Part shown: in pieces, positions 1 to 32,000 of the stretch
How positions within the stretch are numbered: the stretch's first letter is position 1
How the letters are laid out: every line of letters begins with the position of its first letter
Assembly: GCF_016918765.2 (NCBI RefSeq)
Contig: NZ_CP092105.1
Coordinates: 79,160 to 111,159 of the forward strand
Direction: 5' to 3'
Source: Flagellatimonas centrodinii
Lineage (GTDB): Bacteria; Pseudomonadota; Gammaproteobacteria; Nevskiales; Nevskiaceae
Length of the DNA: 32,000 bases
The notes under the pieces: generated by a model
The model's database searches: none
The model's input: the letters and a program-made list of their open reading frames with translations, nothing else
Told to the model about the DNA's origin: nothing
Made by a program: the position numbers and the translations under genes

Positions 1-1
1 C

Positions 2-895
2 GGCGTTGAATACGATGAAGTAGCCCGCGTCGCAGACGCGATGCTGGCCAAAGGTGTCGAGCCGACGAACCGCTTGGTGCTGGCCGAGGTCGGAGGCAGC
101 GCCACCACGGTCCACAAGCACCTGAAGAACTGGCGTGCTGCGCACCCGCAGGCAGCGCAGGCGCCGCCGGAGTTGCCGGCCGGGCTGCAGCGCGCGATCC
201 AGGAAGAGCTGCGGCGCCAGCAAGCGGAGGCCCGCAGTGAGATCGAGGCGCGTCTGGTCACAACGCAGGCCGAGGCCGAGGATCTGGCCCGGGCAGCAGA
301 ACGTGCAGAATCCGAGGTTGAGCAGCTGAGCGAACGGGTTGCAGGTCTCACCGGCGATCGCGATCGCCTCACTGGTCAGCTCAACGAGCAGCAGCGCGAA
401 ACCGCGCGCCTGAACGAAGCGCTCAATCACGAACGGGCAGCTGCCGAAAGCGGCCGGGTCGAGATCGCGCAGGCGCGGCTCAAAACTGAAGCCGCTGAAG
501 CCGCTGCCTCTACGCTGCGCGAGGAACGCGCGGAGCAACTTCGCACGCTGGAGGCGGAGCGAACTGCGCGCATTGGCGCGGAGCGCAAGCTGGCCTCAGC
601 TGAGGCGGCCCGTGACGAACTCCGGAAGAGCGCGGAGCAGATGGTGGCCACCGCCGACGAGGTGGAAGCAGAGCGTGATCGCCTGCGAGATCTCCTGGAA
701 CGTGAGCGCGAGCTGCACAGTCAGACCCGAAGCACTCTCGCGGCCGAGCAGGAGAAGGCGCGTGCTGCCGAGAAGCGGGCTGAGGACCTGAGCGAACGAG
801 AGGCGGCGCTGCGCAAGGAGCTCGCGGAAATGCGGCGGGGGCAAGGCAAGTCCACCAAGTCCGAGAAGGGCGCAGGCACTGGGGGTCGCAATTGA
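2..895 (+). CDS. KfrA-like coiled-coil DNA-binding protein (5' end probably outside the window)
   Basis: The frame is open from base 2 with no stop before the ATG at 41. The N-terminus (EVARVADAMLAKGVEPTNRLVLAEVGGSATTVHKHLKNWR) resembles the KfrA N-terminal HTH domain. The remaining ~230 aa are A/E/R-rich heptad-like coiled coil. TGA stop at 893-895. Confidence 0.6.
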   Translation, partial: GVEYDEVARVADAMLAKGVEPTNRLVLAEVGGSATTVHKHLKNWRAAHPQAAQAPPELPAGLQRAIQEELRRQQAEARSEIEARLVTTQAEAEDLARAAERAESEVEQLSERVAGLTGDRDRLTGQLNEQQRETARLNEALNHERAAAESGRVEIAQARLKTEAAEAAASTLREERAEQLRTLEAERTARIGAERKLASAEAARDELRKSAEQMVATADEVEAERDRLRDLLERERELHSQTRSTLAAEQEKARAAEKRAEDLSEREAALRKELAEMRRGQGKSTKSEKGAGTGGRN

Positions 896-1304
896 TTCGC
901 GATCTCCCGGACAAACGGTGCATCGGCATGAAGGAGGTGCCGTATAGCGCCTATTGTCGGGTGTGCTGGTTCCCGACGTTTCTGGCTTGGATTCCTGAGC
1001 GAGACGGAGCCCACGGCGAGTGCATGCACGGCCATACGAGGGCCAGCGACTGCCCGGAGGCCCAAAGCCGCGGGCGCGGAGCAGCAGAGATTCAGAAGCT
1101 CAGGAACGCCGGCGTGTGGCCACCATTGCGCCCAGACCAGGTCGCGGATCAGCCCCAAAAGGTCGACGAACCGAACCCGGGTCCCACGACAAGTTCGTGA
1201 TCGGTGGCCATGGCTGCCACCGGGGCGGTGCCGAAAATCGCTGAGATTCGGTATGGGCATCGGTCTACAGCTTTTGAATTTCACGGTGAAATCGGAGCTG
1301 TGGC

Positions 1305-1994
1305 ATGGACGTACTCGCTGCAATTGCAGTCTCTGCCGTGGTGCTGGGGATTGCCTATCACTACTGGCGCGATCTGGTGATGGCTCGTGCGGCAGGGGTC
1401 TATCCCTATCAGCGAGGCGGCGCCATGTTGTCGGAAGCCGAGGCGCGATTTCTCCAGACCCTGAAGCTCGCAGTGCCGAAGCGACTTCTGGTATGCCCAA
1501 AGGTGCGGATCGCTGATTGCGTGACAGTGCGAAAGGGCTTGAATCGCACAACTGAACGACTCGCACTGACCCGCGCTGCGGTCAAGAACTTCGATTTTGC
1601 CGTTGTCGACGAGGTGACGCGACAGCTGGTGGTGGTCGTCGAGTTGGATGATGAGCCCTTCGTCACCAGGAAAGCCCGGCGGCGGGAGGAGTTCATTGCC
1701 GGGGCATGTGAGGCCGCTTGCATCCCGATCGCGCGCTTTCGTGCTGCTCAAAGCTATGATGCCAACGAGGTGCGCACCGTACTGGTTTCTGCGATCAATG
1801 CTGCCAAGGTTGGGAATGGCGAGGTTCCTGAACCTCAAGGGGCAGTCTGTCCAGAGTGCAATGGAGCCCTTGTACTGTTTGTTGTGCAGGCTGGTGTCTT
1901 GAAGGGGTGTTCAGTGTGGCGCTGCGCTCGGAGGCCCGCATGTAAGGGCTACGTCCTCAATCGAACAGAACCGCCGCATCTGCACGGCGTGTGA
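1305..1994 (+). CDS. Membrane-anchored DUF2726-like (PD-(D/E)xK-type) protein with a C-terminal topoisomerase/primase-type zinc ribbon
   Basis: N-terminal hydrophobic helix (VLAAIAVSAVVLGIAYHYW). Core LSEAEARFLQTL...VCPKVRIADCV...NFDFAVVD...VVVELDD matches my memory of DUF2726. C-terminal CPECNG...CARRPACKG is a four-Cys ribbon. GGAG lies 8 nt upstream of the ATG. Confidence 0.6.
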   Translation: MDVLAAIAVSAVVLGIAYHYWRDLVMARAAGVYPYQRGGAMLSEAEARFLQTLKLAVPKRLLVCPKVRIADCVTVRKGLNRTTERLALTRAAVKNFDFAVVDEVTRQLVVVVELDDEPFVTRKARRREEFIAGACEAACIPIARFRAAQSYDANEVRTVLVSAINAAKVGNGEVPEPQGAVCPECNGALVLFVVQAGVLKGCSVWRCARRPACKGYVLNRTEPPHLHGV

Positions 1995-2070
1995 GGTGCC
2001 GGCGCCGAACTTAGTCAGTTAGCTTCGCCGGCCATATAGTGGATGAATACACTCTGAGTTCACGACCCTG

Positions 2071-2583
2071 ATGCAGATAAACATCGACCCCGCGACTCGC
2101 CACTGTGCTCACATCGTTCAGGCGGCTGAGTACATTGCGAAGGCACATGCTGCGGCCAGCAGCCTGGGCGCCCTCGGGCATCATCCAGGGGTCGGGTCTT
2201 TCGAATTCGAGCAGCGGATGAAGTGGTACCGGATCAAGGGGCCCGTGGACCTCCACCTCCTTGAGCGCGGCGCCCTTCGACTCGGCGAAGCACACGAGTT
2301 GCTAGAGCGATGGATCCGTCAGGCGCGAGGCGGTTCAGGCATGAATGCGCTATCGGTGTTGGCCGAAGCGCGTGGCACGAGTGCTTACGCTGAAGGAATT
2401 CTGCGAAAGGCAACCAACAATGAGTGGATCACGCCGGCGCGCCGGCTGATACGTGTTTCGTATCGAGCGCTCTTCAGGATGAAGTGCGTGATGAGCGGAA
2501 TGCCGGTAGAAGATCCACCCGAAGATGAGGCTCTGGTCACCGTTTGTTCACATCCGGACGATTACACGCGTGACGCTGGTTGA
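2071..2583 (+). CDS. Hypothetical protein (170 aa), no family recognised
   Basis: Longest ORF in this interval, with GC-rich third positions. No clear Shine-Dalgarno, so the start is uncertain. Confidence 0.4.
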   Translation: MQINIDPATRHCAHIVQAAEYIAKAHAAASSLGALGHHPGVGSFEFEQRMKWYRIKGPVDLHLLERGALRLGEAHELLERWIRQARGGSGMNALSVLAEARGTSAYAEGILRKATNNEWITPARRLIRVSYRALFRMKCVMSGMPVEDPPEDEALVTVCSHPDDYTRDAG

Positions 2584-2602
2584 CCGTGTCTGTTGAGGGT
2601 AG

Positions 2603-2636
2603 TTGTCCACAGGTGTTGAACAGAACCTGTGGACAA
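2603..2636. promoter_or_regulatory. Perfect 12-bp inverted repeat (TTGTCCACAGGT / ACCTGTGGACAA) with a 10-nt spacer, between the orphan gene and the patatin gene
   Basis: Read directly: arms at 2603-2614 and 2625-2636. No T-tract follows, so it is more likely an operator or RNA hairpin than an intrinsic terminator. Confidence 0.45.
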
Positions 2637-2774
2637 ATTGCTCGGCAGTTCGGCCTGACGTGCAAGGGGAATCTTTCGTAGAGTGCGCACGTCGGGACCA
2701 CCGCTGGCGAACGCCGCAAGAAACAGTCTCGGAACACCGCTTACGCAGCTCAACTGATCGGGGCATAGGACAAG

Positions 2775-4424
2775 ATGCAGGATGGAAAGGAATCCCTCTA
2801 CCTCATCCTCGAGGGTGGCGGTGCGAAGGGCATAGCCCATATCGGTGCAATCCACGCGATTGAGGCATATCGGACCCACATCAGCCTCAGCGGGATCGCC
2901 GGCACATCGGCAGGATCCATCGTCGCGGCGCTCTCCGTGGCGGGGTACTCTGCGGATGAAATCTTCAGCCTCGATGGCAGCACCCACATCCTCCAGAACC
3001 TCCGGCCGCCGCCAAGGTATGCCTATGAATTGCTTGGGCGTGCGGCATGGGAGCGCCTGCGGGTGATTCGCTGGTGCCAGCGGAAACCGAGGCTCGCGGC
3101 TGCGCTGCTCGGACTGCCTGCGCTCTGGATTCTGGGAGCCCTGCTTCCGCCGGAGGGTCCGTGCGACATTGCCATCCTCGCCGCCATCACCGCAGGGCTC
3201 ATCTGGTTGTTCCGAAACGTGACCGGGCTGACTTCGCTGCGTGAGTTCCGCGGGCACCTCGGCGTACTGCTCGACGCCAAGGCCGCGGGCCATACTGATG
3301 TCACATTCAAGCAGGCTAAGGAAATGGGGTGGCTGCCCCTCAAGGTAATTGCCTCTGATCTTACCCACCGGCGCCTCGCTGTGTTCAGCGCAGAAACCAC
3401 CCCGGATGTCGTGATAGCCGATGCAGTCATGGCCAGCATCGCGATCCCCGTGGTGTTCGAGCCCTGGAACATCATCTACCCCTCATATGACGCGGCTCCC
3501 CAGTGGGTACAGCAGGCAAGAGAGCGGCAAGACTGCCCTCTCCCCGCTACACATGCCGATGGCGGCATGATCGCCAACCTACCTGCTTGGGCGTTCGAAG
3601 CTGAGCGTGCTCTGGACCGTGACAGCACGCTTCTGGCTGTTGAACTCACTGGGGCGCACCAAACAGCGACCACAGTTCCCCTGACAGGCCACGGCCTGCT
3701 GGCCAGCCTCATCCATACCGCCATTTTTGGTGCCGGCGAGATCAGTAAAAGGGTGATAGGCCGCAACCTGGTGGTCACTCTGGAGTCCATCAGGCGGGAC
3801 GGCAAGACCGGCCTCGGTGTTTTGGACTTCGACGCGCCGGTAGAAGACCTGACCTATGTCATGCAGGATGCTCGGAAGATGGTCTCAGCGGTGTTGGTGC
3901 GGAAATTCGGCGAGGAGCTGTCGGCATTTCGTCGTGTGACTCAGACGCTGCACGATGCCCTCAAGGACAAAATGCGGCAAGGCATTCTTGGGATCACGAT
4001 CCACTCTGGCGATGTCGCCACGGTCCGGGTCTCGGTTGTGGGGCTCAATACCGCCACCGACAAGCCCGGGACACGGCCCGAGGGGGTGCAGTGTTCGTTT
4101 GGTGACTACAGCGGCTCGCTCTCACCCGGTAGTGGCTTCGCCCATATCCAACGCTTGGCCACGCTTGTCGCCACAAGCGGGTCCCCTGCGTTGGTTTTCA
4201 GTGGAAAGGTTTATCGACCCAACAACACCTGGCAGGCGGCGCCTAACTTTCTTGTTCAGGATGGTTCCTGGAGCGAACTTTGCTGGGCCTATGCGGTCCC
4301 ATGGGAAGTGGATGATCGATGCTGGGTCATCATGGTGGAGTCGAGTAACCACCTCCTCGAGCCCCAGCGGACGGCTGAGAGGATCCAAGCAGCAATCGAG
4401 GATGAGTTGGAGGGCGACGCTTGA
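2775..4424 (+). CDS. Patatin-like phospholipase with an internal hydrophobic hairpin and an uncharacterised ~250-aa C-terminal region
   Basis: Oxyanion motif GGGAKG (LILEGGGAKGIAHIG), nucleophile elbow GTSAG, and catalytic Asp motif DGG (HADGGMIANLP). Two hydrophobic segments (LAAALLGLPALWILGALL / IAILAAITAGLIWLF) sit between the Ser and Asp motifs. AGGA RBS upstream. Confidence 0.85.
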   Translation: MQDGKESLYLILEGGGAKGIAHIGAIHAIEAYRTHISLSGIAGTSAGSIVAALSVAGYSADEIFSLDGSTHILQNLRPPPRYAYELLGRAAWERLRVIRWCQRKPRLAAALLGLPALWILGALLPPEGPCDIAILAAITAGLIWLFRNVTGLTSLREFRGHLGVLLDAKAAGHTDVTFKQAKEMGWLPLKVIASDLTHRRLAVFSAETTPDVVIADAVMASIAIPVVFEPWNIIYPSYDAAPQWVQQARERQDCPLPATHADGGMIANLPAWAFEAERALDRDSTLLAVELTGAHQTATTVPLTGHGLLASLIHTAIFGAGEISKRVIGRNLVVTLESIRRDGKTGLGVLDFDAPVEDLTYVMQDARKMVSAVLVRKFGEELSAFRRVTQTLHDALKDKMRQGILGITIHSGDVATVRVSVVGLNTATDKPGTRPEGVQCSFGDYSGSLSPGSGFAHIQRLATLVATSGSPALVFSGKVYRPNNTWQAAPNFLVQDGSWSELCWAYAVPWEVDDRCWVIMVESSNHLLEPQRTAERIQAAIEDELEGDA

Positions 4425-4490
4425 CAGGGCCACTCCCCTCCCCATATATGTGCTGAATCAGGCTGTCATTGCAGCCGAACGGAGGCCCCT

Positions 4491-4706
4491 ATGACCACCA
4501 CAACGAAGGACCCGCAGGCGAATCCGTCGGAGGCGGCGGCGAAGCGCATCAAAATTGCCGGTGCTAAGGGTAAGGGCGTAATCAGTTCCAAGAACATGAA
4601 GCCGGTCTACGACACATTCTGGGAGGCAGGAAAGCGCGCACGCGAGCTTGAGGCAGAAGCCACGCGACCTGGCTCTGGAATCCGGGTAGTGCGCCTTGTG
4701 CGCTGA
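4491..4706 (+). CDS. Small basic protein (71 aa), unknown function
   Basis: Strong GGAGG 7 nt upstream of the ATG. K/A/R-rich. Immediately followed by a canonical intrinsic terminator. Lies 66 nt downstream of the patatin stop. Confidence 0.6.
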   Translation: MTTTTKDPQANPSEAAAKRIKIAGAKGKGVISSKNMKPVYDTFWEAGKRARELEAEATRPGSGIRVVRLVR

Positions 4707-4725
4707 TCTGACACTGTAATGAATG

Positions 4726-4754
4726 AAGCGCGCCAAACGGCGCGCTTTTTTATT
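4726..4754 (+). terminator. Rho-independent terminator
   Basis: Perfect 9-bp stem AAGCGCGCC / GGCGCGCTT with an AAAC loop, followed by TTTTATT. Confidence 0.8.
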
Positions 4755-4956
4755 GGGGCTCGGCAGTAAGCTGTTGATGCGGAGATTCTGGCGCTTCGGC
4801 TGCAGCCGGCCTGCCAGCCTTGTCCCGGAGCCGAACAGTGGTCGCGGGGAAGGCAACCTAAAGTGGCGGCGGCTCGGCCGTCACCCCCGACATACCAATC
4901 CCACACCGCCGAAGGCCAGGCTGGGCGGTCGCGGTCGGCGGGGAGTGAAACGGTCT

Positions 4957-5766
4957 ATGGAGGCTGAGCCTGCACCATTCAGCCCCATGAGCACCATCAT
5001 CATTCCCGAAGTCATTGGCGCCCAAAAGCACCCTGCTGTCGCAGAAGTGGCAGAACGGGAGGGCTATGGATCAGATGACGGCCGCCAGCCGCCTGCCGTC
5101 GGGAGGGCCGTCACCCTGGTGAGGTCGGACGTGGGGCTGACAAAGCGATTTGGGGTGTGGGCTCTGTTGGCTGCCGTCCTCGCTAGCCTCGTCAGCGGAT
5201 GGGTGACGTTGGGGCGGCGCCACATTCCTGCTGGCGCCGTGGGTCTGATGCAATTCACCGATCACGCCGAGGTTTATCCGAGCGGGACATTCCTTCTGAC
5301 CCCCTGGAGTCCCGAACCACAGTTACTCGATATCGGATCCCAGGTGTCAACTGTGGAGCTCGGAGGAATGGTCGTGGACCGCGAGGGCTTGCCGGTCCCT
5401 TCGCTGACGATCGAAGTGGTGCACCGGTTCGATCCAGCGTTCGCCCAGAGGTTATTGGCCGCAGGCGCCGCCGGTGGCGAGGCGGTACGAATCCGCGTGA
5501 AGTCGGCAGCGACGGCCGCGATGGTGGAGATACTTTCAGAGTTGACGTCCATCGAGTTGGCGAGGATCGGCTTTCGCCTGTCTCCATTGTTGGATGAGCG
5601 TGTTCGGACACTGATCGAGGCTGCATGGCCATCCGATCTTCGCGACGGGATCATCGTCGAACACGTGAGTTTGACGGAGTTGGCCGTCGACGCTGAAGTG
5701 CAACACGCGCTCATGGAAAGTTCGCGGAAGCAGGCTCTGACCGCATTGCTCGAGGGTGCGCCATGA
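4957..5766 (+). CDS. SPFH/band-7-like membrane protein
   Basis: The ORF-track start at 4723 reads through the terminator. I prefer ATG 4957, which has GGGAG 11 nt upstream. One TM (FGVWALLAAVLASLVSGWVTL) is followed by an HflK/C-like pattern (IPAGAVGLMQF...YPSGTFLLTPW...VVDREGLPVPSLTIEVVHRFDP...IIVEHVSLTELAVDAEVQHAL). Confidence 0.55.
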   Translation: MEAEPAPFSPMSTIIIPEVIGAQKHPAVAEVAEREGYGSDDGRQPPAVGRAVTLVRSDVGLTKRFGVWALLAAVLASLVSGWVTLGRRHIPAGAVGLMQFTDHAEVYPSGTFLLTPWSPEPQLLDIGSQVSTVELGGMVVDREGLPVPSLTIEVVHRFDPAFAQRLLAAGAAGGEAVRIRVKSAATAAMVEILSELTSIELARIGFRLSPLLDERVRTLIEAAWPSDLRDGIIVEHVSLTELAVDAEVQHALMESSRKQALTALLEGAP

Positions 5767-6254
5767 GCAGGTGGTGGGCTGGACTTTCTATCTCACTGCT
5801 GCTGCTGGCATCTGCATGTGGTGGCGACGAGGTGGGCGGCATCACGGTTCCGGAGATCAAGCCGCCGCCATGTGTGGTGTCGGCGGAGACGGGGCGACTG
5901 CACAATCACCCAGCCAGGGTTTGGATCGTTAAAGAGCCTCGTGCCGATGACGACCTGGCGTACATGGTAATGAGGTCGGTGTTCGGATTGGCCCTGAACG
6001 GTCCAGAGCTGCTTGATGCGGTGAGGGTCGACCTGGTGATTGAACCTTGGACTTTCGACCTTCGTGATGGTGTCGAAATCGTGCGCGCGCCGAGCGGCGT
6101 GGGCGTGGATCTCCGGTTCAGAAGCTCCTACGCGCCTGAGATCGTCCGAATGGTGCAAGGTCAGCGGCACGCGGTGCTGAAGGTAGGGATCGGCCCCGAG
6201 GAATCTGCGCTGCGCATGATCGCCAGGCGTGAGCGCAAGGACTGCGAAGCGTGA
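5763..6254 (+). CDS. Putative lipoprotein
   Basis: ATGA start/stop overlap with the upstream gene. Signal peptide with a lipobox-like LLLASAC|GG. Confidence 0.55.
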   Translation: MSRWWAGLSISLLLLASACGGDEVGGITVPEIKPPPCVVSAETGRLHNHPARVWIVKEPRADDDLAYMVMRSVFGLALNGPELLDAVRVDLVIEPWTFDLRDGVEIVRAPSGVGVDLRFRSSYAPEIVRMVQGQRHAVLKVGIGPEESALRMIARRERKDCEA

Positions 6255-8344
6255 ACGCGCTCGACGCCGCCCCGGCAAAGGGGTCGGCGGCGGAAGAGAT
6301 TGCAACAGCGAATGACCGGCCACTCTTGCTGCCATGCGGATTCGACGACCTCACGGTGGCCCCCCTCCGTCGCTTCCGGGCGAGGGACCTGCAGCCATTC
6401 ATCGGACAGGACGTTGTAGTCGAGGCGGCGGTATTCCGGGTAGTACCTGACCGCCGATCGCTGGGGATCTTGGGCGTCCTCATTGGACAAACCGGAGCCG
6501 GCCTCATGATTCTGGGGGGCTACGACTCTGCGCCGGTGCTTCGATATCTACTCTCGCCCAAGCGCGCCGCCTTTTTACTTTATGGCCGGATTCGCAAGGA
6601 AAGCGGCCTGTTGTGCATGCGTGATGTTGAGCCGATTTCGCGTGAATGGTGCGGGCAAATCAGACCTCGATATCCGTTGGATGGTCGGGTGGTTGCGGCG
6701 CAAGTTCGCCGTATTGCCGATATCGAGAAGGACAGCTATCTGGCCGACGCCCGCGCCCAGGCGATTCGACGGGCCAAGGTACGATCCAATCTCGACTCCA
6801 TCGTCCAGTCTGCGGCGGCCACGGTGCTGGAGGAATCATTAAAGCATCCGAAGAGCGTAGAAGCCGCTCTGGGTGTGCTGACGCGGATTGAGGCGCGGAC
6901 GAAGCTCCGGGGCATCCTGCGGGTGCTTCACAAGCCTGACTCGATGACCAGTGCGTTGGCTGCCTTGCACAAGATCCAGGTGGTCGCCGCAGTGTGCATG
7001 CTGCAGGAGGGTGTTGAGGCGAACTTCACCGCGTACCAGAAGCGACGGAGGATCAAACGCGACGCGCCAGCTGTCGCTCTCGAAGTGCTCGCCGGCGGCA
7101 AGGCCGCTGCTCTGGCCCGGCTCTGCATGTACTACCCCTATACGCTGACGGACGAGCAACAAACCGCAATATGGGAATGCCTCAACGAACTCAACGGTGA
7201 GCGTTTCGTGCGCTGGCTCATATCCGGCGATGTGGGGACCGGAAAAACCGACACCTTCGGCGCAATCGCCCGAGCTATGGCTTTGTCGGGGCATCGGGTC
7301 GCGGTGCTGTGCCCCACAGCGAATCTAGTTCGGCAGACCTTCGCGAAGCTAGCAAGCTGGAATCCCGATGTCGGTATGAGCTTCACCGCGGGCCGCGAGG
7401 TTGAGGGCGATCCCGAGACAGCTTTGATCCAGGTGGGGACGCTGGCACTGCGCCGATCGGCGCGACGCTTCGACCTGGTGGTGGTCGACGAGCAGCAGAG
7501 ATTTGCCCGAATGCAGCGCGAAGAGTTGATGTCGTCGGCCGGCCACCTGATTGAAGCTACAGCAACCTGCATTCCCCGCACCCAGGGCCTGGCTGATCTG
7601 GGCGCAATCAAAGTCAGCCGGCTGCGGAAATGCCACGTCGAGAAGGCCATCACCACACGCATCTTCGAGCACAACGAGCGGCGCGCGCTGTTCGCTGGGG
7701 TGCGGGAAAGCGTCGAGGCTGGGCGGAAAGTGCTGGTGTTCTATCCGGCGATTCATGGCAGCGGCGCCGCACACGTGGCCACCTTGATGGAGTACGAGCA
7801 GGCCTGGAGAAAGCTGTTCGGTGATCGCCTCGGCGTTGTACACGGGGCCCTCAAGCCCACGGACGCCCAGGCGGTGATCGACCAACTGCGGTCGAACAAG
7901 GTCGACGTAGTCCTGACCACCACACTGCTGGAAATGGGTCTCGATGTGCCAGATATCCAGCGAGTTGTGGTCGTCCAGGCCCAGCGATTCGGACTGACGA
8001 CGCTCCATCAGATCCGAGGGAGGGTTGCCCGTGCCGGCGGTGAGGGCTATTGCGATCTCTACATGCTCGGTGACTACTCGGCGAAGTCACGGAGGCGGAT
8101 GGAAGTCATGACCCGCACCACGGATGGCTTCGTGATAGCTCGGATGGACGCGCAGCTGCGCGGTACCGGCGACGTCACAGAGCACGGACACCGGCAGAAA
8201 GGATCACTACCTGGCAATCCGTTCGTCAATCTGCCGGTCCCCCCGAAGGCCATGGACGAGGCCGCACGCGCGCTCTACAAGGTTTGGTTCGATCCAGCTG
8301 CAGAGGTGGTGGCCGGGGCGAGCGGCCAACCCGATGGCGGGTAG
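6251..8344 (+). CDS. RecG-like SF2 DNA helicase
   Basis: GTGA overlap with the upstream gene. Walker A GDVGTGKTD, motif II VVVDEQQRF, ATCIPRT (RecG ATPIPRT), TTTLLEMGLDVPD, and FGLTTLHQIRGRVARAG (RecG FGLAQLHQLRGRVGRG). The N-terminal ~170 aa parallels the RecG wedge/OB region. Confidence 0.8.
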   Translation: MNALDAAPAKGSAAEEIATANDRPLLLPCGFDDLTVAPLRRFRARDLQPFIGQDVVVEAAVFRVVPDRRSLGILGVLIGQTGAGLMILGGYDSAPVLRYLLSPKRAAFLLYGRIRKESGLLCMRDVEPISREWCGQIRPRYPLDGRVVAAQVRRIADIEKDSYLADARAQAIRRAKVRSNLDSIVQSAAATVLEESLKHPKSVEAALGVLTRIEARTKLRGILRVLHKPDSMTSALAALHKIQVVAAVCMLQEGVEANFTAYQKRRRIKRDAPAVALEVLAGGKAAALARLCMYYPYTLTDEQQTAIWECLNELNGERFVRWLISGDVGTGKTDTFGAIARAMALSGHRVAVLCPTANLVRQTFAKLASWNPDVGMSFTAGREVEGDPETALIQVGTLALRRSARRFDLVVVDEQQRFARMQREELMSSAGHLIEATATCIPRTQGLADLGAIKVSRLRKCHVEKAITTRIFEHNERRALFAGVRESVEAGRKVLVFYPAIHGSGAAHVATLMEYEQAWRKLFGDRLGVVHGALKPTDAQAVIDQLRSNKVDVVLTTTLLEMGLDVPDIQRVVVVQAQRFGLTTLHQIRGRVARAGGEGYCDLYMLGDYSAKSRRRMEVMTRTTDGFVIARMDAQLRGTGDVTEHGHRQKGSLPGNPFVNLPVPPKAMDEAARALYKVWFDPAAEVVAGASGQPDGG

Positions 8345-8393
8345 CAGTGCCGCGTGCCGTGTCAATCGGAGTGCTGTGGTGGAGCTGCTGCGC

Positions 8394-9299
8394 CTATCGG
8401 TGAGGCGCGCGGATGGCAACGACTTTAGCCCCGGGGTCGCCATCGTCGACAGGGTGGAGATCCGACCCTGAAGCCGCAGCAGCGGTTTCGGCCGGCGCTG
8501 GCCAAAGATCTACTTCTACTTCGCTGCGGCCATGCTGCTGGTATCGGGGCATCACGATGCCGGCGTCGACGGTGCCGCCGGCAGGGAGTGGCCTGAGCAT
8601 CTTGGCCAGGGCGGAATCAGTGCCGCGAAGAACCTGTCCCTCGGAGCTGGTGACCAGTGAAAACAGCGGGAGCGCCTCCCAGCTATAGGCCTCATCAAGC
8701 CGAACGAGGGACCACTGTAGACGCGGTGGCGCCATCCGCGGTGACGGGATCGGTCCCTCGAGGCGCCAGGTGTAGCCAGGCGGTAGCTCCCGGTTGACCT
8801 TCGGAAGGAGCTCGCCCGAGAGCACGGAGCGCTCGATCAGGGTCCACTCGTAGGCTGCAGATATCGACCAGATGTCCCGCATGGCGGCATAGGTGGTTAT
8901 CGCAGGCATCAGGCCGGCAAGCTGGTCTAGCCCCACTTTGTCGACGTCGACGGCGAACAGCAGGGCAGGATGCGATCGAAGTGCATTGAGCACGCACAAC
9001 TCAAGTCCATGCAGGTAGCTCAATGGTCGACGGACGTGGTCGTGAATCACGCTCTGAAGCTCAAGTTCGGATAGCCGGAAGCGCATTCTGGCCAGACCGT
9101 ACGAGATATCGCCGGTAAGACGGCCGACCTGGTAGAGCGATACGTCGGTAATCAGTTCATTGCCTCGGCCGACGATGACCACCATGCCGGGCGCGCCAGG
9201 CGGAACGAGCGTGGCCAGCACCTCGTGGGCCTGGGCGACCCGGAAAAGCGGATCGGTCGAGGTGGCGGCCGTGTTGGGGGGCCCGATCTCATCGGCCAC
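8394..9299 (-). CDS. Hypothetical protein (301 aa), co-oriented downstream of the Tus-like gene
   Basis: GTG start preceded by GGAGGAG. No motif recognised. Confidence 0.55.
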   Translation of the reverse strand: MADEIGPPNTAATSTDPLFRVAQAHEVLATLVPPGAPGMVVIVGRGNELITDVSLYQVGRLTGDISYGLARMRFRLSELELQSVIHDHVRRPLSYLHGLELCVLNALRSHPALLFAVDVDKVGLDQLAGLMPAITTYAAMRDIWSISAAYEWTLIERSVLSGELLPKVNRELPPGYTWRLEGPIPSPRMAPPRLQWSLVRLDEAYSWEALPLFSLVTSSEGQVLRGTDSALAKMLRPLPAGGTVDAGIVMPRYQQHGRSEVEVDLWPAPAETAAAASGSDLHPVDDGDPGAKVVAIRAPHR

Positions 9300-9371
9300 G
9301 CGGGGACTCCTCCGGACATCCGGCTCTGGTATTCGGCGGCAGGCTCGAGGCGCAACTGATCGTGGGCGGGC

Positions 9372-10298
9372 TCATCCCTCATTTAGAGGCGCGTCGGTGC
9401 CAGAATCGATTGATTTGGAGGCCTGACGTTCCCGGTGTTGATAGAGGTACCTGTAGACGTGCAAGCGCGGCAGGAGCGGCTCGAGCTCGACCTTGCGATC
9501 GCTGCGGCGGCTGGTGGGAACATCGACCAGATCCGATAGCATGTTCAGGCCGGGCCACCGGCCGGCCGGGATGAATAGGGGCAGTGCCCCGGGTATCGGT
9601 GGGAGCGGCTCGCCATCGATCCAAACAAGGAGCTCCACATGGGGAGCCACCGGCTTGCGAATAACCAGCACCTCGGCATCATGCAGTCCTTCCAGGGCCG
9701 CGAGTTCGCGCTCGATCGTTTCGTCGGACAGCGTGCCACGCTGTCGCCGCTCAGCGTTTTGGATTCGCCTGCGGACATCGGCCACCGTCAGCCGTTTGCC
9801 GGTGGTTGCGCCGCGGTTCCAGAAGAAGCTGACACGCTCCGGCGGCTGCTGAAGCATATGGAGCTGGCGGTAGACCTGCAGCCGCTGCACGTGGGCGAAT
9901 GGACGCATTTTGCGAACCTGAGTGAAGGTGTACTCGTCGATCGCCCTCCCCCGCTCGGCGAACACCTTCTTTGCCCGATTGACGTCCTCCAGCGCTTCGA
10001 GCGTCTGCGGTGAGCATGCCAGCAGACCTGGAGCACGTACGCTGGCCACCGGCGCCTGGCCAGGCCGGTAGTTCATGAGGGACAGTGCGGCGGCCGCCCA
10101 GTTTCGAGCGCCCTCGCCTTCTAGGCTGTTCACCGCCATGGTCCGTTGTGCCGCCGGCGAATCACGCTCGGCCAGGACCGCGGCGTATGCCGGAAGGCGA
10201 CCGTCAACCCGACGGACGCAATCGGACAGCTCCGACAAGGCGCCGCGGACCCGGTCATAGGCGTCCAGCAGCCCCACAAAGACTTCAGGCTCAACCAT
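9372..10298 (-). CDS. Tus-like (DNA replication terminus site-binding protein family) candidate
   Basis: Preferred start is ATG 10298 (MVEPEVF...) with AGAGGTGGGT upstream, not 10340. At 308 aa it is the same size as E. coli Tus. Collinear matches to my recollection of Tus, ours listed first: VRAPGLLAC vs VRLPGVLCY; LQVYRQLHML vs LNAYRTLTVL; VSFFWNRG vs LRFGWANKH; VIRKPVAPHVELLVW vs KIKRPVKVQPIARVW; LLPRLHVY vs IIPRLHLY near the C-terminus. Confidence 0.55.
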   Translation of the reverse strand: MVEPEVFVGLLDAYDRVRGALSELSDCVRRVDGRLPAYAAVLAERDSPAAQRTMAVNSLEGEGARNWAAAALSLMNYRPGQAPVASVRAPGLLACSPQTLEALEDVNRAKKVFAERGRAIDEYTFTQVRKMRPFAHVQRLQVYRQLHMLQQPPERVSFFWNRGATTGKRLTVADVRRRIQNAERRQRGTLSDETIERELAALEGLHDAEVLVIRKPVAPHVELLVWIDGEPLPPIPGALPLFIPAGRWPGLNMLSDLVDVPTSRRSDRKVELEPLLPRLHVYRYLYQHRERQASKSIDSGTDAPLNEG

Positions 10299-10308
10299 AC
10301 CCACCTCT

Positions 10309-10327
10309 TTTATAAACCATCCCCCTA
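10309..10327. repeat. Left arm of a perfect 19-bp inverted repeat (TTTATAAACCATCCCCCTA)
   Basis: Exact reverse complement of 10464-10482. Ends 10 nt upstream of the Tus-like start codon and abuts its SD. Confidence 0.9.
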
Positions 10328-10463
10328 GTACACCAGCCACCCCACTCCTGCCACCCCCACCCGCTATCCCCCTGACCCACCGACATTTCTTTTTCTCTTT
10401 TCCCCCTCTTCTTCTCCCCTCTTAAAGCTTGGGCGGCCGGGGCTGGGGCTGGGCGCCCTTGTT

Positions 10464-10482
10464 TAGGGGGATGGTTTATAAA
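10464..10482. repeat. Right arm of a perfect 19-bp inverted repeat (TAGGGGGATGGTTTATAAA)
   Basis: Exact reverse complement of 10309-10327. Lies 26 nt upstream of the ATG at 10509. Contains a TATAAA -10-like hexamer. Confidence 0.9.
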
Positions 10483-10508
10483 CGGGGGTGCGCACGGTCT
10501 AAGGGATC

Positions 10509-12668
10509 ATGACCCGACGCCGCAACAGAACAACCATCGACGGCCGCGTCTTGCGCGCCTGGCGAAGTCCGACAGGCTCGGCGGTGGCCCAACTGCAGGT
10601 CGAGAGCGAGATCGTGCCGGTGCTGGCCAAGAACATGGCGCTGGTGAGCGACGAGGTCGTCTGTCTGGAGGGCAAATGGACCTCGCACGTCGGTTCGGGC
10701 CGCCTGTTCCTGGCGGCAAAGATCCGGACGCGCCCTCCCGAGAGCCTGGCCGCTTCGGCATCGATGCTGGCGGAGGCCTTGGAAGTCGATATCGGCGACA
10801 TCAACCGGCTCATCAGCCGCTTCGGTGACGACCTGCTGAGCGTGCTGGACGGCGGCCATGCGAAACGGCTCACGGATGCCGGATTCGACGCCGGCATGGC
10901 GCGCACCATGATGACGAACTGGGCTTCGCATCGGTCGCACCAGGCCTTGGCACCGCTGCTGGGGAAGCTCGGCCTCGACGAAGAGGCGCTGGAAGCCCTC
11001 CGCAATGTGTTCGGCAGCTCCGTCGATCTCGATCGACAGCTCCGCGAGCAGCCCTACAACGTGATTCTGCATCTGCCGACCGCACAGTGGGATCGCGTCG
11101 AACGGGTCGCTCGTGAGTTGGGGATAGCCGAGGATGCACCCCAGCGGCTGGATGCTGCTGTCATCGCCGAGCTGCGAGCTCGAGGGTTCAGCGGGCACAC
11201 CTACATGACCCTCGATTGGCTGAGGGAGGCCGCCCTGGCCAGGTTGGGGCTGAGCGAACGAAAGACCGCGAGACGCGCGCTCGAGGCAAGAATCGACACA
11301 CTGCGGGCCGAGCGCCTGCTGACGATTGATGCCGACCGTGCATTCCTGCCACAGGCTTTCGAGGAAGCGGCCGCTCTGGCTGAAGGGGTGCTGTCGCACA
11401 GTCGGGCCTTGGCAGACATCGACCCGCCAGACGATCGAGAAGCCCTGGAACACGCGCTATCGAAGATGAGCGTGCCGGAGGGAGTTGATCCGTGGGAGCT
11501 TGGCAGGTTCGCACTGGGCGGAGCGCTCTCCGTGATCTGCGTGCAGGGGCTTGAGGCAGCGCTAGATGTGGCGACGGGCCTCGATCAGGTGTGCGACGTT
11601 CTGAAGATCAAGATGGGGCTCATCTGCCCAACCCTCTGGGCTGAAACCGCATTGAACGAACGTGGCCTGGTGAGTCGGCCGAAAACGCTGCACGAGATGT
11701 TGGGGACTCCGCCGCGGTACGACAAGATCAGCGGTCTGCAGGTTGAGTTGATCGTCATTCTGGGCGCGGACCAGCTTTCATCCGACCAGCTGCACGGGCT
11801 GTTTCGTGCGCGGCCCGACGGCGTTGGGCTGGTTCTGATCGGGGACGACTCGCTGGACACGGGATTCATTCTCGGCCGACCGTTCCGGGATATCGCCAGT
11901 GCCGGCGACGAGGTCGGCGACGCTATTCGCATGATCCGGCATCCGACTGGTGGAGCGCTGGTCACCAGGGCTCGACGCCTAATGGACGCCCCGGAGATGA
12001 TCGGCCGCTTGCAAGGGCGCTTTCAGTTGCCGCTGTCAGCACATGAATGTCGGACTGAAGACGTAGACGGCGCGGTCTACAGCATCGTGGAGCGCGTGCT
12101 TCCAAGGTTGAACGCTCTCGATGAAAGCTACGCGGTCTGTTACCCGCGGAGGGCGGGACTCCCTGATCCCACGGTCCTCGCTGACCGACTGGAGCAGCTT
12201 GAGAGCACTGAAGCAGCGATCGCCTTCGGGCGACGATCTTGGCGGTCCGGGGCAAAGGTCTACTTCACCGAGCCACTGCCAGGGGAGATCACAATCCCGG
12301 CCTTCACCCGACTCGAGCTTCGTCTGATTGATGCCAGTCCGGGACCCTTCCCGGCACGCACCGTCGATGGCCGGGAACTGGCGATTACAGCCGCACAATT
12401 GGAGCGCGCATTTCCTGCGCGGGTGGCACCGGTTCACGCGGTGCTGTGGCAACCGGTTGATACGCTCATCCTGATGCTGCCTCCCGGCCGGCTCCATCAC
12501 GCACGTCGCATCCTCTATTCCATGGCAGCCAGCGCGCGCCGGCGCCTGATCCTGGTTGGAGCTACTGAGGCGTTCACTGCCGCCTTGTCGGAAGACCATA
12601 GCGAGCCTTCAAGTCTGCTAAAGATGACGTTGGTAGGCCGCGCCCATCACGAGAGAGCATCCACATGA
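10509..12668 (+). CDS. RecD2/TraA-architecture SF1 helicase-like protein with degenerate ATPase motifs
   Basis: N-terminal OB/SH3-like segment (VVCLEGKWTSHVGSGRLFLAAKI), an HhH-like region, QPYNVI (RecD2 nPYxL), CPTLWAE...TLHEMLG (APTGRAA...TIHRLL) and a C-terminal RRRLILVG. However, Walker A is replaced by VQGLEAALD and Walker B DE by ILGADQ. Confidence 0.65.
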   Translation: MTRRRNRTTIDGRVLRAWRSPTGSAVAQLQVESEIVPVLAKNMALVSDEVVCLEGKWTSHVGSGRLFLAAKIRTRPPESLAASASMLAEALEVDIGDINRLISRFGDDLLSVLDGGHAKRLTDAGFDAGMARTMMTNWASHRSHQALAPLLGKLGLDEEALEALRNVFGSSVDLDRQLREQPYNVILHLPTAQWDRVERVARELGIAEDAPQRLDAAVIAELRARGFSGHTYMTLDWLREAALARLGLSERKTARRALEARIDTLRAERLLTIDADRAFLPQAFEEAAALAEGVLSHSRALADIDPPDDREALEHALSKMSVPEGVDPWELGRFALGGALSVICVQGLEAALDVATGLDQVCDVLKIKMGLICPTLWAETALNERGLVSRPKTLHEMLGTPPRYDKISGLQVELIVILGADQLSSDQLHGLFRARPDGVGLVLIGDDSLDTGFILGRPFRDIASAGDEVGDAIRMIRHPTGGALVTRARRLMDAPEMIGRLQGRFQLPLSAHECRTEDVDGAVYSIVERVLPRLNALDESYAVCYPRRAGLPDPTVLADRLEQLESTEAAIAFGRRSWRSGAKVYFTEPLPGEITIPAFTRLELRLIDASPGPFPARTVDGRELAITAAQLERAFPARVAPVHAVLWQPVDTLILMLPPGRLHHARRILYSMAASARRRLILVGATEAFTAALSEDHSEPSSLLKMTLVGRAHHERAST

Positions 12669-14506
12669 GTGTGCGCGAGCGCTACAGCTCTGAGGCCCGG
12701 GTGCGCGTACGCGCACACGATGAAATGCGGCGACTAAAGGCCACGCCGTTCACCCCCCTACTCGCGGCCATGGCGCCGTTCTTGCCCGCCCCGGCGTTCG
12801 GAGCGATCGGCATCGGCGCCGGCGTCTTTGCAGCCAACAGGCTGCAGGCGCTGAGGACACTTAGGAAGCCTCCAGAACTCGCAAAGCAACATCGGTTCGC
12901 TGGCCGCGAAGAGACGGGCATAGCCGATCGGATCTATCTCGGACACAGTATTGATTTCCTGACCTACAAATCAGGACTCGAGGCGCTGAGGGAAAGACAG
13001 GGCCGGCTTACCGCCGAAGAGCGGACCGACTATGACAACAGTGTCATCGAGAAGATGTTTCCCTCCTTCACCGACGACAAGAACATGGCAGCGCACATGG
13101 CGCTGCTAGGCAGCCCTGGGCAGGGGAAGACCGAATTTCTGCTGTCGCTCTGCTATCAGCAAGCCAAGCGCGGTGGCGGGATGATCATCTTCGACCCCAA
13201 GAGCGACGACAAGGTGTTCGCACGTATCGCCGAGATCATGCGTTTGACGAACCGCGAGCACGATCTGCGCTACTTCAACCCGGATCGGCCGAATCAGAGT
13301 CACACCTACAACCCGCTGCTTTTCGGGGATGCCCGTCATGTGGTGAGCACCGGAATGAAGCTCACCAAGACACCAACAGGGGGCGACTCGGACTTCTTCT
13401 ACCGGATGACACGCATCGGCATGCTCGCAGCCGTGGTTTGCCTGAAGGCGCAGCCCGAGTGGACACCGATATCGTTCCGAGATCTGGCCCCGCTGTTTTC
13501 AGATTTGGGTCTGTTCGCCGAACTCTGGCAACGCATCCCGGACGAAAACGTCGATGCGAAGGCATTCGTGTATCAGTTTTTACGTATGTGGCTGACACAA
13601 AACCGGCAAGGTCAGCTCGGGCCCGACTATCAGCAATACCTCAAAGTGCTGGCCGGATTGAAAGGCATGGTGATGGATTTCTGTCACGGCCCCTATATCC
13701 GACTGCTGAACTCCTACAACCCGGACATCGACCTGAAAGACGTGATCGAGAACGGGCGGGTGTTGTACGTGGGCTTCTCCGCCCTTTCTGACAAGCAAGG
13801 CAGCAATGTGTTCGGGCGGCTGCTAATGGCAGATGCGGCACGCGCACTCGGGGAGATCTACACCCAGCGAGTCCGGCCGGCCGTGTCATGCATGATTTTC
13901 ATGGACGAATACGGCTCCTCGGCAGACGAAGCCGACCTCGAGCTGTTTCAGATGGGTAGAGACGCCAATGTCCCGATTGTGGCAGCCGTACAGGGCCGGG
14001 GCTTCCTCGACTCGGTGAATCAGCACTTCGTCAGCAAATTACTCGACGCAACCGGCTCCCAACTTTTCCTGAGGGTATCAAGCGAGGAGAGCCGCAGTAC
14101 TGCAGCCGCGCTGGCCGGAACGATCATTGCCCGCTTTGGACAGGGGACCGACAGCCGGAACTTCGGCAGTAGTCACAAGAACTTCGAGACCGGGATGCTC
14201 AATCAAGAGAGCCACGGCCGCAGTGTCAGCGTCGGGTCCAGGGAGATGAGAGAGGACATGCTTCAGCCCGAGGATTTCGCATTGGCGAAGGGCGATGCAA
14301 TCCTGTTTTCCTCCTCAGGGGTGCATCGGATGCGCCTGCCACTGCTCACGTTCAAGACCGCGATCCCGCCTAGCGAGAAGGTATGGCTTCCACGCTTTGC
14401 GCGTCCGGAGGTCAAGGGGCTCGACTTGATGCGCCGCTCGATGGAGCACGACACGCACTTCATACACGCCTTCAGCAATGGGGCACTCGAAGACGAGGAC
14501 AGGTGA
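12665..14506 (+). CDS. Type IV coupling protein (TraD/VirD4 family)
   Basis: ATGA overlap with the upstream gene. N-terminal hydrophobic segments, Walker A LLGSPGQGKTE, and Walker B-like CMIFMDEYGS. Confidence 0.8.
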   Translation: MSVRERYSSEARVRVRAHDEMRRLKATPFTPLLAAMAPFLPAPAFGAIGIGAGVFAANRLQALRTLRKPPELAKQHRFAGREETGIADRIYLGHSIDFLTYKSGLEALRERQGRLTAEERTDYDNSVIEKMFPSFTDDKNMAAHMALLGSPGQGKTEFLLSLCYQQAKRGGGMIIFDPKSDDKVFARIAEIMRLTNREHDLRYFNPDRPNQSHTYNPLLFGDARHVVSTGMKLTKTPTGGDSDFFYRMTRIGMLAAVVCLKAQPEWTPISFRDLAPLFSDLGLFAELWQRIPDENVDAKAFVYQFLRMWLTQNRQGQLGPDYQQYLKVLAGLKGMVMDFCHGPYIRLLNSYNPDIDLKDVIENGRVLYVGFSALSDKQGSNVFGRLLMADAARALGEIYTQRVRPAVSCMIFMDEYGSSADEADLELFQMGRDANVPIVAAVQGRGFLDSVNQHFVSKLLDATGSQLFLRVSSEESRSTAAALAGTIIARFGQGTDSRNFGSSHKNFETGMLNQESHGRSVSVGSREMREDMLQPEDFALAKGDAILFSSSGVHRMRLPLLTFKTAIPPSEKVWLPRFARPEVKGLDLMRRSMEHDTHFIHAFSNGALEDEDR

Positions 14507-15063
14507 TGGCATTGGCAGACACATTGATCGGCAGCCAACTGCAGATGCTGCAACAGCCGTGGGATTGCTGGTGGTGGGTCTCGGTACTCGGGTTCTGGGG
14601 ATGGCTGAGCATCGCGCTAGCTTCGACGATTCTGGCGATCACCCAGCTACCCGCGGGGCCCATCGGCGCGATCGCAGGATCATTCACGCCGCTACGTGCA
14701 ATGGCGAGCGAGCAATCGTTCCTTGAGCGGCTTCGAGACTGGGATCTCGACCTGTGGGACATCTGGGATTGGGCAATGCGGCTCGCCCGGTACTACATCG
14801 AAACATTCGGGTTCTGGGGCTATCTGGGCGTCGGGGTGGCGGCGGTACTGATTCTGCTGAGCTTCGACCTGACTCACAGTCTTACAAGCCAGATCATCAG
14901 TGGGACCTACAAGATTCTGATGATCGCGGTATTGGCTGTGGTTGCAAAGCTGCTCCAGCTACTGGCTTCGGCAACGGCGTCGACTGCTATCGCCCGGGCA
15001 CGAGATGCTGCTCGGTTCTACGAAAGTCGCTATCGCCGGGAAGAGCCGGTAGAGCCCGAATAG
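14506..15063 (+). CDS. Trp-rich polytopic membrane protein of the transfer region
   Basis: TGATG overlap with the coupling protein gene. About 4 hydrophobic helices (WWWVSVLGFWGWLSIALASTILAI, FGFWGYLGVGVAAVLILL, ILMIAVLAVVAKLL). Confidence 0.6.
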   Translation: MALADTLIGSQLQMLQQPWDCWWWVSVLGFWGWLSIALASTILAITQLPAGPIGAIAGSFTPLRAMASEQSFLERLRDWDLDLWDIWDWAMRLARYYIETFGFWGYLGVGVAAVLILLSFDLTHSLTSQIISGTYKILMIAVLAVVAKLLQLLASATASTAIARARDAARFYESRYRREEPVEPE

Positions 15064-15117
15064 GTCCTGCCAGGAATGGCACGAAAACGGGAAAGCCGGC
15101 GGTCTAAGGGAAGCATG

Positions 15118-15486
15118 AAACATGTGACCGCCTTGATACTGCCCCTGAGTCTTCTGGTAAGCGCTGCCAATGCCGCCCCGCCCGGCACAGCATATGCCGG
15201 GCCGGGGATACTCGATTTGCGCCGCCCGTCGGTTCAACAGTCCCTTGAACGAACAGCCCGGGCATCGCAGGCGCTGGATGCCGCCATGAAGGAGATCAGG
15301 GCAGCACAGTCGGCATACGCTTTCGCCGGGTTCGACTACGAACGGCTACTGAAGGACCTCTCGACAGCCCGCGAGGCCCTGGACCCGATGCTTCTGATCG
15401 AGGAGCGTCGACTGCGCTACCAAACGCTAGTACCCACTGCAACCTATATCCGGCAGTCGCCGGCACCATTGACCACACCGGAGTAA
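15118..15486 (+). CDS. Secreted small protein, possibly RAQPRD-family-like ICE protein
   Basis: Signal peptide MKHVTALILPLSLLVSAANA|AP. The segment YAFAGFDYERLLKDLSTAREAL recalls the conserved YxFDYxRLxxDLxxxRxGI block of ICE RAQPRD proteins (from memory). The RAQPRD motif itself is absent. Confidence 0.5.
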   Translation, partial: KHVTALILPLSLLVSAANAAPPGTAYAGPGILDLRRPSVQQSLERTARASQALDAAMKEIRAAQSAYAFAGFDYERLLKDLSTAREALDPMLLIEERRLRYQTLVPTATYIRQSPAPLTTPE

Positions 15487-15490
15487 GACC

Positions 15491-15880
15491 ATGATGCGCT
15501 TTGCCAAACCACGCCTGCAGCTGACGAAGGATGCGTCGGACTTTCTGACCTTCCTCACCCTGAGTCTGCTCCCGGTTCTCTGTGCGTTGATGCCCGAGAT
15601 CGCATTCGCCCAGGACGCGTTCGAGGGCGGGGGCTTTATGGGAGATACCGCGCGGTTCATCGAAGACATCGGTGGAATGTGGACCGTATTCAGCTACGTG
15701 TGCATTTTCGTGGCTCTCGTGCTTCTCGCACTGGGGATGTTCATGCCGATGGCCTCGTTTCTGAAGTGGGGGGCGCTGGGAGCATTGGTTGTCGCCGCAT
15801 TTGGCGAGTCATTCGTCACCTGGGCCTTTGATGTGGGCGGGAACAACAACGAGCTCTTGATCGAGCGACGGCAGGGATAA
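15491..15880 (+). CDS. T4SS pilin-like protein (TrbC/VirB2-like)
   Basis: GGAG RBS. Long leader ending AFA|QD, then two hydrophobic helices (VFSYVCIFVALVLLALGMF / WGALGALVVAAFG). Size and topology are typical of conjugative pilins. Confidence 0.6.
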   Translation: MMRFAKPRLQLTKDASDFLTFLTLSLLPVLCALMPEIAFAQDAFEGGGFMGDTARFIEDIGGMWTVFSYVCIFVALVLLALGMFMPMASFLKWGALGALVVAAFGESFVTWAFDVGGNNNELLIERRQG

Positions 15881-15891
15881 TGTTGAAGGAT

Positions 15892-15941
15892 ATATGGCCA
15901 CTGGCGTTACCTTGGATTGCCGGTAACTGCAGTGGCCATAT
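15892..15941 (+). promoter_or_regulatory. Long intercistronic stem-loop just after the pilin-like gene
   Basis: ATATGGCCACTG (15892-15903) pairs with CAGTGGCCATAT (15930-15941). An inner stem GTTACC (15906-15911) pairs with GGTAAC (15922-15927) around a 10-nt loop, with a 2x2 internal mismatch. Only a weak T-run (CCCTTTC) follows. Confidence 0.6.
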
Positions 15942-15965
15942 CCCTTTCGGCGATGAGCACCTGAG

Positions 15966-16316
15966 ATGAGACGGTGTCCTGTGAACGCTCTTGAAGCGTT
16001 TCGATTCCTGGGCCTTCGATACGAGTATCTGATGGTTGGGGTGCTGTGCTTCGTTGTTCTGCATATCGCACTGCGCGGACCATTGGGCCCGCTCGGGCCC
16101 TTTGTGGCGCTCATGTCTGGCGCCGCCCTTGCGCTCATTCTGCAGAAGGCGACCGAGGACAAGCCAGGAGCATGGCTGCAGCACCTGCTGCTGCTATGGG
16201 TGGTCGACCCGCGACGCGCAAAGTATTGGCCTCAGCTCGCAAAGGGGCTCGACAGCCAGTTCCGCCTGCGCGGCGTCCTTCCGCCATCTGCACTGATAGA
16301 CGAATACGAGGTTTGA
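15966..16316 (+). CDS. Small two-TM transfer-region membrane protein (TraL/VirB3-like position)
   Basis: Two hydrophobic helices (YLMVGVLCFVVLHIAL / FVALMSGAALALIL). Called on position in the operon. Weak RBS, so the start is uncertain. Confidence 0.45.
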   Translation: MRRCPVNALEAFRFLGLRYEYLMVGVLCFVVLHIALRGPLGPLGPFVALMSGAALALILQKATEDKPGAWLQHLLLLWVVDPRRAKYWPQLAKGLDSQFRLRGVLPPSALIDEYEV

Positions 16317-16320
16317 GGGA

Positions 16321-16932
16321 ATGAACGAGGCAGGGGGTAAGGGTGAAGGGTGGACTCTTTGGGCCAGTCAGGAGCTGGCCATCGCCCGATTGCAGCGATC
16401 GAGAGTGTATGTGGGCGCCTTCGGGGTGGTTGGCGTATTGATCCTTGGGATCTATATCACGCACCTCCATGGCAGAGTCGACTATCTGTCGACCAACCAG
16501 CTCATGTACTGCGTCGCTGACGGTGAAGGAATGTACCGTTCAACGCGCGACATTCCCGAAGCAACGGTCCTGAATTACGGGCAGCGGTTCCTGGCGAACT
16601 TCAAGCAATACGACTCCTCGACCGTAGATGTGAACTTCGCCCGGGCACGGGAAATGATGCGGCCGGACCTCGCGCTCAGCTACAAGCCGGCAATGGATCA
16701 GGAGGCGGCACGTATCCGCCGGCTGTCACTCTCGCAATGGTTCACCCCGTTGAATGAAACCCTCACGGAAACAGAGGGCGGTTTCATATTTACGGTACAG
16801 GGGCGGATCGGCGGCTACACCGGCTCCACTCCATTAAAGCCTGCGGAGACGACCGTCCGGATCGAAATGCAACGCGTCGTGCCCAGTGAGGGGCGTCCGG
16901 AGGGGCTGCTGGTCGTCAAAAGCAGCGGGTAA
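16321..16932 (+). CDS. Bitopic transfer protein (TraE/VirB8-like position)
   Basis: GAGGG RBS. A single N-terminal TM (VYVGAFGVVGVLILGIYI) followed by a ~150-aa periplasmic domain. Confidence 0.5.
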   Translation: MNEAGGKGEGWTLWASQELAIARLQRSRVYVGAFGVVGVLILGIYITHLHGRVDYLSTNQLMYCVADGEGMYRSTRDIPEATVLNYGQRFLANFKQYDSSTVDVNFARAREMMRPDLALSYKPAMDQEAARIRRLSLSQWFTPLNETLTETEGGFIFTVQGRIGGYTGSTPLKPAETTVRIEMQRVVPSEGRPEGLLVVKSSG

Positions 16933-16974
16933 GTGGCGCGTCTAAGGGAATTGAGTCCCTGACACAGAATTCTG

Positions 16975-17769
16975 ATGCTTCGCTACTTCCCAGTTCTCGC
17001 TGCATTGATACTCAGCTCGGTTGCGGGCGCCGCTGAACCTTGTGACCGGGTTCAACGCAGCGCGACTTGGTCGGGAGCCCCGCTCGACATCGCAGTTTCC
17101 CCGGAGGCCTACACGGAAGTCGTCTTCCCAGAGCCGCTGGCCGGGATACTTCCGGAGCGAGAGGATGGACTCCGCTACTTCGAGAATCCCTTCCCTGATC
17201 GATTGTTCTTTACTGTCGATGACCCGGAATACCATGCCATAGCCATCGTCCAGGGAAAAACCGGGCAGTCTTACCATCTCCGACTCGATGCCCGCAGCGG
17301 GTGCCCCGATTCGACCGTGAAGGTTCTGGCGAGGGGGACATCCGCAGTTTCGGCGGTGCCCGACGAACTGCAGCGGTCAACTCGGAGAAAGTTGATCGAG
17401 TACATGATCCTCGGCGAGACCCCTCAGGGATACGCGCGAAAGCAGATCACGGGTGATCTGTCAGACCGCGAGATTATCCGGCAGGGTTCTGTGGGGATCT
17501 ATCTCACCGAGACCTATAGGGGCGTGAACTACACCGGTTACGTGCTCCTGGCCGTGAACGAAGGGCGCACCCCCTACCGCGTGGCACTTGAGAGCATCGA
17601 TTTCGCCGCGCGTGGGTTGACTGATGCGGTAGGACTCGTGCGCGAGATTACGATGCAACCCTACGACTTCCGGCTCGGGCCAGCACCGGAGTACGCAGCT
17701 GATGCTACCGATCCGAGCCACCAGGGCCTGATCTACCTCGTTACGGACAACCATCGCCGTGACAGATAA
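16975..17769 (+). CDS. Secreted transfer protein (TraK/VirB9-like position)
   Basis: Signal peptide MLRYFPVLAALILSSVAGAA|EP. Called on size and on its position just upstream of the VirB10-like gene. Confidence 0.5.
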   Translation: MLRYFPVLAALILSSVAGAAEPCDRVQRSATWSGAPLDIAVSPEAYTEVVFPEPLAGILPEREDGLRYFENPFPDRLFFTVDDPEYHAIAIVQGKTGQSYHLRLDARSGCPDSTVKVLARGTSAVSAVPDELQRSTRRKLIEYMILGETPQGYARKQITGDLSDREIIRQGSVGIYLTETYRGVNYTGYVLLAVNEGRTPYRVALESIDFAARGLTDAVGLVREITMQPYDFRLGPAPEYAADATDPSHQGLIYLVTDNHRRDR

Positions 17770-19180
17770 TCCGAACGTCATCAAAGCGCGGGCCGCAAAG
17801 CAGAATTCGGCCGCGCAGACCAATACCTCACGCTCTAAGGTTTTCCTGATCGGAGGCGTGTGCCTTGCGGCTGCCTTCCTGTTCATGAAAATGGGCGGAT
17901 CTGACAGGGCGCCGATTCCGCAAGCTGGGCAGGCTGCTCCAACACCGCCACCTGTCGAGTTCGGAACAATGTCGAGCGAAGCTGCCGAGGCGCAAAGGCA
18001 GCTCGAACTGGCTGAACTAAAGCGGCGCCTGGCAGAGCAGGATCGAGTCTTGCAGACGCAGCGAAGCGAGTTCTCTCAGCAGCTCGAGGCAGTTGAAACG
18101 AAGCTCACTCGCGAAGTGCAGGGACTTCTCGAGGCGCTGGAGAGAAACTCGGAGTCCCGTGTTCGTAGTCAGCGTACCGGCGATCCGATGCCGAGCGGCG
18201 TGAGCGACCTGCCGCTACCACCGGGCGGCGGAGAGTTCGTGGATCCGCAGCTAACAGCGCAATCTCGGCAGAGCCCCTATCGAAGACTGGGTGGAGGCTC
18301 AGGCGGCTCAGGTGCATCGCTACCGTTTACAGCCGGGGCAGGCACCGCGGCGACTGGTGGAATGACAGATCCTCTGGCCAGCGGCGCGTTCGACGAGAAT
18401 GCGTCATTCGCAAGCCAGGCACGTCCCGAAGCAGCAGGCCCCGGAACACCATCTCCGGCGCGAACCACGGGGCGAACGATCAGAGACGGCTATACCCGAA
18501 TCCCCGCCTATTCCTTTGCCACGTTGCGAACCTTGCATGGCGTGCCGTGTCCTGTCGCAACTGGAATCTCCGGATCAATAGGCGGCCTTGGCACCACCAG
18601 TGCGCCAGTCGTGCTCCCACTGGTGTCGAGTTTCAAGGGGCCGCAGGGGCTTGAGTTTCAGGTTCCCGCAGTTCACTTGCTCGGCTTGTGCGAAGGGGTC
18701 GATAGAAAGCGGCCGACCGCCATGGTCAAGGTAGAACAGCTGTCCATCATTGATGAGGCTGGAACAGCGCATGTCATCGAGGTCAACGGCTATGTCGTCG
18801 ACGCACGCGACAACGATCTGGGAGTTCGAGGCGTCAAGGAGAGCGTCAAGGGCACGCAAATATCGCTCGCGCTGTTGGCAGCAGGCGTTGGCGCTGCAGG
18901 CAGCGGAATCCAGCAAGGGGCCACCGACACAATTGAGACTGCCGGCGGGAACATTCGGGAGGTGGTACGCGGCGGGCGCCTGGGGAACCTGATTGCCGGA
19001 TCGACCATCGGCGCTGGCGCGAATGAGCTAGTCCGCTACTTCCGGGAGCGCGGCGCAACCCTTTTCGACGTTATCTCGGTCGACGCAGGTACCGAACTGA
19101 GATTGATCATTACTGAGCCAATCGATTTGCCGATTGGTCACTCTGTTGTGGAGAGCATTGATGGCCGTCCGTTGCTGTAG
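17759..19180 (+). CDS. TraB/VirB10-like T4SS core protein
   Basis: N-terminal TM (VFLIGGVCLAAAFLF), a coiled coil (EAQRQLELAELKRRLAEQDRVLQ), a Pro/Gly-rich linker and a beta-rich C-terminal domain. The GTG start at 17759 is uncertain. Confidence 0.6.
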   Translation: MTDNPNVIKARAAKQNSAAQTNTSRSKVFLIGGVCLAAAFLFMKMGGSDRAPIPQAGQAAPTPPPVEFGTMSSEAAEAQRQLELAELKRRLAEQDRVLQTQRSEFSQQLEAVETKLTREVQGLLEALERNSESRVRSQRTGDPMPSGVSDLPLPPGGGEFVDPQLTAQSRQSPYRRLGGGSGGSGASLPFTAGAGTAATGGMTDPLASGAFDENASFASQARPEAAGPGTPSPARTTGRTIRDGYTRIPAYSFATLRTLHGVPCPVATGISGSIGGLGTTSAPVVLPLVSSFKGPQGLEFQVPAVHLLGLCEGVDRKRPTAMVKVEQLSIIDEAGTAHVIEVNGYVVDARDNDLGVRGVKESVKGTQISLALLAAGVGAAGSGIQQGATDTIETAGGNIREVVRGGRLGNLIAGSTIGAGANELVRYFRERGATLFDVISVDAGTELRLIITEPIDLPIGHSVVESIDGRPLL

Positions 19181-19478
19181 TGCCGCCTTCCTGATTCTTG
19201 CATTGGCTGGCTGCGCCAGCGATCGCGCCTTCCGGCCGATGGAAGAGGTCTATGACGAAGTGCATCGCCAGGGCCAGCGAGACGCTGTAGCCGTCTTGAG
19301 GGAAAGCCTTCGTGAGCGAATCGTGTACGGCGCGTCGGACCCATATGTGCCTCTGCGAGTGCCGGAAGAGATCGCACCGATCTGGATTCCACCTTACGTC
19401 GACTCTCGAACTGGACGCCGCGTCGACGGCCACTGGGAGCACACCGTCATCAGGAGATCCGAATGGTTCACTCGGTGA
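19161..19478 (+). CDS. Small lipoprotein (TraV-like position)
   Basis: Preferred ATG is 19161, with GGAGAG 6 nt upstream. Lipobox LALAGC|AS. Confidence 0.55.
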   Translation: MAVRCCSAAFLILALAGCASDRAFRPMEEVYDEVHRQGQRDAVAVLRESLRERIVYGASDPYVPLRVPEEIAPIWIPPYVDSRTGRRVDGHWEHTVIRRSEWFTR

Positions 19479-19954
19479 AGGGCACTGCTATATCCATTCT
19501 CGCCGCGGCGGGCCTGGTATCGGGCTGCGCGACCCGAGGCGACAGCGGATTTGCAGACGACTACAGGAAAGCACAGATCAGGCAGACAGCCATGCGGAGT
19601 ATCGTGGCGCGGCCTGCGGCTGATGGTGAGTTACGCGAAAAGCCCCTCATTTCTGGTCCATTGAATCCGTCGACAACTGGACCCCACACCGCCCCAATGA
19701 TCCTTCCACCGCCGGTGTCGGCTAGGCTCACGGCGATGATGAAGGTGTCAGAGCTGGTGACCCTGTGGGGAATGAGCATCGGCTACACGCCCGTCATCAC
19801 CTCGAAGGCTGCGGGCGAGGCCATCCTGGGAAGCTTCGCCGAGGTGGACTTTACCGAGGTCGATATGGGGGGATGGATGGCGCGCAATGTGGGCGTGCGC
19901 ATTGATCTGATCCCCGAGGTTCGGATGATCCTCGTGAGTCGCATTCAAGCATGA
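19463..19954 (+). CDS. Lipoprotein of the transfer region
   Basis: AGGAG 6 nt upstream. Lipobox GLVSGC|AT. Confidence 0.55.
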   Translation: MVHSVKGTAISILAAAGLVSGCATRGDSGFADDYRKAQIRQTAMRSIVARPAADGELREKPLISGPLNPSTTGPHTAPMILPPPVSARLTAMMKVSELVTLWGMSIGYTPVITSKAAGEAILGSFAEVDFTEVDMGGWMARNVGVRIDLIPEVRMILVSRIQA

Positions 19955-22731
19955 GGACGTCGACCGCAAGCGAAATGCTGGGCGCGCTCGGCTACACGAA
20001 AGCCGTGCGCCTCGAGGACGCCATCGATATCTATACCTTCGTGGACAGTGGCGGATACTCGCTCACCGTTGACGGGCGAATGATGGCCATCTGGCGTCTT
20101 CCCAGCATTCCTGGTGATGGACTGACTGAGGATCAGCGCACAGGAATAGCCAACGAGCTGGCTCGCTTGATCGATCTCTACCCGGAGGGGTCTTCTGGGC
20201 AGTACGTGCGCTTCTCTCATCGCGACGTGCGGGACAAACTGACGCGATATCGTGAGGGAATCCGCCAAGAGGGCTTCCTCCCCGTCATCGGGAAGTCTGT
20301 CCTGGCAGTGCAGGAGAGGGCGGCACGCTTCGGCTTCTTCGCAAATGCCAAGCAGGGCGCCGAGCTTCTGGACCGGGTCAAGAAGATGGAGCTGGAAGGG
20401 GATGACGGCTCCGAGGTCGGCACCCCTGACCCACTTCCAAATCCGGGGATCACACGCGGCACAGTGGCCATGGTCGTAGAGCACTACCTGGTTTTTGCAA
20501 TGGACTCGTCACTTCGGGAGCGGCGGGGATTCAGCCAGGCATCTCAGGCCCTTCGCAGTCTTTTTGGGCTCTCTGACGGGGAGGCATTCATCAACCGAAT
20601 GGAGGCCGACGAGCACCGGTTCCTCGAGGCTGTCAGTGAGTTGGAGTTCGGAATGGAGGCGATCGGTCTAGCGGCCGAGCGTCAGAATGCGTCTGGCATC
20701 TGCAAGTTGCTCTACCGGATTCTGAATCCAAGGCGGTGTCTCATCGCTGCACCTCCAGAGCCTACACGCTTTGAAACTCTCGCTGACGCGCTGTCGTTGA
20801 CCGGCGTCCGAACGAGCATCGGATCCGCGGCGACTGGGACCACATTGAAGACCTCGCCCGAGTCATGGTCGTTGGATGGCTACCACCACTACGCAACCTC
20901 AGTCCGGGTAATGCCCGAAGAGACGCGGGCCGCAATGCTGCTCGATCCGATTCAGAAGACGGAGGGTGAAGGCTGGTGCACAGTCAATTGGTGGGTGCCG
21001 GCTCAAGGGCTATATCGAATGAATCTGCGAATCAAGGCGCAGATGCTGTCAAACCAGAAGGAGCTCTCGAAGTATCCGATCATTGCTCCGGACCCAATGA
21101 AGCTCGAGAAGCGCGACCAGGATCTGGCCTTTGTTGGCAACGCCATCAATCCAGAAGAACGGGAGTACCACAAGGTCGTTCGGACCTCTGTTCATATCGT
21201 TGCGCGCGACAGCAACGCCGGACGGGCAAAGCGCCGAGCCAAGCAGCTGGAGAAGTTACTCTGGAATAGCGGGTATCTTGAGCAGCTCCGCGGAGACGCG
21301 GTGATCCACCATAGCCTGCCGGGTAACTTCCGTCAGGAAGCCTCTCAGTTCATCGGTCGGGATCTTCCGGTCCTGAGTACGAACCTAGCGGACTTGCTTC
21401 CCATCTACACCGGTTTCAACGGGCTCGATGACGGAAAGCTGATGTTCAACAACAGCGTCGGGGAGCCGATCGGCTACGACCTGTTCACGCGGCACGCCAC
21501 TGCCGGGCACACGCTGATCTCAGGAGGCACCGGCACCGGGAAGTCGTTCCTGGCAAACGGGCTTATCAGTCAGAGCAGGGTGCAGGCCCCGACGAAGACC
21601 TTTGTGATCGACAAGGGTTTCAACTTCGATTCGCACACACGTGCGACCGAGGGGCAACTGATCGTGCTTGTGCCAGAGCCAATGGATGGCTACGAGCCAC
21701 CTTGTCTGAACCCATTTTGGATTGACGACAGTAAAGGACATCGGCAGCCATCAAGCCTTGAACTGTCCTACATGCTGAGCGTGCTCAACGCGATGCTGAA
21801 ATCCGGGACAACCGATGAGTCCGGCAGGACAGAGCCCGTGCGAAAGGAGGAGATGAACATCCTGATGGGTCATCTCACCGGTCTTTTCGCAGCAAGACAA
21901 CCAGGTGGCGAGCTGATCATGACCCACCTGATGAACAGTCTGCGCGCCAATCCCGCTGACTCCATATCAAATGAATTGGCCCGTCGGTTGGTCGACTTCA
22001 GTAGCGAGGGAATGTGGGGACGCCTGTTCGATGGGCCGCTCTCCGTGAACTGGGATGCTGAGATGGTCTGTGTCGAAACCAGCCTGATGGCCGACTCGCC
22101 GGCTATGGATGTGGTGATGCTGATCCTGTTCATGCAGATCGAGTCGTATGTGAAATTCAAGCTCCCGCGTGGAGTTCGCAAGCTACTCTTCATCGACGAG
22201 TCGTGGAAGGTACTGGCCAAGCCGCACCTCGCGAGGATCGTTGGCTCATTTTTCCGCGAGCTTCGCAAGTATCAGGGAGCAGTGGTCTTGCTCAGTCAGG
22301 GCCTTGCCGACTTCCGTGCATTGGTCAACGCCGAAGGCGGCGCAGACGACGGAATCATGATGAACACCCGACACTTCATCATGCTTGGAGCAAGCAAGCA
22401 GGACATGGATGACGCCGAGGCCATGTTTGCAATCACGCCAGAGGACCGTGCCATGTGGGGACGAAGTCGGAGCGCGATTCCTCAGTTCACCGAGTTCTTC
22501 TACCTACTTCGTCACCGGAGCAACATCAACGTGACAGCGTTGATGCGCTATTGCTCTGACCCGGCCACGTACTGGCTGTCCACCACCGAACCTGCAGAGG
22601 TGGACCTGCGCAAGGCCCAGTTCCAGAAGCGTTCGGACGAATCCGCATCGGACGGGACTGCCAACGTCATGGGCGCCGTCATTGCTCAACTTGCTGAGGA
22701 GTATCCCTATGGACTCAAGAGTGGCGGCTAG
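19951..22731 (+). CDS. VirB4/TraC-family conjugative transfer ATPase
   Basis: ATGA overlap with the upstream gene. 926 aa, Walker A ISGGTGTGKSFL, Walker B KLLFIDESWKVL. Confidence 0.85.
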   Translation: MRTSTASEMLGALGYTKAVRLEDAIDIYTFVDSGGYSLTVDGRMMAIWRLPSIPGDGLTEDQRTGIANELARLIDLYPEGSSGQYVRFSHRDVRDKLTRYREGIRQEGFLPVIGKSVLAVQERAARFGFFANAKQGAELLDRVKKMELEGDDGSEVGTPDPLPNPGITRGTVAMVVEHYLVFAMDSSLRERRGFSQASQALRSLFGLSDGEAFINRMEADEHRFLEAVSELEFGMEAIGLAAERQNASGICKLLYRILNPRRCLIAAPPEPTRFETLADALSLTGVRTSIGSAATGTTLKTSPESWSLDGYHHYATSVRVMPEETRAAMLLDPIQKTEGEGWCTVNWWVPAQGLYRMNLRIKAQMLSNQKELSKYPIIAPDPMKLEKRDQDLAFVGNAINPEEREYHKVVRTSVHIVARDSNAGRAKRRAKQLEKLLWNSGYLEQLRGDAVIHHSLPGNFRQEASQFIGRDLPVLSTNLADLLPIYTGFNGLDDGKLMFNNSVGEPIGYDLFTRHATAGHTLISGGTGTGKSFLANGLISQSRVQAPTKTFVIDKGFNFDSHTRATEGQLIVLVPEPMDGYEPPCLNPFWIDDSKGHRQPSSLELSYMLSVLNAMLKSGTTDESGRTEPVRKEEMNILMGHLTGLFAARQPGGELIMTHLMNSLRANPADSISNELARRLVDFSSEGMWGRLFDGPLSVNWDAEMVCVETSLMADSPAMDVVMLILFMQIESYVKFKLPRGVRKLLFIDESWKVLAKPHLARIVGSFFRELRKYQGAVVLLSQGLADFRALVNAEGGADDGIMMNTRHFIMLGASKQDMDDAEAMFAITPEDRAMWGRSRSAIPQFTEFFYLLRHRSNINVTALMRYCSDPATYWLSTTEPAEVDLRKAQFQKRSDESASDGTANVMGAVIAQLAEEYPYGLKSGG

Positions 22732-23164
22732 CGCCGTTCTTTCGCTGGCGCTGGCTATCAGCGCGTCGAATGCCTGGGCCGGGCCCCGCGGCCCGAAGGA
22801 GCGCCCTGGGGTGTCCGTGGCTACAGCTGAGGAGATGCATCGGCGAGCCCGAGAGGCGGCGATATCCGACCTTCGAGCTGTGGAGCGCAATCGGGTTGAC
22901 GACGCGTACAGGCGTGGGGTTACCGACACGCTCGAAGAGTTCCAGGGCCGGATGCGTGCGCGTCAGGGTTTTACCTATGAACCCCCGATCATCGAGTATG
23001 TCGAAATGCCGGCGCAGGTCATGAACGGTGCCCTCTACCCACGGCACAAGGCGCCAGTCATTGTCAGCCCAGGCCGTTGGGTCGAGACCAACGGCGTGCC
23101 GGTACCCATCGACATCAACCCTCGCGTGAGCGATACGCGGGTGGAGTACGTTGATGAGCAATGA
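22709..23164 (+). CDS. Secreted transfer-region protein
   Basis: Preferred ATG is 22709, with GAGGAG 8 nt upstream. Signal peptide MDSRVAASAVLSLALAISASNAWA|GP. Confidence 0.5.
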   Translation: MDSRVAASAVLSLALAISASNAWAGPRGPKERPGVSVATAEEMHRRAREAAISDLRAVERNRVDDAYRRGVTDTLEEFQGRMRARQGFTYEPPIIEYVEMPAQVMNGALYPRHKAPVIVSPGRWVETNGVPVPIDINPRVSDTRVEYVDEQ

Positions 23165-24494
23165 TCCAAAGGATGAGCCACGGAACCCGATCGACGATTT
23201 TCTTGATTCTCTTGACGATGACGTTGACAAGGATCCTCTGGATAGCGAGGTGGCACGAACGCTCGTCAATGATGTCGACGCCGGCGGCGATGCGCAGGTG
23301 CTGGCGCAGACCCTCGAGAGTGGTGAGGCCGAGGGCTCTACACAAGACCGTGAGCATGAGTCGAACGACAATCAGGGACCTGAAGTCGACACCCCTGCTG
23401 CAGCGTCCTTCAATAGTAATGTGACAGAGGCAGTCACCGAACCCGCGGTTGACCACGAGGGCGGCATAGTGGCGCCCGCGATGCCGCAGGGGCCAGGCGA
23501 CCAGTTTCGGGTCGCTGCTCATTCCGCAAAGAATGCGCTCAGCAAAGCGGCTGGCCTGGTCGCCGACAAGTCGGCGGCATTCTCCGGGCTGGTGGCAAGA
23601 GCGCGCCGTGCGCGACAAGTCGAGAGACAGGAGCCGATCGCGACGAAACCATCCACCGGTGACTCGGACACGGAAAGCCCGTCAGGGCCCCAGCGGATGG
23701 GCAGCACGAAGGCCAAACCGCACAGAAGGAATGCGGCCTTCGTAGTTTCCGCGGTCCTGATCCTCGCGGTCGCCGGGATCAAGCGCTGCAGCGAAGCGGT
23801 GCCACCTCCGCCCAACGCGGAAACCCTGTCGAGCCCGGATCTGAAGCCGGTTCCCGAGCAGAGTGTCGAAGACAACGGAATCGAGCTGCCCCCGCTGGAG
23901 CCACAGCGCGATGATTCTCTCGATTTGCTACCCGAGGTTACGGCAGCGACTGATATGGGTGATCCACACCAGTACCAGTCCATAGCGTTCGGCCCCCTTG
24001 GCGCCTCGGCCCGCGCAGAGGGCGCAGAGGGCGCAGAGGGCGCAGAGGGCGCAGAGGGCGCGGCCCAGTCTGAGAGCCGCTCCAGTGAAGTGACGCCAGA
24101 TCAACCAGCTCAGGATTCCGATGATCAGATTGGCGAGGCCGGTTTGACAACGGCTGCGCCGGAGGCCAGTCCGGCTCCGACAGCGGCGCCCAGCCCGCCC
24201 CCGAAGGAGAAACCGCAAACCAAGACCGCCATACCGGGCAAAGCGGTGACACCGACGCCGGGAGTCCGGCGTCCACGCGATGCGACCAACGTGAAACCGG
24301 ATATCAGGATCGGTGCGATCGTTGCTGCATCGGGTTGTTGGAACTGTGCACCGTCCGTGCTCGTGCTTCACGAGGCGGGGCGCGACGTCGTCGCCGCCGG
24401 CGATCAGTGGAAGGGCTATACCGTTTCGGTTTTCGGGGATCGGGTCACGCTGTCGTCTAAGACTGGGAGTTGGAGTTTCCTTCCGGAGCGGTGA
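23151..24494 (+). CDS. Acidic / Pro-Ala-rich bitopic membrane protein with an internal AEG x5 repeat
   Basis: Asp/Glu-rich N-terminus, a central TM (AAFVVSAVLILAVAGI), a long P/A/E/S/T low-complexity region and a small C-terminal globular segment. Confidence 0.55.
   Translation: MMSNDPKDEPRNPIDDFLDSLDDDVDKDPLDSEVARTLVNDVDAGGDAQVLAQTLESGEAEGSTQDREHESNDNQGPEVDTPAAASFNSNVTEAVTEPAVDHEGGIVAPAMPQGPGDQFRVAAHSAKNALSKAAGLVADKSAAFSGLVARARRARQVERQEPIATKPSTGDSDTESPSGPQRMGSTKAKPHRRNAAFVVSAVLILAVAGIKRCSEAVPPPPNAETLSSPDLKPVPEQSVEDNGIELPPLEPQRDDSLDLLPEVTAATDMGDPHQYQSIAFGPLGASARAEGAEGAEGAEGAEGAAQSESRSSEVTPDQPAQDSDDQIGEAGLTTAAPEASPAPTAAPSPPPKEKPQTKTAIPGKAVTPTPGVRRPRDATNVKPDIRIGAIVAASGCWNCAPSVLVLHEAGRDVVAAGDQWKGYTVSVFGDRVTLSSKTGSWSFLPER
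24015..24059 (+). repeat. Five perfect tandem copies of the 9-bp unit GCAGAGGGC, in frame (Ala-Glu-Gly x5)
   Basis: Read directly. The first unit begins on a codon boundary of the 23151 ORF. Confidence 0.9.
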
Positions 24495-24877
24495 TGAACC
24501 CTGATGCGCTCGTGCAGTGTGCCCAAGAATGCCTGAACCGCGTGGTTCGGCGGCACTTTCGCACGCGTCTTGAGGTTAGGGTCGAGATCGGAGTGCCAAA
24601 GGCGCAGAAGGTGGTCCCGCTGAATGTGTCGCAGCCAACTGATGAACCGCAGCCAATGCGGCGCATGATCTGCAGCATCGAGGGCGACCCGATACGCCGG
24701 GTCGTGCGGCTTCACCCCCAGCTAGCGGTGTCTCGGGTGCCGCGCTACGTACTGGTAAACCTTCTGTACTACACGGTTGAGCCGTTCATCGTGGGCAGCC
24801 ACCCAGATGGGTATGCACCGCGTGATCGAGACCGGGCGAATGCATGGCTGGAGCGGCATGAGTTTCCACCAATCTAG
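24494..24877 (+). CDS. Hypothetical transfer-region protein (127 aa)
   Basis: TGATG overlap with the upstream gene. Same strand as the operon. A competing minus-strand ORF (24416-24715) was judged a shadow ORF. Confidence 0.45.
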   Translation: MNPDALVQCAQECLNRVVRRHFRTRLEVRVEIGVPKAQKVVPLNVSQPTDEPQPMRRMICSIEGDPIRRVVRLHPQLAVSRVPRYVLVNLLYYTVEPFIVGSHPDGYAPRDRDRANAWLERHEFPPI

Positions 24878-25487
24878 ACCGTTGCGGGTGGCTTTTGCCC
24901 TTGCCTCACTCATATGGGTGCAACTGGCATTTGCTCATCCTCTCGTGGCACAGGTCGCAGGGATCTATGGGCTCGACGAGCGGCTGCTACGCGCAGTCCT
25001 GATGACCGAGAGTCGTGGTCATCCGTGGACCCTGAATGTACAAGGTGAGTCCTTCTTCCTTGGCAGTCGCGACGAAGCAGCTGCACTTGTGAAGCACGTG
25101 CAATTAAATCCGTGGCTTGTCCGGTACCGGCCGCGGAGTGGAGGCAAGGCGGTTCGCTGGTTCCTGCCAACGGAACAGGCAGCCAAGCTCCACGCATCCA
25201 CACTACCGGGGGACAGGACGTCTATTCGCCGGGTAAATCCGAGGATGATCGATATCGGCCTGATGCAGATCAATCTCCACTACCACGGAGACAGAATGCC
25301 GAGCATTGAGCGGGCCCTAGATCCGGACTGGAATCTGTCATATGGGGCCTATTATCTGGCGTCTCTCATTCGCCGTCATGGTTCGATCGTCACGGGACTC
25401 GGCTACTACAACGCGAGTGACCCGACCAAGCGAATGATCTATTCGAGATCAGTATTGGCGAACTACGAGCGGCTAGCGCCAGGCTAA
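24858..25487 (+). CDS. Lytic transglycosylase (SLT domain)
   Basis: Preferred ATG is 24858, with a signal peptide (VAFALASLIWVQLAFA|HP). Catalytic-Glu motif LMTESRGHPW, plus IDIGLMQIN, AYYLASL and YYNAS. Confidence 0.75.
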   Translation: MSFHQSRPLRVAFALASLIWVQLAFAHPLVAQVAGIYGLDERLLRAVLMTESRGHPWTLNVQGESFFLGSRDEAAALVKHVQLNPWLVRYRPRSGGKAVRWFLPTEQAAKLHASTLPGDRTSIRRVNPRMIDIGLMQINLHYHGDRMPSIERALDPDWNLSYGAYYLASLIRRHGSIVTGLGYYNASDPTKRMIYSRSVLANYERLAPG

Positions 25488-25521
25488 CGGATTCCGGGCC
25501 GATCGCCCGTCTAAACAGGGC

Positions 25522-26379
25522 ATGAATACGATACGCCCTTCCTCATTCCGCCCAGTCATTGGTCTGGCGTGCCTCGGCGCCGTACTTCTGTGGGTTGGGG
25601 GCGGCATAGCCGCTGATACGCCATTGCCCCGTTCAGCGACGGAGACTGAACATCCGCTGCTGCGATGCGATCGCCTTCACTGGCTCAAGAACTGCGATTC
25701 CCTGAATGAGCAGGTCACCCGACACCCGTCGGCGCCGCTCAGAATGGTGGATCCAAAGGGTCTCGAGTTTCACTTCGCGCCAGGGACCCCGAGCGTAATA
25801 ATTGAGCATGTCCTCAACCCGTCGAAGGCGAGCGCCGAACGAGTGATCGACTACCAGAACGCCGTACTCGAACGAAACCTGCTCGCTGCCAGGTTCGCTC
25901 AGGAGGTGATGATGGAGCGCGGGCACAAGGATCAGTATGCCCTTCACATGGCGATGAATCCGCCGCAGGTGGTTGACCCAGGCATGAGGTCGATCCCACC
26001 CCCGAAGACGCAGCAGGCTGCCCCAGCAGATCGCCGCGCCCGGGTTGGCCGGGTACGGGCATGGCTGTTCTACAGCGCCTCCTGCCCAGCTTGCTCACTG
26101 CAGATAGCCGAGGTGAAGCGCCTACTTCGTCTCTACCCGGAACTCGATATCACGTTGTTGCAGATGGACGATGACCCGGACTTCCTGCGACGGCTTCGCG
26201 ATGTCGAAGGTCTCAAGGCGGGTCCAATTCCGAATGACCAGTTGGCGAGCTATCAGCAGAGGGTTCCGCTGACGCCGACTATCTGGGTAGAAAACAAGCG
26301 CTCGCGGGAAACGTGGCGGCTCGAGGGTGTAACTACCGTCGAATCAATCGAACGCGCGATCTTGGAGGCATCTGAATGA
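25522..26379 (+). CDS. Periplasmic thioredoxin-fold transfer protein (TraF/TrbB-like) with a CPAC motif
   Basis: Signal/anchor VIGLACLGAVLLWVGGGIAA. C-terminal FYSASCPACSLQIAEVKRL is a CxxC thioredoxin-like active site. Confidence 0.55.
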   Translation: MNTIRPSSFRPVIGLACLGAVLLWVGGGIAADTPLPRSATETEHPLLRCDRLHWLKNCDSLNEQVTRHPSAPLRMVDPKGLEFHFAPGTPSVIIEHVLNPSKASAERVIDYQNAVLERNLLAARFAQEVMMERGHKDQYALHMAMNPPQVVDPGMRSIPPPKTQQAAPADRRARVGRVRAWLFYSASCPACSLQIAEVKRLLRLYPELDITLLQMDDDPDFLRRLRDVEGLKAGPIPNDQLASYQQRVPLTPTIWVENKRSRETWRLEGVTTVESIERAILEASE

Positions 26380-27596
26380 AAAGGCTTGCCATTGCGGCGG
26401 CGATCGCCGTGACGACGTCGACCGGTCACGCGCAGGGACTCGGGCCGGACTCCGCATCCGCCGACGTCGGCTTACTGTTCGACGTGGCTCTGCCCGACGA
26501 TCAGGGAAGAACCTTCAAGTACATTGACGGAACGGTTCAGTCGAATGTGCGAGTCGGTTGCGACGGAATGACGACTGGCAATCTAGGGGCCCAGGTCATT
26601 GGAGATGTGCAGTCCTTCATCACCTACTTCCAGTCGAACGTGGCGGGGATGGCGATCAACTTTCTCATCTACTCATCACCCACGCTGTACCAGCTCCTCG
26701 AGAACCTGAACATTCACAAGGACTTCCTGCGCGAGCTGAACGCTTTCAATTGCGCAAGCGTCCGCGACATGGCGAAAGATCGACGCAATTCGGAGATCTC
26801 AGAGGCAAAAAACAAGTGCATCGAGTCGGGTGAGGCGCCGGGGGCCTGCGATGATGGGGACCTGATCAAAGAGTACATGCCGGACGCAATGCGTGATCTG
26901 AATGATCGGCTCAAGGAGATTACGTCGGCCGCCGGGGACTTCGACCTGCAACAGACCATCAAAGAGTACCTTGGTCAGCTGGGAACGCTGCCACCTGGGG
27001 GCACCAGAACCGAAGTTCGCGATGATGGCGTGGCCAGAGAACTGGCGGAAGTCCGCGAGTCGATCAGCTTCAACATGGTCACAGTTCCAGAAGGAAGCGG
27101 CGACGGTCTGACTCGCTTCAACTTCGAACCCCCGAGAAAGAGCGTCCAGCAGGTCTTTGATGAGCGTGTGCCGAAGTATCGCGAGCTTCTCGACGCGGTG
27201 ACCTCTGCCGGCATGAGCGGGCAGGATCTGGATGAGGTCGCTGAGTTCCAGAGATTGAAGGCGGACCCGGCGTTCCCTGTACTCGACCGCTCAACTCTGG
27301 CGACCATGTTCGACATGCGGCGAAACATTCCTCTTCGCTATAAGGAAGTAGAGAAGGCTGCGGCACGGCGAATGACACTTGCGTACATTCGATTCGCCAT
27401 TGCTGAGCAAGAGGCGATCTACGCGAATCTGCTTGCGGGTGGTACTGGCGCCAAACTGGATCGAGTTGCTGAAGATGTAATCGTGTGGGTCGAGCGCGAC
27501 ATCAAACGACTGAAAGCACAGCTGCAACTCGAGGAGGTGCGTGTCCAGAACACCGACTACTTGAAGGGGCTTGAGCAGAAGCTGATCGGAATGTGA
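26376..27596 (+). CDS. Secreted Cys-containing transfer protein (406 aa)
   Basis: ATGA overlap with the upstream gene. Signal peptide MKRLAIAAAIAVTTSTGHA|QG. Its position between the thioredoxin-fold and TraG_N-like genes suggests a mating-pair formation component. The exact family was not recognised. Confidence 0.5.
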   Translation: MKRLAIAAAIAVTTSTGHAQGLGPDSASADVGLLFDVALPDDQGRTFKYIDGTVQSNVRVGCDGMTTGNLGAQVIGDVQSFITYFQSNVAGMAINFLIYSSPTLYQLLENLNIHKDFLRELNAFNCASVRDMAKDRRNSEISEAKNKCIESGEAPGACDDGDLIKEYMPDAMRDLNDRLKEITSAAGDFDLQQTIKEYLGQLGTLPPGGTRTEVRDDGVARELAEVRESISFNMVTVPEGSGDGLTRFNFEPPRKSVQQVFDERVPKYRELLDAVTSAGMSGQDLDEVAEFQRLKADPAFPVLDRSTLATMFDMRRNIPLRYKEVEKAAARRMTLAYIRFAIAEQEAIYANLLAGGTGAKLDRVAEDVIVWVERDIKRLKAQLQLEEVRVQNTDYLKGLEQKLIGM

Positions 27597-27597
27597 A

Positions 27598-29997
27598 ATG
27601 AACAAGCGACTTCTTAGCTGGCTGGCGGGGTCGGTTTCCAGCCTGGTATCCGGGGCATCATGGAGCCAGGCTGAAGTTGGGCGTGTCGAGGACACTGCAG
27701 TATCAGCAACAAAGGCTTTCCGGCCGTTCTTTGAGGATGGCAGACTGGCGCAGGATCTCGCCACCTACATAGGTCTCCCCTACCACAGCATCTTCGTGCA
27801 GGTCTTCTGGACCGTTGGCTTGCCGTTTCTCATTCTGGGGCTTGTTGTTCTCCTGTGGCGGGCGGTTTCAGCTGATTCGAGGGGCATGTTGAAGCACCTT
27901 TTCGGGCTGGCTCTCGTCCTTATCGTCCTGATTCCAGTTGACGGTACGGCGGCGTGGGTACAACGGTCCCTCTATCACAATGGAGGGGCGGGCGCGCCAC
28001 ACATTGATCTGAGCACCGGTGAGGCCGACCAACGCGAGCTGAGGGTCGCGCTAGGCGTTGTGGTCTTTAGTCGCGTCGTAAACTTCCTGGAGGGAGGAAC
28101 CTACTCCCTCCTCAAGGACGCGACCGCAGCCCAGCGCCGAATTAGTCCTCTCGGCGTATATCGAGAAATGGATATTGCCTACTTCTCGCTGTTCGGTGAG
28201 GAGAGTTTGCTGGCCCCAATTCGCGACTATTACCGGCTGTGTGGCAACGTTCGCACCCTCCCCGGTGCCGAAGGTATCGACGACGGCCAGTGGGACGCGG
28301 TGAGCCTCAACGGGACGGCGACTTTCGGTCGGGAATGGGTGGCTGGTCGACGCGACCTGAAGTCAAATCCGTTCTTCAACTTCGCCCGGGCGTGGTCCTC
28401 GCAAGCGAGCTGGGTTACAGGCAAGGTCTACTCGCCACTCTCTAAGCTGATGGACCAGGTCGAAGGGTATGCCGAAGGGTGGGACCGCGGCGAGGAGGCA
28501 CGCGCGCTGCTCGCCGGCTATAACCCGTACAGCTGTGGAGCGGACTGCGCGATGAACGAGCGCGGGTACCGGCCGCCGGATTCATCCTTCTGGAAGCAGC
28601 GGTTGACGACTGCGGCCGAGGATTCTGTTCCGATCGGGACCAGAACCATTGATTGGGGTGCGCGCTTCCAGCACCCCCAGGAATCCGGGGCGCCCGGTGC
28701 ATTCGCCACCAACTGCCTCGAGCTGTTCGAAATCGCTGATGCAGCCGTGACAGAAGTGTACGAAGCAGATCCCGGCTATGAGGAGTCGAGCATCACGGAT
28801 GACGTTATGTCGGCTGCGCGGAGCGCGAGGATGCTCGGGATCGTCACTGGATTGAACCAGCGCATCAGCAACTTCACCGATGCAGAAAGTGAGATCGGCT
28901 CGAGGACACTTCCGGGTCAAAAGATCGGGGCGGCTGATATGGGCGCGCTCGCCCGTTCTATTGACGCCGGCCTGAAGGAGTTCGGCCTACTCAAGAAGGC
29001 AGCACTGGCGTTGCCGGATGCGGTGATGATGGCCATTGGGATTTCGGCATTCGTGCCTATCCTGGTGATCCTTCTGCTGCCGATCGTCGCACTTGCCTCT
29101 GTAATCTTCGGCGCAACCTTCCCTCTCGAAACAAGCTTTCGTCTCATCATTATGGGCAAGCTGGTGGCACTGATCATGTACGTGATCATCCAGCTCGGAT
29201 CGGCGATTGGCGAGTTGCTTCTTGGATACTGGGAAGCATCCGCAGTAATCGACTACCAGACGACCTACCCGATTCTCCCTCTGGTCTATACGGCGAGGAC
29301 CGGCACGCTGCTGATGGCGCTCGGACTTCCTCCGGTATTGGCATACATGCTTGCCTTCAGCAATTCAAAGGCTCTCGGCGGGATCTCGACCACAAGACCC
29401 GGTTCAACCCTCACCAGGGATGGCATGCAGGTAGTGGGAACAGGAGTGGGCCTCGCTATGGGGGCGTCTCGACTGGGAATGATTGCTCGAGGTGCCGCGC
29501 CCAAGGCCGCCGGCGGTGGTGGCGGTGGTGGTGGTGGCGGTGGTGGCGGTGGTGGCGGTGGTGGCGGGCATGGTGGTGTGCCCATTCCCTCTGGCAGCGG
29601 AGACTTCTTCCCCAGGCAACTCATGAACTCAGGGCAGCCATGGTCGAAAGACAACCCGGGCCTGGTTTCGGGGAAGTGGGTTGCCCCCCCGGGAGGTCAT
29701 CCACGCTCGGCTCCTGGGTATACGCCCGGCCGCAGCTCCTCAGGTCCCGCTGGCAGTTCAGGAGGACGTAGCGGACAACAGTCGGGACAAGCTGCGGGAC
29801 CGCCCCCGGCCGCGGCGGCAACTCGCTCCGAGCTGTCGAATGCCACCATGACCGGCTCCAGGACGCCCGTACAAGCGCCGTCGATGGCTGGTCAGCCTCG
29901 ATCGACCGATCGGGCGAGTCCCCCTGCGGGCGGCGCCACTCAGACCACACAGATTCCCGGTACCGCAACGTCCCGCACTCGGAATACTGATCGGTAG
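27598..29997 (+). CDS. TraG_N-like polytopic membrane protein (mating-pair stabilisation type) with a Gly19 tract and a low-complexity tail
   Basis: 799 aa with multiple TM helices at both ends of a large loop. It is the last big gene of the cluster, as TraG is in F-like and GI-type systems. The C-terminus is rich in G, S, P and T. Confidence 0.55.
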   Translation: MNKRLLSWLAGSVSSLVSGASWSQAEVGRVEDTAVSATKAFRPFFEDGRLAQDLATYIGLPYHSIFVQVFWTVGLPFLILGLVVLLWRAVSADSRGMLKHLFGLALVLIVLIPVDGTAAWVQRSLYHNGGAGAPHIDLSTGEADQRELRVALGVVVFSRVVNFLEGGTYSLLKDATAAQRRISPLGVYREMDIAYFSLFGEESLLAPIRDYYRLCGNVRTLPGAEGIDDGQWDAVSLNGTATFGREWVAGRRDLKSNPFFNFARAWSSQASWVTGKVYSPLSKLMDQVEGYAEGWDRGEEARALLAGYNPYSCGADCAMNERGYRPPDSSFWKQRLTTAAEDSVPIGTRTIDWGARFQHPQESGAPGAFATNCLELFEIADAAVTEVYEADPGYEESSITDDVMSAARSARMLGIVTGLNQRISNFTDAESEIGSRTLPGQKIGAADMGALARSIDAGLKEFGLLKKAALALPDAVMMAIGISAFVPILVILLLPIVALASVIFGATFPLETSFRLIIMGKLVALIMYVIIQLGSAIGELLLGYWEASAVIDYQTTYPILPLVYTARTGTLLMALGLPPVLAYMLAFSNSKALGGISTTRPGSTLTRDGMQVVGTGVGLAMGASRLGMIARGAAPKAAGGGGGGGGGGGGGGGGGGGHGGVPIPSGSGDFFPRQLMNSGQPWSKDNPGLVSGKWVAPPGGHPRSAPGYTPGRSSSGPAGSSGGRSGQQSGQAAGPPPAAAATRSELSNATMTGSRTPVQAPSMAGQPRSTDRASPPAGGATQTTQIPGTATSRTRNTDR
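29512..29568 (+). repeat. GGY trinucleotide tract encoding 19 consecutive glycines
   Basis: Read directly: 19 uninterrupted GGC/GGT/GGG codons in frame with the 27598 ORF. Confidence 0.9.
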
Positions 29998-30057
29998 TGT
30001 CGTAAGTGACTAGGTTCGATGGTGGCGGGCTGCCATATAGTGGGCAGGAGATCAATC

Positions 30058-30858
30058 ATGCGAACCTCGTTTTTCTCACTGCCTATCATTATCGGAATCG
30101 CCGCGCTCTTGTGGTTCGGGGCTCAGGCTGCGGATGTACTTCGTGAATACCCGCGCGTGCAGAATGCGGACAGTTTGCCTGGTGAGCTGCTGAGGATAGG
30201 CCCGGTCAGCGACAATCCTCCGCCGATCTACTGGATTCAGACCCGGATGTCGCAGGTTCAGGCGCGTAAGACCAAAGGCATGCTCCACAGATATGCACCT
30301 GTTCCGTGGGACCAGGTGACGGGCCGGTGGGTCCTGATGGTCATGGCCCACCAGGGGGAGTTCGACCGCAAGTTTCTGACTGATGAGGAGTTGCGGCGTC
30401 TCGGGTACTGGACCCAGTTCGTCCGAGCAGAGTTCAGAGCGCGCTTCGGAGCGATGGCTGAAGTCTGGTTCGTCGAGCTGGGCGAGGTCAGCAATCCCGT
30501 CGCCGGCATCGGCAGCAACGCGTTGCTTCATGGTTGCGGTCGCACCGGTTCGAGTTGGTGCATGGACCGGTTCCTGATTTCGCAGGTCGCGGGAGACGCC
30601 GACTACGCAGATGGGCAGTGGGCGTCGGTCCCGGCATGGCTGATGCAAGTGGTCCACCCGCAGCTGGAGCTGGATGATGTAGAGGCTGCTCGGGCGATGC
30701 TCAATAGGTCCATGTCGCCGTGCCTATTGGCTGTAGATCCTTCGGGCGTTCTCTGGGCACTTGATGATCGCACCGCGAGCTGCATTGGAGATCGCGGGGT
30801 ACAGCAAGTCTCTGACAGGATCGAGGAACTAGCAAAGCGGTGGGAGAGGACTCAGTGA
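30058..30858 (+). CDS. Secreted hypothetical protein (266 aa)
   Basis: Preferred ATG is 30058, with GGAG 7 nt upstream. Signal peptide MRTSFFSLPIIIGIAALLWFGAQA|AD. Confidence 0.5.
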   Translation: MRTSFFSLPIIIGIAALLWFGAQAADVLREYPRVQNADSLPGELLRIGPVSDNPPPIYWIQTRMSQVQARKTKGMLHRYAPVPWDQVTGRWVLMVMAHQGEFDRKFLTDEELRRLGYWTQFVRAEFRARFGAMAEVWFVELGEVSNPVAGIGSNALLHGCGRTGSSWCMDRFLISQVAGDADYADGQWASVPAWLMQVVHPQLELDDVEAARAMLNRSMSPCLLAVDPSGVLWALDDRTASCIGDRGVQQVSDRIEELAKRWERTQ

Positions 30859-31523
30859 CTTTTGATTCGAAGGACTTCGCAATTCCGAATCGTCAGCTTC
30901 GTACTCGGATACTGCTGGCCACCGTTCTTGCGCTCGCCGGTGGGACAGCATGGACGTACGGAAGTGACCCGGCATCTGCTGCCTACGATTGGCACATGGT
31001 TTTGCAGGACGCTGCCGATCGGATGAACGCACTGCGTCGAATTGGCTGGACCGCCGTTGTCGCCTCGATTTGCGTTCTCCTCGGGAATCCACGACTCATG
31101 CTCGCAGCCGCGGCGATTGGCTGGGTCGCGTCATGGGGGCATGTGGAGTATGGCGTTCGCACCGGGTACGAAGGTCAGGTTCACACACGAGATAGCGGCT
31201 ATGTGATTGGCACGGTTGGCACATTTGGACCCAGCCATCTTCGCGAGCAGGCGGCGCGACTGGAGCGCATTGACGAGGGGCTGGTGCCATTCGCCAAAGC
31301 GCTTGCTTCATCGGGGGGCGGAGCAGACCTGATTGCCGGGATCGAAGCTCGAAGCGGCAGCGAACGCGGGCCCATTGATCGCCTTCGCGGACGCTACCAA
31401 ACCTCGGCGCCGGTCAACTGGAACTCCGTCGCCGACGTGGACCGGGGTTCACCTTCACTCAAGCATCGCGAGATCAGACAACCGCAACTGATTTGCCGGA
31501 CAGGGAGTGCAGTCTCATGCTGA
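30855..31523 (+). CDS. Membrane protein (about 222 aa)
   Basis: GTG 30855 forms a GTGA overlap with the upstream stop and has GGGAGAGGA 5 nt upstream. Hydrophobic helices: ILLATVLALAGGTAW, AVVASICVLLG, MLAAAAIGWVASW. Confidence 0.45.
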   Translation: MTFDSKDFAIPNRQLRTRILLATVLALAGGTAWTYGSDPASAAYDWHMVLQDAADRMNALRRIGWTAVVASICVLLGNPRLMLAAAAIGWVASWGHVEYGVRTGYEGQVHTRDSGYVIGTVGTFGPSHLREQAARLERIDEGLVPFAKALASSGGGADLIAGIEARSGSERGPIDRLRGRYQTSAPVNWNSVADVDRGSPSLKHREIRQPQLICRTGSAVSC

Positions 31524-32000
31524 CAGACTATCGTGGTGCTTCCCTGTGGGAGGCTGATATTGCAGCTCGCGTCGGCCGGATACCGCGGCACCAATGTGTT
31601 GTATTCGGCTTCGAGGTAGATCTCGCCGAGCCGGACCAGGTTCGTCTCACGCGTCGGCCCTATAGCGTCCAGGACGTGCAGGCTGATATCACGTTCCTGT
31701 GCCCGGGCATAGATCCGGCTTCCCGAGCGTGTCGCGCATGGGCTGCGCTTGCCAACGCGGATGTCCTGCCATCGCGCGGATTGATCATCTCCGCGCCCCG
31801 AGCTGTCTGGCTACGCATGACCGACGACGACCTTCTCGCGCGTGGAAGCGACGGCGTCAGACCTCGTCGAGTAGGTTTTGGAAGGGCGGTATTGCGGGAC
31901 CAGGATTGGGATCTCGCTGTCTGCCGCGAGATGCACTTTCATCAGGCGGGGGCGACTCGTGGGCCCTTGCGGCCAGCGCCCTCGGCGTTTGCGGTCGCCG
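31518..32000 (+). CDS. Hypothetical protein, 3' end outside the window
   Basis: ATG 31518 overlaps the upstream TGA (ATGCTGA). I translated this frame by hand and found no stop up to base 32000. It is probably absent from the ORF track because it is open-ended. Confidence 0.4.

Follow-up and report, generated by a model that had tools for sequence, protein, structure and literature searches.

A 549-aa patatin-like phospholipase and a 71-aa basic protein are encoded side by side on a conjugative plasmid of Flagellatimonas centrodinii, and together they appear to form a self-contained two-gene effector-plus-regulator module, comparable to a toxin/antitoxin pair, that travels on mobile elements. 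We put the probability of this reading at about one half. The contexts in which the cassette and its relatives are found point to roles in defence, addiction and effector regulation, and it probably acts as a regulated cell-killing module that serves either defence or plasmid addiction.

The window, i.e. the whole stretch of 32,000 nucleotides that was analysed, is part of a 146.6-kb plasmid that carries KfrA and T4SS genes. The T4SS genes within the window are of the conjugation type, and encode a RecD2-HHH helicase-like protein, a coupling protein and TraC/VirB4. The features of the cassette and its upstream region are the following (window coordinates, strand, description and basis).

2603..2636, no strand: perfect 12-nt inverted repeat TTGTCCACAGGT / ACCTGTGGACAA with a 10-nt spacer (sequence)
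2775..4424, + strand: gene for the patatin-like phospholipase, 549 aa, with predicted GAF-like C-terminal domain (ORF list; Pfam; AF2; Foldseek)
2814..2831, + strand: oxyanion-hole motif GGGAKG, residues 14-19 (sequence)
2901..2915, + strand: nucleophile motif GTSAG, residues 43-47, with Ser45 (sequence)
3087..3224, + strand: hydrophobic helical hairpin, residues 105-150, with a PPEGP turn (Kyte-Doolittle; AF2)
3558..3566, + strand: catalytic Asp motif DGG, residues 262-264, with Asp262 (sequence)
3840..3977, + strand: long connecting helix, residues 356-401, from the patatin core to the C-terminal domain (AF2 models)
4023..4418, + strand: C-terminal alpha/beta domain, residues 417-548, with a predicted divergent GAF-like fold (AF2; Foldseek; conservation)
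4481..4485, + strand: GGAGG ribosome-binding site, followed after 5 nt by the start codon ATG at 4491 (sequence)
4491..4706, + strand: gene for the 71-aa basic partner protein (ORF list; homologue in locus L001; family-wide position; NCBI gene call; codon-position GC)
4725..4754, + strand: intrinsic terminator with a 10-bp stem, a 4-nt loop and a T-run, closing the two-gene unit

Both ORFs and their signals, which the preliminary description had presented as an intact patatin gene followed by a small basic ORF with a GGAGG site and a terminator, were confirmed in the sequence. The two genes are separated by a gap of 66 nt that contains the ribosome-binding site, and they share the terminator. 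The stem-loop of the latter (4725-4748) has 7 G-C pairs in its 10-bp stem and is followed by the T-run; its fold amounts to -29.1 kcal/mol, with z=-4.4 relative to shuffled sequences.

By HMM, motifs and fold the 549-aa protein is a patatin-like phospholipase and a predicted acyl-hydrolase. The Pfam Patatin model (PF01734) covers residues 10-273 with E=1.4e-21 and 78 bits, well above the curated cut-off of 27.7 bits, and the catalytic set GGGAKG, GTSAG and DGG, earlier noted as intact, can be read directly from the sequence and is invariant in alignment A4. The AF2 model of the complete protein (pLDDT 77, pTM 0.76) displays a patatin fold that matches PlpD, VipD, CapV, CapE and ExoU in Foldseek at E about 1e-10, and potato patatin within the range of 1e-10 to 1e-7. 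Between the Ser and Asp motifs two hydrophobic segments were identified by the Kyte-Doolittle method (residues 105-126, 2.05; residues 128-150, 1.8), which correspond to helices 105-122 and 129-147 in the AF2 model (pLDDT 53-74), in line with the two inserted helices that had been described before. The hairpin would serve as an anchor in the cytoplasmic membrane, either transmembrane or re-entrant. A comparable hydrophobic segment is present in 47/99 family representatives, and judged from these sequences the hairpin is not a hallmark of the family, as about half of the members have one.

The patatin fold in the AF2 model extends to residue ~345 and thus includes residues 274 to ~345. The region past it measures about 195 residues, and consists of the connecting helix 356-401 and a domain of ~130 aa (417-548). 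The preliminary description had counted some 250 C-terminal residues without any recognised match; the absence of a match holds, whereas the extent was overestimated. Indeed, in eight C-terminal regions no Pfam match, including to the GAF models, was found even at E<=10, and no sequence match to the domain exists among the solved structures in the PDB, so that it does not correspond to a common, already annotated accessory domain of patatins. The C-terminal part modelled on its own reached pLDDT 83, and a GAF-like fold was obtained in two independent models (full-length and C-terminal-only). The Foldseek matches in the PDB comprise the GAF domains of Cph2 and other cyanobacterial phytochromes, of DosS and of PDE6, together with the periplasmic domain of the T4 holin T and the ligand-binding domain of LasR. 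Nearly all are sensor domains of the GAF, PAS or LasR type, but the matches are weak (E 3e-3 to 5e-2, best TM 0.40-0.56, probability up to 0.98). The best match in BFVD carries the name 'GAF domain-containing protein' (E=6e-4). These models suggest a sensor-type domain with a divergent GAF-like fold, in agreement with the earlier suggestion that the C-terminal half could be sensory or regulatory.

About 486 cluster representatives (E<=1e-3, clusters at 50% identity) make up the family that is defined by the C-terminal domain. This size was derived from an exhaustive profile search, as a word-index search with the C-terminal profile returned two fragments only. In nearly all clusters the domain is fused to a catalytically intact patatin, and it nearly always occupies residues ~340-540 of proteins of 500-620 aa. 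Among 99 full-length representatives GxSxG and DG[GA] were retained in 95, the motif G[GA]Gx[KRA]G was found by regular expression in 87, the glycines G14, G15 and G16 are each kept in 96%, and D262, G263 and G264 are conserved in 100%. The family therefore appears to be made up of active-looking patatin enzymes. Within the C-terminal domain R418, P509 and E522-S523 are conserved family-wide, and most members keep a polar and acidic set composed of R418, NMxxDADDRL, MTKYExAL, P509 and DSD. The clade of the window lacks the acidic motifs NMxxDADDR, MTKYE and DSD, and for that reason its regulation may differ from that in the rest of the family.

The small protein has a pI of 10.5 (15 K+R against 7 D+E) and is annotated by NCBI as hypothetical protein JN531_016940 of the Flagellatimonas centrodinii plasmid. 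The GC content by codon position of its ORF (0.58/0.54/0.68) is coding-like, and no domain, including DNA-binding domains, was recognised in the protein by Pfam, NCBIfam or PADLOC. In locus L001, where the patatin is 48% identical to that of the window, the partner is homologous to the 71-aa protein (BLASTP 44% over 41 aa, E=7e-5). More generally, a small ORF (45-125 aa) starts between -30 and +40 nt from the stop codon of 38/47 family genes (81%), against 19/89 patatins without the C-terminal domain and 161/659 other ORFs of the same loci (21-24%); the enrichment is significant in both comparisons (Fisher p=2e-11 and 1e-14, respectively). A 4-nt overlap with the stop codon was seen in 13 of the 38 pairs. 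Conversely, in a search that started from the small proteins every protein returned was encoded directly behind a patatin gene of the family (534-546 aa). The small ORF is thus conserved with the patatin gene, so that the lack of such conservation, named in the preliminary description as a ground for refutation, does not apply. The best explanation of this arrangement is that the small ORF is co-transcribed with the patatin gene and, in many relatives, translationally coupled to it.

The small proteins can be sub-divided into several sub-families without detectable mutual homology, some of which are alike across taxa (L007-L010, E=1e-8; L013-L014, E=2e-7; window-L001, E=7e-5 to 2e-4), and the partner evolves very fast. 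When 7,536 small ORFs were searched with a single HMM intended for all partners, built on a group that shares W-x(4-8)-[PS]G-[VIL]-Y, nothing beyond the seed sequences of the model was recovered; for this reason the claim of one partner family is argued from gene position and not from sequence. Acidic partners make up 5/32 of the non-redundant set, which means that the description 'basic inhibitor' is not universal. The charges of the GAF-like domain and the partner showed a weak anticorrelation that is not significant (rho=-0.31, p=0.09).

Members of the family were encountered on conjugative plasmids, in phage or prophage DNA (L164 and L163), in transposons and in defence islands. Six plasmids in PLSDB carry relatives, and four of these are conjugative. 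The gene order on the Ensifer plasmid pC is DUF262 - patatin - small ORF - HEPN, and metagenome contigs contain GmrSD_N - patatin - small ORF - PIN-TPR-GreABC, adjoining transposase genes. In L002 the Wadjet gene JetD and a MazE/PIN pair are found close by, and genes of MADS, Mza and PD-Lambda-5 occur among the neighbours of other members. At many loci the patatin gene is flanked by housekeeping genes, for instance those of GlnA, GatB, SecA and cytidine deaminase. Overall, members of the family are rare and unevenly scattered over the phyla, and synteny is not conserved; neither an upstream gene nor a third gene recurs throughout the family.

The best-described immune system with a patatin lipase is CBASS, in which a separate enzyme makes the nucleotide signal that switches the lipase on. 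The effectors CapV and CapE share the catalytic fold and the Ser-Asp dyad with the 549-aa protein (Foldseek E about 1e-10), and both they and the window enzyme are candidate membrane-degrading effectors at mobile or defence loci. However, CapV and CapE consist of a single domain, measure about 300-360 aa and bind the nucleotide in the lipase domain itself, whereas the window protein adds the hairpin, the long helix, the GAF-like domain and the gene of a small partner. The absence of a cyclase or other signalling enzyme, already remarked upon in the preliminary description, was upheld for the neighbours in the window by Pfam, PADLOC and NCBIfam; no CD-NTase lies near the window patatin, and no recurring cyclase was found among 146 neighbour ORFs at 21 related loci. 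Assignment to the CBASS effectors was rejected, as the NCBIfam model CBASS_lipase scored 17 bits against a cut-off of 200 and the PADLOC models of phospholipase effectors reach only residues 10-66. The NCBIfam entry "DS2_1 anti-phage phospholipase" is a CBASS-DAC lipase and differs from the family of the window.

Other patatins share different parts of the architecture. ExoU, a T3SS toxin of Pseudomonas, and VipD/VpdC of Legionella are patatins of ~550-700 aa with extra C-terminal domains, and the gene of ExoU is accompanied by that of its small cognate chaperone SpcU. These toxins are secreted into eukaryotic cells, where they depend on host activators such as ubiquitin or Rab5; the window enzyme, in contrast, has an internal membrane hairpin and a GAF-like C-terminus, and its family has no link to secretion systems. 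The Dot/Icm effector VpdC (NF043045), the best match in NCBIfam, was rejected as an assignment, as the match scored 53 bits where the cut-off is 1000 and was confined to the N-terminal residues 10-65. The same applies to the type Vd autotransporters PlpD and FplA, as no match to PF07244 or PF01103, and hence no POTRA or beta-barrel domain, was found in the protein, which has the GAF-like C-terminus instead.

With respect to regulation, two systems provide a parallel. In the PDE6 GAF domain with P-gamma, and in the T4 holin T with antiholin RI, a GAF-like domain on a hydrolase or membrane-disrupting protein is combined with a small-protein regulator, and both complexes (PDE6C/P-gamma and holin T/antiholin RI) are among the fold matches of the C-terminal domain. 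The likeness is at the level of the fold only (E 3e-3 to 3e-2), without a sequence relationship. P-gamma is small, basic and largely disordered. The organisation of the cassette further resembles that of the reverse-order type II toxin/antitoxin pairs and toxin-based abortive-infection pairs, which likewise bring together, in a two-gene operon, an enzyme that may be lethal and a cognate protein that is small and evolves fast; the resemblance extends to frequent translational coupling and to carriage on plasmids, phages and defence islands. The bicistronic layout known from type II systems is seen here in the ribosome-binding site and terminator of the window and in the family-wide pairing. In classical type II systems the antitoxin gene usually comes first and its product has a DNA-binding domain, whereas here the small gene is second and no such domain was recognised in the partner. 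No description of a patatin with a GAF-like domain as a toxin/antitoxin toxin, or of a module of a patatin/GAF-like protein with a small partner, was found in the literature searched.

The following mechanism can be proposed. The first gene would encode a phospholipase A of the patatin type that is anchored by its hairpin on the inner side of the cytoplasmic membrane, and the long helix would couple the catalytic domain to the GAF-like regulatory domain. The small protein would bind to the enzyme, with the GAF-like domain as the most likely site, and hold the lipase off in the manner of P-gamma on PDE6 or of antiholin RI on holin T. Once the partner has disappeared or been displaced, membrane phospholipid would be degraded by the lipase and the cell would stop growing or die. 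Loss or displacement could be triggered by plasmid loss, by the shut-off of host expression during infection, or by a ligand or phage product on the GAF-like domain; on this plasmid the outcome would be post-segregational killing, abortive-infection defence, or both. The analysis itself showed the architecture of the enzyme, its intact catalytic motifs, the modelled GAF-like fold, the pairing of the genes and their mobile or defence settings; we infer that the lipase is active in vivo and toxic, whether the partner acts as an inhibitor or as an activator, where it binds and what sets the response off. Tentatively, and at less than even odds, the family may represent an undescribed, cyclase-independent class of abortive-infection or addiction systems, in which a membrane patatin is gated by a fused GAF-like sensor and a fast-evolving small inhibitor or decoy, parallel to PDE6/P-gamma, such that infection or loss of the element leads to membrane destruction without a second messenger.

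One could argue that the enzyme does not kill at all, but remodels lipids under the control of a ligand: the GAF-like domain would sense a metabolite or nucleotide and tune membrane turnover in housekeeping or stress, and the small protein would be a stabiliser or an accessory subunit. Binding of small ligands is the classical function of GAF domains, the polar and acidic motif set kept by most of the family resembles a ligand or metal site, many of the loci lie among housekeeping genes, and one subclade (L012, L088, L089 and L100) has an upstream gene for a P-loop nucleotide-kinase-like protein in place of the small downstream ORF. A housekeeping role is, however, difficult to reconcile with the rare and patchy distribution without synteny and with the recurrence on conjugative plasmids, phage contigs and transposons beside GmrSD, HEPN, PIN, MADS and Wadjet genes, and the very fast evolution of the partner would be unusual for a housekeeping subunit. 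We consider lipid remodelling unlikely.

Export of the enzyme as an effector against a host or competitor, delivered by the T4SS of the plasmid itself and accompanied by a cognate chaperone or immunity protein, is less probable still; ExoU-SpcU, and VipD and VpdC with their delivery by a type IV secretion system, would be the precedents. The T4SS genes of the window are conjugation-type, and most family loci, including those in phages, transposons and chromosomes, have no secretion system nearby. The closest solved patatins by sequence profile do include PlpD, ExoU and VipD, and effector-immunity pairs typically have small cognate partners; but the VpdC match that might suggest a T4SS effector is confined to the N-terminus and falls far below its cut-off, POTRA and beta-barrel domains are absent, and an internal hydrophobic hairpin would be expected to hinder secretion. 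Finally, the small ORF could be a chance reading frame in G+C-rich DNA, or an unrelated gene, with the patatin acting alone. A fifth to a quarter of the control genes also have such an ORF at their stop (21-24%), the 71-aa protein has no match in Pfam, PADLOC or NCBIfam, and for two plasmids no gene is entered at the partner position in the gene tables of PLSDB. In both of these plasmids, however, homologous unannotated ORFs are present, and partner ORFs were predicted by independent gene callers. Together with the excess in pairing (p about 1e-11), the protein similarity across taxa within partner sub-families, the GGAGG site with the shared terminator, and the position of all homologues from the small-protein search behind a family patatin gene, this has already largely refuted the chance reading, to which we attach hardly any weight.

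If the two-gene effector-plus-regulator reading is true, a lipase weapon like that of CBASS has been brought under another control logic, with a fused sensor-type domain and a tiny partner and without a signal-making enzyme. The family comprises roughly 500 sequence clusters (50% identity) whose C-terminal domain has no Pfam model, and in the two annotated plasmids that were examined its partner genes do not appear in the gene tables of PLSDB. With about 2 kb the cassette is compact, and should the small protein be the switch, it would open a simple route to the question of how a membrane-destroying enzyme is kept harmless in bacteria as long as it is not needed.

Some observations concern the surroundings of the patatin gene. 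No near-identical plasmid DNA was found in PLSDB for window positions 2000-5000 (megablast), and no known RNA families were detected within 1900-5300. The gene upstream of the patatin in L001 shows a weak match to HTH_3 (E=0.0037, below the Pfam cut-off), and nothing comparable was seen in the upstream ORF of the window. A promoter scan of the 190 nt upstream of the patatin gene returned no sigma-70-like promoter. The perfect inverted repeat, of which the assignment to the module is uncertain and which nothing ties to the small partner protein, sits within this 190-nt intergenic region 5' of the patatin gene, where it may serve as an operator or mark the point at which the upstream transcript ends.

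The 549-aa patatin gene and the short ORF directly behind it are both present, as the preliminary description had claimed, and the observations support the view that, with their terminator, they form a mobile, self-contained two-gene unit (the cassette). The features in and around it are as follows.

Window 41-895: KfrA-like protein
Window 1305-1994: DUF2726 protein, two genes upstream of the cassette
Window 2775-4424, + strand: patatin gene, 549 aa
Window 4491-4706, + strand: small partner gene, 71 aa
Window 4725-4754: terminator closing the two-gene unit, a 10-bp G+C-rich hairpin plus T-run (-29.1 kcal/mol, z = -4.4)
Window 6251-8344: RecG-like helicase, 697 aa (TIGR00643, E = 3e-81, under the equivalog cut-off)
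Window 9372-10340, - strand: Tus/Ter-like protein of the replication-terminus-binding family (PF05472, E = 8e-13), plasmid-borne

The Pfam Patatin profile matches residues 10-273 (E = 1.4e-21), and the catalytic set proved intact as proposed, with GGGAKG at residues 14-19, GTSAG at 43-47 and DGG at 262-264. Between the Ser and Asp motifs lie the two hydrophobic segments noticed before (105-126 and 128-150, with PPEGP between them), which AlphaFold2 folds into a hairpin of helices 105-122 and 129-147; in this full-length model (pLDDT 77, pTM 0.76) the patatin core reaches approximately residue 345. The Foldseek neighbours of the N-terminal part include PlpD, VipD, CapV, CapE and ExoU (E about 1e-10), and the PADLOC and NCBIfam defence models match the N-terminal glycine-rich motif only. 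No cyclase or other signalling enzyme was found near the cassette, in line with the earlier reading.

Beyond the core, AlphaFold2 predicts a 46-residue helix (356-401) followed by a compact alpha/beta domain (417-548). When residues 357-549 were modelled separately (pLDDT 83), almost all matches in the PDB were GAF, PAS or LasR-type sensor domains, albeit weak ones (E from 3e-3, TM 0.4-0.55), among them Cph2 and other cyanobacterial phytochrome GAF domains, the DosS GAF domain, fRMsr and the LasR ligand-binding domain. Two of the matched domains, likewise with weak scores, have structures with a small regulatory protein bound: the periplasmic domain of the T4 holin T with the antiholin RI, and the PDE6C GAF domain with P-gamma. 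The best match in the viral structure library carries a GAF domain annotation (E = 6e-4). Since the domain has no match in Pfam even at E<=10, nor in the PDB by sequence, and the fold matches are weak, we call it divergent GAF-like on the basis of the model, and keep it apart from the Pfam GAF families.

Full-length close relatives are few (54%, 48% and 33% identity). An exhaustive search with a profile of the C-terminal region yielded, for clusters at 50% identity, 486 representatives at E<=1e-3 (203 at E<=1e-10), with the domain almost always around residues 340-540 of proteins of 500-620 aa. Both GxSxG and DG[GA] are found in 95 of the 99 full-length representatives, whereas only 47 carry a strongly hydrophobic stretch downstream of the nucleophile; judged from these sequences, the fixed architecture is thus patatin plus GAF-like domain, and the membrane hairpin is optional. 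Conserved throughout the family domain are R418, an NMxxDADDRL stretch, MTKYExAL, P509 and DSD. In the clade of the window protein R418, P509 and E522-S523 remain, whereas most of the acidic residues are gone, and regulation may therefore differ from that in most of the family. The NMxxDADDRL, MTKYExAL and DSD motifs, conserved in most family members (residues 437-446, 486-493 and 522-524 of the window protein), have lost most of their acidic and polar residues in this protein and the relatives nearest to it.

Pairing was counted over loci from genome, metagenome and viral collections, a partner being an ORF of 45-125 aa that starts between -30 and +40 nt relative to the stop codon. Such an ORF follows 38 of the 47 genes encoding patatin plus domain, against 19/89 patatin genes without the domain (Fisher p = 2e-11) and 161/659 other long ORFs of the same loci (p = 1e-14), and a 4-nt overlap with the stop occurs in 13 of these 38 pairs. 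The count is conservative, because the gaps in the window (66 nt) and in locus L010/L163 (89 nt) exceed the range. Significant similarity across taxa links the partners of the window and L001, those of L004, L007, L010 and L006, and those of L013 and L014; one group shares the motif W-x(4-8)-[PS]G-[VIL]-Y followed by a charged helix, and no single HMM unites the subfamilies. Most partners are basic (5/32 are acidic), including the 71-aa protein (pI 10.5), whose gene has a GGAGG 5 nt ahead of its ATG and coding-like G+C by codon position. When eight partners served as queries in a reverse search, the matches were the window's own 71-aa protein (hypothetical protein JN531_016940) and a few more; the gene of each of the three new ones examined shares 8-11 nt with the 3' end of a gene for a patatin of 534-546 aa. 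At the partner position of two annotated plasmids, homologous small ORFs are present although the PLSDB gene table is empty there. That the small ORF is spurious is essentially excluded. The family conserves neither an upstream gene nor any third gene, and Rfam gave no known RNA over window 1900-5300.

The homologous ORFs on the Ensifer and Rhizobium plasmids (L167 4520-4750 and L168 4496-4750) are about 77-84 aa long, overlap with the ends of the patatin genes and have VKMLSR...LAKKIRE...VRGR..K.GLFK in common; the PLSDB gene tables do not include them, and the annotation of these plasmids may thus lack the partner genes. The closest relative (54% identity) is followed, 54 nt past the patatin stop, by an ORF with a GGAG site (L003 1944-1970), beginning MNIIALSPE, on a contig that ends 9 codons into it, too short for comparison with the 71-aa protein. 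One subclade (L012 4410-4982, with equivalents in L088, L089 and L100) has no small downstream ORF. A conserved gene lies upstream instead, its end 6-25 nt away from the patatin start, and encodes a P-loop nucleotide-kinase-like protein of about 190 aa (AAA_18/AAA_17); this protein may serve as another kind of partner, and it hints that the ligand could be a nucleotide.

Six PLSDB plasmids, including four conjugative ones, carry relatives. The pair is flanked by a DUF262 (GmrSD-type) gene and a HEPN gene on the Ensifer plasmid pC, and by GmrSD_N and PIN-TPR-GreABC on metagenome contigs, where Mu/Tn7-like transposition genes adjoin it. A MazE/PIN pair and the Wadjet gene JetD lie nearby in L002, and SNF2, CoiA-nuclease, AcrVA2-like and methyltransferase genes in L001; components of MADS, Mza and PD-Lambda-5 are also among the neighbours. 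Two loci are in phage DNA, and others have plain housekeeping neighbours. In an 11-kb viral contig (L164) the cassette lies beside the large terminase gene, with an endolysin also adjacent, and in a predicted prophage (L163, identical to L010 of Roseicella aquatilis) between tape-measure and minor-tail genes; both placements look like those of morons.

The patatin protein is 100% identical to an annotated protein of a 146,558-bp plasmid of Flagellatimonas centrodinii. The window also contains conjugation genes (RecD2-HHH helicase-like, coupling-protein-like ATPase, TrbI/VirB10, TraC/VirB4 and SLT transglycosylase). Together with the other genes listed above, they assign the cassette to the accessory or maintenance part of a conjugative plasmid.

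An effector-regulator pair would be the most economical mechanism, every step of it past the architecture, the pairing and the context being inferred. A membrane-tethered phospholipase A would be restrained, via its GAF-like domain, by the co-expressed small protein; loss or displacement of that protein, or binding of a ligand, would release the enzyme, which would then damage the membrane. On this plasmid, where the cassette adjoins maintenance genes, post-segregational killing seems as plausible as abortive-infection defence. Rival readings are a ligand-gated lipid-remodelling enzyme and a secreted effector accompanied by a chaperone or immunity protein. Effectors of this kind are well known, but their control architecture here is not, and in the literature searched no patatin-GAF-like protein paired with a small partner is described. 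It is a small cassette that lends itself to direct testing.

A possible operator or RNA hairpin lies just past the upstream 170-aa ORF, 140 nt ahead of the patatin gene (window 2603-2636): a perfect inverted repeat whose 12-nt arms flank a 10-nt spacer and which lacks a T-run. The DUF2726 protein (1305-1994), of a family that we take to be related to nuclease domains, gave no match in PADLOC and has a cysteine-rich tail, CPECNG...C...C. Downstream, in a run of three ORFs (window 4957-8344), the stop codon of one overlaps the start of the next: a membrane protein that weakly resembles SPFH/Band 7 (E = 0.018, under the cut-off), an unknown protein of 163 aa, and the RecG-like helicase, whose operon is unusual plasmid cargo.

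Follow-up and report, generated by a model that had tools for sequence, protein, structure and literature searches.

The 32,000-nucleotide window analysed here, from Flagellatimonas centrodinii (NZ_CP092105.1:79160-111159), is the backbone of a conjugative plasmid, and three consecutive genes within it are on balance best explained as an operon of that backbone, built of separate housekeeping parts and not forming a dedicated three-part system. In this trio, a plasmid-type RecG helicase appears to have been joined in a lineage-specific way to an SPFH membrane protein and to a lipoprotein. The third gene encodes a full RecG-family paralogue that combines a wedge with an SF2 motor and a TRG motif. 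The features discussed below are, in window coordinates:

4725-4757, plus strand: strong intrinsic terminator (stem 4725-4748, 10 pairs, 7 of them GC, then a T-run)
4987-5766, plus strand: gene 1, divergent single-pass SPFH/Band-7-like membrane protein, 259 aa (Pfam Band_7)
5763-6254, plus strand: gene 2, predicted lipoprotein, 163 aa (lipobox pattern)
6251-8344, plus strand: gene 3, plasmid-type RecG-family helicase, 697 aa (TIGR00643, 1gm5)
8394-9299, minus strand: 301-aa protein, convergent with the trio and co-oriented with the Tus-like gene (open reading frame)
9372-10298, minus strand: Tus-like replication terminus-binding protein, 308 aa (Pfam Ter PF05472; the open reading frame reaches 10340)
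10304-10327, no strand: left arm of an inverted repeat, core TTTATAAACCATCCCCC, just upstream of the Tus-like start
10464-10487, no strand: right arm of the inverted repeat, core GGGGGATGGTTTATAAA (repeat search)

The open reading frames of the trio occupy 4723-5766 (with internal starts at 4957 and 4987), 5763-6254 and 6251-8344. The 4-nt start/stop overlaps reported in a preliminary description of this DNA were found at both junctions, as ATGA at 5763-5766 and GTGA at 6251-6254, and both are kept in the relative lineage, as GTGA and GTGA. A 4-base start/stop overlap is the commonest junction type of bacterial operons; here the overlaps point to co-transcription and probable coupled translation, and in themselves they show no functional complex. 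The boundaries given in the same description, a terminator upstream and a convergent minus-strand pair downstream (reading frames 8394-9299 and 9372-10340), are likewise present, and the terminator at 4725-4757 closes an inserted cassette, a patatin gene and a 71-aa reading frame, that lies 5' of the operon. For gene 1 a start at 4987 is more likely than one at the in-frame ATG at 4957, because the NCBI call is also 259 aa and because the DNA upstream of 4987 is conserved in the relative whereas the reading frame there is not. All three genes are under purifying selection, with dN/dS values of 0.11 for gene 1, 0.18 for gene 2 and 0.04 for gene 3.

Neighbouring plasmid genes in the window encode KfrA, a TraD-like T4CP, TraK, TraB and TraC, a plasmid type that combines an SXT-TraD-like coupling protein with F/G-type mating-pair genes. 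The block from the DUF2726 gene to TraK is fully syntenic in one related metagenomic plasmid lineage, at 59-98% amino acid identity, and the patatin gene with the 71-aa reading frame is the only insertion in it, absent from the relative. The trio had been placed in the cargo part of a conjugative element; since it recurs inside this fully syntenic backbone block beside transfer genes, it is not cargo, and the patatin gene is the insertion. The preliminary description would have its proposal refuted if the three genes were not conserved together elsewhere, and this was largely the outcome: the trio co-occurs only in the window lineage and the one related lineage, in full synteny, and in none of 12 other helicase contexts, and gene 1 is nearly homolog-free. 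Megablast found nothing in PLSDB that matched the 6-kb region. Genes 1 and 2 show 60-63% amino acid identity to the relative, compared with 82-98% for the helicase and transfer genes, and dS for the trio is 1.9-2.7 versus 0.66-0.97 for the adjacent Tus-like and transfer genes, a deeper divergence of the trio. The conserved junction overlaps and this shared deeper divergence argue for inheritance of the trio as a single unit, and a real functional link would be compatible with this. The convergent 301-aa protein is 85% identical in the relative and belongs to no family in Pfam, NCBIfam, PADLOC or PHROGs.

All RecG-type motifs claimed for gene 3 were located, and its wedge-like N-terminus is supported by structure and profile alignment. 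The wedge spans approximately aa 25-135 (6323-6655) and is followed by PRYP at 6665-6676; the SF2 motifs include GDVGTGKT (Walker A, 7226-7249), DEQQRF (7487-7504), motif III TATCIPRT (7559-7582) and motif VI HQIRGRVAR (8006-8032), after which comes a TRG-like segment, DGFVIARMDAQLRGTG, at 8123-8170 (aa 625-640), paired by hhalign with DGFxLAExDLxLRGxG of canonical RecG at high confidence. Helicase_C and DEAD exceed their Pfam cut-offs, and the Pfam RecG_wedge and RecG_dom3_C models gave no match. The AF2 model has a pLDDT of 80.5, with a beta-rich domain at aa 30-140 (pLDDT 75-93), and the top Foldseek match is RecG 1gm5_A, over the full length (711 columns, TM 0.62). Furthermore, hhalign against canonical RecG gave a probability of 100 and E=2e-106, with the alignment running from residue ~4 through the wedge to PxYP, and 1gm5 was matched among PDB sequences at E=1e-44. 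The match to TIGR00643 (E=3e-81) reaches 274 bits, against an equivalog cut-off of 659.4, and gene 3 falls far under the cut-offs of all PRK10917 models. Scores so far below the housekeeping RecG cut-offs indicate a paralogue and not the host's RecG. Thus gene 3 has the same order of parts as RecG of E. coli and Thermotoga maritima (PDB 1GM5), namely N-terminal wedge, PxYP linker, SF2 motifs I-VI and TRG, but identity is only ~20-25%, motif II is DEQQ where RecG has DEQH, and, unlike RecG, gene 3 is plasmid-borne and in an operon with envelope proteins. Mfd also has the RecG-like motor and TRG motif; it matches gene 3 over the motor only (~475 columns, Foldseek), and gene 3 is without the RNA-polymerase-interacting and UvrB-homology domains of Mfd. 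The sole lead from the literature search for a precedent, the TRL operon of Photorhabdus (TrlF-TrlR-TrlG, PMC7554251), was set aside as its partners are unrelated: likened by description only, it has three cistrons with one product called RecG-like, but that product is accompanied by a PHP-type phosphatase and a small regulator instead of an SPFH protein and a lipoprotein, and the locus is chromosomal with a temperature-restriction phenotype, whereas the operon here is plasmid-borne.

Relatives of gene 3 occur in 93 PLSDB plasmid records at E<=1e-40. They form a family annotated as 'helicase-related protein', 27-39% identical to gene 3 over 65-97% of its length and with the same motifs, exemplified by WP_046936107.1 (Xanthomonas p211), WP_235645231.1 (a Rhodanobacter plasmid) and WP_011711552.1 (the Shewanella ANA-3 plasmid). 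When 12 of their contexts were inspected, with upstream proteins checked for a lipobox or SPFH domain, neither an SPFH protein nor a lipoprotein lay upstream of the helicase in any. Instead, ssb was within 3 kb in 4/12, MobH/TraI_2 and TraD were immediately downstream in 4/12, mobI adjoined the helicase in one and one helicase lay inside tra genes. Like gene 3, these helicases of MOBH-type plasmids are backbone genes, often just 5' of the relaxase/TraD operon; unlike theirs, the MobH position here is taken by a RecD2-like gene, and the Tus-like pair is interposed. The literature search found no experimental study of any family member. A scan of genome contigs with the helicase alignment was dominated by chromosomal recG loci; its patterns were generic motor motifs and therefore uninformative about the plasmid family. 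Conjugative plasmids of the MOBH type carry a large family of full RecG paralogues, apparently unstudied, in the neighbourhood of ssb, mobI and relaxase/TraD genes. This suggests that plasmids bring their own branch-migration or fork-remodelling enzyme for replication or establishment.

In the backbone reading that we favour, the wedge of gene 3 would bind a DNA junction while the SF2 motor and TRG motif would pump double-stranded DNA. Given this combination, gene 3 should remodel branched plasmid DNA, with stalled or colliding forks, D-loops, R-loops and 3' flaps as its probable substrates. It may act in vegetative plasmid replication or in post-transfer establishment, a timing suggested by the relatives that many plasmids of the MOBH type carry, with ssb, mobI, the MobH relaxase/TraD or tra genes alongside; the contexts of such distant relatives do not prove a role for this copy. 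The preliminary description had offered an entry or establishment function for incoming ssDNA, and the ssb, mobI and MobH/TraD context fits that proposal for the helicase alone, not for the trio.

Gene 1 had been called an SPFH protein. The window copy itself scores below the Pfam threshold for Band_7 (PF01145; E=0.018, 15.5 bits versus 23.6, covering 3-163 of 176), but the assignment is supported through its homologs: the ortholog P0002, 60% identical, reaches 29.5 bits, above the cut-off, over the same 3-163 of 176, and P0084, the sole remote homolog, qualifies as a true Band_7 protein at 57 bits. Among 1.84e9 representative proteins, homologs comprised one 50%-identity cluster and this one remote match; tblastn against PLSDB and a profile search of PDB sequences gave none, and the AF2 model, built from a 2-sequence alignment only, has a pLDDT of 39, too low for it to support an SPFH fold. 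The putative SPFH domain follows the only hydrophobic helix of the protein (aa 57-75, mean Kyte-Doolittle 2.0), and a single N-terminal TM helix is also present in P0002 and P0084. The positive-inside bias and long N-terminal tail suggest an N-in/C-out topology, resembling that of HflK/C, and the SPFH domain would then probably face the periplasm as in those proteins, placing it on the lipoprotein's side and not the helicase's. This tail, predicted to be cytoplasmic, is conserved, with MSxIIIP and VTLVR motifs, and could contact the helicase. HflK/HflC, QmcA, YqiK and flotillins likewise have their SPFH domain after an N-terminal TM helix; gene 1 differs in being very divergent, in having a short C-terminal helix where bacterial SPFH proteins have a long coiled coil, and in having a lipoprotein in place of their NfeD or FtsH partner.

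For gene 2, the lipoprotein call, which is pattern-based, agrees with a lipobox that contains the invariant Cys: the signal peptide and lipobox read MSRWWAGLSISLLLLASAC-GGDEV (lipobox LASAC), the ortholog has LLVLASGC-GGDEV, and the alignment keeps LAS[AG]C-GGDEV. Cys19, Cys37 and Cys161 are all conserved in the ortholog. The family matched nothing in Pfam, NCBIfam, PADLOC, PHROGs or PDB, and tblastn against PLSDB found no plasmid homolog. Genes 1 and 2 would form an envelope pair that in this lineage is co-transcribed and translationally coupled with the helicase, and that appears to have its own evolutionary history and probably its own function, for example as a membrane scaffold.

The minus-strand gene at 9372-10298 encodes a true Tus homolog, an assignment that is solid: the protein matches Pfam Ter PF05472 at E=8e-13 (48.5 bits, cut-off 22), and its family profile matches E. 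coli Tus 1ecr_A at E=1.4e-10, aligning positions 40-291 with 26-306, nearly full length. Its start, giving 308 aa, is the conserved one from the alignment. In addition to this homolog in the neighbourhood of the trio, the locus recalls the Tus-Ter fork trap (E. coli Tus, PDB 1ECR) in the inverted repeat immediately upstream of the Tus-like gene, a position resembling that of TerB, which in E. coli lies just upstream of tus. The 17-bp sites of the repeat (0.01 expected by chance), whose arms flank a CT-rich tract at ~10388-10425, are conserved in locus L010, and a second locus, L100, has the same architecture upstream of its Tus-like gene, with a flanked CT-rich tract and different arm sequences. 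However, the predicted sites resemble Ter only loosely, the protein is only 25-29% identical to plasmid Tus proteins, and a link of Tus to an SPFH protein is not described for the Tus-Ter trap. Plasmid-borne tus genes are known (PMC6549158), also on pCAR1.

These neighbours raise the alternative that the entire convergent cluster at 4987-10487 functions as one unit, a replication-termination and fork-processing module in which the Tus-like protein would bind the two inverted 17-bp sites and arrest forks, the RecG-like protein would resolve arrested or colliding forks and 3' flaps and prevent plasmid over-replication, and the SPFH protein with the lipoprotein would tie the process to the membrane. 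We consider this unlikely. In its favour, besides the secure Tus assignment, P0084, the only remote gene 1 homolog, is encoded in L100 convergent with the Tus-like gene, with a 4-base overlap, and both lineages have an inverted repeat around a CT-rich tract; the two Tus-like proteins are 34% identical. Yet these are two lineages only, and in L100 no other window gene has a homolog, the helicase, lipoprotein and 301-aa gene being absent. In E. coli, RecG acts where forks fuse within the terminus bounded by Tus/Ter (PMC6125675, PMC4999828). No accession was common to the 60 Tus-like and 60 helicase PLSDB records listed, which weakens a general Tus-RecG module, and none of 16 further Tus-like loci has an SPFH gene or a helicase within 8 kb. 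Equally, the repeats might serve as an operator or as an oriT element. A link of the SPFH protein, Tus-like protein and helicase in replication termination is possible; that the convergent cluster and its inverted 17-bp repeats form a self-contained, membrane-associated termination and fork-rescue module, with a dedicated RecG paralogue and an SPFH scaffold that co-evolves with the Tus-like protein and would localise or regulate the process at the membrane, is quite improbable. The recurrence of a rare SPFH protein next to a distinct plasmid Tus subgroup with paired inverted sites would, if functional, link termination to a membrane scaffold and provide a compact system for Tus-RecG interplay outside the E. 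coli chromosome.

Other readings had been or could be drawn from the envelope pair. The proposed three-part anti-phage or anti-plasmid defence, in which an SPFH/lipoprotein sensor or effector in the membrane would be paired with a RecG-like motor, gained no positive support and we regard it as very unlikely. Defence systems often include SF2 helicases, the three genes are co-transcribed and coupled, and the neighbours include a DUF2726 protein and a patatin phospholipase weakly similar to defence phospholipases; but the patatin is a later insertion absent from relatives, and the PADLOC matches of the helicase, to DpdF, Nhi and Cas3 models, are generic, involving only the motor core shared by unrelated systems (E>=3e-7). 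PADLOC-DB 2.0 has no model that matches genes 1 or 2, and gene 3 is a full RecG homolog without a nuclease or other effector domain. Moreover, the trio sits in a single plasmid lineage, in backbone by transfer genes and with no variation between defence islands, and the helicase relatives adjoin ssb and relaxase genes. The earlier statement that no described system pairs these components holds, with PADLOC blank for genes 1 and 2 and nothing in the literature search, where SPFH with anti-phage and helicase gave an incidental citation only; this is equally a lack of precedent for defence. A membrane-to-DNA defence system would be striking but is unsupported, and follow-up effort on it can be saved. 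A role of genes 1 and 2 as an entry- or surface-exclusion pair (inner-membrane protein plus lipoprotein) that merely shares a transcript with the helicase is also distinctly unlikely. They adjoin transfer genes, have a predicted envelope location and evolve much faster than the helicase and transfer genes, as is typical of exclusion specificity factors, and in a Rhodanobacter plasmid the helicase homolog is closely followed by a gene for a TraT lipoprotein; however, no known exclusion protein, TraT, TraS and Eex included, resembles them, their low dN/dS (0.11-0.18) gives no sign of diversifying selection, and to our knowledge SPFH proteins are not known to act as exclusion factors. The gene 1 relative in L100 adjoins the Tus-like gene, not transfer genes.

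The SPFH/Band_7-like, lipoprotein and RecG-like helicase genes (genes 1, 2 and 3) lie on a plasmid of Flagellatimonas centrodinii (146,558 bp, identified by exact protein matches) in the following arrangement:

4725-4748: strong intrinsic terminator followed by a T-run, closing the preceding patatin/71-aa unit
4723..5766, plus strand: gene 1 open reading frame, with internal ATGs at 4957 and 4987
5763..6254, plus strand: gene 2
6251..8344, plus strand: gene 3
8394-9299 and 9372-10340, minus strand: two genes convergent with the helicase gene, for a 301-aa protein and a Tus-like protein, respectively

All elements of the operon in the preliminary description, that is, three genes joined by 4-nt start/stop overlaps (ATGA at 5763-5766, GTGA at 6251-6254), the upstream terminator and the convergent minus-strand pair, were present in the sequence. 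Gene 1 probably starts at 4987, because the NCBI call is a 259-aa product, protein conservation with its ortholog begins at MSxIIIP and, in the relative (a related metagenomic plasmid lineage carrying the same trio), the ATG matching 4957 is put out of frame by a 1-nt indel within otherwise conserved upstream DNA. A 4-base overlap is the usual way in which the genes of compact bacterial operons are joined, and the overlaps in the trio are evidence of co-expression, not of a complex.

We compared gene 3 with known helicases by profile and by structure. It matched RecG models strongly, yet far below housekeeping cut-offs (TIGR00643, E=3e-81, 274 bits against 659), and its motor aligned with T. 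maritima RecG 1gm5 (E=1e-44). The AlphaFold model, for which 24 plasmid-type relatives were used, had a mean pLDDT of 80.5, with residues 30-140 confidently predicted as a beta-rich domain; the best structural match of the model was 1gm5_A, over 711 columns (TM 0.62), whereas Mfd was matched over only ~475 columns. When the plasmid helicase clade was compared with 16 canonical RecGs, profile against profile (probability 100, E=2e-106), the alignment extended from residue ~4 across the wedge, PxYP, motifs I-VI and TRG, bearing out the wedge-like N-terminus proposed earlier for the helicase. Thus, the full-length profile alignment and the structural match together identify gene 3 as a complete RecG-family paralogue.

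Relatives of gene 3 with 27-39% identity were found on 93 PLSDB records at E<=1e-40, in Xanthomonas, Pseudomonas, Shewanella, Burkholderia and other hosts, and the family also occurs in many metagenomic contigs. It is already annotated ("helicase-related protein") and appears to be unstudied. Among 12 inspected contexts, none had an SPFH or lipoprotein gene upstream of the helicase relative. An ssb gene lay within 3 kb in four, a MobH/TraI_2 relaxase and TraD followed directly downstream in four, mobI was two genes upstream in one, and one relative was embedded amid tra genes. Gene 3 falls within a known superfamily; what is specific to this lineage is the variant in which it shares an operon with genes for an SPFH protein and a lipoprotein.

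The window copy of gene 1 matches Band_7 weakly, covering nearly the whole model and staying below the Pfam threshold (E=0.018, 15.5 bits against 23.6); the ortholog, 60% identical, exceeds it at 29.5 bits. When 1.84 billion representatives were searched exhaustively with HMMER, a two-sequence gene 1 profile found nothing beyond its own cluster and a single remote protein, P0084 (E=5e-4), which is itself a genuine member of Band_7 (E=2.6e-15). The predicted structure of gene 1 had a pLDDT of 39, too low to be usable. Because a single transmembrane helix (residues 57-75) follows a 56-residue N-terminal tail and its N-terminal flank is the richer in positive charge in gene 1, the ortholog and P0084 alike (3/3), we infer an N-in/C-out topology like that of HflK/C, with which the SPFH domain would face the periplasm. 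The predicted signal peptide of gene 2 ends in LASAC (LASGC in the ortholog) with GGDEV next in both, and two further cysteines are conserved. Neither gene 1 nor gene 2 had a homolog in PLSDB, and gene 2 had no match among family models or in the PDB.

Metagenomic contigs, the longest of 199.6 kb, contain the whole trio again and preserve its two 4-base overlaps. Their synteny with the window extends from KfrA and DUF2726 to TraK; contigs and window are one plasmid lineage and not independent evidence for the trio. The trio had been put forward as a system, to be judged by co-conservation in other genomes; outside this one lineage its parts separate, and it occurs only in the window lineage and its syntenic relative. 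By that standard, the proposal of a system does not hold up. Amino-acid identity to the relative was 60% for the SPFH protein, 63% for the lipoprotein, 82% for the helicase, 85% for the 301-aa protein, 89% for the Tus-like protein, 90% for the RecD2-like protein and 98% for the coupling protein. All three trio genes are under purifying selection (dN/dS of 0.11, 0.18 and 0.04 for genes 1, 2 and 3). The dS values were 1.9-2.7 for the trio and upstream genes and 0.66-0.97 for the 301-aa, Tus-like, RecD2-like and coupling protein genes, and this sharp drop between 4987-8344 and 8394-14506 suggests a recombination boundary near 8350-8390.

The surrounding genes place the trio in a plasmid backbone for DNA metabolism and transfer:

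41-895: KfrA
2775-4424: patatin-like phospholipase
4491-4706: 71-aa open reading frame
8394-9299, minus strand: 301-aa protein
10509-12668, plus strand: RecD2-like protein
encoded in the window: DUF2726 protein
encoded in the window: Tus-like protein (Pfam Ter, 48.5 bits against a cut-off of 22)
encoded in the window: SXT-TraD-like coupling protein and TraK-, TraB- and TraC-like mating-pair proteins

Upstream of the window (L118, 1-9900) lie genes for a tyrosine recombinase, an NYN-domain protein and a 5'-3' exonuclease, with no replication initiator within 8.7 kb. The operon had been placed in the cargo part of the element; the locus is instead backbone, and the insertion is the patatin segment. 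The patatin gene, the 71-aa frame and the terminator are absent from related plasmids, and the segment (~2650-4950) is flanked by a conserved palindrome on one side and by the sequence proximally upstream of gene 1 on the other; it is therefore, judging from this comparison, an inserted cargo cassette. The patatin protein shows weak similarity to anti-phage, CBASS and VpdC phospholipase models. The palindrome, TTGTCCACAGG...CCTGTGGACAA, lies at ~2600-2640 downstream of a 170-aa gene and at ~8620-8660 in L010, the locus from the relative. Since it is directly upstream of gene 1 there, it may be an ancestral operator or terminator of the trio operon.

The remote homolog P0084 points to a further association. 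On its 12-kb contig (L100), the P0084 gene (6001-7263, plus strand) is convergent, with a 4-base overlap, with a Tus-like gene (7260-8471, minus strand) whose product is 34% identical to the Tus-like protein of the window; no homolog of any other window protein was found at this locus. The arrangement suggests that SPFH and Tus-like proteins are associated irrespective of the helicase. In both lineages, the divergent intergenic region immediately upstream of the Tus-like gene also carries an inverted repeat, whose arms enclose a CT-rich tract:

10304-10327 and 10464-10487, window: arms with core GGGGGATGGTTTATAAA, CT-rich tract between at ~10388-10425
14439-14457 and 14591-14616, L010: arms
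8530-8573 and 8682-8725, L100: arms 44 nt long, unlike the window arms in sequence

The core is exact on both strands (chance expectation 0.01 matches); its sequence is conserved in L010, and the architecture alone is kept in L100. The repeat could represent a pair of Ter-like sites, serve as an operator for autoregulation or be an element of oriT.

With slightly better than even confidence, we favour a plasmid-type RecG paralogue acting in replication or establishment, in keeping with the ssb, mobI and relaxase genes that neighbour members of its family. The helicase would remodel branched plasmid DNA during either process, and the SPFH/lipoprotein pair would be an envelope module that in this lineage happens to be on the same transcript. 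A less probable account is a module for termination or fork rescue that is linked to Tus and has the SPFH protein as a component: no SPFH or helicase gene lay within 8 kb of the Tus-like gene at 16 other Tus-like loci of pCAR1 type, and Tus-like and helicase plasmid records (60 + 60 among the matches listed) had no accession in common. Together with the L100 locus, these results leave two lineages behind the SPFH/Tus-like link and a single one behind the helicase/Tus-like link.

That genes 1 and 2 form an exclusion pair seems improbable, and the defence system first proposed is more doubtful still. It gained no positive evidence: PADLOC matched neither gene 1 nor gene 2, and its matches to gene 3 were all generic ones to the motor core, the helicase is without an effector domain, the locus is backbone and not a variable island, and no precedent was found in the literature. 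The interest of the locus lies mainly in the plasmid RecG family and in the possibility that SPFH protein and Tus-like protein are associated with each other and with paired sites.

Several neighbouring genes showed features of their own. The 301-aa protein had no detectable family; its gene, 85% conserved in the relative at the protein level, is co-oriented with the Tus-like gene and absent from L100, where the Tus-like protein carries a C-terminal extension of ~95 aa. No recognisable relaxase was found within the window. The RecD2-like gene encodes a 719-aa protein with RecD2 likeness in its N-terminal part only (HHH_RecD2; TIGR01448 over residues 17-292), a weak P-loop region and no match to TraI_2, other relaxases or the PDB; it overlaps the TraD-like coupling protein gene, which it directly precedes, and occupies the position held by a MobH relaxase on related plasmids. 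On Rhodanobacter, Methylomonas and Xanthomonas plasmids (L001, L097 and L098), helicase relatives lie repeatedly near PRTRC-system genes (ThiF family, PRTRC A/B/C), ssb and genes for TPR/SEL1 proteins, upstream of mobH-traD, in what looks like a conserved MOBH plasmid backbone arrangement.

Follow-up and report, generated by a model that had tools for sequence, protein, structure and literature searches.

A diverged plasmid-borne Tus-family gene of Flagellatimonas centrodinii and two opposed candidate Ter sites at its start

Tus-Ter systems on chromosomes and plasmids

The plasmids R6K and R1/IncFII carry Ter sequences of the E. coli type, use the Tus protein of their host and are not known to have a tus gene of their own; in Bacillus subtilis, the inverted repeats IRI and IRII are laid out just upstream of rtp. 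The preliminary description of the locus studied here spoke of Tus-Ter as an IncFII/R6K plasmid system, and this is right for the ter sites on those plasmids but not for the protein, which is that of the host. In E. coli, TerB autoregulates the tus gene (Toft 2021, PMC8707476), and the residues F140, H144 and G149 of Tus hold the flipped C6 (Goodall 2023 Table 1, PMC10331603). The ter pair by the origin of R1 stops forks, making replication unidirectional, and the same review cites autoregulation via a promoter ter site (Goodall 2023, PMC10331603). Plasmid-borne 'mobile' tus genes of gamma-proteobacteria have already been described (Galli et al. 2019, PMC6549158), and Tus-Ter was probably domesticated from plasmids, according to reviews (Goodall 2023, PMC10331603). 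The ter sites of Tus homologs outside Enterobacterales are given there as unknown, the Pseudoalteromonas ter being 'marked with a question mark', and a search for ter in Pseudoalteromonas with the E. coli consensus failed (reviews, PMC10331603).

Here, we analysed a stretch of 32,000 nucleotides (the window) from a 146.5-kb plasmid of F. centrodinii, which encodes a Tus-like protein of 308 residues and has two opposed copies of a 19-bp site directly upstream of its gene. The new element is the comparative evidence for the sites; plasmid tus homologs themselves are already known. Indeed, the expectation that a Tus homolog would be unusual in a GC-rich conjugative replicon had to be given up, as NCBI names the protein and homologs are found in 67 PLSDB plasmid records, 55 of which are from Pseudomonas; the carriers are mostly GC-rich Pseudomonas and Azotobacter plasmids. 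PF05472, the Pfam family of the protein, has some 285 representative homologs.

The tus-like gene, its product and the adjoining repeats

In the ORF listing, the open reading frame of the gene (9372..10340, minus strand) begins with GTG and encodes 322 aa. The ATG at 10298, with AGAGGTGGG directly before it, gives the 308-aa product MVEPEVF..., which is the length used by NCBI, whose identical entry goes by the name 'DNA replication terminus site-binding protein (plasmid) [Flagellatimonas centrodinii]'. The Pfam family PF05472 (Ter) matches the 308-aa protein with E=7.3e-13 and 48.7 bits, the gathering cut-off being 22, over residues 53-282 and profile positions 47-296 of 296; the same family is precomputed for the identical NCBI protein. 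As a single-sequence query, the protein had no match in PDB. A 52-sequence family profile matched the Tus chains 1ecr/4xr0 with E=1e-39 over residues 13-299, that is, over the full length, and hhalign against Tus gave a probability of 99.6% over 280 columns. The AF2 model (pLDDT 77.4, pTM 0.69) recovered only Tus chains when compared with PDB by Foldseek (E=1e-14, TM 0.69-0.72; next match E=0.7), and with them the Tus fold of two alpha/beta domains and DNA-gripping interdomain beta-strands. By HMM, by profile-to-PDB comparison and by predicted fold, the gene product is a true, highly diverged Tus-family protein. The preliminary description had proposed an alignment collinear with Tus along the whole length, and the Pfam match and the full-length profile alignment agree with it; its PRLHVY block, set against PRLHLY of E. 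coli Tus, is present in the hhalign alignment, and the profile search and structure prediction that it had proposed both led to Tus.

The relationship to the E. coli protein is distant. Sequence identity is about 17-21%, and the enterobacterial Tus equivalog NCBIfam PRK02951 scores 22 bits, far under its cut-off of 323; the plasmid protein is a distant member of the family and falls short of ortholog-level equivalence to E. coli Tus. W160, R88 and R187 are the aligned counterparts of W172, R93 and R198 in E. coli Tus, and the C6-holding residues F140, H144 and G149 align with V128, M131 and H136, in a gapped region with about 20% identity; the columns of these last three residues also vary across the plasmid family. 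Thus, an E. coli-type Ter-lock is unsupported, because the C6-lock residues differ and vary, in a part where the alignment is weak.

Table 1. Features of the tus-like locus (positions of the window)
Feature	Position	Strand	Description
tus-like gene	9372..10298	-	308-aa Tus-family protein; stop codon 9372-9374, ATG 10296-10298
Arm-to-ATG gap	10299..10308	-	Exactly 10 nt, holding the Shine-Dalgarno-like AGAGGTGGGT; read from the sequence
Proximal site (candidate Ter/operator)	10309..10327	-	5'-TAGGGGGATGGTTTATAAA-3' on the tus-coding strand; A/T-rich end toward tus
Spacer between the opposed sites	10328..10463	.	136 bp
Distal site (candidate Ter/operator)	10464..10482	+	5'-TAGGGGGATGGTTTATAAA-3'; polarity opposite to that of the proximal site
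Divergent neighbour, RecD2-like helicase gene	10509..12668	+	719 aa; first gene of the transfer-gene block

The two sites (Table 1) are the arms of a perfect 19-bp inverted repeat, which extends to 24 nt at 92% identity (10304-10327 / 10464-10487). The repeat and its distance from the start codon of the tus-like gene had both been reported in the preliminary description, and both proved exact. Even when up to 3 mismatches are allowed, the 32-kb window has no occurrence of the 19-mer outside these two places, and 0 occurrences are expected from 100 shuffles. A site matrix built for the family gives 18.1 bits to the proximal and 19.4 bits to the distal site, and the next-best match in the window reaches 9.7; no further copy of the arms turned up in the 8.7 kb that adjoin the window on its left. 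The distal site turns its G-rich end to the spacer and its A/T-rich end to the divergent gene, and its outer end lies 26 nt from the ATG of that gene (10509). The core of the site is asymmetric, as is expected for a polar complex with a monomer. Between the arms, the spacer holds a 38-nt run (10386-10423) made up of pyrimidines alone on the plus strand and of purines alone on the tus-coding strand; its 30/30 purine window ranks among the top 0.03% of 30-nt windows in the stretch. No sigma-70-like promoter was detected in the spacer by a simple scan, and GC skew keeps its sign across the pair.

In position, the proximal arm corresponds to TerB, whose end in E. coli MG1655 is likewise exactly 10 nt upstream of the ATG of tus. 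The likeness to TerB at the tus promoter, noted in the preliminary description, is thus upheld in position and also in orientation. The sequence is another matter. A matrix of E. coli Ter sites, of which TerB was verified in MG1655, gives the arms -0.8 and 2.4 bits, and chance matches in the window reach 13.6. The arms do not agree with the E. coli-type Ter consensus (AGNATGTTGTAAYKAA, GC6 base pair). Between the consensus of the plasmid family and that of Ter, similarity is non-significant (P=0.14); the best register keeps G6/R8/T9/G10/T12/T14, and one 38% relative, L044, has T instead of G at the position equivalent to G6. A by-eye alignment of the arms to Ter positions 6-19 was therefore dropped as evidence, its similarity being non-significant, and serves as a lead on polarity only. 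The earlier statement that the arms lack the E. coli Ter core GTTGTAAC holds, and both comparisons, by matrix and by consensus, point to a specificity that is not E. coli-like.

The 719-aa product of the divergent gene matches Pfam HHH_RecD2 (1.3e-9) and scores 89 bits, under the cut-off, with NCBIfam helicase_RecD2; downstream of it lie genes for an SXT-type TraD coupling protein and an F-like type IV secretion system (T4SS). The RecD2-like gene is syntenic in loci L001-L006 and is not beside tus in other plasmids. It could be co-regulated via the distal site, and we treat it as context, not as a proven part of the system. A KfrA-like gene is found at the left end of the window. No replication-initiator gene was found within about 18 kb to the left and 21 kb to the right of the pair.

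Related sites in other plasmids

In a relative of 89% identity, the distal arm is conserved in 19/19 positions and the proximal arm in 17/19, with only 50% identity in the neighbouring 10 nt. Taken together, the arms keep 36 of 38 nucleotides, as against 76% identity for the whole spacer and 50-77% for the stretches between arm and ATG; the homopurine tract, at 89%, also exceeds the 76% of the spacer. A search of metagenome contigs with a tight family alignment recovered this relative only, and megablast of the window locus against PLSDB gave no match.

Among 20 plasmid-type loci, 14, the window included, have opposed related sites directly before the tus gene, and the loci that bear them reach down to 22-40% protein identity. 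The preliminary description had proposed to look for a repeat beside homologs in other genomes, and such a repeat is indeed kept: it is near-identical in the 89% relative, and related sites occur in 13 further loci. Their core is GGGRTGGTWT across the family and GATGGTTTA in the clade of the window. Wherever sites are present, the G-rich ends always point inward and the proximal site always lies beside the start codon; the spacing of the arms, 136 bp in the window, ranges from 80 to 266 bp in relatives, and the arm core is kept in very distant tus lineages. Tracts of R.Y type comparable to that of the window lie between the sites in 13 of the 14 loci. A recognisable pair is absent in the other 6 of the 20, namely those of Halomonas, Photobacterium, A. 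hydrophila pMAH4, pQBR103, pNY11382 and P. brassicacearum. P0006 was left out of the site comparison, as its contig ends 103 nt upstream of the gene.

Several of these loci are informative in themselves. L044 has five perfect 13-mers, two in one orientation and three in the other, all of them within 370 bp upstream of the gene, and none elsewhere in its 11 kb; its proximal site is followed by AGAGGTGGGT(C)ATG, the same context as in the window. In the diverged HS-18 plasmid, the rest of the upstream region has changed and the arms alone stand unaltered. In pCAR1, across the whole 199 kb, the two arms are the sole strong matches to the site (28 bits each, the next being 15.5 bits); they lie beside tus at 66.2 kb, about 3 kb from repA. 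A distance of 2-4 kb from a rep gene is found in pCAR1-type and TrfA-type relatives, and in the pCAR1-type loci the distal arm comes after a terminator hairpin and does not face a divergent gene. The chromosomal tus of Aeromonas caviae also has an opposed pair upstream. Throughout the 14 loci, tus is the sole gene constantly beside the pair, and the other neighbours differ.

The more alike the proteins, the more alike are their sites (Spearman 0.85, Mantel P<0.0002), a correlation to which the shared ancestry of linked DNA contributes; the sites keep 47-74% identity where the proteins have fallen to 28-40%. Among 185,579 genomes, the conserved 17-mer was found as 18 singletons, 0 of them beside a tus-like gene, in a collection that evidently lacks the F. 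centrodinii plasmid; these singletons are chance matches. The MOB-suite type 'rep_cluster_1115' is in fact tus, and a cassette of tus and its sites explains why this cluster travels with replication regions. What computation has shown is that the protein belongs to the Tus family and has its predicted fold, and that the sites exist, are unique and conserved, share one geometry and co-vary with the protein. The proposal of the preliminary description that the arms are cognate Ter-like sites gains from this: conservation, geometry, co-variation and TerB-like placement, all of them computational, make the arms very probable binding sites of the protein.

A possible fork trap, its alternatives and known systems

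We consider it rather likely that a diverged Tus and two cognate sites in opposed orientation form an autoregulated, self-contained fork trap. Binding and autoregulation we infer in the following form. One Tus-like monomer would sit on each arm. The proximal complex would lie between any upstream promoter and the ribosome-binding site, thus repressing its own gene, as TerB does; the distal complex, so close to the RecD2-like gene, may damp that gene as well. We also infer a polarity and, with it, fork arrest: a fork from either side would pass the first complex, met at its permissive, A/T-rich face, and would halt at the second, met at its non-permissive, G-rich face. Because the two complexes would have opposite polarity, the pair would amount to a minimal fork trap working in both directions, and with forks halted at the second complex, plasmid replication would end inside the spacer. 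In pCAR1-like plasmids, where the cassette is about 3 kb from repA, one fork would be stopped almost at once and replication would be effectively unidirectional.

The placement of the arms also invites a simpler reading, in which they are an operator pair only: the Tus-like protein would repress itself and the divergent RecD2-like/transfer operon, perhaps with looping of the spacer, and would have no role in stopping forks. In the window, the arms are indeed 10 nt and 26 nt upstream of two start codons, autoregulation is the documented role of TerB at tus (PMC8707476), the C6-lock residues are not conserved, and this plasmid has neither a GC-skew switch nor a nearby rep gene. However, the distal arm of pCAR1-type loci follows a terminator hairpin and has no divergent gene to control, which means that the logic of two divergent promoters is not general. 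Moreover, the orientation is opposed in every site-bearing locus, including the two and three copies of L044, a feature that a simple repressor does not need, and the fold of the protein is one dedicated to fork arrest. We therefore regard a purely regulatory role as unlikely, yet it is compatible with the fork trap as a partial truth. A different protein might also own the sites, be it a partition or central-control regulator of the KfrA/KorB type or a host factor, with the adjacency of tus incidental. The KfrA-like gene at the left end of the window would suit this, as would the arm ends TGGTATTAT and TATAAA, which resemble -10 promoter elements. It is improbable nevertheless, considering that only tus accompanies the pair across 14 loci with differing neighbours, that the sites co-vary with the Tus-like protein, and that they occur once per plasmid, at tus, when global plasmid regulators have sites at several operons. 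As for the promoter-like ends, a -10 element in the proximal arm would start its transcript inside or after the conserved Shine-Dalgarno, and outward-firing -10 elements in the arms were rejected on that ground.

Considering the transfer genes next to it, the pair could belong to an oriT or be bound by the relaxosome where the transfer operon begins: it is intergenic in the window, just before the first gene of the traD/T4SS block, and inverted repeats are frequent in oriT regions. Across plasmids, though, the pair follows tus and not the transfer genes. In pCAR1, mobH/traD map to 124-128 kb and mobI to 165 kb, so that the pair is 58-99 kb from mobH, traD and mobI; the pair is also present in plasmids typed as non-mobilizable, and arms 80-266 bp apart are unlike oriT hairpins. 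With no constant association with relaxase or transfer genes in related elements, we rejected this very improbable reading. That the pair is due to chance, or marks the two ends of a small, defunct MITE upstream of the gene, is scarcely credible. Two inverted repeats of 19-24 bp, of the terminal type, around some 136 bp would fit a MITE in outline, but there is a single pair per replicon, and neither a target-site duplication nor a direct repeat is seen beside the arms. Very distant tus lineages keep the arm core, with spacers of anything from 80 to 266 bp, and the 17-mer is never beside mobile-element genes in the 185,579 genomes, where it has only its 18 chance singletons. The MITE was rejected, as there are neither dispersed copies nor target-site duplications; as to chance, even one match was seen in 0/100 shuffles.

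If the fork trap is accepted, a wider reading becomes tempting, which we offer tentatively and would not yet call probable: tus, two opposed cognate sites and the homopurine spacer may be a conserved, portable fork-trap cassette of gamma-proteobacterial plasmids. As parts of this same tentative whole, the cassette would have its own Ter specificity, GGGRTGGTWT (GATGGTTTA in this clade), and would be the long-postulated form on plasmids from which enterobacterial Tus-Ter arose; the first Ter candidates for a non-enterobacterial Tus would come from it, including the chromosomal pair of Aeromonas caviae; and the termination zone would have a third functional part in the homopurine tract. A plasmid-encoded Tus with an opposed candidate pair at its promoter is the layout predicted for such a precursor. 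If true, the finding would also supply orthogonal Tus-Ter pairs as tools, which were asked for by Toft et al. 2021 (PMC8707476). If the arms are operators only, it reduces to a routine autoregulated plasmid gene.

With respect to known systems, the gene is one of the 'mobile' tus genes of Galli et al. 2019 (PMC6549158): it is a PF05472 gene, it is plasmid-borne, and its host is a gamma-proteobacterium (order Nevskiales). That study catalogued genes, and cognate ter sites were not identified in it; in the literature searched, we found no description of an opposed-site tus cassette or of these sites. With E. coli Tus and TerB, the locus shares the protein family, the predicted fold and an asymmetric site of about 20 bp directly upstream of tus, in the same orientation relative to the gene when the best, non-significant sequence register is used. 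It differs in several respects: the arms have a sequence of their own without GTTGTAAC; the second, opposed site is 136 bp away, a distance that in E. coli runs to tens or hundreds of kb; the residues of the C6 lock are not kept (in a weak alignment); the equivalog cut-off is failed; and the system is on a plasmid instead of the chromosome.

R6K and R1 (terRL/terRR), whose sites stop forks coming from either direction, resemble the locus in having two short, opposed sites of the ter type within a few hundred bp on a plasmid, and R1 does so further through the pCAR1-type relatives, whose pair is about 3 kb from repA; the unidirectional effect proposed for pCAR1 can be likened to that of the host-Tus-dependent terRL/terRR pair of R1. 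In contrast to R6K and R1, the plasmid here encodes its own Tus homolog and has sites of a new sequence, one of which doubles as the probable operator of the gene, with a homopurine tract between them; unlike in R1, no origin was found nearby, in some 18 kb leftward and 21 kb rightward of the pair. In layout, finally, the locus recalls RTP of Bacillus subtilis, where two opposed terminators also lie directly upstream of the gene for the terminator protein and autoregulate it. RTP, however, is an unrelated protein, a winged-helix dimer of which four monomers bind per site; the resemblance is convergent and not a family relationship.

The Tus-like protein and its plasmid setting

The 308-aa protein is a true yet very distant member of the Tus family. 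The preliminary description had made this assignment and proposed a profile search and a structure prediction as checks, and both uphold it. The protein scores 48.7 bits against the Pfam Ter (Tus) model (cut-off 22), covering almost the entire profile, and its AlphaFold2 model (pLDDT 77, pTM 0.69) matches Tus chains alone in the PDB (E=1e-14, TM ~0.7; next match E=0.7). A PDB search with the sequence alone gave no match; an exhaustive HMMER search collected 285 relatives at E<=0.001, and a profile of 52 of these relatives retrieved the experimental Tus structures 1ECR and 4XR0 with full-length coverage (E=1e-39), the hhalign probability to Tus being 99.6%. The PRLHVY/PRLHLY block noticed earlier is real in the alignment to E. 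coli Tus. The protein is called very distant because its identity to E. coli Tus is ~17-21% and it falls far under the NCBIfam Tus equivalog cut-off.

Start calls for this ORF differ: NCBI and ENA give 308 aa, and the Logan call in record L046 gives 322 aa from an upstream GTG at 10340, which would place the proximal arm of the repeat within the coding sequence. We favour the ATG at 10298, because the Shine-Dalgarno sequence is conserved and an 89%-identical relative is called at 308 aa.

The identical protein is filed at NCBI under the name 'DNA replication terminus site-binding protein (plasmid) [Flagellatimonas centrodinii]', its contig measuring 146,558 bp; the host belongs to the gamma-proteobacterial order Nevskiales. 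A GC-rich conjugative replicon had been thought an unusual place for a Tus homolog. This premise is not supported, because NCBI names the protein, tus-like genes annotated as such occur in 67 PLSDB records (tblastn), and 'mobile' plasmid-borne tus of gamma-proteobacteria has already been described (Galli et al. 2019, PMC6549158). Pseudomonas accounts for 55 of the 67, including pCAR1, pWW53 and pQBR103, and the other carriers are Azotobacter, Aeromonas, Methylophaga, Photobacterium and Halomonas. The MOB-suite entry 'rep_cluster_1115' is a Tus gene wrongly entered as a replication initiator (2026 bioRxiv preprint), and this mislabelling may inflate 'IncP' replicon calls for the L008, L011, L031 and L037 plasmids.

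The tus-like gene lies amid DNA-processing genes, namely RecG-like and RecD2-like helicases and, 8 kb further left, a 5'-3' exonuclease; in pCAR1-type plasmids a 3'-5' exonuclease/UvrD-like gene adjoins tus instead. Since fork-fusion intermediates in E. coli are processed by RecG and exonucleases, these genes and tus could be a termination/fork-processing module. Such neighbours are not common to different lineages. The 301-aa ORF follows the tus-like gene on its strand after 72 nt and may be co-transcribed with it; the syntenic relative conserves this ORF at 85%, and other tus loci lack it. No relaxase domain is detectable in the 719-aa RecD2-like protein, nor was a relaxase identified in the rest of the 32-kb window.

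Features of the window and of related tus loci (positions without a locus name are those of the window)
Feature	Position	Strand	Remark
RecG-like helicase	6251-8344	+	274 bits to TIGR00643, under cut-off
301-aa ORF	8394-9299	-	no match in Pfam or NCBIfam
tus-like ORF	9372-10298	-	ATG at 10298, 308 aa
Proximal arm, TAGGGGGATGGTTTATAAA	10309-10327	-	19 bp
Spacer	10328-10463		136 nt
Homopyrimidine tract	10386-10423	+	38 nt pure, in spacer
Distal arm, TAGGGGGATGGTTTATAAA	10464-10482	+	19 bp
RecD2-like helicase	10509-12668	+	719 aa, divergent from tus-like gene
Region with the slot upstream of SXT-type traD	10509-14506		MobH relaxase in pCAR1/SXT; 719-aa RecD2-like protein here
SXT-type TraD coupling protein, F-like T4SS genes			further neighbours of tus-like gene
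5'-3' exonuclease	L046:2707-3555
GGATGATGGTTTA copies	L044:5627-5989	2+3 orientations	NCBI GCA_043955455.1, contig JBINOE010001086.1
Opposed pair, ATCATACTGGTATGGTTATT	L036:2441-2460, 2733-2752		Aeromonas caviae KAM479; 85% complementary, 272 nt apart
Third-best pCAR1 matrix match, TTTCATGGATGGTTTTATG	L039:88562-88580		15.5 bits vs 28 for arms
Stretch with TTTGGTTATG	L034:2750-2800, L050:1210-1260		pNY11382-IMP and pQBR103 megaplasmid tus

The inverted repeat and its counterparts at other tus loci

Both the ORF and the perfect 19-bp inverted repeat are present as first described. The arms lengthen to 24 nt at 92%; the proximal arm stops 10 nt before the tus-like ATG, with AGAGGTGGGT inside these 10 nt, and the distal arm stops 26 nt before the ATG of the divergent 719-aa gene. 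Across the 32-kb window there are no further copies of the 19-mer with <=3 mismatches, and none is expected by chance. A site matrix made from the arms matches the two arms alone (19.4 and 18.1 bits; runner-up 9.7).

These features recur in relatives at increasing distance. A syntenic element from metagenomes encodes the 89%-identical protein and carries arms identical at 36/38 positions, the spacer being 76% and the arm-to-start-codon stretches 50-77% identical. The next traceable relative (P0003, locus L044), with about 38-40% protein identity, has five perfect copies of GGATGATGGTTTA within the 370 bp upstream of tus, two of them pointing one way and three the other, and none elsewhere in 11 kb. 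Its proximal copy is followed by AGAGGTGGGT(C)ATG, as in the window, and the 9-mer GATGGTTTA, common to both loci, occurs within the window at the two arms only. The 2+3 arrangement resembles a fork trap in miniature, with multiple sites and back-ups. Pairs of opposed sites sharing the core GGGRTGGTATTAT, 80-262 bp apart, accompany proteins that have only 24-35% identity to that of the window (pCAR1 group, Azotobacter pAcX50f, P. putida YC-AE1, P. mandelii JR-1, P. psychrotolerans and P. asturiensis); every one of these has its proximal copy beside the start codon and its G-rich ends turned inward. In HS-18, the most diverged of the pCAR1 group, both arms are invariant and the upstream region is otherwise almost completely changed. 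On the entire pCAR1 (199,035 bp), an arm-built matrix finds the two arms alone at 28 bits each, and the next best match is probably chance. On a Methylophaga plasmid the opposed pair differs in sequence.

Opposed sites are present at 14 of the 20 plasmid-type loci examined, and site identity tracks protein identity over 13 loci (Spearman 0.85, Mantel P<0.0002), with proteins 28-40% identical still having sites 47-74% identical. Conservation, the recurrence of the pair upstream of homologs and co-variation with the protein thus bear out, at the sequence level, the earlier proposal that the arms are candidate cognate sites. No recognisable pair was seen at the other six loci (Halomonas, Photobacterium, A. 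hydrophila pMAH4, pQBR103, pNY11382-IMP and P. brassicacearum). The common upstream stretch of pNY11382-IMP and pQBR103 recalls the TGGTT core and may be a single vicinal site. The A. caviae pair, from a 4.9-Mb record that PLSDB files as a plasmid, lies upstream of a chromosomal ('resident') tus, and its ATGGTT core agrees with the window's arms.

The spacer itself holds an extreme homopurine/homopyrimidine tract, a 30/30 window of which ranks in the top 0.03% of the 32-kb window. Similarly extreme tracts lie between the sites at 13 of 14 loci (the window, L001, L008-L011, L030-L033, L035, L037 and L044), mostly purine on the tus-coding strand but the other way round in L035 and L044. Possible roles are H-DNA formation, fork pausing or promoter function.

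A candidate fork trap and the alternatives

The most economical reading of these comparisons is that tus and its site pair would form a self-contained cassette. We propose that each asymmetric site is bound by one Tus-like monomer. The proximal complex, lying downstream of any promoter and upstream of the ribosome-binding site, would cause autoregulation, as TerB does, and the two complexes, having opposite polarity, would make a minimal fork trap with the spacer as the termination zone. The G-rich end would be the non-permissive face, by analogy with the orientation of TerB relative to tus and because forks must be able to enter the spacer. In the window's plasmid, GC skew is positive to the left and to the right of the pair, and no rep gene was seen from ~18 kb to its left to 21 kb to its right.

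That the arms are purely operators is a less likely but plausible alternative, and the cassette model partly includes it. The arms could also be sites of some other protein, which we regard as improbable, part of an oriT, which is very improbable, or a MITE or a product of chance, which is the least probable. These last three are disfavoured because the pair accompanies tus even at a distance of 58-99 kb from transfer genes, occurs once per replicon, and keeps its core while the spacer length varies. Tus is also the sole gene that always adjoins the pair; its other neighbours in the window are shared with the 89% relative only. The A/T-rich arm ends were considered as outward-firing promoters and rejected, since the transcript would then start within the conserved Shine-Dalgarno sequence or beyond it.

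Relation to known Tus-Ter systems

Already established are the protein family and its plasmid occurrence, autoregulation through Ter, and plasmid ter pairs of opposed orientation. In the literature searched we found no published cognate sites of Tus proteins that are plasmid-encoded or otherwise non-enterobacterial: plasmid tus genes appear in other papers as annotations only, Pseudoalteromonas Ter sites were not found with the E. coli consensus (Xie 2021), and the Pseudoalteromonas ter site is given a question mark (Goodall 2023, PMC10331603). The ter sites of non-enterobacterial Tus, an explicitly open question, become directly testable.

The preliminary description had guessed at a new binding specificity, and the predicted specificity indeed differs from that of E. 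coli Ter. The E. coli Ter matrix scores at background on the arms, and the plasmid-site consensus keeps G6, R8, T9, G10, T12 and T14 of Ter in the best register and same orientation, a non-significant agreement (P=0.14). In E. coli Tus, the flipped C6 is held by F140, H144 and G149 (Goodall 2023, PMC10331603); these align with V128, M131 and H136, in columns variable in the plasmid family. W172 and R93 are conserved in the plasmid family, and R198 within the window's clade.

The placement of the site is the same as in E. coli: MG1655 TerB stops exactly 10 nt short of the tus ATG, with positions 1 to 23 running toward the gene, and the proximal arm holds the identical position. A second likeness is to R1, where one fork is halted at once and replication is unidirectional (Goodall 2023, PMC10331603). 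The pCAR1-type, TrfA-type and HS-18 plasmids resemble this layout, their rep gene lying 2-4 kb upstream of the cassette, and there one fork would likewise be halted immediately, leading to unidirectional replication.

Follow-up and report, generated by a model that had tools for sequence, protein, structure and literature searches.

A strand-asymmetric spacer between inverted repeats beside a plasmid tus gene: a probable replication fork trap

The window analyzed here, a 32,000-nt stretch of the Flagellatimonas centrodinii genome, contains an intergenic tract whose two strands differ sharply in composition, and this raises the question of what such a sequence does. A preliminary description of the DNA had emphasized its G-quadruplex (G4), i-motif and H-DNA motifs, had noted Ter-like repeats on either side, and had proposed a role as oriT, as oriV or in fork pausing.

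The tract, its flanking arms and the adjoining tus gene

The composition reported in the preliminary description, about 6 G in 97 nt and a pure 38-nt pyrimidine run, was exact. Positions 10331-10427 of the plus strand contain A14 C50 G6 T27 over 97 nt, 10386-10423 consists of pyrimidines throughout, and both G4 motifs, one on each strand, lie where they had been placed (Table 1). The claim that this composition is unlike the rest of the window was also upheld. The lowest G count of any other 97-nt interval outside the tract region is 14, the runner-up among purine or pyrimidine runs in the window is 12 nt long, and a first-order model predicts 2e-7 runs of the 38-nt length in the window; the 3.6-Mb genome as a whole has no longer run of either kind. 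The window's extreme G4Hunter-type scores (-2.28 at 10354 and +1.88 at 10431) are those of the G4 patterns in the tract. G4 motifs per se are not rare, with two more on the plus strand of the window and a chromosome total of 237. A short 9-nt tandem repeat within an ORF at 24020-24058 yields another G4-type motif. The tract is not an assembly artefact, because a seawater-metagenome contig spans the region, with a single difference in the tract (T>C at 10392) that retains the pyrimidine; the run that contains it is possibly related to the source of the window and hence not fully independent. Partial cover of the region in three other runs (X2, X5 and X6) is uninformative about the tract.

Table 1. 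Features of the locus, with positions in the window
Feature	Positions	Strand	Basis or remark
tus, plasmid-encoded Tus (replication terminus site-binding) homologue, 308 aa	9372..10298	-	PF05472, profile, structure
Tus-proximal candidate Ter site and operator, 19-bp perfect arm	10309..10327	-	inverted repeat; TerB-like orientation to tus; motif conserved at tus loci
G/T-rich, C-poor segment (C-rich on +)	10328..10385	- (tus strand)	holds minus-strand G4 motif 10354-10378; composition counts
38-nt homopurine tract (homopyrimidine on +)	10386..10423	- (tus strand)	ends ~60 nt short of proximal arm
G-rich segment (C-rich on tus strand) facing distal arm	10424..10463	+	holds plus-strand G4 motif 10431-10453
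Tus-distal candidate Ter site, 19-bp perfect arm	10464..10482	+	inverted repeat; motif conserved at tus loci
Divergent RecD2-like gene heading coupling-protein/type IV secretion operon; neighbor, outside the element	10509..12668	+	PF14490, TIGR01448, N-terminal match only

The repeats that had been described on either side of the tract are real. The arms at 10304-10327 and 10464-10487 are inverted, 24 nt long and 92% complementary, and their perfect 19-bp core is absent from the rest of the genome at up to 3 mismatches. The proximal arm ends ~10 nt ahead of the tus ATG in the orientation of TerB, the vicinal site in the E. coli tus leader, and it matches TerB at positions 6, 8, 9, 10, 12, 14 and 15 (G6, A8, T9, G10, T12, T14 and A15). 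Since the match is only 8-9/18 in the proposed register versus 6-8/18 in the best reverse register, with G6 preset by the search pattern, the polarity of the arms is assigned largely by analogy. With E. coli polarity applied (PMC8707476), both arms would face inward, the proximal arm being predicted to stop forks traveling leftward on the plus strand and the distal arm those traveling rightward.

The 308-aa product of the adjoining gene, the only tus in the genome, matches PF05472 at E 8e-13, and a 48-sequence family profile matches E. coli Tus over its full length at E 1e-39. Its AF2 model (pLDDT 92) has a Foldseek TM of 0.75 to 1ECR, the structure of E. coli Tus, and Tus was the sole Foldseek match with E below 0.001. 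By profile and model, then, it is a true Tus homologue in both family and fold. We take H144 and F140 of Tus to be the pocket residues of the C(6) lock. A histidine at E. coli position 144 was found in 0/36 aligned Tus homologues, most of which have Arg or Lys, and F140 is likewise not conserved, in an alignment that is uncertain at ~20% identity. The lack of His at 144 in these homologues suggests that the known lock is probably absent.

Related tus loci and the composition of their spacers

Loci with tus were gathered from GTDB genomes, from plasmids (24 regions) and by a blind motif-pair scan, giving 86 loci, of which 66 had Tus and 54 were left after removal of 12 duplicates. An inverted pair lies upstream of tus at 37 of these 54 non-redundant loci, found by motif at 31 and, with variant arms, by a repeat scan at 6. 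The arm core at the 31 loci reads GG(A/G)TGGT(A/T)T(A/T)A or a close variant, the spacers are 51-274 nt long, and the pair is retained where the upstream gene is co-directional. No pair was found at 17/54 loci, mostly homologues from a class-wide search in small genomes. Tus homologues without a leader pair include L015, L016 and L020-L030, several of them in small genomes; similar short repeats were seen by eye upstream of L025 and L026.

Of the 27 loci returned by the blind scan of GTDB, 8 have tus no more than 1.5 kb away, and the contig of one other carries a tus with an internal stop. A full three-arm leader with a purine tract and no adjoining tus is present at L112 and L197 (G584:C4), and at the opposite end of that 84-kb contig there is a tus with one in-frame stop. 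At L009, L012, L098 and L112, the proximal arm is repeated in direct orientation 60-100 nt beyond the first copy, which makes three sites. Single-protein scans of GTDB and metagenome contigs returned no relatives, and a motif scan of viral contigs returned one locus, without tus. Among 15 whole plasmids the motif occurs essentially only as one pair upstream of tus, the exceptions being a plasmid with two extra single sites at 1 mismatch and another in which just one of the arms fits the exact pattern.

Loci with more similar Tus proteins also have more similar arms (Mantel rho 0.43, p 0.001, n=22), and arms agree at 15.8/18 positions within a locus versus 10.9/18 between loci. This co-variation is as expected of a cognate site, and shared descent alone would give it too.

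What the spacers conserve is composition, since their sequences barely align between loci (best blastn E 0.008). The loci were collapsed to 24 lineages at 60% Tus identity, with L018 and L032 counted though absent from the alignment, and 857 intergenic sequences (384 divergent and 473 tandem, most from the host chromosome) served as controls. On the tus-sense strand, the distal half of the spacer is C-rich and the proximal half G-rich in 23/24 lineages, a skew switch. Across the 24 lineages the longest purine run has a median of 14.5 nt, versus 6 nt in the controls. Purine tracts of 12-53 nt occur at comparable positions in many tus leaders; some spacers (L013, L108 and L120) have no sense-strand purine run. 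Toward the predicted block, CC dinucleotides fall in 41/48 half-spacers and YC dinucleotides are lower than at entry in 44/48, while depletion of CTG primase sites is inconsistent (24/48).

The earlier emphasis on G4, i-motif and H-DNA structure finds no support in conservation. G4 motifs occur in 2/24 lineages on the sense strand and 4/24 on the antisense strand, and none of 8 long tracts has H-DNA mirror symmetry above that of shuffles; the homopurine mirror repeat of the present tract has an arm of 7, against a shuffle mean of 6.7. With G4 not conserved among lineages, the motifs here are most plausibly a side effect of skew in a host rich in GC.

The arm motif alone is not diagnostic, because the tus-arm 12-mer also bounds unrelated multi-copy inverted pairs in genomes with no tus match. 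These look-alike elements show no consistent skew switch (-0.27 to 0.41) and have purine runs of 4-11 nt. They occur at L107, L123, L125, L129, L130, L131, L133, L198, L200 and L201 (small genomes G585-G588 and others), with up to 21 motif matches per genome, and are ~150-215 bp long, with homologous interiors and terminal inverted repeats of ~18 bp in which the 12-mer core recurs. A check of 11 ORFs next to those in small genomes gave no transposase. We regard them as MITE- or REPIN-like.

Position of the pair on its plasmids

The window belongs to contig C2, a conjugative plasmid of 146.5 kb, circular by a 47-nt terminal overlap, that carries two Rep3 genes, par genes and a type IV secretion operon. 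Each Rep3 gene is preceded by iteron-like repeats, judged by eye (~3 kb and ~13 kb), and the two sets of gene and repeats occupy 1-3 kb and 13-14 kb of C2. The pair is at 89.5 kb, 52/48% of the way round from one rep and 59/41% from the other. Because both rep genes and their iteron-like repeats are 60-86 kb from the tract, the oriV role suggested for it is unsupported. The suggested oriT role fares no better, since the pair accompanies tus and not transfer genes, the TraI_2 relaxase (PF07514) was not found in the genome, and the sole relaxase candidate on C2, a 491-aa HD-domain protein (L003:7875-9350; C2 45875-47350, minus strand), is ~42 kb away. A Pfam scan of 144 proteins found no relaxase family.

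The gene on the RecD2-like side of the pair differs among related loci. Here, the RecD2-like protein was considered as a relaxase and rejected, its similarity being to N-terminal RecD2 only; it has no Walker A recognizable by eye, and its gene overlaps the start of the coupling-protein gene. C2 also encodes, at another position, a RecD2 that is intact. Predicted genes of C2 are on one strand in 123/137 cases, and they include a plasmid RecA, a ribonucleotide reductase small chain without a large-chain match, thymidylate synthase, dUTPase, a 5-hmdU kinase-like domain and a ThiF/E2/JAB gene set. UvrD-like, RecD2 and RecG-like helicases are also encoded. Closely spaced inward-facing sites opposite oriC were inhibitory in vitro unless UvrD was present (PMC6315707), in light of which the helicases of C2 are suggestive only.

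If the pair marks a terminus, a change in GC skew might be seen there. On C2 the skew is positive throughout, with no sign flip at the pair. Fourfold sites of plus-strand genes step from 0.107 to 0.048 across it (p 0.025), and the best switch point is at ~77 kb versus 89.5 kb for the pair. In a set of 12 plasmids that are not independent (11 of the 15 whole plasmids and C2), a terminus-like step at the pair was found in 9/12 at the 10-kb window (p 0.01), and the other three window sizes were not significant. A terminus at the pair fits well in W13, W03, W05 and W01 and has no support in W02, W04, W07 and W11. In W13 the cumulative skew has its minimum on rep and its maximum 3.6 kb from the antipodal pair, and the maxima of W03 and W05 are no more than 2 kb from the pair. 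The pair is 2-8 kb from rep in 6/12 plasmids, the R1-style arrangement, and opposite in W13 and C2. W13 and W06 have Rep proteins that are 93% identical, yet their pairs are 68 kb and ~3 kb from rep, respectively. This contrast is possibly a natural switch between bidirectional and near-unidirectional replication.

A proposed fork trap, its rivals and known systems

The locus is most likely, and best, read as a Ter pair that faces inward, as in R1/R100, and relies on the Tus that the plasmid itself encodes. Sequence, the structure model and analogy together indicate that the tract is probably the spacer of a compact plasmid fork trap in which the proximal arm doubles as the tus operator. The fork-pausing role and the link to Ter-like repeats in the preliminary description fit the evidence: ahead of the tus gene the tract is enclosed by inverted arms, and distant tus loci keep the same strand asymmetry. 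In the proposed mechanism, the plasmid Tus would bind both inverted arms, their blocking faces turned inward, and each fork would enter across one arm and halt at the other, while the proximal arm, within the tus leader, would repress tus. A trap that is near-antipodal to the origins would fix the point at which the forks meet, and would prevent run-on rolling-circle replication.

The lagging-strand template, which is the strand tracked by the helicase, would be pyrimidine-rich where a fork enters and purine/G-rich just before the block, most strongly so ahead of the tus-proximal arm. Such a purine-rich template may slow or condition the replisome so that a Tus without C6-lock residues can hold the fork. 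An approach lane of this kind is favored by the strand pattern, by the missing lock histidine, by the incomplete and kinetic nature of arrest at TerB (PMC8707476) and by the stalling of forks at homopurine runs on the lagging template (PMC11077069). Those stalling results come from long repeats that form triplexes, and (A4G)n gave no stall (PMC11077069). Also against this reading, the rep closer to the pair faces the distal arm in W07 and W04, and the W07 tract is nonetheless on the tus strand. Given the trap, this speed-bump role is speculative, and we put it forward as a tentative possibility.

Two explanations remain live rivals to the speed-bump role. One retains the arms as Ter sites and takes the bias of the spacer for a passive or priming-related footprint of single-stranded DNA, without any slowing of the fork. 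The lagging template would be single-stranded before an arrested fork, leading to cytosine deamination and to few of the pyrimidines at which primers, which start with a purine, are begun. C is depleted on exactly the predicted strand beside each arm, and the declines of CC and YC near the block and the likeness of the spacers in composition rather than sequence would all follow; but deamination should yield T, and the tract is T-poor and A-rich (T 0.07-0.10 and A 0.49, 60-100 nt from the proximal arm), nor does CTG density drop consistently. We consider a footprint unlikely. It is somewhat less likely again that each half of the spacer is a Rho-utilization (rut) site, acting on RNA that enters from that side and ending read-through before RNA polymerase crosses the far arm, which would insulate the trap and the transfer operon. 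Rut sites are C-rich and G-poor, as is the plus strand of the tract, which is predicted to be unpaired over its first 100 nt (DNA parameters), and RNA polymerase can displace Tus. Genes downstream of tus are often convergent, and the tract is oriented by tus rather than by the nearer origin. On the other hand, the pyrimidine run is T-rich in several loci, and control intergenic regions, which also need termination, seldom show such composition.

The remaining explanations dispense with the trap. The family motif often reads TG-n-TATAAT or TG-n-TATTAT, and both arms here point toward a gene start, as would be expected if they were divergent extended -10 promoters or operators for tus and the neighboring operon and the tract were promoter architecture without arrest. 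This is improbable, given that the -7-equivalent T is present in only 11/20 proximal and 8/20 distal arms whereas the upstream Gs, irrelevant to sigma-70 promoters, are kept in 18-20/20 arms, and that loci whose distal arm points at a co-directional gene, or falls within a gene, retain that arm. The arms of this window also lack the -11 A in the extended -10 register, and a sigma-70 scan of the locus found no promoter; the two terminator-like matches in the same scan are both one weak 5-pair stem. An oriT or oriV marked by G4, i-motif or H-DNA structure would account for the strong G4 scores on both strands and for the adjoining coupling-protein operon, but it is very improbable, with G4 motifs in few lineages, mirror repeats in excess in none of 8 long tracts, the rep genes and iteron-like repeats distant, and many carriers of the pair typed as non-mobilizable. 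Least probable is an origin of the pair in a miniature mobile element that inserted ahead of tus and survives only as a relic. Multi-copy elements with nearly the same terminal 12-mer do exist in small genomes without tus, but these have homologous spacers, short purine runs and no consistent skew switch, whereas the tus pairs are single-copy, with spacers that differ, and co-vary with Tus.

Returning to the fork trap, a broader proposal, which we regard as doubtful, is that plasmid Tus represents an ancestral, lock-less class of terminator in need of an approach lane. A portable cassette of ~1.2 kb (tus, the Ter pair and the asymmetric spacer) would be the source from which chromosomal C6-lock traps were domesticated. 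How the lane would act in this cassette is speculative: a purine tract on the strand that the helicase tracks might hold the replisome back or deprive it of priming, and so let arrest succeed.

Two-site plasmid traps, tus autoregulation and plasmid-borne tus are already known (PMC10331603, PMC6549158), and fork fusion at Tus-ter is covered in bioRxiv 2021.02.25.432933. Plasmid tus has been proposed as the source of chromosomal fork traps, and target sites are missing from the published accounts, as far as the available parts of these extend; plasmid tus or ter genes are named without sites in the parts available of PMC4036041, bioRxiv 2024.09.03.610885 and bioRxiv 2026.05.05.723028. A literature search, largely outside subscription papers and supplements, found no published description of these arms or spacers. 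New here are candidate sites for plasmid Tus, a conserved spacer design and a divergent Tus apparently without the lock residue, which make polar arrest without a C6 lock, and the tuning of arrest by flanking sequence, open to test. The same cassette is present on well-studied IncP-7 plasmids such as pCAR1, and it provides a marker for the terminus of large plasmids. The conservation of a lopsided spacer at distant plasmids suggests a working but unexplained part of how plasmids finish copying.

Among known systems, terI and terII of Bacillus subtilis are likewise opposed sites ~0.1 kb apart near a terminator gene, rtp (PMC13220808), but they are chromosomal and the protein, an RTP dimer, is unrelated. 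The "mobile" tus of Galli et al. 2019 is, as here, a gammaproteobacterial plasmid tus, often beside the origin (PMC6549158). For those proteins and for the Pseudoalteromonas chromid tus, the available parts of the accounts give no Ter sequence, and E. coli-like ter sites were sought on the chromid and not found (PMC7858055).

E. coli Tus-TerB shares with this locus the Tus fold and a proximal site in the same orientation, 12 nt from the ATG here and 16 nt in E. coli, where tus is autoregulated by the vicinal site (PMC10331603). The proteins are only ~20% identical, with H144 and F140 not conserved by alignment, and the second site is 136 bp away here but many kilobases away in E. coli. Type I traps, among them E. 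coli Tus-TerB with its vicinal site in the tus leader, were reportedly treated by Toft et al. in 2021.

The closest likeness is to terRL-terRR of R1/R100, two inward-facing sites on a conjugative plasmid, ~120 nt apart in R100, where the left half of the spacer is C/A-rich (C-rich beside the left site). The R100 Ter sites use the host Tus, while the present plasmid encodes its own divergent Tus beside the pair. The R100 sites match the TerB core at 10-11/12 and differ in sequence from those here, and the purine tract of the R100 pair is 7 nt, in contrast to the long tract of this spacer. The two-site trap of R1, R100 and R6K limits rolling-circle over-replication (PMC10331603, PMC6315707), and the pair described here differs from that of R1/R100 in lying near-antipodal to the origins.

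Follow-up and report, generated by a model that had tools for sequence, protein, structure and literature searches.

A RecD2-derived protein lacking ATPase motifs is encoded next to the coupling protein gene in a lineage of large plasmids

Why would a protein with the build of a RecD2 helicase, stripped of the residues of ATP hydrolysis, be encoded directly in front of a coupling protein? The question is raised by a locus in the window, the 32,000-nt stretch of DNA analysed here, which spans positions 79160-111159 of the 146,558-bp contig C2 of the source genome G000. Because C2 has a 47-nt terminal repeat and encodes two Rep3 initiators, ParA/ParB and ParM, it is a circular plasmid (146.6 kb); its GC content is 0.61 compared to 0.65 for the chromosome. 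The forward-strand gene at 10509..12668 encodes a protein of 719 aa, termed pseudo-RecD2 below, with an OB-like domain, an HhH/helical N-terminal region and domains 1A, 2A and 2B (SH3-like), but without ATPase motifs. As the initial annotation had it, the stop codon of this reading frame overlaps the start (ATGA at 12665) of the gene encoding a type IV coupling protein (T4CP; 12665..14506, forward strand). The T4CP is SXT TraD-like, this being its best profile match (E 6e-27, below the curated cut-off), and its Walker A (GSPGQGKT) and Walker B (MDEY) motifs are intact. Type IV secretion system (T4SS) genes follow on the same strand: TraE-, TraK-, TraB- and TraV-like genes (16321..19478; Pfam matches, weak except for TraV) and, as parts of an F-like T4SS, a TraC/VirB4 ATPase (19951..22731; TIGR02746, E 4e-52) and a lytic transglycosylase with a thioredoxin-like TraF-type gene (24777..26379; Pfam and locus comparison).

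On the other side, a Tus/Ter-family-like gene (9372..10340, reverse strand; Pfam) is divergent from pseudo-RecD2, and inverted 24-nt arms at 10304-10327 and 10464-10487 (together 10304..10487) flank the intergenic region. Genome G088 has a similar pair of arms and likewise a tus-like gene adjoining pseudo-RecD2; in the Pseudomonas plasmids this gene is not adjacent. The description of pseudo-RecD2 as first gene of its operon holds here and in G088 and does not extend to Pseudomonadaceae plasmids, in which a gene of about 160 aa abuts or overlaps it upstream. No match to a sigma-70 promoter was found in 10200-12800.

Pseudo-RecD2 has the complete architecture and fold of RecD2. Pfam HHH_RecD2 matched residues 145-232 (10941..11204, forward strand; E 1.3e-9), where P182, Y183, R223 and G229 are conserved, and TIGR01448 (RecD2) matched residues 26-300 only (E 1.8e-25), with 89.2 bits not reaching its curated cut-off of 500 bits. 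The AAA/helicase-core Pfam families gave no match, nor did a PDB search with the single sequence, and word-based searches for homologues and loci recovered few relatives. By tblastn, plasmid proteins that are mostly annotated as RecD-like helicases aligned with at least 80% of pseudo-RecD2 in 48 of 86 records, and a profile of 24 Walker-less relatives aligned D. radiodurans RecD2 (DrRecD2) across profile positions 197-724 (E 3.4e-59). The AlphaFold model (pLDDT 87, pTM 0.78) contains an OB-like beta-barrel at residues 9-75 (10533..10733, forward strand; DSSP of the model), and its best Foldseek matches were DrRecD2 3gpl/3gp8 (E about 1e-24, top 8.6e-25), ahead of RecD and of TraI (5n8o) at rank 10. 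Profile alignment, model and Foldseek thus bear out the RecD2 architecture proposed in the initial annotation, including its HhH region and OB-like N-terminus, while the SH3-like part, which had been placed at the N-terminus, belongs to domain 2B and lies near residues 570-635. Of the label RecD2/TraA-type, the RecD2 half stands; the TraA half does not, as no HUH relaxase domain was found in the chain and the N-terminus models as OB/HhH.

The residues of ATP hydrolysis are missing at their aligned positions. Motif names and roles are those of the SF1 helicase literature, and motif positions were read from an alignment with intact RecD2s. At the Walker A position (11541..11564, forward strand), V345-L352 reads VQGLEAAL as compared to GGPGTGKT in intact RecD2s; at the Walker B position (11757..11774, forward strand), the sequence is ILGADQ, with the catalytic DE aligning to L418-G419; and at motif VI (12516..12536, forward strand), which reads YSMAASA, the arginine finger is replaced by S675. 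A misplaced P-loop was rejected, since the pattern GxxxxGK[TS] occurs nowhere in pseudo-RecD2 and all remaining motifs align in register. Indeed, strand 340-346 of the AlphaFold model passes directly into helix 348-365 (pLDDT 94 for this block), and the P-loop is absent. The same losses were seen in 26 non-redundant Walker-less sequences (two near-duplicates dropped): the Walker lysine, the Q motif and the arginine finger of active RecD2 are kept in none, and Walker B D, Walker B E and motif III Q in one each. Nor does this dead clade share any substitute motif at the ATP site. Profile alignment against the RecD2 family therefore confirms the motif loss first read from the letters, and the predicted loss of ATPase chemistry finds support at each catalytic position and throughout the clade. 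As far as sequence can exclude it, ATP hydrolysis by pseudo-RecD2 is excluded.

A representative search yielded, among the 150 matches listed, 23 full-length proteins without Walker A, including the best ten; this count leaves out five short fragments and two proteins of more than 1100 aa that also lack the pattern. In a tree of 150 sequences (680-820 aa, plus the ORFs of the loci), all 28 Walker-less proteins fell into a single clade free of intact proteins (FastTree support 1.0). In a reduced tree of 70 sequences, the 30 Walker-less proteins were grouped both with the full alignment (support 1.0) and with the N-terminal 300 residues alone (0.999; IQ-TREE aLRT 95.5). As the N-terminal trees keep the clade, we rejected a motif-loss artefact as its cause, although some long-branch attraction may remain. 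The phylogenies indicate that a dead RecD2 was recruited once, from a single origin. Derivation from an intact RecD2 beside a T4CP was likewise rejected: a Paraburkholderia plasmid encodes an intact, divergent RecD2 two genes upstream of its T4CP, and the sister position of this copy is supported at 0.10 only.

Sequence comparison further indicates that the Walker-less relatives are under purifying selection. Full length (705-771 aa) is kept at 18-32% identity. The pseudo-RecD2s of the P108 plasmid and pQBR57 share 73.5% protein identity at saturated synonymous sites (pS 0.80, pN 0.17), and ten pairs from five plasmids gave pS of 0.72-0.82 and pN of 0.17-0.40; in the same plasmid pairs the T4CP is more conserved. 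The dead form is rare in the host's order, being present in G000, G088, G175 and G185 among 187 genomes. Decay confined to a single genome is rejected by the one-clade tree together with purifying selection. An intact RecD2 paralogue lies near recA on C2 (31748-33940), and G088, G185 and G175 also have one; none was found on pQBR57, pBT2436 and pSMJS2, which rules out an obligate pairing of dead and intact forms.

The T4CP was the next gene after pseudo-RecD2 in all nine other loci inspected (P108, pQBR57, G185, G175, pSMJS2, pBT2436, pPAG5, pQBR103 and G088). The reading frames overlap in the window and in seven of these nine, by 4 nt in P108, pQBR57, G185 and G175, by 11 nt in pSMJS2 and by 26 nt in pBT2436 and pPAG5; in pQBR103 and G088, the frames are instead 100 nt and 252 nt apart, respectively. 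Upstream neighbours vary among lineages, whereas the downstream T4CP is constant. A search with a Pseudomonas orthologue (E<=1e-25) recovered 133 plasmid records, 131 of them from Pseudomonas; mobility typing assigned 109 of the 133 as non-mobilizable and 24 as conjugative. In the 41 records that were among the matches listed for both proteins, the two genes were adjacent and co-oriented without exception (41/41), but these are mostly near-clonal IncP-2 plasmids, so that independent lineages number fewer than ten. In addition, four T4CP homologues lie on contigs equal in size to those of four pseudo-RecD2s, which suggests co-location. Seven T4CPs that are more distantly related (25-29% identity) lack a neighbouring pseudo-RecD2, and the T4CP family thus does not always need it; five such records searched as a whole contained an intact-motif RecD2 (three) or no RecD2 (two). 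C2, pQBR57, pSMJS2, G088 and G185 share a backbone of T4CP/T4SS module, ParM, DnaG-like primase, TraU and RecA, as well as an AddAB-like pair, a pilus/secretin cluster and an HD-domain protein, and because this whole backbone is co-inherited the synteny partly reflects shared descent. At the level of sequence, the conserved position before the T4CP and purifying selection support a transfer-related role of pseudo-RecD2; we infer both its binding to the T4CP and any part in transfer.

If these plasmids transfer, which enzyme nicks their DNA? According to the accessible text of one study, plasmids of pQBR groups I and IV are conjugative although MOB-suite finds no relaxase match in them (PMC13391042). 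Transfer of two pBT2436-like plasmids was shown in a paper whose accessible text does not use the word relaxase (PMC7070040), and in pTTS12 transfer is reported not to have fallen when a putative relaxase was deleted (PMC9537497). For pPAG5, a 'traI' is mentioned upstream of the T4SS cluster (PMC8849076); in the RefSeq record this region holds pseudo-RecD2, which may or may not be the gene meant by those authors. A Pfam scan of 165 C2 ORFs revealed no relaxase family. Six-frame searches with PF03432, PF08751, PF03389, PF01076, PF13814 and PF02486 gave no match on C2, G088, pQBR57, pBT2436 or pQBR103, their only matches being on the chromosome (C1), and PF07514 gave none on C2, G088, pQBR57, pBT2436 or pSMJS2. 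Three candidates near parM were rejected, one being a DnaG-like primase, another a sigma-factor-like protein and the third a protein without assignment.

Backbone comparison pointed to a membrane-anchored, MOBH-like HD-domain protein (C2:45875-47350) as a candidate for a divergent MOBH nickase. The protein was present in 9/9 elements searched, matched 154 plasmid records and was absent from G014, which has intact RecD2 only. It has one to three N-terminal hydrophobic segments, and its motifs HHA..H and HD.GK/DK are conserved in 5/5 sequences, with the third histidine of a PASExHHH-like motif replaced. Its profile aligned with 11 MOBH TraI_2 domains over 228 columns (hhalign, prob 92.5, E 4.8e-7), while TraI_2 itself (PF07514) gave no match above cut-off. 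A model from a four-sequence input (pLDDT 76) showed an HD fold with YhaM as top structural match (Z 10.8); Foldseek with this model returned nothing at E<=0.001. Similarity of the C-terminal part to the TraI_2_C structure 2ipq (Z 8.0, rmsd 3.1, 108 aligned) and of 234 residues to 3kq5 (Z 7.5, rmsd 16.1) was modest, and a Z near 8 can reflect a common arrangement. Weak homologues occur on plasmids of the distant-T4CP kind without adjoining pseudo-RecD2, so the HD protein does not always need pseudo-RecD2. C2 also encodes an AddA-like helicase (C2:72099-75371), whose Walker A is intact in 5/5 checked, and an AddB-like partner is found on pBT2436, pQBR103, P108 and G175 as well. Pseudo-RecD2 is on a different contig from the HD and AddAB-like genes in both G185 and G175.

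Pseudo-RecD2 probably persists as a dedicated, non-motor component of the conjugation system in a lineage of large plasmids comprising the window's plasmid, G088, G185, G175, pQBR57, pQBR103 and IncP-2/pBT2436. For its role, we give an even chance to that of a protein adaptor at the T4CP, which would connect the export pump with DNA-processing functions whose genes lie elsewhere on the plasmid, namely a separate nickase and a separate motor. It would act mostly through its N-terminal region, where conservation is strongest (E49, G55, P77, F105-G106, W138, R142, R179, P182, R223 and G229) and where E49 and G55 of the OB-like barrel are invariant in the dead clade; the corresponding region of RecD and RecD2 is described as a partner- or ssDNA-binding module, ssDNA binding being a proposal (PMC12143592). 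The HD protein would be the nickase, and the active motor would most plausibly be the AddA-like helicase, whose use in transfer we infer. Functions that F-plasmid TraI combines in a single chain (nickase, vestigial helicase with translocation signal and active helicase) would then be split into separate proteins. As a whole, such a split mode of conjugative DNA processing is tentative and, in our view, possible rather than probable: a membrane-anchored, non-travelling MOBH-like HD enzyme would nick, the plasmid's AddAB-like motor would unwind, free-standing dead RecD2 would dock the substrate on the T4CP or pilot the strand non-covalently, and RecA-type recombination would close the circle in the recipient. 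If true, it would account for the absence of a recognised relaxase from the pQBR57, pQBR103 and IncP-2 megaplasmid families.

Other roles have to be weighed against that of an adaptor. Pseudo-RecD2 could be a free-standing equivalent of the TraI vestigial helicase that holds the nicked single strand without a covalent bond and accompanies it through export as a pilot protein, which we consider unlikely. The window's copy retains P374, T375, T393, H395 and H643, which we take to be positions that contact ssDNA in SF1B helicases, and the TraI vestigial domain, of the same fold class, binds ssDNA without Walker motifs. The need for a pilot would stem from the membrane anchor of the candidate nickase and from the ability of MOBH enzymes to cleave hydrolytically; the MOBH TraI of the gonococcal island is reported to be membrane-associated and to form no stable covalent intermediate (PMC6736028). 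In addition, the OB-like domain of the dead clade is not acidified, and RecD2 N-terminal domains have been proposed to bind ssDNA (PMC12143592). However, most ssDNA-contact residues are lost clade-wide: among the 26 sequences, the motif Ib arginine and the two 2B asparagines are kept in none, the Ib histidine in two and the motif V histidine in three. HhH glycines remain in only one to four, and pseudo-RecD2 itself has lost the GxG hairpin glycines of this region. Median net charge is -11.5 in the dead clade versus -1 in active RecD2, with the largest shift in domain 1A. DNA binding by pseudo-RecD2 thus appears doubtful, and an adaptor fits better than a TraI-like ssDNA clamp, given the higher acidity of the clade and the many contact residues that are gone. 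Of the structural or DNA-recognition role that the initial annotation had suggested, a transfer-related function gains from the fixed T4CP position and purifying selection, while the DNA-recognition half is weakened.

Quite unlikely, to our judgement, is a decoy acting on the recipient side, T4SS-delivered or expressed early, which would bind RecA, SSB or RecBC/AddAB-type partners of host or plasmid and thereby protect incoming DNA or help to recircularise it. In its favour, SsbA and RecA are partners of active RecD2, and RecD contacts RecC through its N-terminal domain (PMC12143592); in the present set conservation peaks in the N-terminal region, and the plasmids encode their own RecA and AddAB-like pair. 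Nevertheless, the pseudo-RecD2 gene adjoins the T4CP rather than recA or the AddAB-like genes, and on C2 it is the intact paralogue that lies near recA. A housekeeping function in replication or fork protection, without a role in transfer and with the place before the T4CP merely inherited as gene order, seems distinctly improbable: the Tus-like divergent neighbour here and in G088, an HU gene nearby in Pseudomonas plasmids and co-inheritance of the whole backbone would suit it, but not the changing upstream neighbours beside a constant T4CP, nor the overlapping frames. Hardly credible, finally, and disfavoured, is the product of a decaying pseudogene or a helicase with a non-canonical working ATPase site. 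While the intact paralogue on C2 could make a dead copy redundant, the dead copy persists on pQBR57, pBT2436 and pSMJS2, where no such paralogue was found, and it does so at full length despite low identity and under purifying selection; a working site is opposed by the lack of any conserved replacement motif.

The finding matters beyond this locus: megaplasmids of the IncP-2/pBT2436 type rank among the main vehicles of resistance genes in Pseudomonas, and work on model plasmids commonly uses pQBR57 and pQBR103. Such plasmids are reported to transfer under laboratory conditions (PMC7070040, PMC13391042), although MOB-suite types most records with the pseudo-RecD2 gene (109/133) as non-mobilizable. 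Pseudo-RecD2 is the mark of a conjugation system with a hitherto unrecognised relaxase; two conserved genes, for the dead RecD2 and the divergent MOBH-like HD protein, are proposed for the missing DNA-processing step, and either could serve as a marker to correct mobility typing. In the full-text literature covered, which lies mostly outside subscription journals, neither a dead RecD2 before the T4CP nor the MOBH-like HD gene is described in these plasmids, and supplementary gene tables for pQBR and pBT2436 may name both genes.

Compared to known systems, pseudo-RecD2 matches the SF1B helicase RecD2 (TIGR01448; DrRecD2 3gp8/3gpl/3e1s) in length, domain order, fold and family origin, but lacks the ATP residues and many ssDNA and HhH contacts, is more acidic and is fixed before a T4CP. 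RecC and AddB are dead-helicase subunits, SF1-fold pseudo-enzymes kept as scaffolds beside an active motor. In contrast to these, pseudo-RecD2 is SF1B/RecD2-derived and tied to a T4CP, not to an operon for a resection nuclease, and it adds a free-standing pseudo-helicase to the dead SF1 folds known to be retained as scaffolds. With MOBH systems (SXT/IncC, the gonococcal island and Hodor), the plasmid shares an SXT-TraD-like T4CP, an F-like T4SS and an HD-domain nickase candidate. However, the slot before the T4CP, which traI occupies in SXT/IncC, is taken here by pseudo-RecD2, and about 42 kb separate it from the HD gene, which adjoins a pilus cluster. Unlike MOBH relaxases, the HD protein has N-terminal hydrophobic segments, no long middle region and HHA instead of HHH. 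Hodor megaplasmids are reported to combine a divergent MOBH-like nickase with a separately encoded helicase (PMC12934698). By analogy, the closest functional precedent is the vestigial helicase of F/R1 TraI, which has a RecD2-like fold without Walker A/B, carries a T4SS recruitment signal and is used in conjugation (PMC5422253, PMC3912908); pseudo-RecD2 differs in being free-standing, fused neither to an HUH relaxase nor to an active helicase, and in retaining the OB/HhH N-terminus of RecD2 proper, from which it descends.

The HD-domain protein encoded on the minus strand of the 146,558-bp plasmid contig (C2:45875-47350; 3875-5350 in stretch L005) is membrane-anchored and carries motifs resembling those of MOBH relaxases, and its C-terminal part resembles TraI_2_C. 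This protein is a candidate for the relaxase missing from pQBR57, pQBR103 and the IncP-2 plasmids. Divergent from its gene lies a cluster that combines secretin and pilus ATPase genes with five or six genes for prepilin-like proteins (C2:47404-59196; L005:5404-17196) and is common to pQBR57, pSMJS2 and genome G185 of the host's order. A MOBF (TrwC) relaxase gene, probably part of an integrated element, is found on the minus strand of the host chromosome (C1:2721880-2722701).

Inverted 24-nt arms (window 10304-10327 and 10464-10487) flank the intergenic region between the tus-like and pseudo-RecD2 genes. Their 18-nt core occurs only twice on the plasmid, even when four mismatches are allowed, and a similar arm pair is present in genome G088. 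The arms may represent an operator pair, Ter-like sites or an oriT. Upstream of the module, the window also contains genes for a RecG-like helicase (6251-8344) and a patatin-like phospholipase (2775-4424).

Besides the pseudo-RecD2, the plasmid encodes a second, intact RecD2 on the plus strand close to recA and ssb (C2:31748-33940; L002:6749-8941), which is also present in G088, G185 and G175 and was not found on the three Pseudomonadaceae plasmids searched. An AddAB-like helicase-nuclease pair (C2:69154-75371, plus strand; L006:9154-15371), with a RecB/AddA-like helicase and a TIGR03623 match above the cut-off, is kept throughout the plasmid lineage along with RecA.

Around the whole contig, cumulative GC skew climbs near-monotonically, the pattern that either one-way replication or a strong bias in coding strand would produce. 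The plasmid additionally carries a 5-hmdU kinase helical-domain gene (L008:5263-6147) and a ubiquitin-like set of ThiF, prokaryotic E2 and JAB (L003:8320-9297 and 15462-16930).

Located 3' of the T4SS genes, a conserved block (C2:111528-118003; L007:2528-9003) encodes ParM, a basic protein, a sigma-factor-like protein and a DnaG-like primase, as well as a small membrane protein; its gene order is identical to that of pQBR57, pQBR103 and pBT2436.
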